Shown here piece after piece: positions 1 to 64,000 of a DNA stretch of 64,000 nt (positions are counted from its first letter, which is position 1; every line of letters begins with the position of its first letter). The stretch comes from Geosiphon pyriformis uo1. Lineage: Eukaryota; Fungi; Glomeromycota. The notes under the pieces were generated by a model, which was not told the DNA's origin, did no database searches, and was given only the letters and a program-made list of their open reading frames with translations. The stretch spans positions 618,346 to 682,345 of the forward strand of contig JAAOMT010000239.1 of NCBI GenBank assembly GCA_016748015.1, written 5' to 3'. The translations under genes and the position numbers were made by a program.

Positions 1-447
1 TTTTTAAAATATATTTTATTTTTGAATTGTACTAAATAAGGATGAATCTAAAATAAGATAATTTTTTTTAAAAAGAAAAGCTTTTCTTTTATACAACTTG
101 TTGTAATACTAGTTTATGAACTTGAATTTTTTTTTGTTTTAATTTCAACAAACTAAAGATATATTTTGACAAACTATAAATTATTTCTACAAACTATAAA
201 TAATTTTGGTAAATTATTAATATATTTTGTAAATTTCTACAAATTTCGGCAAATTCTTGAATGTTACAGAATTTAGAGTATTGCATAATCTGATTATTAC
301 AATTGTGTATTGTACAAATTGAATTATTAATTGGATAATAATATTTGATAATTTGATTAATTTATAAGTAATAATATATACTAATTAATAATAGAAATTA
401 TAAAAGTAATTTTATGTTAATTAATAGCTAAAATTTTATTAGTAATA
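1..447 (-). repeat. Degraded LTR, family X/X2 (related to 49003-49796 and 50710-51697)
   Basis: Alignable by eye to the reverse complement of the 49003 LTR start (ttaatagctaaaattttattagtaata vs taattaatagctaaaattctactggtaaca) and to 41080-41530; heavy C>T/G>A decay. Confidence 0.75.
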
Positions 448-719
448 ATGTAAAGAATAACTTGGTAAAAAACTCATAAAAAAATAGTAAAAAAACTTAA
501 GAATAGCTTACCAAAAAAGCATGATTTTTAGAATAAATTAGTCATGTTAAAAACAAAAATTAAAGAAAACTATTAATTAAATCTTTGTTCATTATACAAA
601 AAATTTAACCAAAATTTTTAGACTTCAAAACCTTTAGAAATTATTATTAGACTTAATTATTAAGCACCAAGTTATAGGTTTATTATTTGTTTTAATATCT
701 CAAATAATTATCTGTAATA
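448..719 (+). repeat. Degraded 3' part of a family Y LTR, interrupted by the X-type LTR at 1-447
   Basis: Matches 17880-18178, including aagcaccaagttataggtttattatttg and the terminal tgtaata (degenerate TGTAACA). Confidence 0.7.
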
Positions 720-1325
720 ATATCTTTACTTAATCAATTTTTCAAGTTATCTGATTTTAAAAATTAAGCTAACTAGATTAAAACTAAATTGTTTGTTTTT
801 TTTCTGTTTTTTAATACTGTTTTTAATGATATTTAAGAGATTATTACTTGTTATTAAAGATTTTTTGAATAAATAACTTTTATTTTAATATCTAATATTA
901 TATTCAATATTAAATTAGTCTTAATTAATTTTTTGTTTCATTTATTATTTGGTTTATTAAACTTAAATCTGTTTTCAAGAACAATATTAAGCTATTTTGT
1001 GTAAATTTTATTTTTAAAATCTCTTTAATTACTGTTGCCAAAATTTTTATTGGTAATTTTTTTTTCTTAATTATATTTAAGATTGTAAAATTTTTTGTAG
1101 TAATTTTTGCTTTTTTTTTGTCTATTTTTATTGCACTTTAAGATATCTCTCTTAACATATTTTTCAATAACATTAAAAATATTTTTAATGTTTTTGGTGC
1201 TATTATTTTAGTAAAATTAAAGTCTGTTGACTTGTAATAATATATTATTATTATTTTTAAGTACTTTTTTTGTTATTGCTGCTCTTAATAATTGGTTTGT
1301 ATTAATTAAAAAAATAATATTTGGA
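720..1325 (+). pseudogene. Relic of a LINE ORF1-like (RRM + CCHC type) element, family Z; left part, interrupted by the LINE at 1326-8110
   Basis: Colinear with 16640-17240 and 60430-61020; the sequence resumes in register at ~8111. Confidence 0.6.
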
Positions 1326-1422
1326 TTTTTTTTTTTTTTTTTAATGCAATTAACAAGTGAAGTCCAACTACTATCTAGCACATAGAGCCAAACTAAGAGA
1401 TTCAAACTAAATGCAGCTCACA

Positions 1423-1472
1423 CACTTTCTACATGTGGCTAGCCACTCAGGCCAGACAAGACAATACTACAC
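1423..1472 (-). promoter_or_regulatory. Conserved LINE 3' UTR stem-loop (CTGGCC-TGAGT-GGCTAG)
   Basis: Near-identical ~50 nt block at 15711-15760 in a diverged LINE; pairing is retained in both. Confidence 0.6.
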
Positions 1473-4400
1473 ATCTAAAACAACACGCGGACTACCATCT
1501 AAACCAGAAAAAAAAAAGCAAGACCTACAACAACCAAAACTAACAGCAAAAGAGCCAATGATACCAAGCATTCTCACTACCTTGCCGGACAACAAAGAAC
1601 TTGCACACTAAGACAAACCAGAAACCAACGCGTCATCACCAACCAAACCTGCCACTTCCATTTTCACTCTGTATGCAGACCTCACCAACCAGGCTTTAGA
1701 GCAATACAACTCAACAAAATGCCCAACAAAATCAATAACAGCACTAATGGTTTTCTTTTTACTATCAAAAATCTCCATAGTCTCCACACACCAATTCTTT
1801 AGCACAAACCCCTTACATAGAATGGAATACAAACCAACATCCAAAAAACACCGATCAAGAGATCACAAAACAGCAGAAGACAACAAGCTACAAGATCCAG
1901 CTAAGGACATCCAGTCAGCAGAAGCCACAGCCAAAATCTCCTTCTGAATCTCTGCATTATGGAAACACGTGAAAACATGATCTGACAACTCCATTTCACA
2001 ACACAACAAACACAGCACATCAGGGTAACATTTATTATATAGCTGTTTCCTTACTGCCACAGGAAGCTAATGGTGTACAGCTTTTATTAAATAAGTGCGA
2101 AAACAGGAAGACCTCTGACTAATAAAACCAGCAAACATATGTAAATCAGGATGCCACACCCTAATGGTAGCATCCCAATCAATAATCTCAACCAACCAGA
2201 TAGGAATTATGTCTTAACCAGAGCCTGCCTCCCACCAAGCATGGCAAATGAACCTATACAAATTCTGAACAAAATAACAAGCATTGCCAGACATAAGTGT
2301 GTTCTCAGCAACCAAAAAATGCTCATGGACACCAACAGACAAAGAAAACTGAGAGAAAGCGGCATCTCCAGCAGCTGCATCTGCTCTAACATTGCCATGA
2401 ACTTCAGAATGTTCTTTAACCTTGACCCATTGTACAAAAAGATTTTTGTCATGAACCAAATTAAAAATCCGGTGCCTCTCTAACCAACACGAGGAGCGGA
2501 AATTAGGCACAGATAATAACATCTCAGAAATGCATGCATCAATGGCCGTCTGACTATCAGAATGCAATACTACAGTACAAGAAGAAGAAACACACTCCAA
2601 TGCCAAAGCAATGGCCTGCAGTTCGGCCATAATAGAAGACAACAGCCCAAAAACCCTAATGCCAACACCTAAATCAAGAGCAAAAAAATAAGCAGCTGCT
2701 TCACTGACAACATTAGCACAACCATAATTCCTAACAGAACCATCCGTAAAAGCTTCAAAAGAACCAGACCAAATCCTATGCAACTCATCTTGAACAACAG
2801 AAAACTCTTCGGTATCCAAGACACTCAAACCAGAAAAACAAGTAGATCCCACAGAGGCAGCCAAGAAAGTGCCCCCACCACAAAGAAACTCAGATACCAC
2901 CCTAAACCAGCGAGAAGCAGGACTCCTTGGATCTAGTCTTTTCCAATGCCTAAAAGTCTCCCAACTCATAACACACCCTTTTTTATCGAACAGTTTATCA
3001 CCAAAAGCCACACCAAACTACTTCAATAAATGAACAGAATCGAAAAATAGAGAACCCCCCAGAATAGAAGACACAGGAAAACAACCAGGACTACAGAATG
3101 CATTGGGCAAATTATTGGCCAGAGACAGCTCATTACACAGAAAAATTCTAACCAAACCGGCCAGAAAATTGTTTACAGGACTAATACACAACCTAACAGA
3201 AAACTGTAAAGGATTCAGAAGAGACCACCCCAGAACCTGCAAATCAAAAAACCTGCTCAAACAAACATCCAAGAATACCAAAAGAATTGGAAAATGAGAT
3301 CAAGGCAGCCAACTTTCCTTTGGACTGCACCTGCTCAAAAGATTTTAGACCATACAAAGAGGAATAAGACAAAGCCTCGGTGAAGAAATCATGAGCCAAA
3401 CCAACTTTGGACTTAAGACCCTTTCTCAACATCACATTCCATTTGCAACATACAAATGATGAAACAAAGCTGAACTGAGTGTGATAGCTGACAATAGGCT
3501 GCAGAACAGCCGACACCAAATACAAGAACTGTTTATTGGTAATAGTCTTTCTAAGAACCACATTAGAAAAAAAACGTACATCAAAATGTGCCTTGGCCAG
3601 ACTTGGCTTTGAAAGCCTGTCAGTAGACAAAAAGATCCCCAGATAATGATGAGTCTTACCCTTCTTAGCAATTGAGATGGGAAGACCACTAATACACAAA
3701 GACACAACCTTAACACCCTGGTTGATTAGAATGACCACAGTCTTTTCGTTGTTGATAGAAATGTCATTAAGAGCAAAAAACCCACTTGCAATGTCCAAAA
3801 TATTCTGAGTAGCAGTTCAACAATTCTCAATCCAGATTGTATCATCAACAAAAGCACCAGCCACAAAATAAAAAGAAAATCCACTACTGTCCCCAATATG
3901 GCTAGATTTCAAAACAAACTTGGAATTCAACTGGTATCCAAAAAATTGTTTGTGCTTTTTAATCTCACACAGAAGTGGATTATAAAAAATCCTTCACAAG
4001 AGAGGTGAGAAAACCTTACCCTGATCCAGCCCATCACACACCACATAACCATTTGAGAGTCCAAAGTCAGTCATAACCCTGTTAACTCTATTCTCATGGA
4101 TGTTAGCAAAAAATGACACAAATTTCTCACATATCTTAACACACTGCAGGCTTGCTCTTAAGTGGTGTCATCCAACTGAGTCGTATGCTTTGTGCATATC
4201 CTACAAGACTAACCAAACCTCCCTGTTCTTCTCAAGAGCATCCTTGACCACAGACCTAATTGCAAACACCAAAGATTGCATAGAAGTACCTTTCAGCACC
4301 AAAAAATTATTACCTCGAAGAACACCAAATTTGCTGCATGCCAAAGAAATACGATCTGACAAAATCTTAGAGAAAATTTTCCTAGCCGTCTCGATCAAAG

Positions 4401-6156
4401 CAATGAGTTAGGTGTTTGTGAGAATTCTATCCCAGTTATAAGGTTTAGGGATCATGGAAACCCAAGCTCTTTTCCACAAAACAGGCACATTCCCTACAGT
4501 CAAACATGAATTCAGCAAACCCAAAAGACACTTCAACACCATGTCACCACAGTGTTTCCACAACTTATTAGGAATACCAGACAAACCAGCAGCTTTGCCA
4601 TTAGGTAAATTATTAACCACCAAAAGCAATTCACTCATATCAATTAAGTGCATCACACCAGAAAAAGTATCATCTTTTACATAATCCAATAGAGCATACT
4701 GACAAGTCCAGATATTAGGCACAACTAAAAGCACAGTCCTTTTTCTAGTCCAGCCTTCCATGATTTCATCAACATCAAGTTTTACCATATCTGGCTCCAG
4801 CACCAAATCATCACCAACAACCAAATAATTAAGGACCACCTTGTGGAAAAGCCAATCTAACATACTTTTAATCATTGCACTCTTATCAGAACAAAATTTT
4901 TCCATGCGGCACTCAATGGCCTTCTAAACAGAAGCTTCCTTAGCCAACTTTGACTTATACATCTTGGATTTTTTGTACTCCTTCCGAAATAATAACAATT
5001 GTCTTAAGACATCTGAAGACCTGCCACCAACCTGAATCATATTGGCAATCACGGCAGCCTTACTACCATCCAGTTTGGCCCAGACATTAATAAGCTAATT
5101 GACTCTTTACAAATCACCCAATTCTAGTCCTTTAACAACTTTAGCAACTAACAGTTCCAACCTGAAAAACCTAGAAAAAAACTTGTTCCTGGAGCACTAA
5201 AACTCACTGAACCAATGTCTTGAAAATATCTTATCTGCTGAGTCTACCAACATCTTTTTCAAAAGAACCCATATGCCATCCACATCAGCATAAGCCAGAG
5301 CATCCAAAAACTCACCAGACACAGCCAAAAGCTCAGCAGAAGAGCAGTCCCTAAATTGAGACTATTTGGTCTCATCAGCAGCCTTAATGAGAAACTTCTA
5401 GTAATCTTTGTTAGCCTGCTTGCACAAGCTATTCAAATGGCCATCCAAAAGACCACCCAAACCAATAGAGACAGAAACTGCATGGTAATCAGTGTCAAAA
5501 AAGTCAAAAACAGAGCCAACTCCATGGCCAGCAACAGCAAATACCAAACTTTCACTAACAAAAATAAAATCAATAGTCTTTTTGACCCCCTTAGAATTGC
5601 TCTATGTAGAATCACTAACCAAAAGGTGGCCAGCAAATGAGTTGACCAAACCCAACTCCAGACAGAATTTGAAACTCGCACTTCTTCCAGATCCATTTTC
5701 ATTGAAATTCCCACCCAGAACAACAAAACAGCTGGAGTTAACAGCTTTAGCAATGACAGAGTTCACTTCAAAAGTCTGACCAAAACAAGTTCCAGAAAAT
5801 GCACCTGCATACAAACCAATAACAGACACTAAAAGCTTATTTTTGAATAAGAAACACATCACTATAACTTGACCAGAAACTTCCTCAATTTTAGTGACAT
5901 GACAGGCCAAAGAGTTGGCCATAATAATAGCCACTCCAGCACCATGAAAACCCTTATCCAAACCCGAAGAAAAAATCTGCACACCATCAAATTTATTCAC
6001 AATCTATGGCCTAGTTGAAGACCTTAACTTTGTTTCCGTGATAATAGAAATCAAATTTCCAGAATCAAAATGCCAATGCACAACATCCTCTTGTTTAGCA
6101 GGAATGTTGATACCATGAACATTACATGTAGCCACCTTCCAAACCAAGTCACTCAT
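1467..6156 (-). pseudogene. LINE ORF2: APE endonuclease, reverse transcriptase, RNase H, C-terminal Cys/His finger; many stops and frameshifts
   Basis: Endonuclease WKVATCNVHGIN, ITETKL, VLGGNFNE; RT KAAGLSGIPN, WVSMIPKP, FVDDT-type region ~3840; RNase H FTDGS, AELQAI, HSDSQ, WVKVKEHS..GNVRAD; CLLC..ELSDHVFTC; stop at 1467-1469. Confidence 0.9.
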
Positions 6157-7966
6157 TGGGGTGAAGAGATCAAAGACAAACCCGAACCAGAACACAGAAG
6201 ATCTAATCTCACCAGAATTAAACTGAACAAAGTCTTTAGAGCAGACATCTTAAATTCCAAACTACCCATCTTGGAGGTAAAGATCTTTGAACCACTTGAA
6301 CTGAGAACAGCAGCAGACTCACCACCACCAGAAAAGGGAGAATTAGCTAAAGCCAATGCATCATCCAAAGCCATATCTGAATCCACAACTGGAACCAAAG
6401 GCACAGAAGCAGCCAAAAGAGAAGCACAAACAGAAGATGCCAATGGTACCAGTTCAACAAAACTCAATTTTTTAAGAATAACAGAAACTTGATCCAAAAG
6501 AATCTTCAAAGAGCACTCTAACACCACCAAATGATTATTTAGATTGACAACCTGATAACAAGAAGAACTGAATAATGGAGACGCACCATTAGAAAGCAAC
6601 CCAAAGCCAGAAGAGGAGCCACCAGAAGGGAAGGCAGAGGACACCACTTAAGCCCATGATTTACCACCAAAGGCAGCTGGGCAAGAAATAGGAACATTTT
6701 TTCTGGCATACAATTTGGCTAGCTGAAGGCGAGATGCACCAAAAGAAGATTTCTTCTTCAAATTGGGAAGTACAGGAGGTAATACATCAGAGACAACACA
6801 CTTGAGAGCCGAATGTCCAAAACGCCCACATCTACCACACCGAACCAGCTCTAATCTAGCCCACAATAATCAAACACCACCAAGAATTGGCTTAGTGTAA
6901 AAAGCAGACTCCAACATTTCATCAAATTCAAAGCACACTACAGCACAGCAAAACTGATTGCCAGTCTTCAATGATCTATTGATGATACAAATTTTTCCTC
7001 CAGCCCCATCTAAGAGCATACCAAGATTATGCACAGTAGTGCCCGCAGGCAAAGTAAACAACAGTGCTCTAAACTGATTCCTAAAAGTCCATATATTACA
7101 ATTTCCCACAGCTATAACCACACAAATGAAATCTTTCTCAATCAGGAATGACCATCTTGAAGCCAATTGCACAGCCTGATCTGAATCAGCAAATTCTACC
7201 ACAGCCTTCTGCCACATGCCAACCAACTGGATTTTGATTGACTTAATTATCCCAAACTCAGAGACTATGACGATGATTATGTCTTTAGGTGTATTCATGG
7301 GAATTTCTTTAATCACCACAGCCCAATCTGAATGAAGCCCTTGTTTCCTCACATTATTGTTTACGATGATCCCTCCTTTTTCAGCCAATGATACAGCTTT
7401 CCTTATGCTCTCCTCAGATGTAAATGTTGATCGGATGATCTCTTCAAATTTTGAGGGGGTAGTGGTCCTTTCAAAACCATTGATCTTTGAAAAAATTTTC
7501 CTAATTAATTGAGTTTTTGCTGTCATTGATTTGCCTTCAACAGCTGAAAGATTGATATCCAAGGCAAAAGATTTTTTGATAGACACCTCCACTTGAGTTT
7601 TGGTAATAATAAGATTGACTCATTTACTATTAAAAGAGGCTTTCTTTATTGAAAGTGGAAGAGATTTCACCTCTTCATCTATGGTAAAGTTGGGAAAGCT
7701 GAGGGAGGAGCCAAAATCTATGCCAGTACTTAATCTATTTGCCTTTGGAGTATTAACAGCCGAATCCAGAAGAGAGCCAAACATATTAATGTCATTTTCA
7801 TTACTAGATAAGCTTTCTACATCAGAAAAAACACTATAACTAGAACCAGGCTTCAGAGAGATGTCCTGCTTATTGTGATATTTCCAAGAATGACTTTCTT
7901 TTTTTGAGTAAAAAAACCACCAGCAGAACCATGAAAAGCACCTTTAGATGCCTTTTTCTTTGACAT
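6153..7966 (-). pseudogene. LINE ORF1 (Gag-like, RRM-like region plus CCHC knuckle)
   Basis: ORF fragments 6870-7592, 6648-6866 (CGRCGRFGHSALKC) and 6153-6647 share one frame; ATG at 7966 (MSKKKASKGAFHG). Confidence 0.85.
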
Positions 7967-8110
7967 ATTGCCACCAGAAGCAGTTTCCGAATCCACAACA
8001 AAAGGTTTATTAATTAAAGAAATGTTGATATAATACTAACAAGAAAAAAACAAAAACTTTTTTTTCAGAATATAACTTATTGAAGTTTTTAGAAGTAAGA
8101 GAGAAAGAAG

Positions 8111-10600
8111 TTTTTAAATTTTTTTTTTATTTTTTAATCAAAAATAATTATTATCTTACATAATATTTTTAAAATTAAATTAATCAATTTTTTTTTGGTT
8201 GTATTGCTTTTAAAATCAATAATAAAATTTTTTAGGTAGATAATTATATTTTGTTTTATTTTTTATTCTCTTAATTCTTATTATTATTAATGTTCTGTCA
8301 TTATAATATTTAATTTTTATAATTTTTTGAATCTTATTATTACAAAAACTATTACTTTAAACAAATATTATATTTAATAAAAAATTCTTAAGTGTTATTA
8401 TTATTATAAATATTAAAATTTGAATTATTTGTTTAAGTATTATTATCTTTTTTTTAGATTGTTTATTAAGCTTTTTGTTAATTTTAAGTCTTTTTTTTTA
8501 ATTACTAGTAAATTTTATGCTAAAATTTTTGTTTTTTAACTTCTTTTTATATTGCTTTTCTAGTTATTTTTGTTGTTAATTTCCAAATTAATTCTAAATT
8601 GAATTCTCTAAAATTGCAAATTAAGAATCTAATTAATTTAATAAAATTTATTATCAAATCTATTAATTTTTTGGTTATTTTGGTTATTTTTTTTTGTTTA
8701 AGAACATGCACAAAAATTACAAAATAAAAAAAATTTACTTATTATACTTAATATTTTTAAAAACCTTGCTTCTGTTTTGGCTAATATGTTTAAAAACTTT
8801 ACTAATTTTAAAGCTAAAGTTAAGTTTAATAACATAAATAATAATAAGTTTAATGCTATTAAAACACTTTTTTTAAGTAAAAAAACCTGTAATTATATGA
8901 TTATTTTGTAATAAATATGTAATTTTGATGTTAAAGATAATATTAAAAAAACTAAATTGTTTTTTAGTAAGTTTATTTTTGATTTTAAAAATTTAAATAG
9001 TATTATTAAAAAACTTAATAAGTTAAGTTTATTTTTAGCTTTTTTTGATTTAGCTTAATTAATATTTTAACTAATTTAAATAATTTGTTACTTATAAAAA
9101 TACATAATTTATATTTAATTTAAGTTATTTAGTTTAATATATTATATTAAATAGTGTTTTGACATATTTTGTTAAAATATAAAAAAAAATTAAATTAATT
9201 AAACAAAAATTCAATTTTTTTTTAAAAAATATTGTTAATTTTAATAATTTTTAAAAATTTTTAAAAATTTTAAATAAATAATTTTTACTTTAATATTTAA
9301 TAAAATTATTGAAAATAAATTGGCTTATATAAAGATTGTGCTTTAATTTTTATATGATTTTTTTAGTTTAAAATTAATTATTAATAATAATATTTGGTTT
9401 TTTGTATTTTAATTTTTTTTTAAATATTATTAATTAAATTAAGTTTGTTAATTTGATTTTTATTATTATTTTTAAGATTGTAAAATCTTTTATAATATTA
9501 AAATTTGTTTTTGTTTTTGTTATTATTATTTTGTATAATATTTTTTAAATACAATTATAAATAATATTAAAAATATTTAATTGTTTTTATAAAGTATTTA
9601 ATATTAAGTTAATATTTATTAAATAATAATAATATAATATTGTTTATTTTAAATTTTGTGTATTTTTAAATATTGTTTTTTAGTTTATTAATTAATTTCA
9701 ATAATAAAAAATAATATTAAATGTTTTTTTAAGCTAATTTTTTAAGTTTTTTGTTGTTTTTAAAGTTTTTTTAATAAAATTTAAGTTTGTTTTTTATTAG
9801 TTTTATTAATAAAATATATAAATTTAAATTGGTTTTTTTGAAATCTAAGTTGTTTAATTTAGTTAAATTTATAAATAAAAACATTAATTTTTTGGTAAAT
9901 TAAAATATTAAATATTTTTAATTTAAAAAATAAATAATTATTTATTAACTTTAATTTAAATGGTTAATTATATGTAAAAAATGTATAAATTAAGTCAATA
10001 AATTAATTTTTAAAATTAAAAAATAGAAACTATATTTTGTTAAAACCAAAAAAAAATTATAGTTAATAAAACCATTTTTTTAAAAAACTAATAATTTTAC
10101 AATTATTCAAATACCAATTTTAAATTTAAATATAATATTATTGAAATTAAACATTTAAAAATAATTATAAATTAATACTTTAAATTAATTTTTAATTTTT
10201 AAAAATATAAATTGTTATATTAAAAAATTTTTACTGTTACAAGTTTTTTTTTATATAAATTTGGTTAAACAAATAGTAAAAATTCCAATTAATTTTATTT
10301 ACAAGTGTTTAATAGAATTTAAGATTTAAAATTTGTAAAAACCAATTAAAAATTTTAATAAATTATTTTTATGTTAAATAATAATATTTTTTACAATTTA
10401 AATTTTTTTTAAAAAACACCAGATATTTGAAATTTAATTGTTTATATAGTTTATTACAATCTTAATAAACTTTTTTGTTTAAAAATATAATTTTTTAAAA
10501 TAATTTCTAAAATAATAATTTATAAATAATTTTAATTCAACAATAAAATAAATAAATTGATGACTAATTTAAAAGTTATTATATATATATTAATATAATC
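8111..10600 (+). repeat. Extremely AT-rich transposon relics: continuation of the Z copy, and a second Z-like copy at ~9200-9900
   Basis: 8120-8400 aligns with 61015-61300; 9260-9600 aligns with 16740-17100; almost no CpG. Confidence 0.5.
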
Positions 10601-11403
10601 AATCAGTTAATGGTTTGTTAAAAATGATGATGAAATTGAAAACTTCAATTTTTGATTGGTTTAAAAATAGTGTTAACCCATCAATATTTTAACGACGTAA
10701 ATAAACAACTTTTTAATTAATCTATAATCATATTTAAATTTATGATAAAAATTAATAAACCTACCATTTATTCGTAAATGAAATAAAAGGATACTAAATT
10801 AAAATATGTTTATATTTCATAATTGCCTTAATTATAACTAATATATATATTACAGTCCTAATTATAATGGCGATAGGCATGCACTTATTGCAAGCGCTTC
10901 TTCTTGAAGCTTTTAGTGAACAGAGGGATAAATAAAAATGGTGGCGACGGGAATAAATATAAGATTTGATGATATCAAAAATAAAATTTACGTGTCGGCC
11001 TTTTTTGGAATTTAGAAACACGATAAGTTTTGGCCCTCACAGAATGTGCATCACACGAAGCGTAAATATTTTTTATTAGTATTGTTGTTGTTATATAAAG
11101 AAATTGAACTATTCATTTAATTTAGGTAACAAGACAATGTGACAATGAGAAACTTGTCTGGCGTCTCTGTGCATTATAGCTACTTAGATTTGTTCATAGT
11201 TAAACCTATTTAGTATGATTTGTAGCGAATCACAGTCTGATGAATAAGGTTAATAAATTGATTTGTTACACTATGCGAAACAATATAAATAAGAACTCAC
11301 CTTTAGATAAATAACTATAAATGTACTATCAAATAAACCTTTAAAGAAACCCTCTTTGAATAATAACTTATTCACATTTTATTCTTTGTCCGTTATTTAT
11401 ATC

Positions 11404-12878
11404 ATGGAAAACAAAGAAATTAAAAGAACAACTCGTCCATACGCTCATAATTGCAATGAATGTCAACGGTGTCAACAGAGTATTAAAAATAATTATAATC
11501 ATTGTAGAGCATGCTGGTTCATGTTTTTTGAAAAACATTATAAAGACTTTTCAAGTGGCAATGAAGAAGTTGATAAAATAATTAAGAATCCAATCTATAT
11601 TCATAATAATGGTGAATTGAATTACTATGAATGGATTCCATGGGAGCGTTTGTTGTATATCAACGAAATTGCTAGAGGAGGGTTTGGTATAATTTATAAA
11701 GCAACCCTAATTGATGGATTAATTGATAAATCTACAATAAAACATGATGGTTCAATGGAATATGAAAGACATAAGAAAGGGATAGAAGTGGCAATAAAAA
11801 TTATAAAAACGAACAGTTCAGAAGTGTTTAAAGAGGTAAGCAAACTATTTATATTTATATATTAATTTAATTCACATTTACCTATTATTTAATTACTATA
11901 TATATTATCTATTTACTTAATCTTTTTTACACTGTGTTTTGATAGTTATATATTCAAAGAGCTATGTTTAGTTATAAGGGATATGAAAGTACTTGTGTCT
12001 CTAAAATATTGGGGATTACGCAAAACGCTGAAACACTCGAGTATGGAATTTTGATGGAGTTTGCCGAACATGGAGATATGCGAAAATATTTGTCAACAAA
12101 TTTTCATTCTACGAGTTGGAATAATAAATTACGTATCGCACTTCATATAACTATTGGACTTAATTTAATTCATTCTTCTGGTATGGTTCATCGTGATTTA
12201 CACTCGGGCAACATCCTACAATTAAGTGAAAACTGGGTAAATATTGGAGACCTCGGATTATGTCAACCTACAAACCATGAAGCAACAACAACAGAGGAAA
12301 AAAAGATATTCGGAGTGATTCCATATATTCCACCAGAAGTTTTAAGAGGAGAAAAGTTTACAAAAGCTGGTGATATTTACAGTCTAGGAATGTTATTATG
12401 GGAATTGTCAACAGGAAAACCTCCTTTTCATGATTGTCCTCATGACGAAATCCTTATAATGGCTATTTTAAATGGTCAAAGACTTAATATTACCTCCCCA
12501 CTTATTCCACCTCCAATTGCTAAACTCATTAAAAAGTGTTGGAATGCTAATCCTAAGAATCGTCCTACTGCTAGAGAACTTACAGGAAAGTTTAGGAAAC
12601 TTCTTGATTTGTATAATAATCATATATTTAGATTGATATACTTTGGGAAATCAGATAAACTCATAAGAAAAATAGCAAAAAATGACTCGATAACAACAAA
12701 GATAGCAATTCATCCAGAAGCAGTTTATACAAGTCGTCTTTTAACTGCTCAAATGGTCAATTTTTCAACAGGTTTGTTTATTTAATTTATAAAATGATTC
12801 ATTTTATTTGCTTTAATTACATATTTTAACTTTCTTTTTAAAGAATTAGTCTATTTACCTGAGAGTAAAAAAAGGTGA
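11404..12878 (+). CDS. Tyrosine-kinase-like (TKL) protein kinase; exons 11404-11835, 11946-12771, 12844-12878
   Basis: Motifs IARGGFGIIYKA, VAIK, HRDLHSGN, DLG, PYIPPE, DIYSLG, CW..NPKNRPT; GT-AG introns 11836-11945 (phase 0) and 12772-12843 (phase 1) join the exons in frame. Confidence 0.9.
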
Positions 12879-13099
12879 TGAAAATTTTGAGTGTAATCGT
12901 TTAAATGAGTTTAAATAGATTTAATCATATTTTGTTTCTTTTTAATTATAAACCAATCATAAATCAATCACAATTAGATTAGAATTATATTTTATATTTA
13001 GCAAAATTATCTTTTATTAATAAATTTAAATATATACATGTAACATTCTGTGGAAAAATTATTTTGCTAAAAATATCTTCATTTGCCATTTTACCGTTT

Positions 13100-14800
13100 T
13101 AAAAAAAAAAATTTCATTATCTTTTAATATTCATAATGTTGATTTAATAGTTTTGGCTTGAGTTTTTTGTATAAAAAACAGATATTCAATAATCTAATAA
13201 TTTTCAACAGATTTATTTTGGTGTTTTTTATTTTTTAAATAGGTTATTAATTTTAAAGAGTTAATTTTATATTTATAGTATATATTTTTTACCAAATTTT
13301 TATTAATGTCATAATCTTATTTTTATATTTTTTCAATAAATAAATTTAACAATAATAATAAAACAGCAAATAAAATAAAAATAAAATAAAAATAAAAAAT
13401 TAGTACTTATAATTAAGAATTATTAGTTTAAAGTAATAGTATTTTAATTATGTTTTTGGCATTTGTTATTTTGTAGTTTTAATAATAATGTTTATTAAGA
13501 ATAATTTTAACTTAAAGATAATAATAGTTTTTAATTCTTTTGTTAAGTTAATTTTTATATATTTTTATATATTTTTTAATATTTTTTTGTTATTTATTAT
13601 ATATATATATATTTCTAATAATACAAAATATTTTGGAATTTTTAATTATTTTTGGTATTTTTGGCATTTTTAAAAAAATTTTAGATTTTTTTTAGTAATT
13701 TTAATATTCTATTATTTAATTAGTTTAATATTATTTATTTATTTTTATTATTTATTATTTTTGTTATTTAATAATACCAATAAACTAATAAATAAAAATT
13801 TTTACTACACAAAAAACTTAACAAAATGTTTATAAAAAACAACAAAAATAGTTTTATAAACAAAAGCTAAATAATTTAAACTTTAATATTTATAATAGTT
13901 TTAATAATTAAAAGTTTTTTACCAAATACAACTTTTATGTAAAATATTATTTTTAATAACTATTTTATTAAAAACTTTCTTAAACTTAAAAACAATAATA
14001 ATAGATTTTTAATAACATAAAAATTAAAATATTTAATTATCAACTTAAAAAACCAAATTACTTATTATATAAGCTATATAAACAAAAAAATTAGTTAATT
14101 TGGCTTTAAAAACATTATAAAAAGCAATAATTTTTTTTATTTAACAAAAAAAAGATTTTAATATTATTTTTTATTATTAAAACTAACTAATAAGCAAAAA
14201 AAGTTTTAATAATATTAAGAAACTTAAAATATACAATAATATAATATTACAAATCAACAAATTTTAGTTTAATATTTACAATATTATTAAAAAAAATATT
14301 CAAAAAAATATTATATAAAGTTAAAACAAAAACAAATAACAAATAATTTTGTAATTTCAAAAATAGTAAAAAAACAAAAAACTTAATTTAAACAGAAATA
14401 TTTAAAAAATCTTAAAATATAAATTTTATATAAAAAAATTTTATATTAATTAACATTAAAATATACAAATTAAAAAACAAATTTAACATAAGTTGATTTA
14501 ATTTTAGCAATTTTATTAAATATTAAAATAAAAACTATTTATTTAAAAATTTTTTAATAATTTATAATAATTTTTTAATTATTATTAAAAACAGTATTTT
14601 TAAAGAACAAAGAAAAAAATAATTTTTAATTTTTATTTAATTAATTTAATTTTTAAATATTAAATATTTTAATAAATTAATTAGTTAAAATTATATATAA
14701 AAACATAGTTTTTTTTGTTTTTAAATTAATAAAAATTAGTCTGAATTTAATATATTAAGCAATTCAATTATATATTAATTAAAATCAATTTTAATAAATA

Positions 14801-14836
<36 letters not shown>

Positions 14837-15610
14837 AATAAAAAAAACCTATTATTTATAATTAAATTTAGATAAATACTATAATTAATACAATTATGAT
14901 TTTATTTTTTACAAAAAAAGAAATTAATTTTAAAAAAATAATAACTTTAAATAAAAAAATAGAATTTTTAATTTTTTAACTTTTTTAATTATTTAAATAA
15001 ATATAAATAAAAAAAATAGTTTTGCTATTAGTTTATTTTCAAAAAAATTTTGAGTTTTTATAATAATAATAATTATATTAAAACTATTTTTAATTAGTTA
15101 TTTAAAAAAAACTTAATCTTTTTTTAAAACAAAAAATAGTGTTTTAATAGCAAATAAAAACTGTTTTGTTTTTATATTACTTAAAAAAAACATTTTAAAA
15201 AAGTATTGTTTAACTGTTTTTACTTTAAAAAAAAGTTTTTTAACTATTAAAATTAACAAAAACAATATTACAAATTAAAACTAAAAATATATAATCATAA
15301 AAAAAATTTTTATATTTTATAAAACAATAATAAATATTTATAAATATTTAAATAAAAAATTAATAATAATTATTATTTTTCTATTTTTAAAATTATTTGT
15401 TTAAGTTTAAATATTTTTTAAAACCAAAAATTTTACATTATTAAAAAGTTTAAATTAATAACTAAAATTAATTTACATTAATATTAACTTAATTAATTAT
15501 TTAAAAAAAACAAAGTAATTACTAAAAAAATCAAAAAAAAAGAATATATTAAAACCATTTTTAAATTTATTTTTAAAAAAAAATTAGAAAAAAAAAAACA
15601 AAAAAAAAAT
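13100..15610 (-). repeat. Extremely AT-rich relics including a minus-strand Z-like copy (~13750-14900)
   Basis: Reverse complement of 14040-14510 is colinear with 60590-61120. Confidence 0.45.
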
Positions 15611-15619
15611 ATATAATTA

Positions 15620-16090
15620 TTTTATTTTTTATTATCATTTTATGAGCGAGGTCCAAACGCTACTTAGTATTATACATCATACAAATAATCTAAACTAGGT
15701 GCGAATCATGCACTTTCTACATGTGACCAGCCACTCAGGCCAGTCAAGACAACACTACACACGTATATGCACAGAGACTGCGTCCCCAATACCTGAAAAA
15801 AATGAACAAAACTTATAAAACCCAAAACTAATCCCAAAAGCTTTAGTCATACCCAACCACCTAATCACACCAGCCAAAAACGCCAAAAACAAACCAGAAA
15901 TTGACGCGGAAATGAATCCATCACGTGGAATCAAACCATGCCTCTCTATAAACACCTGGTGTTTAGCACAGACCAACCAGATACCATTCCGAAATGTGAG
16001 ACAAAACTCATGTACAAAGCTTACAATCCTTTTAGTACCTTCCTTAGAATCTTCAAAAACCGAGACAGACTCATGAAACCAGTCATCAAA
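15620..16090 (-). mobile_element. 5'-truncated LINE (C-terminus of ORF2 plus 3' UTR)
   Basis: ORF 15755-15976 ends FFSGIGDAVSVHIRV*, homologous to the ORF2 end at 1467 (FFSGLDGSPRVVLDV*); shares the 3' UTR motif; T-rich tail. Confidence 0.8.
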
Positions 16091-17317
16091 ATATTTTTTA
16101 TATTATTAAAATTTTAAAATTTTTGAAAAAAATATTAAAACTAGTCTTTAAAAATAGTTTAACAAAAAAGCCAATACAGCAAATACAAACAAATATAATA
16201 CTATTAAAATATTAATAGTAAAAACTGTTTTTAGTGGTCATTAAAGCATTTTTTTCATCTTTGGCTGATTTTTTTTTAATCAAAATTTTTTCAAAAAGAT
16301 ATACTTAAGTTAATTTTAGTGTTGTTTCTACCTTCTTCAAAAACTTAAAAATTTTTAATAGCAGATTAATTAATAAGCTAGTTTTCTTTTTTATAACTTT
16401 TACATCTAATGCTGTTAGCACTATTTTTTCAAAAAAAATAGTTAAAAAGACCAAAAATTCAAAAAATTAAGAACAGTTACTTATTTATACTATTGTTATA
16501 TTGAATTTTTTTGTGGTTTCTAATAAAATCTCTGTTGTATTATCTGATATATTATTTAAAATAGACTAAAATTAACTATTGGCTATATTGTTAAATATGG
16601 TGTCTTTTGGCAAATTCTTACTGGTTTTAGAAACAAAGTAATTATTTCTTATAAAATTATCTGTTCTTGAAAATTAAACTAATCAGATAGAAACTGAATT
16701 ATTCTCTTTATTGGTTTTTAATACTACTACTGATAGTACTTAAAAAATTATTACTAATTGTCAAAAATTTACTAAATATATGGTTTTTACTTTAATGTTT
16801 AATATTACTTTCAAAATCAAATTGGCTCATATTAAAGTTGTTTTCCAGTCTGTATATGGTTTTTTAAGTGTGAAATCAATATTAAAAGACAATATAAAAC
16901 TTTTTTGTATAAAGTTTGCTTCTTAGAAGTCTTTAAAAACTGCTTTTTTGATTGAACTTACAAGTTCTGTTTATTTAGCTATTTTTAAAATTGCCAAGTT
17001 TTTGGTAATTTTTAAGTGTGGTTTTTTTTGTTGTTGTTGTACTACATAATATGCTTTTGAATATATCTGCTACTAATATTAAGACAGTTTTTAGTGTGTT
17101 TAATAAAATTACCTGTATTATATTAAAATTTGTTAGTGTTTAGCAATATATGATTGTTTATTTTAATAAAATAAACTTTGTTGTATCTGCTTTGAATTAT
17201 TGATTAGTTTTAATAAATAAAAATAGTGTTAAAATTTTCTTCTTGGTAAATTTAAATAACATTATTCTGTTTTGTAATAGGTTTAAAATCAAGTTAATCA
17301 ACATTTTTTCTGGCTGT
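16091..17317 (+). pseudogene. Z-family ORF1-like relic, cut by element A
   Basis: Colinear with 59990-61100; reads ..FKIKLAHIKVVFQSVYGFLSVKSILKDNIKLFC.. Confidence 0.65.
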
Positions 17318-18178
17318 TGTTACTCATAAAATATAAAAAGTATATTAGCACATAAATTAGCCAATCAAAGGTAAATGTAGTAAAATATAGAATTTCAGGA
17401 TTCCTTTTAGAGAAATTGCAGGATTCTAGAAATTTCAGGATTTTCATACAAAGAATTGCAGGATTCTAGAATTTCAGGATTTCTTTTAAAGGAATTACAG
17501 GATTCCAAAAATTCCAGAATTCTTGGTGTAAAAAATTGAAGAATTAAGAAATCTTAATTATGTATATATAGTAATAGTATTAGAAGTAGAAAAAACAAAC
17601 CTCTCAGTTTAGATTTGATCTAAGCAATCTTTTTATTCCCAAATATCAATAAATAATTATTTACTATCTTAATCTATTTTCCACTATCAATACTTTATGT
17701 TAATAGCAATTGATACTTAAAACCCACTGGAACAATAACTCTTGATTACAGCTATTGACAGAATATTAATATTTATTGCCTTGATTTATTTTTTTTATTT
17801 TCTTTTATTTTCTTTTGTTATTTTTTTTTGTTGTTTACTAATTGAAGTTAAAGAGTAAAGCATTAAGTTATTGACATCATAGATAGCTTAGTAAAAGACT
17901 CAGAAATAAGGGTAGAATTATATATATATTAATGGATAACTTACCAGAAAAACACAACTGCTAGATTAAACTGGCCACTATACTGAAAACAGAAATTGGA
18001 AAAACGACTTGAAAGATCAACCAAAACTAATCATAGTAAATTTTTGTCTATTATACAAAAAATTCAACCAAAACTTTCAAATCACAAAAACTTTTAGAAA
18101 CCAACATTATTATATTAATTGAGCACCAAGTTATGGGTTTGTTATTTGCTTTGAGACCCCAAATAATCATTTGTAACA
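17318..18178 (+). repeat. 5' LTR of A (family Y, 861 bp)
   Basis: TGTTAC...GTAACA termini; homologous to 44705-45584 (-) and 49797-50673. Confidence 0.9.
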
Positions 18179-18180
18179 TT

Positions 18181-18197
18181 TGGTGCTTCCTGTAAGG
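18181..18197 (+). promoter_or_regulatory. Primer-binding site of A (TGGTGCTTCCTGTAAGG)
   Basis: TGG two nt after the LTR end; same PBS type in C and D. Confidence 0.8.
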
Positions 18198-18242
18198 TAT
18201 AATCCTACAGAGAACCAGCACCAATACAACAATAATCGAAAA

Positions 18243-21200
18243 GTGGCAGAACCAGAAAGAATAGAGACAAACCATTTAGGATTTGCCAAATCTTTGTTTT
18301 AATACTATTGTCAATACTTAGAATTAACCAACAATTACCTATTAGTAGAATTAGTCTTCAATTTCTATGTCAACAAAAAAATTTCATATTTGTTAGGAGT
18401 ACCAGTAAAAACTGACTCAGCCAGAAGAAATTTCTACAATGAATTAATCCAAAATACCAGCCTACTAACAAATTATAATTTCACAGCAACTTTTACTAAA
18501 ATCAATAAAAAAATTAAAATCTATACTCAACAAAGATATCCAATTACTTATGTAAACAAAGGCAAAAGAAAGCTACAAACATCAACAATAACACCTCAAA
18601 GAGTACAACCATCTACTTGGAAGAAAACAAGACTCAAATTACCAACCAATCCATCATACTACTATACACCCAGAAGTGGCATCAACATCTCATTAGCAGG
18701 CATGTCCACATCAAATGCAAAAACTCCATTGGCATGAATACTCTTTCAAAGTAAACAATCAAAAACTGATCTATTAGGAACCTATAGTAAATATTTCAAG
18801 AGATTTAAGTCATGATTACCAACATCATCAAAATTTTGATCACTGCCACCTCTACCAAATTTGGAATTGTGAGTCCTTGAAAAGTAATAAAATTAGAGAA
18901 AAAGAAAGACAACAATTAGGAATTCAATTACCAAAACCTGATTATCGAAAACCCCAAAATCAAAACCCTAAACATTCAAACTCAGCAAAATCCAATTTTG
19001 GAAAATCTGGAAATTGAAACTCTGAATTTTCAAACTTCTCAAAATTAGAACAATTCAAACCCCAACATAATCAATCAACAAAACTTATCTCTGATAAACA
19101 TGATTGATCAGCTACCAATTAAGAGGATTTAACAGCCATAATTACCACATCAACAATAATTGCAGCAATTATTTCAACAACCATCACAACAACTACAACA
19201 AATAGCATATGTACCAATTGCCAAAATCAAAAAATTCACTGGTAAAGAGGATAACACCCAGGTGTGACTAAACAATATCGAAAAGACTATTGCAGCCAAT
19301 GGATGAAATGATGCCAGAGCCATATAAGCCATTTCATATTTTCTTTAGGATACCACCAACTTATAGTATTAAAGCTTAATTAACAAACCCCAGGACTTCA
19401 ATGCATTTAAGCTTGTGTTTCTACAATACTTTAGTAACAATAATAGTATCAATCAACTGGCAAATACTTTTACCACCATTAAACAAGGAGAAAATAAAGT
19501 AGTTACTACCTATCTAGGATGCTTCTATAGGAATCTGCGCCAAATACAGACAATTCAAGCTGATTATTTTATAATACTACAAATCTTAAACCAATTCATT
19601 AGAGGCCTGCACAGTAGCATCCTCCAATACATACACCTATTGCATCCAGCAGACCTTCAAGTCACCATTACAAATGCCAAAAATTTTGAAGTAGCTAAAC
19701 TTAAAGCCAATTATGCCCAAGCTATAAATTTAATAATAAACAGATTATCTGACTTGGATTTCAAATTGAAGCAATTTGGAAAGTCAATCAATCAGAAATT
19801 GGAAGGATACTTAGCTAACAACACACAAGCAATTTATCAACCTTTACAATAATGCAATAATCAAAGAAACTTCAATTATTTCCAAAATTAACCACATCTA
19901 TCATCATCAACCAATCAACCATAACAACAGAAAACATGTGTTTGCTATTATTGTGGTAAATAAAGACATCTGCAATTTGAATGTTATAAAAAGATAAGCA
20001 ACCAATAATCGGAAAATTAGTATTGAAACTCTGATCACCACTTCTAAACTCAGAATTATGTTAGTAATTAATTACAAAAACATTACCAATATTAACCACA
20101 TTATGCTCAAATAACTTAACCAATTTATCAAACCCTAATGACACAGTAATTATACTTACCTCTGATATATTAGCCTCCAGCACCAATTTATTAACCGACA
20201 ACACTTATAATTTATCAACCACCATAGCCACAAATAATTTATCAAACTTCAGCAATTTAACCATCACCATCAAACTCAGCTTATCTGACACCTGAAAATC
20301 AAAGACCAAGAATCACCCATATGCAGCAAAACTGGAAATTGGCAATAGTTATGCACCAACTGATCTCTAGTTTCTTAGCCCAACTGTCAGGATTATGCCA
20401 GTAGAGTTCAGGAACTGGGTATACCCAAAACTCGAGTTTCTAGAACTATTTAAGTCTTTTGGTTACCACAAAAAACACCTTATTCAATAACATAGAAACC
20501 AACCAAACACAACTACTCACTAGCAACATACTTCCAGCTACTATCACCAACAACAAATTACTAGCAGAAATTTTTTTGTTCAAACTTGAGGAACTGTCAT
20601 CCATGCTTTTGTTTAATGGAGCCATGCTTAAAAAAAAACTGATCACTACTATGTACACTGATGCTATAGTTGATGACCATTCCATCAAACTTATATTAAA
20701 TAGTAGGTCAGCAGACAGCATTATCACACAACAACTCATGAACCAATTAGGTTGCTGAGTTGATTGTGCTGCCAATATCAGAATTATAACAGCTGATGAA
20801 ATGACCAAAACTCCAATTGGCAAGATTGATAACCTCCCTATAGAAGTCAATGACATCATAGTACTAATCAAGGTATTAGTCATGGAAGCCACTCAGTACT
20901 AAGCACTCATTGGCAATAACTGGTTGTCTAAAACCAATGCAATACTTGACTGGAACACATAGAAGCTCTAACTTAGCCAGAATAGTCAACACACATGTGT
21001 ACCAGCTATGTGTGGCCACTTTAAGCCTATCACTATGCAATCAGTACTCCTCATCAAGTTCAATAACAAAGAAGAAAAACCTACCTGGAAAGCATATCAA
21101 ATTTCCTAAACCAATGATAACTACAATGAGCTATCATTGATTTTAAACTGAGAAAAAAAAGACAGAGAAAAAAGAAAAGAAAGAGAAGGAAACATACCTG

Positions 21201-24196
21201 AAGAAACCAATGACAACACAGAAACTAACAGTTGGGAAAGATTATACTCTACAGATACCAGACCAGAACCACTTTATATTCCTCTTAGGTGCAAAGACTA
21301 CAAGAAAAAACTGTCTTTTATGGGAGCTTGAGTCATGTCAGATGAAGATTACTGAACAAAAATCTATTACTACTGCAAACCATGTTATTATGAATGCTAC
21401 AGTTATCCTAAAAAACAAGGCAAGTGAGACAACAAACTATGTCTCACTTGTGACAAACAATTACTAGATGAAGAAATATGGAATAACATTTCTGAACAAG
21501 AAGAAACATGCGATGCTTTATGTCAGTACACAATCTTTATAAGCGACTGGATTAGTCATGGAACACCCATTATGGCAGCCTGACACCAAACAATCTTTTG
21601 CTTGGACAGTTACCCACATGATAAGAACAAGATCTGACAAATGGCAAATGCCAAAGTCAAAGACACTTTGTCTAATGAAATTTTAAAGATCAAAAATAAC
21701 TTACCTAAACCAGTCAATATTGTTTTAATTCCCAATCCAGATGCTTTTCTAAACATTGAAGCAGACCCAAAAAAATTCCATAAGCACTACCAGAATCTAA
21801 CACTTACTAGAAAAAACAAGAGCAAAATTTAAAAGAAATAAACACCCAACTATGTGACCACTGTTTGATCTCATATAACTTTTAATATTGTAATAAGTGT
21901 GACCTCATTTACAATCTACTATCATGCATAATCTACACAATCCTAGAAGAGGAAAAACCAATTAATAGCTACACATCAGAATCAGAATTATAGTTCAATC
22001 CTGATTCAAACTCTGACAATAATAACAACAAAAATAATGGTTCCAGCTCTGTACAAAATAACAATAAAAATAACAACAATCCAGACTTCAATTCAAACTT
22101 AGAACAATATATTGTGCTTCCTGACCTTACCAAGAAACAAGAACTTAAATGGTTTAGTGATAATAATAAGAGCATCATACCAGAACATATGTATGATACA
22201 GATACTGAGTTTGATCTGAAATATCTAAGAAAAAATACTATCAAGTTGGAACCACACTCATGTATCTACATTGATCTTAAAATAGCACTGGAAATCTCAG
22301 CAACAACAATAGTTCAATTAGCATCTAGGAGTGGTTTAGCGAAAAAAGGAATTAACATTAGAAGAGAAATAATTAATACAATATACATAAAAAATATCAT
22401 TATAATACTACAGAATGATTCAAAAAAGGTCTATATTATAGAGCCAAATAAAAAGATAACACAGGCAATATTCCTGCTTCTGATTAAAGTAGCTCAATTA
22501 GTGTTAATAGAAAAAAGAGAAGAATTAAGAATGACAGTTAAAAGGATACAGGAATTCGGATCCACAAGTAGAATAAATGTATCAGTTAATATGATAGAGG
22601 AAAAAGTTATTAACAAGAGAGAAATTATCTCCAACTATCAATCAATTTCTATTTCATCATATAACCAGTACATATTAGCCATAGAAAGAGAAGTAAAAAA
22701 TCAAGCTCAAATTTTTGAAGCAGAAATTACTATGTGTAAATCAGAAAAGATAGGACTTACTAATCTTTACATATTAGCCAAAAACCCAAAACATATAAAA
22801 ATTCTTATCTATAACACAACAGAAGATGTTTTTGAGATACCAAAAAGAACTACCATTGGATATTTAAGCACTGAAGTTGGAGAACAATCACCAAATTCCA
22901 TTTCAAACTTTTTACAACTGTGTGAATATGTGGATATTACATCACAAACAATATACAGACAAAAAAAATGTTATTTGCTCCAATTAGAACAATTGGAACA
23001 GATGAACTTGAGAAATCTAGACCCACTACAATGTATATAGCTTAAGATATTATTTAACAACTTCAATGACATCTTTGCCAGTGAAAATGAATTTGGCAAA
23101 ACTAATATTATCTAGCATTAAATAAAAACTGAAGATGTAATGCCAATTAAGCAAAGAACATACTGAGTACTACCAGCCAGCCATGAAATCATTCATCAAG
23201 AAATCAATCAGATGCTAAATAACAGATTAATTCAGCCATCAATGAGCCCATAATTATTATCAGTAGTACTAGTTCATAAGAAAAATAGAAAAATCCACTT
23301 TTGTGTGGATTACTGAAAACTGAATGGAGTAACAAAAAAAGATAGCTACCCAACTCCAAAGATCCAAAAACTTTTTGATGCTTTTGGAGGAAAGAAATAG
23401 TTCTCAATATTAAACTTAGAAAGTGGTTACTGGCAAGTAGCCATGAAATCAGAAGATAAAAAGAAAATGGCTTTTACAACATAAGAAGAGAATTTCGAAT
23501 TTAAGATTATGCCATTTGGTTTGATAAATGCTCCCACTATATTTTAACAACTTATGAAAATAGTCTATACTGGACTGTTATAAAAATTAGTAGTCGTATA
23601 TCTGGATGACACCAATGTATTTTCCAAAACATTCGATGATCATTTATATCATCTTCAACAAATATTTGAAAGATTAAGAAGAGCTGGATTAAAATTAAAT
23701 GCAATTAAGTGTTTCTTTGAAAAAACTGAACTCAAGTTTTTGGAACATGTTGTAAGCAAAGATGATATCAAAACAGATCCAGACAAGATTAAAGTAGTCA
23801 AGAACTTTCCAGTATCAACCAACTTGACATAACAAAGAGCATTCTTAGGATTTGCTAGATACTATTGCCATTTTATCAAAAATTTTTCTAAGATGGCTTA
23901 GCTATTACACTAGCTTCAATCAAAAAACACCAAGTATGAATGGACAGAAAACCAGCAAAAAGCTTTTAATATATTAAGAAGAAAGCTTATTCAAGCTCCA
24001 ATATTAATGTATCTAGATCACAGCAAATTATTTATCATTCCTACCAATACATTAGACCAAGCATTGGGAGCAGTACTATCACAGAGAAGACTGAATGGAA
24101 AAAAACATCCAATAACATATGCCAGTCAAAGTTTGAGTCCAGTGAAAAAGAACTATAAAACACCAGCATTAGAACACTTAGCAATCTATTGGGCAG
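18243..24196 (+). pseudogene. Degraded gag-pol of A: N-terminal extension, CA, CCHC, protease, Cys module, dUTPase (~22140-22570), RT, start of RNase H
   Basis: KLILNSRSA (decayed DSG), DTEFDLKY/LASRSGLAKKGI/QEFGSTS, YLDD at ~23600, YASQSLSP. Confidence 0.85.
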
Positions 24197-25054
24197 TGTT
24201 ACGGGATGGTTTTCTTGTTATATTTAATTGCTGATATCCCGCTTTAATTGCAATCAGTCTTTCGTGAGTTCCTCAATTCTATTTGTGTGATAATGTTACT
24301 GTTACACTGAAGGCTTTCTTTTTACTGTTGCAATGTAAGTTATTTTTTAATTCTTGATTGTTGTGTGTGTTTATGTACTCCTTCTCAGAGGCTGAACTGA
24401 AATCTACCCACTGTCTGAGGTCTTCTCTGAGGCTATCCTTGCAATTGCCTGATGTGTTTCTCTAATCTAGAAACACAGAATGTTAATGGTCTTTAGCGCT
24501 TTTCTAATTCTCACAATAAAGCTTTTATCAATTAGTAACAATGTGAATAATCTTGATCAAGGATTATTCTTCCAAGGGTTTCAATTGATGAATGATAATT
24601 TCATTCAATAAATAATACAAGTAAGTTTCTTAATACTTTGGGTTGTGATAGTTCAGTTTTAAATATTTCTTTTTGATTTTTAAAGGTTTCTTGGGATATT
24701 TAATTTGAAAGTATGATTTAAAGTGGAGTTTGTTGGATAAAATTGGATCTATTGCTTGATAAGTTATGATTTTTATTACTTGATTTTTTTATTTCCCAAT
24801 ATTAAAACTACTATATATATACATGTTTGTAGTTCTACGAGAAAATACTTTCTTTTTGATATTTCAACCTGGTGTTTGCTGCTATCACCAGTTGGTGTTG
24901 ACTGCTATTGTGAACTGGTGCTTGCCACTATCGCGAGATGGTGTTTGCTACTATGTTAATCATTACCTTTCTAAGATTATTACTGTGCTATATTATGATT
25001 GAATAGTTTGTATTATTTTTATGATTCTTTTTTCTAAATTCTTAAACTGTAACA
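24197..25054 (-). repeat. 3' LTR of B (858 bp)
   Basis: TGTTAC...GTAACA; PPT (GAAAGGAGGAGA on the minus strand) at 25058-25069. Confidence 0.95.
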
Positions 25055-25095
25055 TTATCTCCTCCTTTCAAGATTGAGCTCCGTCGAAATCGAAG

Positions 25096-25422
25096 TTAAT
25101 TTCTTATGTATTGGATTATGTCTGAGCTCATTTTTGGCCAATAGTAACGGCTAGTTGCACGTTGAATGGTTGCTGTTTTTCCAAAGTGGCCTGAATGAAT
25201 ATCTGAGTGCATGTTAAATAAGATAGTTTTTTTTTCATCCGTGGTTATAACTCTTAATGAATTATCTGGATTTTGTCGATTCTGGTAATAAAGTATGTGA
25301 TTTTGGATGAAATAGTGTTTTGCTAATTTTTGGAGCTTAATTAGCTCTTTTACTGGCATTTCTTCGTTTATTTGTAGTGTTTCCAAGTATTGGCTGAGGT
25401 TTTTGTAAAGGTGGTTGTTCAT
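25096..25422 (-). pseudogene. Truncated integrase of B (N-terminal zinc-binding part only), separate ORF
   Basis: MHSDIHSGHFGK..YYWPKM; fused directly to the pre-PPT sequence. Confidence 0.85.
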
Positions 25423-25451
25423 TGTTGTTGTGGCGGGTGGATTGGTGATTT

Positions 25452-28400
25452 TTATGTGTGTCTCATTCTTGACAAACAGTCAGCATTAGCATTTTTGGTA
25501 TCTTCTTTGTATTTGATAATATAATCGTATGGTGCTAACGTTTGTGACCATCTGGCGTATTTTCCTTTTAGCGCTTTTTTGTTATTTAACCAGACCAGAC
25601 CTCTATGATCTGTCATAATCTCAAAGAGTTGGTACCGTAAATATGTGTCAAAGTGAACACAACTCCAGACTACTGCTAAGCATTCAAGTTCATGTGCTGC
25701 ATAGTTTTGTTCTGCCGTACTGAGACTTCTGCTGGCATAAGCAATTACACGTTCTCTTCCATTATCATCTTTTTGTGACAGAATGGCTCCAAGTCCAGTT
25801 CCAGAGGCATCTGTGGCCAAAATGAATTTCTTGTTGAAATTCGGATAGATCATTATTGGTGATTCAATGAGCTTTTGTCTAAGGTACTCAAAAGCTTTTT
25901 GTTGTGCTTCAGTCCATTCAAACTTCACATTTTTAGATAGTAGGTAATTAAGGGGTTTGGCGATGTTTGAAAAGTTTTCTACAAAGCGGCGATAGTAAGA
26001 TGCGAGTCCTAAAAAGCTTCTAACTTCTGAGACGTTTCGAGGTACTGGAAAATTTTTCACTTTGTCTATTTTTGATGGATCTGGTTTTATTCCATCTTTT
26101 CCAACTACGTGTCCTAAAAATGCTAGCTCATTTTTCCCAAAGAAACATTTTTCTAGATTTAGTTTAAGTCCAGTGTGTCTCAATCTCTCAAAAACTTGTT
26201 GTAAATATTGGAGATGATCCGTGAATTTTGACGAGAAAACATTTGTATCATCCAAGTAGACAACAACGGANNNNNNNNNNNNNNNNNNNNTACCTTTCTA
26301 AGATTATTACTGTGCTATATTATGATTGAATAGTTTGTATTATTTTTATGATTCTTTTTTCTAAATTCTTAAACTGTAACATTATCTCCTCCTTTCAAGA
26401 TTGAGCTCCGTCGAAATCGAAGTTAATTTCTTATGTATTGGATTATGTCTGAGCTCATTTTTGGCCAATAGTAACGGCTAGTTGCACGTTGAATGGTTGC
26501 TGTTTTTCCAAAGTGGCCTGAATGAATATCTGAGTGCATGTTAAATAAGATAGTTTTTTTTTCATCCGTGGTTATAACTCTTAATGAATTATCTGGATTT
26601 TGTCGATTCTGGTAATAAAGTATGTGATTTTGGATGAAATAGTGTTTTGCTAATTTTTGGAGCTTAATTAGCTCTTTTACTGGCATTTCTTTGTTTATTT
26701 GTAGTGTTTCCAAGTATTGGCTGAGGTTTTTGTAAAGGTGGTTGTTCATTGTTGTTGTGGCGGGTGGATTGGTGATTTTTATGTGTGTCTCNNNNNNNNN
26801 NNNNNNNNNNNTCAGGATCCATTGTTCCAATGTTTAATTTGGCCAATTCTTCTGGCGTAAATTGATAGCATTCTACTGGTTGTTGCCAATTTATTGAAGT
26901 GAGTTCAAAGTAGAGGGCAATTTCTGGGAAATTTAGAATTTCTTGTGGTGTTGACACGTTTTCTAGCTCCGTTCCGAGGTATCCAATGATGGTATCTTCC
27001 GGAATGTAGACGGGTTCTTCTGTGGTGTTTGTGATAGGAATTTTTATCCATTGAGCTTTATCAGCTGGAATAAAAAGGTTAGTAAGTCCTATGAAAAACT
27101 GTTGGCAAGTTTCTGGGTAGGGCTCAAATATTAGGTCTTTTTCTTTAATTGTCCTTTTTATTCTTATTTCTGATTTTCCATATGGTAGGAGCGTGATGGA
27201 CCACTCATTTTTAATTACTTCGCCTTTTTCCCCTATTGTTTCAGCAAAATTTGCTTTAATTCCTTTTCCTGTCAATCCGAAACAAAAGTTCCTCTCGTTG
27301 TTTGTGACAATTCCTCACAATTTTCCACTGACACGAATTTCCCAATTTTTACCAATGGTAAGAAAATTGCTTGTGCAATCTTTTCCTTAGATTCAATAGT
27401 ATAAGGCTTTTCTGAATTGTTCTGTAGCAAAACCATCAAATTTCCAGTGTATCCGGAGTCAATTACTCCTCCTTGAACGCTTATTCATTTTTTTGCGAGG
27501 CTTGATCGCGACGCCATTTGAACCATTATTCCTGGCGGAATTTCAACTGCTATTTTTAGGTCGATTTTGGTGATGCTCCTGGGTGGTAACGTTGTGGATT
27601 GGTCTTTCGGATAACGTAGATCGAATCCGGCGTCAGTTGGATGGGCTCTTTCGGGTATTATTCCTAAGTGCCCGTTGTTGAAGTATCAAATGTCGGTCAT
27701 CTGTTCTAGGTCGGTATAGGCTACAAATTTTTCTGACTCAGGACCGTCAGGTGAGTCTTGTTGATTTATTGATTGATTTTGAGACTGTTGATTCTCAATT
27801 TCCATTTTTTTTTCTAAGTCTCTTTCGTCTTGACACTCTTCACAGCACTGACTTTGGCACGGGATGAGACAGTTTTCGCAGAGGTAAGTGTTGATTTGGG
27901 CGAGATATTGTTCTTGCTCTTGTCGAGTGGGGCATAGTTGTTGGTAGTAGTCCTGGAATTCATCCACTGGGTCGAACATGTTGTAGCTGGCGACTTCATC
28001 GGCTACTTCGGCTGACTTTTTCCAACGTCGTATTTCTTCGGCGGTTCCTCCTCTTACTTTGGCTTGTGCGGTGTACAACTCGTCCTCGTCGTGTGGGTAG
28101 TGCTGTAGTCTTTTTAACGCTCTGTTGAACGCTGCTTCGAATGGCATTCCTCCTCTTACTCAGTCACAGATGAGGATTGTGTATTGGCAAGTTGCGTCAC
28201 ACGTTCCTCCTCTGCCTGGTAAGTCGTTCCAGTTGCACCCTCTTGGTAACGGTTCTCCACAAGCGAGGCACGGTTCCTCGTCCCATTTTCCGTGTCTTTC
28301 TGGGTAACCGTATTTTTCTTTGTTACAACGGTTACAATAGTAGTGGGTGGGGTTTCTTGGGTCTTCGTCCGGTGCACTGCACGCAGTCATAAACGAGAGT

Positions 28401-31200
28401 TTCTTCTTGCAAACCGAGCATTCTAGCTTTGGTCTGCGTCGCTGGTGGTTTCTTCGTGAACTTACCTGGTTCTATTCAGATCTTTCTTCGCTGGTCCACG
28501 TTGGTACGGCTGGTAGTCCTGTTCTTTGGTCATCAGCCCAAGAGAGCTGATAGGTTTCGATGGCTGGTAGTGCTGGATTTTCCTCAAATTCGAAGGTAGG
28601 TCTTTGGTTGGCACTGGGTTTTTGGAAGTGGCCACAGGTGGCTGGAATTTTGGCCTGGTGGCCATTATAATTGATCAGAAGCTCTTGGGTGGTCCAGTCT
28701 AGGGTGGCGTTGGCTTTTGTTAGCCAGTCATTCCCTACTAACACTTGATATTGTGTAGCGTCCATTACTAATACTTTTGTAGGTATTACTATGCTGTTAA
28801 TTTCGAAAGGGAATGAGTCGATTTCGCCATAAGGCAGCTTTGTACTTCCATCGGCTGTTATGATTTGGGACATCGTGGCACGATCAACTTTGAAACCCAG
28901 TTGGTTTACTAGTTGAAACGTTACGATGCTTCCAGCGGATCCACTGTCTAAGATAAGTTTGATTGGGGTATTGTTTACAGTGGCTTCCGTATACATAGCA
29001 GTGATTGGGCGTTTTTCGTCCAATGCTGCTCCACTGAACATAGTCTCATTTTCCTCTAATTCAAAAGGAAAAATAGCTGCGAGGCTGCTATCTTCGGTGG
29101 CAACTGCTGGTGGTATTGTCTGGCTCAATTTGGAGGAATTCTTGGTTCTGTTTATGTTTCTACCATCATTGTTTCCGATGATCAGGTTTTCCGGTATATT
29201 AAGGTAAATTTGTTGATAATTTTGGTAGTTTGGATTGGTTTGCTGATTGGTTCCGGCGCAGTTTGGATTCCTCTGGACCAACGCGTTCTGGTTCCACATG
29301 GGCTGATTTCGGGCCTCAGGATGCCAATTCGGGTTGGCTATCATGGGCTGTTGCTGGTAAGCTCCTTGATTTTGATACATGGTGAGATATTGGCATGGTA
29401 TTGGCGTGTACTGGTTTCTGGGCATTTGGGGTGGCGCATAGTAATTATTTTCGCGTGCTTCCTGCATCATTCGCGTTCGACATTGACTAATCAAATGTCC
29501 TACGCATTTGCAAAAATGGCAGGCGCGTGTTTCTGTTCTGAATTCCTGGCGCGACAAGCAATTATTTCAACTGTCACTGACTTCCTGGCTGCGTCTTTGG
29601 GGTGGTTGGTATGTATTTTTTCTCGGATCCGGGATGAGGTAACTTTCTATTTTCTTAGAGAGTTTCTTCCCTAATCACGTTACTCTTTTCTCTAATGTTT
29701 CTGTCTTATTTTCCTCCATTACCATGTTAACCATTTGACTATGGTTAGCTTCTTTCTCAGCCGATTCAAGGGCTCTGGCGAGCGTAACGGCTTCTGGTAA
29801 GGAATTAGGGTGGGCAGGGCGTACTCTTCCTAAAATGCTGCTTTTTAATCCTCTAATAAACTGATTTAAAACCTGAGGATCAGTGTAGTATCCTTGTTCA
29901 ATCGCTTCAATCTGACGGCGAATTCGATTGAATCGAGCAAGGTATTGGGTGACAGTTTCACTGGTATTTTGCTTGATAGTATTGAATTCGTTCTGTAGTT
30001 GNNNNNNNNNNNNNNNNNNNNNNNNNNNNNNNNNNNNNNNNNNNNNNNNNNNNNNNNNNNNNNNNNNNNNNNNNNNNNNNNNNNNNNNNNNNNNNNNNNN
30101 NNNNNNNNNNNNNNNGCGAAGCTCGTGGGTTTTGTTTCCAGGCTTTGATACCACGAGTCGGCTGTGCCTTTCAGGAAGAAAGGTAATGTTTGAATTGCTC
30201 TTTGGTCATTCTAGTTATTTGCCTGGATGGCTTTTTGTGCTTCTCTGAGCCATGTGTGCACGTCCGTTTCTTCTTCCTCTCCTGAGAAATCTGTTAGTCT
30301 TGTAATGTATGGTGTGGTCATTTCGTTGCCATTTTCTGCTGGTGGGTTTATTGGTCTAAGAGGAGGTGGGATGATATTTCCTTGAGCGTTCCTAAAAGTG
30401 GCTTCCCTTATATCCGGTTCTTCCTCTTGATCACAAATTTCTTGGTTTCTGGACTGGCTGCTTGTTCCAGTGACTGGTCTTGTGATTGTTTTTTCGCTGG
30501 TCTCTTTTTCGGATTCTGATTCAGACTCCTCTTCATGGTTTTCAAACCCCATTCTAAATTTTGGCTGAAAAAGAGGGTTTTGGAATAGTGATGAATATTC
30601 TCCTGTAATTAGTATGTCTCCCCAGTTACGTTGTTTAATTTTATCAATATAACTAGGAGTTCTTGGCATTTGTGGAGTTGATGTTGATGATGATGCAGCT
30701 CCTAATGGAATTTGTATCTTATTTTCTGGTGAAAAATGGTATGATTTATCTTCTGGTGAATAAATACATTGTTTCTTTATTGATTGAGTGACAGTTTTCT
30801 TTGGCGTTTGAGCTGGTGTTCCTAGTTTTTGCTGGTTACTTTCCTGATTAGTTTCTAAATTTTCTTTGGTTTTGTTGGCGCATTCCCTAGTGTTTCCTGT
30901 GAATATTGGAAAATTTTTGTTGGCGTATTGCTCAATTTCTCGATGGATTTTGACAATAGTTGCAGCTATTACTGCTACTTCTTTTGTAGTGTATTGTGAT
31001 AATTTTCTATACAATCCAAGTTTTGTGTCATATGGTTCTTCTTCCTTTCCTATATGATAATTTATTCTGGCATTGATATAATAAGTGAGGGCAGATTCTG
31101 CTGGACAACACCCTTCTGGTAATCCAAGATCACTTTGATTTTGTGTGTAAATAGCATGGCAGAATTCAAGAACAGTAAGATTAGGGGTTTTTGTTGCCAC
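25452..31200 (-). pseudogene. gag-pol of B: CA, CCHC, protease, Cys module, dUTPase (~27290-27685), RT (partly in gap), RNase H
   Basis: CHFCKCVGHLISQC in frame with KLILDSGSAGS; AHPTDAGFDL, SRSSLAK, GGVIDSGYTG; YLDD; LATDASG, YASRSL, ADCLSRM. Confidence 0.9.
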
Positions 31201-31263
31201 TTTTGTCTTTTCCTTTTTAGCAATGAATTATTGCTAATTATTATTTCTTTTTTGATTTTCTTT

Positions 31264-31280
31264 CCTCATAGGGCTTACCA
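31264..31280 (-). promoter_or_regulatory. Primer-binding site of B (TGGTAAGCCCTATGAGG)
   Basis: TGG two nt inside the 5' LTR end; differs from the A/C/D PBS. Confidence 0.8.
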
Positions 31281-31282
31281 AA

Positions 31283-32020
31283 TGTTACGGGATGGTTTTC
31301 TTGTTATATTTAATTGCTGATATCCTGCTTTAATTGCAATCAGTCTTTCGTGAGTTCCTTAATTCTATTTGTGTGATAATGTCACTGTTACACTGAAGGC
31401 TTTCTTTTTACTGTTGCGATGTAAGTTATTCTTTAATTCTTGATTGTTGTGTGTGTTTATGTACTCCTTCTCAGAGGCTGAACTGAAATCTACCCACTGT
31501 CTGGGGTCTTTTCTGAGGCTATCCTTGCAATTGCCTGATGTGTTTCTCTAATCTAGAAACACAGAATGTTAATGGTCTTTAGCGCTTTTCTAATTCTCAC
31601 AANNNNNNNNNNNNNNNNNNNNGTTTTAAATATTTCTTTTTGATTTTTAAAGGTTTCTTGGGATATTTAATTTGAAAGTATGATTTAAAGTGGAGTTTGT
31701 TGGATAAAATTGGATCTATTGCTTGATAAGTTATGATTTTTATTACTTGATTGATTATTTCCCAATATTAAAACTACTGTATATATACATGTTTGTAGTT
31801 CTACGAGAAAATACTTTCTTTTTGATATTTCAACCTGGTATTTGCTGCTATCACCAGTTGGTGTTGACTGCTATTGTGAACTGGTGCTTGCCACTATCGC
31901 AAGATGGTGTTTGCTACTATGTTAATCATTACCTTTCTAAGATTATTACTGTGCTATATTATGATTGAATAGTTTGTATTATTTTTATGATTCTTTTTTC
32001 TAAATTCTTAAACTGTAACA
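31283..32020 (-). repeat. 5' LTR of B (contains an N gap)
   Basis: Direct repeat of 24197-25054. Confidence 0.95.
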
Positions 32021-32064
32021 GCAGTCATAAAATAGAAAAAATACTTAAGTCAAAAATTTGATGT

Positions 32065-32616
32065 TGTTATGGGTAAACTTGATGGGTATGGGAAATAATA
32101 ATGTTTGGTGCTCTTAATTATTAATGATGCATCTTCCATGTAATTCTGTTGGCTTGGTCTTGATTATTAGTCTCTGAAGGTCTATTCCTGGATGTAAATT
32201 TTACCCATTGAGTTCTTTGGTTATAAAGCACAGAGTTTGTCTTTTGTCGATTGCAATGTTTTTCGTAAATGTGAGCTTTTTTTTCCGAGCTAATGAGTGT
32301 AGTCGTTAGGGTCTGGTGTTGTCTTTTCGTTCTTCTGGTAAGCTAACAAGATAATGTTAATATCCAAAACTTAGGGGGAGCTTTCCTCTTTTATCAGGCT
32401 ATCACGAAGTCTATTCCCAGACAGTCAATTTTACTATGTTGCCGCTCCACAAAAAAATAAGAGAGAAAAAGAAAGAAAAAGAAAAAGAAAAAGAAAAGAA
32501 AAGAAAAGAGAGAAAAAATAAATTAGTATTGTCAATTGCTGTGATCAAAAGTGATTGGTCCAAATTGTTAATAGATTTGAGATGGTTATGCTAAGAGCAT
32601 CTGTTCTAGAATGGAG
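32065..32616 (-). repeat. 3' LTR of C, U3 side and PPT deleted
   Basis: Identity to the 5' LTR stops abruptly after gttctagaatggag. Confidence 0.85.
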
Positions 32617-32699
32617 CATGTTAAAATTTCTATCGTTTCTTGCTGCTTTTTGGATACTATATATATTTGAATTCCCCAATTTAATTTGCTGCCCGTTGT

Positions 32700-34067
32700 C
32701 TACGTTTCAATGATGATGATTGGTTCCAGATTTCGTGGTATATCTTCTGATCTGATTAATAAAATTTGTGTTCCTAGTTGTGGTACTGATGACAATGATT
32801 CCTGTTTTACATGATAAATTTTTAACCAATTTCCATGCACTACTTTTTTTAAAATCCTGTCTTCCAATCGTAATTTATAAGCTTCATTTCCTAATGCTTC
32901 GTGTATGTGAAATAGACTGTTCCACTTTGGGTCAAACTTTTCATTCCACTGTTTCTCAGCTTTTGTATGATGTAATAATACTTGGTCTCCAATCTTGAAT
33001 TCCATTGGTTGTTCTGATAGGTGTTTATTATGTCTTTCTTTTTGTCGTTCTTGAACATGACTAATATTGTCAGCTGCTGTTCTTTGATTGTTTTCCAATG
33101 TTTCCATTAGCTGGTACATTCTTTGGTATAAGGTAGCCTCAAAATTCTCTTCATTGATTGTTTCCGTTGGATATGACGGTATCACTTGTTCAATCAGTAA
33201 CGTAGCTTTTCTTCTATAGACTAGTTCGAACGGTGTGAACTGAGTCGTATTTTGTTTCAATGTTCAGTATGCAAAGAGTACAGAAGGTATGAATAAGTCC
33301 CATTCTTGTCTGTTTTCATGACTTATTTTTGCTAGTGCTTCACACAGTGTTCTGTTAAACCATTCTACCAGTCCATTCATTTGTGGGTGGTATGGTGATG
33401 ATAAGAGTCTCTTTATTCCAAACTGTTGGCTTAGTTCAGTCAGCATATTATTAACGAAGTGTGTTCCCTAATCAGATAATAATTCTTTCAGACATCCATG
33501 TTGGCAAATTAGGTCTTGATGCATAAATTCGGTGACTGTTTTGGTGTCGGCCACTTGGATTGCTTTGGCTTCTGGCCATTTTGTAAGATAGTCTACAGCT
33601 ACAGCGATATAGCAATTTCCTTGGAATGTAATTGAAAGAGGTTCAACCAAATCGATCCCAATTCTATCAAATGGATTTCCAACTGGAATGGGTCGAAGTG
33701 GTTCTGTTGATCTTGCTCCTCCTTTTCGCTGGCATGTGTCACAATTGAGCATGTATTCGAAAATGTCTTTGTGCATCGTTGGCCAATAGTATAAGTTTAG
33801 TGTTCTTTTGAGGGTAGCGTCTTTGTTAAAGTGTCCTGCAGTCGGATTTGAGTGCACACTATATAGTATAGTTTCTCTTTCACTGTCTGTGATTAGTTGC
33901 TGTGGATTGGGGTGGTTTTGGCATTCTCGTCGATATAGTTGGTTGTCTTGAATAAAATAATTTCGGGCTTGTTTTTATATGGTACTCTGTTTTTGTTGAG
34001 ATAATATCTCCTTGAAACATAGTGTTGATAGGTACTGATGTAGTCATTGATAAGTGAGTGTGTCCAT
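32700..34067 (-). pseudogene. Integrase of C, separate ORF
   Basis: H..GHF/CDTC zinc-binding motif, GIDLV, LLSD, YHPQMNGLVE; decayed GPF module; no chromodomain seen. Confidence 0.9.
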
Positions 34068-34077
34068 GGGTCTGGGA

Positions 34078-37000
34078 TTAGGTTTGTGGCATTCTTGACA
34101 AACTGTTGGCATTAGTGTTCTTGGATCTTTTCTTGTAATGGACTTTGAGTGGGAATTGTTGCAGATAAGTACTCCATCTTGCATATTTTTTTTCTAGTTG
34201 TGGATTGTTGAGTAACCAAATAAGTCCTTTGTGGTTGGTATATAGGTCAAATGGTTAACTAAGGTAATGTTTCCAAGTCTGTATGGCCCAATAAATGGTG
34301 AAACATTCCAGATCTGTTGTGCTGTAATTTTTTTCTGCTGGGCTAGTGCTGCAACTAGCATAGGCAATTGGGTGTTCTCTATTGTCTGGTCCTATCTGTG
34401 ATAAGACTGCTTCTAGAGCATTTTTCAAGGCATCTGTAGCAACAATGAACCATTTAGTGAAATCTGGGTAAATCAGGATTGGGGATGTAATCAATTGCTG
34501 CTTGAGATAGTCGAATGCTTTCTGTTGATCTTCCTTCCACAAGTATGGTACGTATTTAGACAACAATTAATAGAGTGATTTTGTGATGTTCGAGAAATCG
34601 ATGATAATATCCTGCTAATCCTAGAAATCCTCATAATTCTCTGAGGTTGATTGGGGCTGGAAAATCCTTGACTTTTTGTACTTTATCTGGATCGGGTTTA
34701 ACTCTGTCCTTGCTGATTACATGTCCTAGGAATTTTAACTCAGTTTTTCTAAAGAAGCACTTCTTGGGATTGAGTTTTAATCTGGCACTATGAAGGCATT
34801 CGAAGACTTGTTGCAGGTGGAGCAGATAGTCTTCAAATGTTTCGGAGAACACATTTGTGTTGTCTAGGTAGACTACTACTGATTTCCAAAGAATTCTTTT
34901 GTATACTACATCTATCAGGCGTTGAAACATGGCAGGAACATTACAAAGTCCAAAAGACATTACATTAAACTCGAAGTTTCCGTCTCGAGTGGTAAACGCT
35001 GTTTTTTCTTTGTCTTTGGGGTTCATTTCAACTTGCCAGTAACCACTTGCTAAATCTAATAATGAGAACCATTTCTTTTTCCTTAGATTGTCCAGAATTT
35101 CTTGGATGAAAGGAGTGGGATAACTATCTCTTTGCATGACACTATTTAGTTTTCGATAATCTACACAGAATTGTACTTTTCCATTTTTCTTGGTGACCAA
35201 GACTACTGGCAAAGACCAAGGGCTTAACAATTCTTTAATTAGGCCATTATCAAGCATCCGTTGCACTTCTTGCTTAATTAGGTTATCGCCAGATGGGAGT
35301 ATGTGGTAAGCTCGTTGCTTAATTGGTCGAGCATCTCCTGTATCAATCTGATGCTTCACGATGTCAGTGAGTTCGAACTCATTTTCACTGGCAAAGACAT
35401 TGGCATACTAATTCAGAAGGACTTTGAGTTGCATTTGTTGCAGGGTACTTAAATTTCCTAAATTCAATTTATTGATCTCTTCTGGTGTGAACAAGTAACT
35501 TTCTTTTGGCAAATTCCATACTTGTAAGGTAATGTCACAGAATAAGAATAATTGTGCGAAATCTGGAATGGACTGGAGTTTTTCAGGATTCTGATTATCT
35601 GCAGATATGGAACCGACGAGGGTCTCTTCAGGGATTTTAATGACATCTTCTGTCGGATTGTAGATGGGGATTTTGAAGTGTTTATGGGCTTTGGCTGGTA
35701 GGTATAGATTAGCAACATCGGCTAGAGAACAGATTTTGGGACTGGCTTTGAATAATAGGGCTTGATCTTAGATCTTTCAATTCACCTTGAGAATGTATTG
35801 TTAGTATGAAGGAATAGAGATAATGGTGTCAGTGTGGATAAATTCTATCTGGTCACTGTTTTTTTCCATAAAATTAACTGGTACATTTCCTCTTCCACTT
35901 GATCCAAATCTGTTGATTCCTTGGGCAGTGAGACCTAACTCTTCTCGGATTGTTACCGAGGTTAATTGGAGTATTTTGACTAAGAGTAGGAAGATAGTTT
36001 GGGCAATCTTTTCTTGTGATTCTATTTTGTAGGGTCTGTTCAAATTGTTCTGTAGCATCACGATGATGTTTCCTGTGTAACCAGCATTGATAATTCCTCC
36101 TTTTATGTCGATTCCTTTCTTGGCTAGACTAGATTGAGAGGCAATTTGTACCATTGTACTAACAGGAATTTCTAATGCTATCTTACAATCTATTTTTACG
36201 AGGGAATATGGGACTATAATAATGGGTAATTGTCTGGGGTATTGTAGGTCAAAACCGGCATCTGTATTATATGCTCTTTTGGGGCAGATTCCTTCCTCGT
36301 TGTCACTATACCATTTTAGCTCTAGTTTTTTGGATAGGTTGGAATACGCGAGATACTGTTCTGTTTCAGTATCCTCAATTGGATCTTGAAACGACATGTC
36401 CACAGTGATTAATACCTCTTCTTCGGGTTCAGGTAGTTCAGTGATTGGAAACAGTATTCTTGGAAGCGGATTAAACATGAGATCACATTTATCACAGTAC
36501 TAGAAGTGACAGGGAATCAAACAGTAATCACATAGTTTGGTATTCAAATTGGCCAACCTTTGCTCCTGTTTCTCATGAGTTGGGGCCAATTCCTGATATT
36601 GGTTTTGAAATGCGTCTGGGTCATCTGTGAAGAAATCATCCTCAGGGTAGTCAGGTTTAGTATATTCAGGCATCCAAGAGTTGTCCTTAATTTCTTGTAT
36701 TTCTTCGAACATGGTGCCTTCGGCCTTGGCACTTGCCATTCTCCAGATTTTGTGGTCATTGTGTAGATAACTGTCTAGTCTGTTGAGTGCTCATTTCCAA
36801 GCGTCCTTGATGGAGATTCCCTTTCATATCCAATCATTAATTAATATGGTGTATTGACAAGCCTCGTCATATGTTCTTCCTCTGCCAGGCATATTATTCC
36901 AGAGTTCTTTATCTGGCAGGATTTCGCCATATGCAAGGCACGACGTGTGGTCCCACTTGTCTTGTTGTTTTGGTCATCCAAATCTTTTCAGTAAACAAGG

Positions 37001-39835
37001 CCTGCAATAATATTTAGTGGTGGTGGGCCATTCTTTGTTGTCCCTGATACATGTGTCTATAATGGATAGTTTTTTTCCACAATTGATACATATTAGTTTT
37101 GGAAGTTGGTAAAATAAGTTTCTTTGGTCTGAGGTTACATATCCTAGTGATGATGATTGGGGTTCTTTTTCAGCTCTGCCTTTTTCTTTTTCTTCCCAGA
37201 TTGGTGGTGGGGGTAGTTCAGTTCGATAATCATCTGTTCATGAAACCTGATAGGTCTCGATGGTTGGTGGCATTGATGTGTCTTCGAATTCAATAAAAAG
37301 TTTCTCGGTATGTTGGTTTTTAAAGTGTCTGCACATAGCTGGAACTCGGGCATGCTGTCCGTTGAACGTGAGTTGAAGTTCTTGGGTGTTTCAGTCAAGA
37401 ATAGTATTGGCTTTTGACAACCAGTTGTTTCCTACTAGAGCTTGATATTGAGTAGCTTCCATGACAAGTACTTTGGTAGGGATTTGGATTCTATTAATCT
37501 CGAAGGGAAAGTTGTCAATTTCTTCTATCAGGGTTTTTGTGTTCCCATCTGCTGTAATAATCCAAGTGGTAGCAGCACAGTCTACTCGGCGACCTAGTTG
37601 GTCCATGAGCTGCTTCATGATTATGCTACCAGCTGATCTGCTATCCAAGATTAATTTAATGTCTATTCCTCCAATTCTGGCATCAGTGTATAGGGCCATT
37701 ATTGGTTTATCCTGATTGATGGCTGCTCCACTAAAAAGGCTATGTGTATTCAAATTATTGATGTCAAAAAGAAATATGGCAGCTAGGGTGGTGTCTTCGG
37801 TAATAGTAGCTGGTGGGATATTGCTTTTTGTTTGCTTGGAAGGTTGGGAGATTTGTTCTATATTCCCTCCTTCCACAGATGTAGATTTATCAAAACCCTG
37901 GTCTTCTATAAGACCGAGATAGGAAGCTTGATTCGGGTATTCAGTTGGTGTTGGTCAAGATTGGGCAAGACCACAAGAGATTGGTCGAGACGGTCCACTA
38001 TTGGTTTGCACCTAATTGTTATTGGGATTCCTCTATTCCTGATTATAGTCTATAGCTCGAGGTTTGGACGGGCTGTAAGGGGAAGTTTGATAGTGAGAGA
38101 TTGCTTGTGTTATTGGTGGTGGTTGATAATAATTCTGGGACAGTGGTTGAGTGTACAGGACTTGTTGTGTATATAAAGGCAGTTGATTCTGAAGTATGAA
38201 ATATTGGGGTACCATGTTTTGCTGATATCTGGGTTGCTGATATGGGTTTCCTTGATTTTGGTTCATGATCTTCCTTCTACAGTCATGGACAATATGTCCA
38301 AGTTTCTGGCAGTAGTAGCAGTTGCAGGGATCAGATCTCCAAAGTTGTTGCTGTGGGTATCTGCTGTTGTTGTTATTATCTTTCCGTTGGGGTGGTTGGT
38401 AAGTTCCTGTAGTTCTGGCTAAGAATCCCTCAATTTTTTGAGTTAGTTTCTCACTCAATTGGGTTATCTTTGCATTGATGTCAGAAGTTCTATTAATGGC
38501 TAAATTAATGGCTTGGGTATGGTTCGCTTCTTGTTCTGCAGACTCAAAATCGCGAGTAAGAGTGACAGCATCTTGTAAACTGGTCAGATGGCGGGGTTTT
38601 ATGGATCTTAGAATACTACTCCACAATCTTTTAATGAATTAATTAAGAACTTGCGCCGTGGTGTAGTAGTCCCTTTTAATAGCTAATATTTGACGCAGGA
38701 TTTGATTGAATCGTCCGAGATAAGTAGTTACTGCTTCATAATCTTTTTGTTTAATTATGCTGAATTGATTCTGCAATCGGATTAACGTATTGGGATCACA
38801 GAAGTATTGCAGAAATGCGAGTTTAAACTCAGTAAAGGAGGTAGGCTTCTCTACCAGGCTTTGGTACCACGAATTGGTGGTTCCAGTCAGAAAGAACAGC
38901 AGTGCCTGAACTGTGCGGTTGTTGTTCCAACTGTTAGTGGTAATTGCTTTCTTGGCATCCATGATTCAAGAATATGCATTATCTTCTTCACCAGAAAATT
39001 TTTCCAATTTAGCAATATCTCAGTAAGCCATGATTTGGTTAATGAGTGGGGTGTTACTGGTTATGTTTAAAGGGATTGGTGTCCACGTATTCGAGTGTTC
39101 TCTGGGTGCTAATGCTGGTTGCTTTCCTTTGTCGCTTGAACCAATAGGTTGTAAGATAGCTGTTTCTTCTGTCAGGGGAGATGCTGATTCTGCTAGGTTT
39201 TGTGTTGGTGGCTGTTCCCAAGTTGACGGGTTTCCTTCTGTTTGACTGGCTGCTGGGGTAAGATTTCCAAACAGCAATCTGTATTCTCCTAGTGATTTGG
39301 TCCAACTGTGTTGATTCCAAGGGTGTGGATTTCCAGGAGTTCATGGTGTTTCCGACTGGGTTTCCAGGAGTGGGTTGAATACAATTCTACTTTGGGGTGT
39401 CTGATGGTATAATGGAGTTGTTGGGAAGAGAACCCTTGATTTCTTGTTGACTGTGGACTTGGCTTGAGCAGTTACGGGGTTGTTGAATTTGTTTTCGTAT
39501 TCCTCAGGGTCGGATTCTACTGGTTGTTGTACTTGAGGGAATCATTGTGCCACGTAATATTTAATGTCTGTATCAATTATGCGCAGAGTTTCAGCAATTG
39601 CTTGGGTAGTCGTGGCTGTTGAGTACCCTAATAAGCTTTGATGGATTTGTTCTCCAAGTCTTTCTGTATCAGTTGTGCAGCCTAACAAGCAGTCAATTTT
39701 TGTGTTGATATAGTTACAAAAATCACTTTCTGCGTAAGCAGTTCCTGCTGATATTCCTAGATCTTTTCAAAAGTATTGAAATAATGCTTTTCCATATGAG
39801 GAGTGGTCTTTTCCTATTGTTCTAATAGTCACTAC
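34078..39835 (-). pseudogene. gag-pol of C: CA, CCHC, protease, Cys module, dUTPase (~35890-36320), RT, RNase H
   Basis: CYYCQKLGHIVHDC; KLILDSRSAGS; TDAGFDL, SQSSLAKKGI, GGIINAGYTG, FGSSG; LDLASGYWQ, YLDN; VATDA. Confidence 0.9.
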
Positions 39836-39897
39836 TTTTATGTATTTTTGGGGGTGTTCTGTCTCTGTAGATTTATAACCTCACAGAGAGCACCAAA

Positions 39898-41530
39898 TAT
39901 TATGGGTAAACTTGGTAGGTATGGGAAATGGTAACGTTTGGTGCTCTCAATTATTGATGATGTATCTTCTGCGTAATTCTGTTGGCTTAGTCTTGATTAT
40001 CAGTCTCTGAAGGTCTATTCCTAGATGTGAATTTTACCCGTTAAGTTCTTTGGTTATAAGGCACAGAGTTTGTCTTTTGTCGATTGCAACGTTTTTCATA
40101 AATGTGAGCTTTCTTCTCTGAGCTAACAAGTGCAGTCGTTAGGGTTTGGCATTGTCTTTTCGCCCTTCTAGTAAGCTAACAAGATAATGTTAATATCCAA
40201 AACTTAGGGAGAACTTCTCTCTTTTACCAGACTATTACAAAGTCTATTCCCAAATAGTCAATTTTACTATGTTGCCACTCCACAAAAAAATAAGACAGAA
40301 AAAGAAAAAAAAAGAAAAAGAAAAGAAAAGAAAAGAGAGAAAAGATAAATTAATATTGTCAATTGCCATAATCAAGAGCAATTGGTCCAAATCGTTAATA
40401 GGTTTGAGGTGGTTATGCTAAGAGCATCTGTTCTAGAATGGAGATATGAGACAAGGGTTAATTCACATAAATTCCACAAAGTTCGAGAACATGAATTCAT
40501 GATTCTGATTTCTTTTAATAATTGGTTTATTTCAGGAAATGAAATAGGGAAGATAATAAAGGATGAAGGAGTATAGATATTTTAATTTCTGGTTTAGAGG
40601 TTTGTATCTATTTTTTTTTCTCTGTCTTTTCTCACTTCTACAACTACTTGCTTTTATACATTCTTTTGGTTTTACAGGATTGCTTTCAATTGTCTCACTA
40701 TTGCTAGCTATTGCTTTGTTGTTTCTGTTATTGCTTTGTTTTTCTACGTTATCGCTAGTTATCCTATGTTATAACATGTTATCTGACGTTATTACATGTT
40801 ATTCTGTATTATCCTGTGTTATAACACGTTATCCTACATTATTGCACACTATTCTGTGTTATTCTGCATTATAACACGTTATCCAACGTTATAATGCATT
40901 ATCCAATGTTATTGCATATTATTCTGTGTTATGTCACATTTTGGTCACGTTTCTTCATAACTTTGGATCGGTTTTTCTACTCGGGTAACACTGTTTAGTA
41001 GGAATTGGTTAATTTCAAAAGGGAAATAATTAAAGATTTGATTTTTCAATTTATTTGATATTTATTTTGTTTTTGTGTGTAAAAGATGATTCTCAAAATT
41101 AAATCTGAAGTAAGATATATTTTCTCGAAGAGAGAAGCTCTTCTTTTATACAACTTGTCATAACACTATTTTATGAACTTGAACTTTGCTCTTTTCTACA
41201 ATTTTGCTAAACTAAAGATACATTTCAGTGAACTACAAGTTATTTCTGTGAACTATTAGATATTTTGGTAAACTATCAATTATTTCGGCAAATTTCTACA
41301 AATTTCAGTGAACTTTTGAATATTACATATTTTGGGGTATTGTATGATTGATCATTGCACTTAGGTTATATTTGTGTTATGTACAAATTGAGTTATTAGT
41401 TAACTGATAATTTCAGACATTTTGCTAATGTAATAAGTGATGATTTGAAACGATAATATATGCTAATTAATGATAAGATTTATAAGGATAATTTCATGCT
41501 AAACAATATCTCTAATTTTGTCTGGTAACA
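39898..41530 (-). repeat. 5' LTR of C (about 1.6 kb if the X-like segment 40965-41530 belongs to it)
   Basis: Starts next to the PBS; GTAACA termini at both 40990 and 41530. Confidence 0.7.
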
Positions 41531-44500
41531 GCACTCATTGACAACAGTTTCTTGCCACAATTGATGCATACAAGTCTTGGCCATCAATAATTGGATTGTT
41601 GTAGAGTGTAGTGAGTGTAGGAATTATAAATGGCGGCAGTTGGTGGCGTTCCTTTTTTTTTTTTTTTCCTTTTCTCTTATCTTTGTTTCATTCCCAACTT
41701 AAGGCTTCTTTTTGTTTGTTGTCAGTCCAAGTCAGATTGTCAGTTTCTAAGATAAGTTTATTTGTTTGCTTTCCTTTTTCATTGTTGTTCCAAGAGAGTA
41801 TTGGTGACAGCTTGTTGTGCTCTTCATTAGCCCACAACACTTGATAGGCTTCCCAGATAGGTTTTGGTTTCTCTTTCTCGAAGTCAATTAGTGGTGCCGT
41901 GGTGTTGGTAGTCTTGAAGTGGCCACATATTGCTAGTACTTGTGTGTGTTGTCCATTCTGGCTGAGTTGAAGCTCTTGTGTATTCCAGTTCAGAGTGGCA
42001 TTTGTCTTGGACAGCCAGTCATTACCAACTAGAGCTTGGTATTGGGTGGCTTTTATAATGAGTACTTTAATTGGTACTATAATGTCATTAATTTTGATTG
42101 GTAAGTTATTGATTTCATCAATTAGAGTCTTGGTCGCTCCATCAGCCATGATGATTCTGGTGCTAGCAGCTTGATCAACTCGGTGACCTAATTGATCTAT
42201 GAGTTGTTGTGTGATGATGCTGCCTGCTGAACCACTGTCAAGAATTAGTTTGATGGGATGGCCATCAATTTTTGTATCAGTATACATGGCAGTAATTGGC
42301 TTTTCTTTCAGCGTGGCTCCACTAAATAATGGCGTGGTTGACAGTTCTTCGAGTTCGAATGGAAAAATGGCGTCCAGTAATTTGTTGTTGGTGACTGTTG
42401 CTGGCAGAATATTGTTGATATGTGTTTGTTGTTTTTGAGTGGGTTCCTGGTTGCTGAGTAAGGCATCTTCTGGGGTAACCAAGAGACTTAAATAGTCCTG
42501 GGAATTCGGGTTTTGGGGATTCCTGGTGCCTGAATTCTGTTGACGAGATCTTGTTTGACTGGAGGAGCTGAGGATTGGCTGATGAACTACCATCGATGAT
42601 CTTCAGTTTTGCTGCGTAATTCTCAGTCTTTGAACTCCGCTGGCCAGTATGTTTTGTGGTGGGGTCTGAATCATTTGGGGTTGATAAATTGTTGGCAGTT
42701 GTGGTTGATATATTACCAGTAGTTGTGGCTGATAAATTGGGGCCATTGATTAATAAATTGGAGCTTGATATACTGGTGGTTGATAAATTGATTGCTGTGT
42801 CATTGGCAGGTAAATAGTTTGATATTGTGTTAAGTTTGATTGATGATTCGGAATTGAAAATCGGCGATTAGGGTTTCGATATTGATTATTTAAATGCTGG
42901 TGGCAGTTGATTTAAATATGTTCTTGTTTACCACAATAGTGGCAGATACATGTTTCCTGTTGCCACTGTTAATTGGTTGATAAAAATGGATGTGGTTGAT
43001 TTTGGCCACGATTAGAGTTTCCTTGATTATTGCATTGTTGTAAAGGCTGATAAATGGCATGATTGTTAGCTAAGTATCCTTCTAATCTCTTATTAATTAA
43101 TTCACTGAACTTCTCTAATTTGAAATCCAATTCAGATAATCTATTCATTACTAGATTAACGGCTTGGGCATGGTTGGCTTCTGACTCAGCAGATTCAAAA
43201 TCTCTGACACATGTAACTGCGTCTTGAAGTGTGCCTGGATGCAATGGATGTACATGTTGCAGAATGCTGCTGTGCAGACCACAGATAAACTGGTTAAGTA
43301 TCTGTGGTGTTGTGAAATAGTTGGCATCAATTGCTTAAATTTGGTGCAGATTTCGATGGAAGCATCCCAGATAAGTGGTAACTGCTTCAGTTTCTCCTTG
43401 TTTCATGGTGGTAAACATGTTAACTAGACGATTGATGCTGTTATTGTTGCTGAAGTATCTTAGGAATTCCACTTTGAAGACATCAAAATCTTGTGGTTTA
43501 TTAATCAAGCTCTGGTACCATGAATTGGTGGTATCCTTGAAAAAGTAGGGAATGGCTTGCATTGTCTGGGCATTATTCCATTCATTGGCTGTGATGGTTT
43601 TTTCTACATCATTCAACCATACTTGAGTGTCATCTTTTTTGCTGGTAAAGTTGTCAAGTTTTGCAATTGGTGCATAGGCCATTGAATTTAAGTTGGGTAG
43701 TTGTGGTGGCTGTTGAAGTGGTTGTTGAAAAGGTAACAGTTGTTGGGATGGTACTTGAGATGGTTGAATTGGCTTACCAATTGGCTCAATTGGTGGTTAA
43801 TTGATAATGATAACTGGAAGTAGGTTTTGCTGATGAATTAATTTGGGGTTTTGATTTCTTTGATTTGGCAGGGTTTGAATATTTGGAGTTTTGATTTCCA
43901 AATTTTCTAAATGTTGCTGAGTTTGAATGTTCGGGTCTTCTAGGATTGGGTTTTGGTAATTAAATTCCTGATTCTCATCTTCTTCTTCTTCTGATTCAGT
44001 AATTTCCCAGGGACTGACAGTTCTGAAATCTGGCTGATAAGGTGGTGATTGAAATCCTGATGGTGTTGGCGATCTCAATTTAAATTCTTCAAAATAATCG
44101 CTGTATGCTCCTAATAGTTTGTTTTTCTTTTATTTACTCTAAAATGCAATTCTTGCTAGTGGCGTCTTTGTACTGGTGGATGCGTCTGCTGATGCAATGT
44201 TGATAATACTTCCAGGTGTGTGATGGTATGATGGATATATCAGAGATTCAATTCTTTGTTTCTTCCAGTTAGGAATTTGTATTCCTTTGGGTATTACTGC
44301 TGGTGTCTGTAGTTTTTCTTTGCCTTTGTCCTGGTAAGTAATAGGGAATGTCTTTTGTGTATATCTTTTAATTTCTTGGTTGATTTTTCTGATAATGGGT
44401 GCAAAGCTGTGATTTCTGGGTAAGTTGGTGTGTTGGATTAGTTCCGAATAGAAATTTTCTCTTGCTGATTCAATGTTAACTGGTCTTCCTAGGAAATCTG

Positions 44501-45584
44501 TAATTTTTTCGTTGATGTAGAAGTTGAAAGCTAATTCTGCTAAGTAATGGTTGTTGTTTAAGCCTAGCTGCTGACTGTACTGTTAAAATAAAGATTTCGC
44601 GAATCCTAGATGGTTTGTCCCTATTATTTCTGATTCTGCCACTTTTGGTTTGGTGTTGTTGGTGCTGGTTCTCTGTAGGATTATACCTCACAGAAAGCAC
44701 CAAATGTTATAGTTGAATTATTTGGAGTCTCAAGTCAAATAACAAACCCATAACTTGGTGCTCAAAAACTATTTCCGTCGATAATATTCTGAAAGTGTTG
44801 TATCTGAAGGTTTTGATGGAGTTCTTTGTATAATGGACAAAGATTCGATAGTGTGGTGATTCGTCATTTGTCAGTTGGTTCCCAATTTCTTTCTCAGCTT
44901 GGTGGCCGGATTTATTCTGGCAGTCATGCCCTTCTGGTAAGCTAACTAATAATATATATAAATCTACTCTTATTTCTGGGTCTTTTACCAGGCTATCCGT
45001 GACATCAATAATTTAGCACTTTTAATCCTCAATCAATTAGTAGGCACAACAAAATCAAAGAAAGAAATAAATAAAATAAAGAAAATAACAATGATAAAGA
45101 TAAACCAAGGCAATTTGGTAAGTTAATATCTCGTTAATAGCCATAATCAAGAGCTATTGTTCCAGTATAGTTAAGTATCAATTATTATCAATACTTCATG
45201 TTGATAGTAGAGAGTGGATTGAGATATAAAATAATTATTTATTTGATAATTGAGAATTGGAAAGTTGTTTTCTTTTTTTCTTTTTCTAAATCTAAACTGA
45301 GAGGTCTGTCTTTTCAGCTTCTAATCCTGCTGCTATATATACATAATTGAGATTCCTCAATTCCTCAATTCTTTATGACAGAAATCCTGGAATTTCTGGA
45401 ATCCTGCGATTTCTTTGAGAGGAATTCTGGAATTCTGGAATTCTGCGATTCCTCGTCAGAGAATCTTAAAATTCCTGGAATCTTGCAATTCCTGAGAGGA
45501 ATCCTGGAATTCCACATTTACTACGCCTACTTCTGATTGGCTACTAATCATGCTAATATATTTCCTATATTTCTATAAGTAACA
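41531..45584 (-). mobile_element. Ty3/Gypsy element D (family Y): 5' LTR, gag, protease, truncated at the first Cys cluster
   Basis: LTR 44705-45584, PBS 44686-44702, MAYAPIAKL..WLNDVEK, KLILDSGSAGS, LVCINCGKKL. Confidence 0.9.
44705..45584 (-). repeat. 5' LTR of D (family Y, 880 bp)
   Basis: Reverse complement of the 17318 and 49797 LTRs; TG...CA termini. Confidence 0.9.
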
Positions 45585-46220
45585 ATGGATTAGAGTAACA
45601 AGTTAACAGATAGCAAGGGAGAACAGAATTGTAAGGTGATAGAAATAATCAAAGGAAATTCAACTTTAAAGAGTGAATTAAATAAGTATGGATTCAATGT
45701 GCAAGATTAGTCTTATAAAATATCTCAATCGCTATACTTTTCAAAGATAACTGGGGAATCTGAAAGTAGAGAGATAGTTTATACTATCAACAAATGATTA
45801 CACTTGGTATAATTTTATGCTTCATGTTGGTACTCTTAGAATTCAATATTAAGTATCAGATGTGCTCTTCAGTCACGTTTTATTTAATAATTTTCAAATG
45901 CTACAATTACACATTTCAGAAAAAGGGTAGAAAATAACCAACAAGTAATCTTTTATCCCAAAATGTTCAGATACTTAAAAGTAGGGAAAAGGAAATTAGC
46001 GATAAGAGAAGGGTTGAGATAAAGTTATTTTTTTATTTTTTTATTTCTTTGATTACTACATGCTTTTCTACAGTTAAGAGATTCATTGCTTATATAGCTG
46101 TTAAAAGTGGTCAATGATCAGATCAATGATCACTTTCTAAAAATAGAGTGGCTAATTTATGTAATATCAGTGGTTAATATATGTGATAATTAATAAAAAG
46201 TATAAGTTTCAACCATAACA
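45585..46220. repeat. Probable fragment of another LTR family (W) inserted in the RT of E
   Basis: Non-coding; ends in ATAACA exactly where E pol begins; no second copy in the window. Confidence 0.4.
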
Positions 46221-46843
46221 GTAGGATTAGTCTCTTACTATTAGAAATTCATCAAAGGATTCTCAGAAATTGCCAAACCACTCAACTATCTTACCAATAA
46301 AAACGTGCCATACCAATGAACTGAAGAACAACAGAAAGCCTTTGACACTTTCAAAACAAAATTGACAACAGCTTCAGTTTTTGCTTACCCAGACTTCAAC
46401 AAATGGTTCCAATTAGCCATTAATGTCTCACACATAGCTTTTGGTGCCATTTTATCACAATTAGATAAAAAGGACCAAGAATAAGTTATTGCTTATACCA
46501 GCAGAACACTCAAGCCAACAAAACTCAAATATGGCTCAACTAAATTAGAAGCTGCCACAGTCATTTGGGCTCTCAAACACTTTCAACAATATCTGAAGAA
46601 TGGAAAAAAGTTTGACATCATAACTAATAATATTGGTCTTAAATGACTCAATAAAAAGAAAACTGAACAAAGTGCCAAATAGTCTCAATAGAATGATTTC
46701 TTAACAGACTACAAATACATTGTACACCACAAACCAGGAAAACTACACATCAATGTTGATAGTCTCTCAAGAATGAGACAAGATTAACACCACCAACAAT
46801 TCTATTACAACTTATCATTACTAACAAAAACAGCAAAACAACA

Positions 46844-48208
46844 ATGAATCTCAGAAATTATACCAATTTTAAAAACTATTTGGAGACTTTTACCATGTTA
46901 GAAAATTGGTCTCCAAGTAAAAAACATTGATTACAACAACAATCCAAACAATATTTTATACATTACAACAAAATCTATTACAAAAATTGCAAAAACCCAA
47001 ACCAACCACTCAGATTAATACAGGAAAATGAAAAAAAAAACAATTCTATACAACATGTACACAGATCCTTTTTTAGCACATTTGAGAAGAGATGGAACCA
47101 TCCAAAAAACTCTTGAACATTATTTTTGGCTCCACATGCAAAAAAACATTTGACAATATGTAGAATTTTGTGATAGTTGTCAAAAAAGAGAAGGAATTTG
47201 TTCCACAGAACCTTTAAATCCAATCAAAGTTGGACAACCTTTTGACAGAGTTGAAATTGATTTAGTCAGACCATTACCTATCACAACTTAAGAAAATCAT
47301 TATATTGCAGTTGCAGTAGATTATCTCACCAAATGGCCTGAAGCTAGAGCCATCCAAAGAGCAGATACAAAATCAATAGCAAATTTTATCTATGAAGACA
47401 TTATTTGTAGACATGAATGCCCAATTGAACTTTTATTTGATCAAGAAACACATTTTGTAAACAACTTAATACAAGAAATTTGTGAACAATTCAATGTCAA
47501 AAGACTTTATCATCATCTTATCACTCTTAAACAAATGAACTTGTAAAACATTTTAACAGAACATTGTGTAAATCTCTAGCCAAAGTCTCAACAGATTTTG
47601 AGCAGAAATGGGATATCTTTATTCTATTAGTGTTACTAGCATACAGAATACTAAAACAAGATACTATGAAACACACATCATTTGATTTAACTTATAGAAA
47701 GACAGCAATATTATTAATTAATTTCACAGTAAAAACATACTCTGGGCAACCAATTAATAAAGAGAACTTTTAAGAAACACTCCAAAAAAGGGTCTACACT
47801 CTTCTTAGTACACTGGAAGAAAAAAAAAAGATAGCAGCAACTCATATTGAATAGTTTCAAGCCCAACAAAAAGAAAGACATGACAACAAATTACCACTCA
47901 TTACCAACAAATTTAAAGTTAGAAATAAAGTTTTCTTATACAGAACTAAGGCTGAAAAACAATAGAGTGGAAAATTTGAAAACAAATAGGATGGACCATT
48001 TTATATTTATGAAATTCTAGACAATGAATTATATAAGTTAAGACTTGATAACAAAGTACTAGCATAAGTTGCACATGGAAATAGATTGAAACACTATTAT
48101 TCCAGAAACAATCCTGAACCATTAATTCCACAAATTGGTATACATTCTCCTTTAGTTAATCTTGAAGATATTTTCCAAAATTTAGAACCAATAATTATAA
48201 TAGAATAA
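46844..48208 (+). pseudogene. Integrase of E, separate ORF
   Basis: ATG 46844 after the RNase H stop at 46785-46787; FCDSCQ, IDLV, YLTKWPEA, DGPFYI. Confidence 0.85.
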
Positions 48209-48379
48209 CAGCCAAACTTGAACACTTAATTCAACATAATTTTACAATAAACTTACAAAACATAAATCAAAAATAGTAAATAATTACAAAGAAATTTTTA
48301 AACCCAAAAACAAATAAAAACTCCATATTCAAAAATAATTTTCTTTATTCTCTCTTTTTATTAATTAGTCATTTTTATT

Positions 48380-49022
48380 ATGATTATTCCCCGAAATATT
48401 CAACAAATATCCCAAAAATTAATATTAGCCTTAAAAACACTTCCTGACTTATCCATAACAATTAATGGAAGTTAAATTAACCCCTATAAAAGAAAAACAA
48501 GAAGACACTCTGAAAATAGGTTACCAAAACTTTTAAAGCAAGCACTGAAAGAAAACTTTTTAACTGCCTCTATTGACATTCCACCAAATGCCACAATTCA
48601 ACAAAAACTTTTACTATTTCTTAATGAACAGAACAATAAATATACCCTTATATATAAATATTTTCATATTAGAAAAACATTTTATGAACGAAAACTTAAA
48701 CTTGAAGCAACCAACATTACTCTTAAGGCCATACAAAAATAAATTCAAGACAACAGCTGGATTAACAAACACTTGCTACAAACTTAGAGCAGCATTTAGA
48801 CTCTATAATTTATTCAACATTTGTGAAAACATCTTACCAAATCCAATACTCTATCCAATAAAAATTCAATACATTGGAAAGCTTACAGAACTGAAATTTC
48901 AACAATTTTCAGACCAGATTACTTCAATTATCTTAGACCACTATCTTAATATCACAGATAGTGCTTGGACTTCAATAGAGTTCAGTCTTGAAGAGGAGAT
49001 TATGTTACCAGTAGAATTTTAG
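48380..49022 (+). pseudogene. ORF3 of E, unknown accessory protein overlapping the PPT and LTR start
   Basis: Homologous to 58390-58804 (YKLRAA.RLY.LF.ICEN.L.NPI, KIQYIGKLTELKFQQFSDQI). Confidence 0.7.
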
Positions 49023-49796
49023 CTATTAATTAGCATGAAATCACCCTTATAATTTCTATATTTAATTAGCATACATTATTATTAATTTGATTATTATTTA
49101 TTATTTAATCAAATTAACAAATATCATTACTCAATCAATAATCCGATTTGTACTCTAGAAATTAAGATAATCAAATTACACAATACCTTGAACCTTTTAA
49201 CATAGTTAAAATTTGCCGAAATTAATGAAAATTTGCCAAAATAATTAATAGTTCAGTGAAATAACATGTAAATTTGCTGAAATATATTTTTAGTTTACCC
49301 AAATTGTAGCAAAGAGAAAAGTGCAAGTTCAAAGACTAGTATTACAACAAATTGTATAAAAAAAGAGCTTCTCTCTTCAAAAAAATGTATCTTCCTATAG
49401 TATCTTAACATAGTATTCTACTTTAGATATCTTAATTAAAACAAATCATCTTTTACACATTCAAATAAAAATTAAATATTTGAAAACCAAATCCTTAAAT
49501 TATTACACTTGAAATTCTCTCAACACAACTAACATTTTAAAATTAATTAGCTACCAATTTCAATAATCTGTTAGTGACTCCAGGCCTGAATAGAAAATGT
49601 TTTTCTTAATAAAGTCTTATTTCTTTTATATTTCTTTCTTTTCTTATTATAATTATTAGAGTAGTCTATAGACAAGATTTTTGTAGAAAAGTTGACTTTC
49701 ACAGCAAAATAACTACACATTTTAGTGAACTTCCAGATGAACAATTCCTGGGAAAGAGTTGATGTTTACTACAATGTAACTACATAAAGTAATTGG

Positions 49797-50673
49797 TATT
49801 ACTCATAGAAATATAGGAAATATATATTAGCATAGTTATTAGCCAATCAAAAGTAGACATAGTCAAATGTGGAATTCCATAATTCCTTTTAGGAATTGCA
49901 GGATTCCAGGAATTACAGAATTCTCACAAAGAATCGCAAAATTCCAGAATTCCAGGATTCTTCTCAAAGGAATTGCAGGATTCCAGAAATCCCAGGATTC
50001 CTGTTGTGAAGAATTAAAGAATTGAGGAATTTCAATTATGTATATATAGCAGTAGGATTAGAAGCTAAAAAGACAGATCTCTCAGTTTAGATTTAATCTA
50101 AGCAACTCTCCAAATCACAATCATCTAATAAATAACTATTTGTTATCTCAAATTCATTTCCACTATTAACACTTCATGTTAATAGTAATTGACACTTAAC
50201 TATACTGGAACAATAGTTCTTGATCATGGCTATTAATAGAATACTAACTTGCAAATTGTCTTGGCTTATTTCTTTTCTTTCTTTATTTTCTTTTTTTTTC
50301 TTTATTTTCTGCTTTGATTTTATTGTTGTTTACTAACTCTATTGAGGATTAACACACAGAGCATTGACATCAGAATAAATGTGACTGGTAAAAGACCCAG
50401 AAATAAGAATAGAACACTTGATTGAGGATAGCTTACCAGGAGGAATACCAGCCATCAAGCTGGAAAAAAATTGACGAAACTGTGGTTTCGGAAAGCTATA
50501 AATAAAACTATCACCACTGAATCTCTGTCTATTATACAAAGAACTCAACTAAACCCTTTGGATACAAAATTTTCAGATACCAAACCTTCAGATCATTGAC
50601 AACAAGAATAGCTTTGAACACCAAGTTATGGGTTTGTTATTTAATCCAATACCAGAAATTGCCACCTGTAACA
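49797..50673 (+). repeat. Solo LTR, family Y
   Basis: TATTAC (decayed TGTTAC)...GTAACA; TSD ttgg (49793-49796) / ctgg (50674-50677). Confidence 0.9.
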
Positions 50674-50709
50674 CTGGCAAGGAATTGGCCATTTCACTTA
50701 TAAGCCCAG

Positions 50710-51697
50710 TGTTACCAGACAAAATTAGAAATATTATTTAGCATGAAATTATCTTATAATTCCTATTATTAATTAGCATATATTATCGTTTCAAATGATC
50801 ACTTATTACATTAGCAAAAATGTCCGAAATTATCATTTAATTAATAACCCAAATTGTACACAACACAAATATAACCTAATTGCAATGATCAATCATGCAA
50901 TACCCTGAACTATATAACATTCAAAAGTTTGCTGAAATTTGTAGAAATTCACCGAAATAATTGATAGTTTACCAAAATATCTAATAGTTTGCAGAAATAA
51001 CTTGTAGTTTGCCGAAATGTATCTTTAGTTCAGTGAAATTGTAAAAAATAGCAAAGTTCAAGTTTATAGAATAGTGTTACGACAAGTTGTATAAAAGAAG
51101 AGCTTTTCTCTTTAAGAAAATGTATCTTACTTTAGATTTATCACTTAGAACCATTCCTACACACACAAAAAGAAATAAAATATCAAATAATTTAAAAAAC
51201 CAATTTTTTTAAAATATTGCACTTGGAAAATCTCCAAAAAAAAAACCCAACTAACATTTTGAAATTGATTAGCTACCAATTTCAGTAAACTGTTAGTGAC
51301 TCCAGACCTGAATAGAAAAACGTTTTTCTTGACAAAATTCTATTTCTTTTACATTTCTTTATTTTTCTTTTCTTTTCTTATTACAATCATTTGGGTAGTC
51401 TACAGACAAGATTCCTGTAGAAGAGTTGACTTTCACAGCAAAATAACTACACATTTTTAGTGAGCTTCCAGACAAGCAATTCCTGGGAAAGAGTTGACAT
51501 TTACTACAATGTAACTACATAAAGCAACTGGTACGGAATTGGCCATTCCACTCATAAGCCCAGTAAGTTCAAATTATAAGAAATAATTTGAAGATAAATT
51601 CAGTTACTGGAGGTCCAACTACTTTCTGGAAACGTGAATTCACAACAAATTAACATTAACAACATTCGAGAAAAGAGACCAAAAACCTCCAGTAACA
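50710..51697 (+). repeat. 5' LTR of F (family X)
   Basis: Direct repeat of 58773-59760. Confidence 0.95.
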
Positions 51698-51743
51698 TTT
51701 GGTGCTCTCCCACGGAAACAACACAGCAAAAAACAACTTCAAA

Positions 51744-54700
51744 GTGGCGACCACACCAGACACAACAACTCTAAAGTATTACCAGTCAATTTACACCCAC
51801 TGCAAGCAAAGATTCAACATTCCAGACGGAATTGAAGTTGTCAAGAAATCAGTATACCAATACATTGAAAACCGCATCAACAATTATCTTTTTGGAAATT
51901 ACAATATCTCAGAAGTTAGAAGCAACTTTTACAATAATTTAGCACACTATTCACAGTTGGGAACTGAAGACCTTAACAGTGAAATACTTGCCACTTACTT
52001 TCATGAACTTAATTTTAACATTATCAAATACTGTGAAGAAACATATCCAGTGCAGTCTCAATACACTATTGATTTTGAATTGGAAACAGAAACAAGCAAC
52101 AAAGACAAAAAACAAATTGAAGCAATACTCAAGAACCACCCCAAATACTCCAACACTACCAAAAACAACTGCCAAACATTTACAAACACCTGAACAAGGA
52201 ACCAGTTCAAAATTTCCACTTACTATCACATCTTTTCCAGCTTCACTTGCACAATCACAAACACCTAATTCACCCTTGAATCGATTTGCAAGACCAGAAG
52301 ATTTTACATCACTCAAAAGTCCCACCAGACAACAAGAATCCTTTCAAACTAGTTCTAATCTCCTTGATTTTCTAGCTGAAAATCAAAATGAACACTCTAA
52401 GACAGCAGCAAACAAAAAAAAATGACTCTGAAATAACTGAAGAAGAATCAATAGACAGTAAAAATGAAGAAAACGAAATGACAACATACATTGTAAAAAT
52501 CCCTGAATTCAATGGAGAAGATATTGAGACCAGTCCCCAAGAATGGCTCGACCAAGTTACTAAAGCTGGAGATGCAAATGGATGGAATGCTGTCAGAATG
52601 TTAAGAACAATTCCCTACTTTCTCAAAGAAACAGCAGGAGAATGGTTTGAAAACTTGGCTGCCCCATTCAATGATTGAAACACTTTTAAAGCAGCTTTCC
52701 TTAAACAGTTTACCAACAATAATACTTCTATCACCCTTCGCAATCGTTTTCGAAATATCAAACAAAAACTCTCTGAATTTGTTATGACTTATATTGGGAA
52801 ATTCAACAAACTTTTCAGACAAATTCGCCAACTTGAAACAAACAATTATTATTCTAATGCTCAAATCTTGGATCAATTTATTGCTGGTCTAAAAGATAAA
52901 CTAATTAAAAAGGTTTGCCCACATGCGCCAGAAGATTTAAACTCTGCCATACAGCATGTGAAAAGATATGAAATGGCCATGGAAAAGACCAATCGCACAA
53001 AACTTATAAATTTGGCAATTGGAGAAACCAGCTCAGCAGCTAAGGAAAAAATTAACCAACTCACAAAGAAGGTTGAAAACTATTTCACCAATCAACAACA
53101 ACAGCAACCCCAAAGATATCAACCACCCCAAAAACGAAATCAAAATAACTTTGCACTACTTTCTAATAACCAGCCTCAGAATTGCCATTACTGTGGAATC
53201 TCTGGCCACTGGAAAAGAGATTGCAGAAAGCTACAACGAGACCAACAAAATAGAAGTAATCAATGTTACTCTCCACCACAGCAATCTTATTATCAACTAC
53301 CATCACCAGCTTACTATCTACCAAAACTCCAATACCAAAGTAACTATTATCAGTTCGCCCCATAGCCAATCCAACAGCAATACCAACAACCACCCACACA
53401 ACATTATCAAGTACCTGCTCAAAGACTGATTACATAAAATCAATTCACACCACAAAACCGATACCATGTAAACAACAATAGAATCAGTTCAAACAACCAA
53501 TTAGTTCTCTGAAATTCCACTCAACCAAGACCCAACCACTACCACACTCAACCCAGTTATTTAACAATACCAGAAGAACAGGATTTTCATCATACTGCAC
53601 CCTCAGAAGGTAGAGCTACAGCACAACAACAAAACTCTTCCTATACTCCCACCACAATCCCACCAGCCAGAATCGCTGAAAACACTAACCTTTCAGATAT
53701 ATTCCCTTTTGAGTTTGAAGCGAATGAGTCACCATTCCTGCTTAGCAATACAGCCGCCAATGAACAAAAAGCAATCACGGCTATGTACACTAAAGCAGAA
53801 GTCAAAGGAAAGACAGTTCACTTGATTCTAAACAGTGGATTCGCCGGAAGCATTATCACCTACCAGTTAATGCAACAGTTGAAGAGAAATGTCGACCAAC
53901 CAGCTCAAACAGTAATCATTACTGCTGATGGCATGAAAAAGACCCCAGTAGGAGAAATTGACAATTTTTCATTCACTCTTGATGGAATCACCATTCCAGT
54001 CAAAGTTCTTGTAATGGATGCACCCCAGTACCAAGCTCTTGTTGGAAATGATTGGCTTCAAAAAGCCAATGCTAATCTGAATTGGGAAACACAAGAGTTA
54101 ACAATCTCTTACCAAGGACAAAACGCCCGGGTATCTGCCACTTGTGGTACATTCAACAAACACTCTGAAAAAGCCCCAGCTTTTGAATTTGAACCAGAAG
54201 AAGAAAAACCCTTCATTGAAACATTCATGGCTCTTGGATCAATGTTCAACTGGGCCGATGAAACAGAACAAAAACATTTTACCCCACACTCTGAACCCGA
54301 AACCTCTAGATGAAATATCCCTTACTCAAAACCCGAACCAAGAAAACAACGCCCCTATATTCTCCTTAAATGTAAGGACTGCCACAAGAAACTATCGTCA
54401 ATGGAAGCCTGCATTTTACCTGAAGAAGAATATGAATATCATACTTGTTATTACTGCAAGGCTTACCACAGAGAATGATGGGGCCATCTAATAAAAAGAA
54501 GCGAAAAATGGGACAACACTCCTTGTTTGACTTGTGGAGATATGCTACCGGAAGAATATAATTGGATTGATGTAGTAATGAGAGGAGGAGTCTGCGATCA
54601 GATCTGCCAATATGCTTTATCAATTTCAGAAAAAGTAAAAAGAGGAACACCCTTTAATGCAGCATACAACAGTGCTTTTAACAAACTTTATCACTACCCC

Positions 54701-57363
54701 CATGATGCTGAGATAATTTTCGACCTAGCAATAGCATTAATTAATGGAGCTACCAAAGAAGATATCCATCAAATGAAGGAAGCAGAATACATTGAATACA
54801 CTATGGAATTAGCTGAATTCGATTACGAAGATAAAATAGAAGTCTACCACCAAATTGCAAGTCATACCTACCTAATCCAAGAAGCTCAAATTCAACAATT
54901 AAAGCAAATGAACATTAGGCTATGTGAAGAATGCATTATGCCTTGTAATAAACCGTGGTGTCCTGAATGCTACGCTCTTAGTATCCCTTTGTCCAGTGAA
55001 AATGATGAGAACAAAATTGAATTTGGAGAACTTGAAGCAATGGAAGAAATTGAAACAACACTCATTTACCTTATCGAAAATCAGTCTGCCTTACAACTTA
55101 AATACTTCAACAACAACGAACAAAGAATAAAACTCGAAAAAGCACACAAAATTGATGCTAGATATAACCTAAGATATCCAGGCAAAGATATTCTTGTTCT
55201 CAAACCCAAATCTCTCACAAAAATCAACCTCAAAATTGCATTCAAAATCCCACCAAGAGCAATGGTTCAAATTGCCTTCCAGTCCTCTCTGGCAAGCAAA
55301 GAAATCAATGTCAAAGGAGGAATAATTGATGTTGGATATACTGGAGACATTACAGTGATGCTTCAAAATGAAACTGACAAACCATTCAAGATCAAACATG
55401 CTGAAAAAATTGTCCAAGCTATTTACCTACCCCTAATCAACATTTCAGGTTTGCAACTAGTCAATCAAAGAGAACAATTAGGAAAAAGCAATAGAAGAAC
55501 CCAAGGTTTTGGTTCAACTGGACGATTCACAGTTCTAGTTAATATAGCTCTTAACACACAAAACAAATTCCACCAGATTCTCAGACTTCTACAACCAATT
55601 ACCATTTCACCCTTTGGAGAACATCTGGAAATCTACATCTGTCCAAAGCCAATAACCACACAACAAATTTTTGAGTCCAATGAACAAGTCTGCTTAGAAC
55701 ATAATATTTCAATCTCAAACATTTATATTCCAAAAGAAACAAAGAAAGTCTGAGTTACTTTTTACAACCCCAATAATTACTCCATAATTTTATTAAATAA
55801 TTTAGAAATTGGAGTTATTTACAGTAATATATTTCAACAAGAATTATCCCAAACAGTTCCTGATTTCTCTGAAATTATTGGACATTTACTACCAAAAATC
55901 AACCCAAATCCCAGCTCCGAAAACTACCATGTTGTCATGAAAAAACTATCTCGAATCAACATGGGACAACTTGAACCACAACAACAGATCCAGCTCAAAG
56001 AGCTAATTGCAGAATTTGCCGATATCTTTGCTAAAAACAACAATAACTTAGAAAGAACCAATTTGGTCCAACACCAAATTTATACAGGAGATGCCAAACC
56101 AAAAAGACAACAAGCATATCGAGTTGCTCCAGAAAGCCACCAATTCATCCGAAAAGAAGTACAACAAATGCTTAACAATGGGCTTATCCAACTCTTCATG
56201 AGTCCTTGGGCTTTACCTGTAGTGCTAGTTAAAAAAAAAATGGAAAGATCTGATTTTGTGTTGACTATTGACAACTCAACAGTGTTACAATTGGAGATGC
56301 CTACTCCCTTCTCCAGATTGATGACATGTTAGATGCCCTTGGAAAATCCAAATACTTTTCAACACTAGATTTAGAAAGCAGTTACTGGCAAGTTGTTATG
56401 GATCCCAAAGACTGTTCCAAAACAGCATTCACCACTCAAGGAGGAAATTATGAGTTCAATGTAATGCCTTTTGGATTATGCAATGCACCAGCAACATTTC
56501 AAAGACTCATGGATGTTGTTTACAAAGGCCTTCTTTGGAAATCAGTAGTAGTTTATCTTGATGACACTGATGTTTATTCACCATTTTTTGAGTTATATTT
56601 AGTTCATCTGCGAGAAGTTTTTCAACGATTACGAAAAGCAGAATTGAAACTGAACATTGAGAAATGCTACTTTGGAAAAACAAGTTTAGCTTTTCTTGGT
56701 TACATTGTTAGCAAAGATGGAATTAAACCAGACCCCAGAAAAATCAGTACTGTCAAGAACTTCAAGACTCCACAAAATACTACAGAATTAAGAGGATTTA
56801 TTGGATTAGCATCCTATTACTGAAAATTCATCAAAGGATTCTCAGAAATTGCAAAATCCCTCAACCAGCTCATTACTAAAAATGTCGAATACAAATGAAC
56901 AGAAGAACATCAAAATGCCTTCAAGATACTTAAGAAAAAACTTACAACAGCTCCAATTATCGCCTACTCAGATTTCAGCAACCAATTCCAGTTAGCAACC
57001 AACGCCTCTTATACTGCCTTTGGTGCCATTCTATCACAGTTAGATGACAATGAAAATGAACGAGTAATCACTTATGCTAGTAGAACATTAAAGCCAGCTG
57101 AAAAAAACTACCCCACAACAGAATTAGAAACCACAGCAGTAATCTGGGCCCTACATCACTTCAACCTTTACCTCAGACCCAAAAAATTTGATATTATTAC
57201 TGATAATATTGGACTTAAATAGCTTCAGAACAAAAACACCCAGCTGAACACAAAACAAATCCAATGGACAGAATTTTTAGCTAACTACCGATACATTATA
57301 CATCACAAACCAGGAAAACTTCACACCAACGTTGATTGTCTCTCAAGAATGAGACAAGATTAG
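51744..57363 (+). pseudogene. gag-pol of F: CA, CCHC, protease, Cys module, dUTPase (~55090-55520), RT, RNase H
   Basis: CHYCGISGHWKRDC; HLILNSGFAGS; GGIIDVGYTG, QGFGSTG; LDLESSYWQ, YLDD; YASRTL; ends DCLSRMRQD*. Confidence 0.9.
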
Positions 57364-57412
57364 AAAACAAAACCAATACCCATTTGAATTAACAGCATCA
57401 AAACAACAAACA

Positions 57413-58390
57413 ATAAACCCCGAAAACTACAACAATCTTAAACAATATCTGGAGACATTAACAATCCCAACAAATTGGTCTCCAGACAAAAAACATCAGT
57501 TACAACAACAAGCCAAACAATACTTTTTACACAACAATATTATTTATTATCAAAACTTCAGAAACCCAGACAGTCCACTCAGATTAATATAAGAACATAA
57601 AAAAGAAACTATTTTATACAACATGTACTCAGACCCTTCATCAGCACATCTAGGAAAAGACAGCACCACCCAAAGAACACTAGAATATTACTTTTGGCCT
57701 CAAATGAGAAAAAACATTCATGAATACGTTCAATCTTGTGATAGTTGTCAAAGAAGAGAAGAAACCCACTCTACAAAACCTTTAAATCTAATCAAAGTTG
57801 GACAGCCTTTTGACCGAGTTGGTATCAATTTAGTCAGACTACTGCCTATTACAAACCAAGGAAACTGTTATATTGCAGTAGCTGTAAATTATCTCACCAA
57901 ATGGCCTGAAGCCAGAGCCATTCAGCAAGCAGATGTGAAATCAATAACAAATTTCATCTACAAAAACATTATTTGTAGACATGGATGCCCAATTAAACTT
58001 TTATTCGATCAAGGAACACATTTTGTGAACAATCTAATTCAAAAAATTTGTGAACAATTCAATGTCAAGAGACCTTTATCTTCACCCTACCATTCACAAA
58101 CAAACGGACTTGTGGAACATTTTAACAGAACATTGTGTGAGTCATTGGCCAAAGTTTCAACCAATTTTGAGCAAGAATGGGATATTTTTATTCCATCAGT
58201 GTTATTAGCATACAGAACACTAAAACAAGATACCACAAAACACATACTATTTAACTTAGTCTATGGAAAAACAGCAACCTTACCAATTAATTTTACTGTA
58301 GAACCATATCTAGTGCAATCAATCAACAAAGAAAACTTTCAGGAAACACTTCAATGAAGAGCCTACACTCTTCTTAGCACATTGGAAGAA
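57413..58390 (+). pseudogene. Integrase of F, separate ORF (start decayed to ATA), C-terminus deleted
   Basis: SAHLGK, SCDSCQ, LLFDQG, QTNGLVE; homology to E integrase stops at ttagcacattggaagaa. Confidence 0.85.
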
Positions 58391-58804
58391 AACTACAACT
58401 ATACTTCAATATATAGATATTTCTACATTGGAAAAACACTTTATGAACAAAAACGGGAGCTTACAGCAGAAAACCTTACAAAAAAAGCTATTTGGAAACA
58501 ACTCCACAATGAATTCAAAACAACAGCTGGACCTACAAACAGTCATTATAAACTAAGGGCTGCTCTTAGACTTTATGACCTATTCCACATCTGTGAAAAC
58601 GTACTACAAAACCCAATTTTTCAACTTTTGAAGATTCAATACATTGGAAAGCTCACAGAACTGAAATTTCAACAATTTTCAGACCAAATTTCTTCAATAA
58701 TTTTGGATTATTATCTGGAAATGACAAACAATACTTGGACTTCGACGGAGCTCAGTCTTGAAGAGAAAGTTATGTTACCAGACAAAATTAGAGATATTAT
58801 TTAG
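58391..58804 (+). pseudogene. C-terminal part of ORF3 of F
   Basis: Open frame homologous to E ORF3; stop lies inside the 3' LTR. Confidence 0.7.
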
Positions 58805-59760
58805 CATGAAATTATCTTATAATTCCTATTATTAATTAGCATATATTATCGTTTCAAATGATCACTTATTACATTAGCAAAAATGTCCGAAATTATTATT
58901 TAATTAATAACTCAAATTGTACACAACACAAATGTAACCTAATTGCGATGATCAATCATGTAATACTCCGAACTATGTAACATTCAAAAGTTTGCCAAAA
59001 TTTGTAGAAATTTGCCAAAATAATTGATAGTTTACTGAAATATCTAATAGTTCGCAGAAATAACTTGTAGTTCACTGAAATATATCTTTAATTCAGCGAA
59101 ATTGTAGAAAATAGCAAAGTTCAAGTTCATAGAATAGTGTTATGACAAGTTGTATAAAAAAAGAGCTTCTCTCTTCGAGAAAATGTATCTTACTTTATAT
59201 TTATTACTTAGAACCATTCCTATACACACAAAAAGAAATAAAATATCAAATAATTCGAAAAACCAATTTTTTTAAAATATTGCACTTGAAAAATCTCCAA
59301 AAAAAAAACCCAACTAACATTTTGAAATTGATTAGCTACCAATTTCAGTAAACTGTTAGTGACTTCAGGCCTGGATAGAAAAATGTTTCTCTTGACAAAA
59401 TTCTATTTCTTTTACATTTCATTATTTTTCTTTTCTTTTCTTATTACAATCATTCGGGTAGCCTATAGACAAGATTCCTGTAGAAGAGTTGACTTTCACA
59501 GCAAAATAACTACACATTTTTAGTGAGCTTCCAGACAAGCAATTCCTGGGAAAAAGTTGATGTTTACTACAACATAACTACATAAAACAACTGGCATGGA
59601 ATTGGCTATTTCACTCATAAGCCCAGCAAGTTCAAATTATAGGAGATAATTTGAAGATAAATTCAGTTACTGGAGGTCCAACTACTTTCTGGAAACGTGA
59701 ATTCACAGCAAACAGGCATCAACAACATTCAAGAAAGGAGACCAAAAACCTCCGGTAACA
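58773..59760 (+). repeat. 3' LTR of F (family X)
   Basis: Direct repeat of 50710-51697. Confidence 0.95.
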
Positions 59761-59897
59761 CCAGCAATTCAAATTATAAGAGATAATTTAAAGATAAATT
59801 CAGTTACTGGAGATCCAACTGCTTCCTGGAAACGTGAATTTACAGCAAATCAACATTAATAACATTCAAGAAAAGAGACCAAAAATCTTTGGTAACA

Positions 59898-62300
59898 ATA
59901 TCTAATAAAATTTCAATTAGAAAAGTTTTTTTTATTATAAAAACAGCTAAACAAAATGTCTTAGAAGTTTTTTTTTTAAATAATAAAAGTAAAAGACTGT
60001 TTTTGGTAATTATTAAAACATTTTTTTATTTTAATTAATTCTTTTTTAATTAAAGTTTTTTTAAAAAAATACACTTGAATTAGTTTTAATGTTGTCTTTA
60101 CTTCTTTTAAAAGCCCAAAAATATTTAATAAAAAGTCAGTTATCAAGTTAGTTTTTTCTATTTTTTTTGTTAAATCTAATATTTTCAGCACTTTTTCTTC
60201 TAAAATAGTCAAAAAAACTATAGATTTAAAAAAACAGCAGCAGTTATTTGCTTTGGTTATTATTATATTAAACTTATTTGTGATTTTTAATAAGATTTTA
60301 AAAGAGATATTTGTTGTATTATTCAGTTTGTCTTTTAAGATAAGCCAAAATTAACTACTAATTATGCTGTTTAATATAATATTTTCTGATAAATTATTGT
60401 TAATTATAAAAGCAAAGCAAATTTTTTTTATTGGGTTATCTATTTTTGAAAATTAAATTAACCAAATAGAAACTGAATTAATTTTTTTACTAGTTTTTGG
60501 TATTGTTATTAATAGTATTTAAGAAACTATTATTAGTTGTTAAGAATTTGCTAAGTAGGTAATCTCTATTTTAATACTTGATATAACTTTTAAAATTAAA
60601 TTAGTTTATATTAAGATTGTTTTTCAGTCTGTATATGGTTTATTAAGTGTAAAGTTGGTATTAAAAAATAATATAAAGCTTTTTTGTTTAGAGTTTGCTT
60701 TTTAAAAATTTTTAAAAGCTGTTTTTTTGTTTAAGCTTATAAGCTTTGTTTATCTAATTACTTTTAAAATTGTCAAGTTTTTGGTAGTTTTTAAAACTGG
60801 TTTCTCTTTTATTATTGTTATGCTATATAATATGCTTTTGAATATATCTACTGTTAATATTAAAACAATACTTAGTGTTTTTAATAAAGTTGTCTATATT
60901 TTGCTAAAGCCTATTGTTATTTAGTAGTATATAATTGTATATTTTAAAAAATTAGATATTGCTGTATTTATCTTTAGTTAATAGTCTGTTTTTATAGACA
61001 AAAATAATGTTAAAATTTTTTCTTTAATAAATTAAAATAAGACTATTTTGTTTTAAGACAGATTTAAGATTAAATTAATTAATTTTTTTCTTGACTGTAT
61101 AGTCTTTAAAATTAACAATATAATTTTTTAAGTTGGTAGTTGTTCTTGTTTTATTTTCTATTTATCTGAGTCTAATCATTATTTTTAATTTGTGTTGATT
61201 ATATTTGGTTTTCAAATAAATTTAAATACTATAATAATTAAAATTAATATACTAAAAAAATACTATATTTAATAAAAGATTTTTAATTGTTAGTGCTGTT
61301 TTAGGTGTTAAAAAATAAGTTATTTGACTGTGGATTATAAGATGTTTTTATTTTTTTCTTTTAAAATTCTTAAGATATTTATATTCTGTTTTATAAGTAT
61401 CAAATCTTATGTTAAGATTTTTGTTTTTGTAAGGATTTCTAAATTTTTTTTGACAGCTTTTATTTCTTTTTTTGTAGTTGTTAATAATTTTTTGGTCTTT
61501 TTTTAATTGGTTTTTTTGGAATTTAATTTGGTCAAGTTGACTATTTTGATTAATTTTATTATTAGATCTGTTAATTCTTTAATAATAGTATTTGAACAAT
61601 TTATTAAGAGTAATCTTATTTTGAACAATATTTTTAATCTTAAAATTAATAAGCTTATGATATATCTGGATGCTTTTAGCAAAGTTGTTAATAAGTTAAA
61701 AAGAGAGATAATATTATTAAAAAAGAAATGTTATATAAATAGTATTAACATATTTGGTGGTTTTATAAATTTTATTGTTGTTAATAATAAAATATTTTCT
61801 AATTAATGTTTCTTTGAGTTTATAAATTTGTTAAAATAAAAACTAATTTTTTAAAAACAGCTAAATGACTGATTAAATTAGTTTTTATAGTGTTATTTTG
61901 TTTAATATAATTCAAAAAATGGTTTTTTTAAGTAAATTTTCTTCTATTGTATTAGCATAATGTTGTTCTATTGATTTAAATAAATTTTTACATGTATTAA
62001 AAGTATAAACTGTGTTTAACTGAAACTCTTAAATTTGGTTTTGTATATTAGATAATAATAGAACTGTACTTATTAAACTTAATAATAATAAATACAATTT
62101 GTTTGCAAAATTGGATTAATTTTAATAAAAAAAATAACTTGTTTATAAATATTTTAGTTGTTAAAAGCATTTTATAGTTTTATTTAAGATGATTTTTCTA
62201 ATTAAACTGGCTATTTAATATGGTTTTTTTTAATGTAATTAAAATCATATTTTTATAATACTTAATATTATATAGATTAAGTAACTTGTTATAAAAAATT
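59898..62300 (+). pseudogene. Longest Z-family ORF1-like relic
   Basis: Colinear with 16100-17317; decayed CCHC knuckle at ~61290-61340 (tgttttaggtgt..tatttgactgtggattat). Confidence 0.6.
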
Positions 62301-63167
62301 GTAATACAATCTTTTTAATTAAATTTAGATTTATAACATCTATTCTCTAAATAAAGATAAAATTAATTTGATTAAAAATTATTCTTTATTTTATATCTTA
62401 TTGAAGCATTTAAAATATTTTAAATATACCAACTTTGAATTTAAATTTTTGTTTACATCTTTATTTACAAGTGTAATAGCTTTTATGTTTTCTTTATGTA
62501 TCTTAATATTCAATAAAATACTATTATATATATAAAAGTATAATTCATATAAAGAACAATCTTTTACCTACTCCTTATAATCCAGAATTTTATAGCCATT
62601 ACTAAAGCTACTACCTTTTAGGAATATTAGAGTATTTCTATAAGTAGCACTTGTATGTATCGAATAGTTGGCAATAATGGCCTTTTTTGTTTCGATAGAG
62701 CTAGTAGACAAAGCATAATCGCCCATTAGTGATAATGTTTTGGTAGTAACGGTAATCTACCCTTATCTTTACACATTTTATATATTTCATTTTCTCTAGT
62801 CTCATATAATATAGCCAATAAAATGCGATTTATCGCAGATTTCACCTGATACAATCACGGGGTTTACAGGTTTATACAGGTTTTACCAATCTATCGCAGG
62901 TTTTACATTACGTGACTGATCATCGCAGGTTTTATTAATTACAAAAAATGGATTTTTTTTTCTCCAATTACTAATGTATGCATTAAATACCCTGTCAATT
63001 CTGATTAATTCATTTTTAATTGTTGCACTGAATATGACGTATTTAAAAGTATTAATAAATATACCCTGTCCTGGACGCTAATGTTTACCCATTAAAAGCG
63101 GCAAAAAAAAACTTTTCTCTAATCACTGATAAATAGATTTTTTATTCTTTCACTTTATCTCACCGCG

Positions 63168-63398
63168 ATGTCGTCAAAGATTGAGGAGCAATTTAATGGA
63201 TGGGAAACCGCCTTAGAACCTGAAAATTTCGATTTTCTTTCCATCCTGAGATTTCGTCAAGTAAAAAATGACTTCTCTTTGAATAAAGTAGCCGAGCACG
63301 CTGCAATATTCAAGTTCGTGTCATACGTTGAGGAAACGACAATAAATGAAACGTGGAAGAAAGCCGCTTCTGTTCTCCTTGATGCTGGATTATTAAAG
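63168..63398 (+). CDS. Probable first exon of an unknown host-like gene, followed by a putative GC-type 5' splice site (AAG|GCGAGT)
   Basis: Protein-like ORF MSSKIEEQFNGWETALEPENFDFLSIL...; CpG retained; no acceptor or second exon identified inside the window. Confidence 0.55.
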
Positions 63399-63437
63399 GC
63401 GAGTATTTGTTTCTGAGCGGCGGAAGTTTAAGCAACA

Positions 63438-64000
63438 AGTTGGACCAGTTATGGATGCGTCCGGTGGGGTTCATCTTAAGTATGGAGACACAGTGCCGAG
63501 GACGAATTCTTTCGCAGCTGTCTGATGGGATTTGGTGCCAAAAAAAGATTGCTTTTGCAACCTTGACTTACTTTCCTGATACCACCACCTAAGCGGTCCG
63601 ACTACGTATTGGATCAGTTATGGATACGTCCGGTGGGGTTCAGTAACAAGAAGGATTTCGTTTACAGGCCTTTTCTCGCTTGCTTTTGTTGATACCACCA
63701 CCTAAGCGGTCCGACTACGTATTGGATCAGTTATGGATACGTCCGGTGGGGTTCATCTTAAGTATGGAGACAAAGTGCCGAGGACGAATTCTTTCGCAGC
63801 TGTCTGATGGGATTTGGTGCCAAAAAAAGATTGCTTTTGCAACCTTGACTTACTTTACTGATACCACCACCTAAGCGGTCCGACTACGTATTGGATCAGT
63901 TATGGATACGTCCGGTGGGGTTCAGTAACAAGAAGGATTTCGTTTACAGGCCTTTTCTCGCTTGCTTTTGTTGATACCACCACCTAAGCGGTCCGACTAC
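63438..64000 (+). repeat. Composite tandem array: 65-66 bp direct repeat with two alternating spacers, period 282 bp
   Basis: gataccaccacctaagcgg... starts at 63578, 63691, 63860 and 63973 (steps of 113, 169, 113); runs off the window end. Confidence 0.9.

Follow-up and report, generated by a model that had tools for sequence, protein, structure and literature searches.

In the textbook view, LTR retrotransposons dose and package integrase (IN) by fusing it to Gag-Pol. The DIRS/Ngaro elements encode their integration enzyme in a separate ORF; this enzyme is a tyrosine recombinase and the elements lack true LTRs, in contrast to the DDE integrase of the elements described here. Such elements are reported from the same fungi, where they integrate by means of another enzyme (PMC13465315). 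For Ty3/Gypsy elements, Pol is described as a polyprotein of which IN is a part (PMC3248453). Members of that group (Metaviridae, e.g. yeast Ty3) have in common with our elements the LTRs, Gag, protease, RT, RNase H (RH), IN and the Gypsy domain order; here, however, IN has an ORF to itself, many members have a third ORF (ORF3), and the families of the analysed locus carry a dUTPase.

Enzymes produced apart from the capsid protein are described for two viral groups (PMC3705302). Foamy virus Pol is made apart from Gag, and its packaging needs genomic RNA sequences. In that virus a spliced mRNA encodes all of Pol with its IN, and free IN does not get packaged, whereas here IN alone is separate and no conserved acceptor was found in the spacers. 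Hepatitis B virus polymerase is separate from the capsid protein and captured via the RNA stem-loop epsilon; its resemblance to the structure at our IN starts, a sequence-predicted one, is an analogy only. Stop/restart translation provides another comparison. According to PMC10275272, reinitiation in SART1 depends on structured RNA located 3' of the ORF1 stop, and CaMV uses an encoded transactivator (TAV). In these systems, as in CHV1 and HvV190S, translation of the second ORF begins at or close to the stop of the first, as in two loci of our set with TAATG, and in our structured loci a predicted RNA structure lies downstream of the stop, as in SART1. Those systems are a non-LTR element and viruses, whereas here most spacers measure 25–200 nt, the start has a conserved Kozak context and the structure has no Rfam family. 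No description of a clade with split RH and IN was found in a literature search lying outside Repbase, subscription journals and supplements, which may hold such families.

Integrase junctions in the window

The window (the whole 64,000-nt stretch of Geosiphon pyriformis DNA that was analysed) contains exactly four RNase H end motifs by six-frame scan, in elements B, C, E and F. The junctions and associated features are as follows.

17317..24197, plus strand: element A, of the same subclade as the other window elements, with B inserted within its RNase H
24197..32020, minus strand: whole element B, LTRs 24197–25054 and 31283–32020, 98% alike
25096..25422, minus strand: B integrase, limited to its first 108 codons (zinc-binding domain), remainder absent up to the polypurine tract
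25423..25454, minus strand: B junction, LSRMRHT and stop (25452–25454), 29-nt A/C spacer without AG, IN ATG at 25422
26291..26791, minus strand: duplicate of the B junction, 501 bp between two N gaps, 99.8% identical, left uncounted
32067..32616, minus strand: C 3' LTR, 89% identical to 39900–40443
32796..34067, minus strand: C integrase ORF, 423 codons, own ATG, four internal stops from decay
34068..34077, minus strand: C RH-IN spacer, 10 nt, C-rich
34067 and 34078–34080, minus strand: C junction, IN ATG and TAA stop ending LSRMPQT, three codons past the RNase H motif LSRM
34081..39100, minus strand: decayed gag-protease-dUTPase-RT-RNase H of C, 5' end approximate
39900..40443, minus strand: matched part of the C 5' LTR, which probably reaches about 41000
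46785..46843, plus strand: E junction, LSRMRQD and TAA stop (46785–46787), 56-nt spacer, IN ATG at 46844
46844..48127, plus strand: E integrase, own ATG, frame broken by stops and frameshifts
48450..49000, plus strand: decayed extra ORF 3' of IN in E (in part also in F), placed as ORF3 of the relatives
50710..59760, plus strand: whole element F (gag, protease, dUTPase, RT, RNase H, IN), LTRs 50710–51697 and 58773–59760, 93% alike
57361..57412, plus strand: F junction, LSRMRQD and TAG stop (57361–57363), 49-nt spacer, ATA at 57413
57413..58402, plus strand: F integrase, with ATA where the aligned start lies, C-terminal part absent

Every coordinate given in the first-pass annotation for the pol stops, spacer lengths and IN starts of these elements holds. 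The starts it had aligned in C, E and F agree with an IN profile derived largely from intact relatives, which places its position 1 at the ATG of C and E and its position 2 at 57416 in F, just after the ATA. The spacers are A/C-rich and unstructured, and the four junctions show neither a stop/start overlap nor the structured motif described below. The 501-bp duplicate is likely an assembly artefact; the scan missed it because an N gap cuts the motif. The junction of A is not checkable, since B interrupts its RNase H, and element D gave no RT match.

The domain order is Gag-PR-RT-RH-IN by Pfam on window ORFs and intact loci. Pfam identifies gag, protease, RT and RNase H in B, where a dUTPase-like stretch and a 4-bp target duplication were recognized by eye. 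The window IN sequences match Integrase_H2C2 and rve; that of C has HHCC, DDE and SH3-like C-terminal domains and covers positions 1–419 of the IN profile (score 569). Residues H79, C109, C112, D199 and E235 are invariant across 95 aligned rows. The LTRs, direct repeats in B, C and F with the identities listed, end in TG...CA in B and F; a purine tract lies 5' of the 3' LTRs and TGG 3' of the 5' LTRs of the window elements, as candidates for the polypurine tract and the tRNA primer-binding site.

The four junctions had initially been taken as four lineages. They are real, but they represent three families of one subclade, and E and F are sisters that are 76% identical over 1,606 nt, so this wording overstates their independence. 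That none of the spacers is a multiple of 3 is true of the window copies (phases 2, 1, 2 and 1 in B, C, E and F). The argument is weak alone, since four out-of-frame spacers have a chance of (2/3)^4, or about 0.2, and the spacer is in frame in 11 of 48 relatives. The real signal is a pol stop plus an aligned IN start in every readable relative.

The split layout in related elements

Both ends were readable in 48 metagenome loci, and in every one of them pol is closed by a stop and IN begins at an ATG of its own. Fusion is found in none of them and in none of the four window copies; the loci were chosen by IN similarity and are mutually related, so the counts do not stand for independent events. 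In 40 of the 48, IN has a frame open for at least 380 codons. A search with RT-RH, independent of IN, gave the same picture, as all seven clade members recovered are without IN after RNase H. Three loci (L017, L026, L045) have an uninterrupted gag-pol frame of 1,605–1,849 codons followed by a full IN ORF, and five split elements (L014, L015, L018, L045, L050) have terminal direct repeats.

The window copies are full of stops, frameshifts and N gaps, as would be expected if the split came from mutational decay or assembly error; a mix-up with unrelated stand-alone integrases (Ginger, Polinton) belongs to the same kind of explanation. However, the uninterrupted loci and those with terminal repeats are split alike, so this reading is refuted and its probability is negligible. 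Random decay had been thought unlikely from the window copies; the intact relatives, none of which has a continuous RH-IN frame, bear this out. Comparison of the loci thus confirms the split as an ancestral trait of the lineage.

Protein matches are consistent with this layout. The best 120 near-length IN matches are 359–438 aa long, fall in the 39–49% identity class (identities 41–49%), and begin with Met in 119 cases. Among longer proteins only one close match (P0124) has RT, RH and IN together; it leaves out both the end of RNase H and the start of IN, as a mis-spliced gene model would.

The split layout implies separate expression of IN. The existence of a large clade with intact unfused members points to another route than Gag-Pol fusion, and a separately made IN would need its own way into the particle. 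The layout also suggests why such integrases appear in annotations as solitary host proteins labelled "integrase core domain", and intact split elements may be scored as broken.

Phylogenetic placement

The split elements form one clade in the RT-RH trees (support 97 and 91) and in the IN tree (100); in the RT-RH tree E and F are sisters (99), and the five window rows together with L001 form one subclade (96), all trees being quick or FastTree builds without bootstrap. The RT profile search returned mostly multi-copy chimeric gene models; all 150 matches were rescored by best domain and 33 entered the tree, and 25 redundant or long-branch outgroup rows were left out of the RT-RH tree. The clade is placed amid fused Gypsy-type pols, in trees built without named reference lineages, and has named members in Glomeromycota. 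Among solved structures the IN profile matches Ty3 Gag-Pol best (7q5b, E 1e-50). We file the elements as a variant of the Ty3/Gypsy-type clade, not a canonical member, with IN apparently outside the Pol polyprotein.

Integrase start context and spacers

Of 72 IN starts, 68 have a purine at −3, 66 have G at +4 and all 72 have D, E or N as second residue; among 441 internal ATGs the corresponding numbers are 263, 133 and 108. By its sequence context, the IN start is thus shown to bear the hallmarks of initiation. The spacers are depleted of ATGs, with 13 observed where dinucleotide shuffling gives 31.6 ± 4.4 (lowest value 15 in 200 shuffles). ATG density is down already over the final 60 nt of pol, at 0.94 per 100 nt as against 1.4–3.2 upstream, which we count against reinitiation.

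The stop-to-start distance is −20 to +2 nt in eight of the 48 loci. Window spacers are 10–56 nt long, and some relatives have spacers of up to about 450 nt. One subclade (L018, L032, L056, L057, L064) has spacers of 190–450 nt with 2–10 ATGs, which fit an internal promoter better than reinitiation.

A structured RNA element and a third ORF

A covarying 12-bp RNA structure is predicted directly upstream of the IN ATG in 32 of 80 loci. The element is about 40 nt long, nine of its 12 pairs covary, and it ends 0–14 nt 5' of the ATG in 25 of 27 loci (one lies at 32 nt and one was not measured). It is absent from the other 48 loci, some of which have no upstream sequence, and from L061, L069 and L044 within the motif-bearing clade. 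Searching the window with the covariance model up to E 5 yielded no copy. Viral contigs yielded neither IN relatives nor motif matches. Rfam searches of 20 loci at E up to 1 gave no match to the motif; one weak, unrelated MIR397 match lay elsewhere in L041. One motif match in prokaryotic genomes, on the opposite strand within an unrelated Verrucomicrobia MAG gene, was judged to be due to chance. Ribozyme, IRE and exonuclease-resistant RNA identities were dropped, as no matching core or pseudoknot was seen by eye. We consider the structure, confined to one subgroup, a candidate for a signal that serves either reinitiation or the capture of IN. It is a concrete target that could be tested with public RNA data, since the motif-bearing clade includes proteins of Rhizophagus irregularis.

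Many split elements add ORF3 after IN. Its start lies −11 to +5 nt from the IN stop in L017 (ATGA), L024, L054, L069 and L036; gaps of 50–260 nt in many other loci count against reinitiation. ORF3 has no Pfam family, and its profile does not match the extra ORF of E. The predicted structure has a pLDDT of 95.6; Foldseek found nothing at E 0.001 and the best match was VIA (Z 4.8), which does not show a new fold.

Possible routes of integrase expression

With moderate confidence, we regard reinitiation on the genomic RNA after pol as the likeliest route to IN. The full-length RNA would be read as a polycistron (gag-pol, IN, ORF3), with ribosomes that end pol restarting at the IN ATG of the same RNA after short scanning. 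A low yield would suffice because little IN is needed, and IN would enter the particle by binding RNA, not through Gag fusion. We speculate further that the small helical ORF3 protein could be a reinitiation factor like CaMV TAV and that the 40-nt RNA could capture new IN for packaging; this fuller scheme, polycistron included, is unlikely to be right in all its parts. To our knowledge, such a mode of replication has not been described for any LTR element. The split clade as such would offer a natural system for eukaryotic polycistronic translation and polyprotein-independent IN packaging.

The main competitor, possible if rather doubtful, is a subgenomic capped RNA from an internal promoter near the pol end, with ordinary scanning to the IN ATG and the structured element as a 5' leader signal. 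The strong Kozak context, the ATG-poor spacers, the T-rich tracts in many spacers and the several ATGs in the long spacers of one subclade suit this reading. On the other hand, it makes the stop/start overlaps, which recur between IN and ORF3, needless; it would place the promoter within the RNase H coding sequence where window spacers are 10–29 nt, and ORF3 would require another promoter. Internal ribosome entry on the genomic RNA, via the structured element or an A/C-rich leader and independent of pol termination, would explain the position and covariation of the structure at the start. We give it a low probability, as the element is short and missing from the window, from most loci and from some members of its own clade.

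A spliced mRNA for IN, as for retroviral env or foamy virus pol, has the latter as precedent, and the E spacer contains TACTAAC followed by CAG, with CAG also 5' of the start in C and F. It is nevertheless improbable, as no conserved acceptor emerged before the IN start in the 36 spacers, the sequence covered. Eight of them, including that of B, lack AG altogether; YAG occurs in 25 versus 23.6 ± 1.8 after shuffling, and a branch point plus YAG in 10 versus 9.4 ± 2.2. In addition, the structured motif has CGG in place of its CAG in 3 of 28 cases, together with a compensatory change. Frameshifting or readthrough that fuses IN to Pol would keep the usual polyprotein. The IN frame is indeed open backwards past the pol stop in all four window copies, and recoding is used elsewhere in the clade. 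This reading is largely refuted by the sequences and very unlikely: phases 0, 1 and 2 occur in 11, 21 and 16 of the 48 loci and differ between E and F, and a stop closes the IN frame before pol in 37. Slippery heptamers near the stop, the other way in which the first-pass annotation might have failed, are found in 12 loci and are of mixed types, without a conserved site or phase, whereas the recoding signals used elsewhere in the clade (TTTAAAC, TGA-CTA) are conserved.

Integrase follows pol as a separate ORF in the window

The window contains an AT-rich nest of LTR retrotransposons with domains in Gypsy order: Gag, protease, dUTPase, reverse transcriptase (RT), RNase H and integrase (IN) (Pfam). 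The RNase H-IN junction can be checked in four Gypsy-type copies (B, C, E and F); element A is broken within RNase H by the insertion of B, and element D has no RT. The first-pass annotation counted these four copies as lineages, but all window elements belong to one subclade of the RT-RNase H tree, and E and F are 76% identical, yet their stop codons and the length and phase of their spacers differ. The junction layout that it described was recovered with the same coordinates. In all four copies pol stops three codons past the RNase H end LSRM, and an A/C-rich spacer of 29 (B), 10 (C), 56 (E) or 49 nt (F) leads to the IN frame. The IN profile begins on the aligned opening codon, which is ATG in B, C and E and ATA in F.

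The window copies are decayed; the IN of B is cut off at 108 codons, and a second copy of the B junction has N gaps on either side. The IN frame is open through the pol stop in all four copies, which counts against excluding frameshift or readthrough; T-poor spacers make such openness likely. A small predicted hairpin around CAAGAATG, directly 5' of the pol stop within the last 30 nt of pol, is present in B, C, E and F and may be a mere consequence of the SRM codons.

The separate integrase in relatives

Of 588 metagenome loci, the 80 best matches (L001-L080) were taken for DNA context. An RNase H end was found upstream of IN in 49 of them, 48 of which have a callable IN ATG. Pol stops before or at this ATG in 48 of 48 loci, and the IN frame is open for at least 380 codons in 40. 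L017, L026 and L045 have uninterrupted Gag-protease-RT-RNase H frames of 1,605-1,849 codons, followed by IN and a third ORF. Random decay had been considered an unlikely explanation from the window alone; with every readable locus split, intact frames included, the separate IN is genuine and ancestral, a variant of the Ty3/Gypsy plan. Long apparent spacers in L021, L023, L038, L048 and L050 look inflated by pol breaks. Among the 31 unscored loci, nine have more than 400 nt upstream and no RNase H match, probably because of a long pol C-terminal extension in their subgroup. Terminal direct repeats were found in five loci.

The split elements form one clade in two RT-RNase H trees (support 97 with 40 rows and 91 with 47 rows) and in the IN tree (100 with 88 rows); all are quick or FastTree builds without bootstrap. 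An RT-RNase H profile search, which selects independently of IN, placed seven proteins within this clade; none has IN after RNase H, six end at most 13 residues past RNase H, and one has a 316-residue extension.

The named relatives are Rhizophagus and Geosiphon proteins. With the IN of element C as query, 534 near-length matches were obtained; the best 120 have 359-438 aa and 41-49% identity, and 119 carry an initial Met. This search is blind to fusions, so longer proteins were searched separately. Among the 120 longer matches listed, one close match (P0124, 44%) joins RT, RNase H and IN, and it is the only exception to the position of fused pols outside the split clade. Its sequence skips from the RNase H interior straight into the IN interior, as a mis-spliced gene model would. 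The Geosiphon protein P0132 (54%), by eye closely similar to element C, is a scrambled model lacking the RT domain; its closeness to C makes a Glomeromycota fungus the likely host of the window elements. The remaining longer proteins listed have 26-39% identity, and many of them are pols from plants and animals.

Integrase start and recoding sites

IN has its own start. We chose the ATG closest to the aligned IN start irrespective of context. Descriptively, since the loci are related and not independent, 68 of 72 IN starts have a purine at -3, compared with 263 of the 441 ATGs inside IN; G at +4 is found at 66 of 72 versus 133 of 441, and Asp, Glu or Asn as second residue at 72 of 72 versus 108 of 441. 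Spacers of 10-210 nt (32 loci) contain 13 ATGs versus 31.6 +/- 4.4 after shuffling. Met-Asp/Glu/Asn N-termini are substrates of NatB acetylation.

No conserved frameshift leads into IN. Frameshifting or readthrough from RNase H to IN was rejected: spacer phases are distributed 11/21/16, the IN frame is shut before pol in 37 of 48 loci, and neither a continuous RNase H-IN frame nor a shared slippery site was found in the 48. By contrast, the clade's own recoding sites are plain. A likely -1 frameshift site, the heptamer TTTAAAC, lies where the pol frame begins, at the gag/pol boundary of L002, L005, L015 and L047. An in-frame TGA-CTA, which we take to be a readthrough-type context, is kept between protease and RT in seven of seven loci (L018, L022, L027, L032, L056, L064 and L067); it lies after protease instead of after Gag. 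Judged from the spacers, a spliced IN mRNA is very unlikely: the 36 analysed show no YAG or branch-point enrichment, and eight have no AG at all. The spacer of element E, with a good-looking branch point and CAG, runs against this reading.

Additional ORFs and inserts

Many loci have a 130-200-residue ORF after IN (ORF3), and a profile built from 20 of them matches 35 of the 80 loci. ORF3 starts -11 to +5 nt from the IN stop in five loci, with ATGA in one, and 27-263 nt or more from it in most others. Its predicted model is confidently helical, with no Pfam family or fold match. A decayed ORF that the ORF3 profile did not match occupies the same place in E and F. The ORF after IN at L015:6546-6944 has a C-terminal helix-turn-helix domain, unlike other ORF3 proteins, and L059 has a 314-codon ORF 43 nt past IN with a Nudix-like motif (by eye).

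A pol extension of about 300 residues past RNase H, in L037:3500-4441 and relatives, is acidic, has a Cys/His-rich block and gives no Pfam match. Between protease and dUTPase, B, C and F carry a Cys-rich, zinc-finger-like insert, with no Pfam match where scanned. A protein kinase fragment also lies in the window, as does a cellular-type RNase H ORF that probably belongs to a non-LTR element.

Additional features of the window
2214-3017, minus strand, cellular-type RNase H ORF
11946-12785, plus strand, protein kinase fragment
27700-28470, minus strand, Cys-rich insert (by eye)
36400-37100, minus strand, Cys-rich insert (by eye)
54350-55050, plus strand, Cys-rich insert (by eye)

Possible expression and packaging of integrase

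Judging from sequence and analogy, we give roughly even chances to ribosomes that finish pol restarting on the same RNA to make IN. Restart would be direct where the pol stop and IN start overlap (8 of 48 loci) and would follow short scanning elsewhere. The repeated coupling of IN and ORF3 supports reinitiation, as do the SART1 and CaMV precedents (PMC10275272, accessible part). The main rival, supply of IN from an internal promoter, agrees with the Kozak conservation at the IN start and with the long, ATG-containing spacers of one subclade, and we consider it rather unlikely. Subclades may differ in their route of IN expression. Apart from the polyprotein, reinitiated IN could be packaged through RNA, by analogy with foamy virus Pol and HBV polymerase (models for RNA-based packaging in the accessible part of PMC3705302).

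We found no description of a split RNase H-IN clade in the literature, in a search whose scope excluded Repbase, supplements and subscription journals. In their accessible parts, a survey of fungal LTR elements presents pol as one polyprotein (PMC3248453), and the R. irregularis TE paper (10.1101/2021.03.30.436303), the Glomhopper paper (PMC13465315) and a Ty review (PMC5911963) do not mention a split IN.

A structured RNA element upstream of integrase

An element of about 40 nt was found on the sense strand just 5' of the IN ATG, one copy each in 32 of 80 loci (e.g. L037:4455-4509); 28 of these served to build the model, which they necessarily match. The structure has 12 pairs in two stacked helices around a conserved purine-rich bulge, with a bulged A beneath a 3-nt loop; RNAalifold gives the same structure. 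In the 28 sequences 96.7% of cells are paired, two-sided changes occur at 9 of 12 pairs, and covariation is 0.485 versus 0.170 in shuffled and at most 0.125 in slid alignments. The 3' end lies 0-14 nt from the IN ATG in 25 of 27 loci measured. The element has no Rfam match and is absent from the window. L047 and L013/L021 have it, and so does a large subclade into which two R. irregularis proteins fall, except for three of its members; this distribution suggests an old but dispensable element. In the subclade without it, the spacers of L002, L004, L007, L014, L015 and L080 share short words 5' of the ATG, for instance TTTGATTTAACCCAAC, as well as repeated ACGGA.
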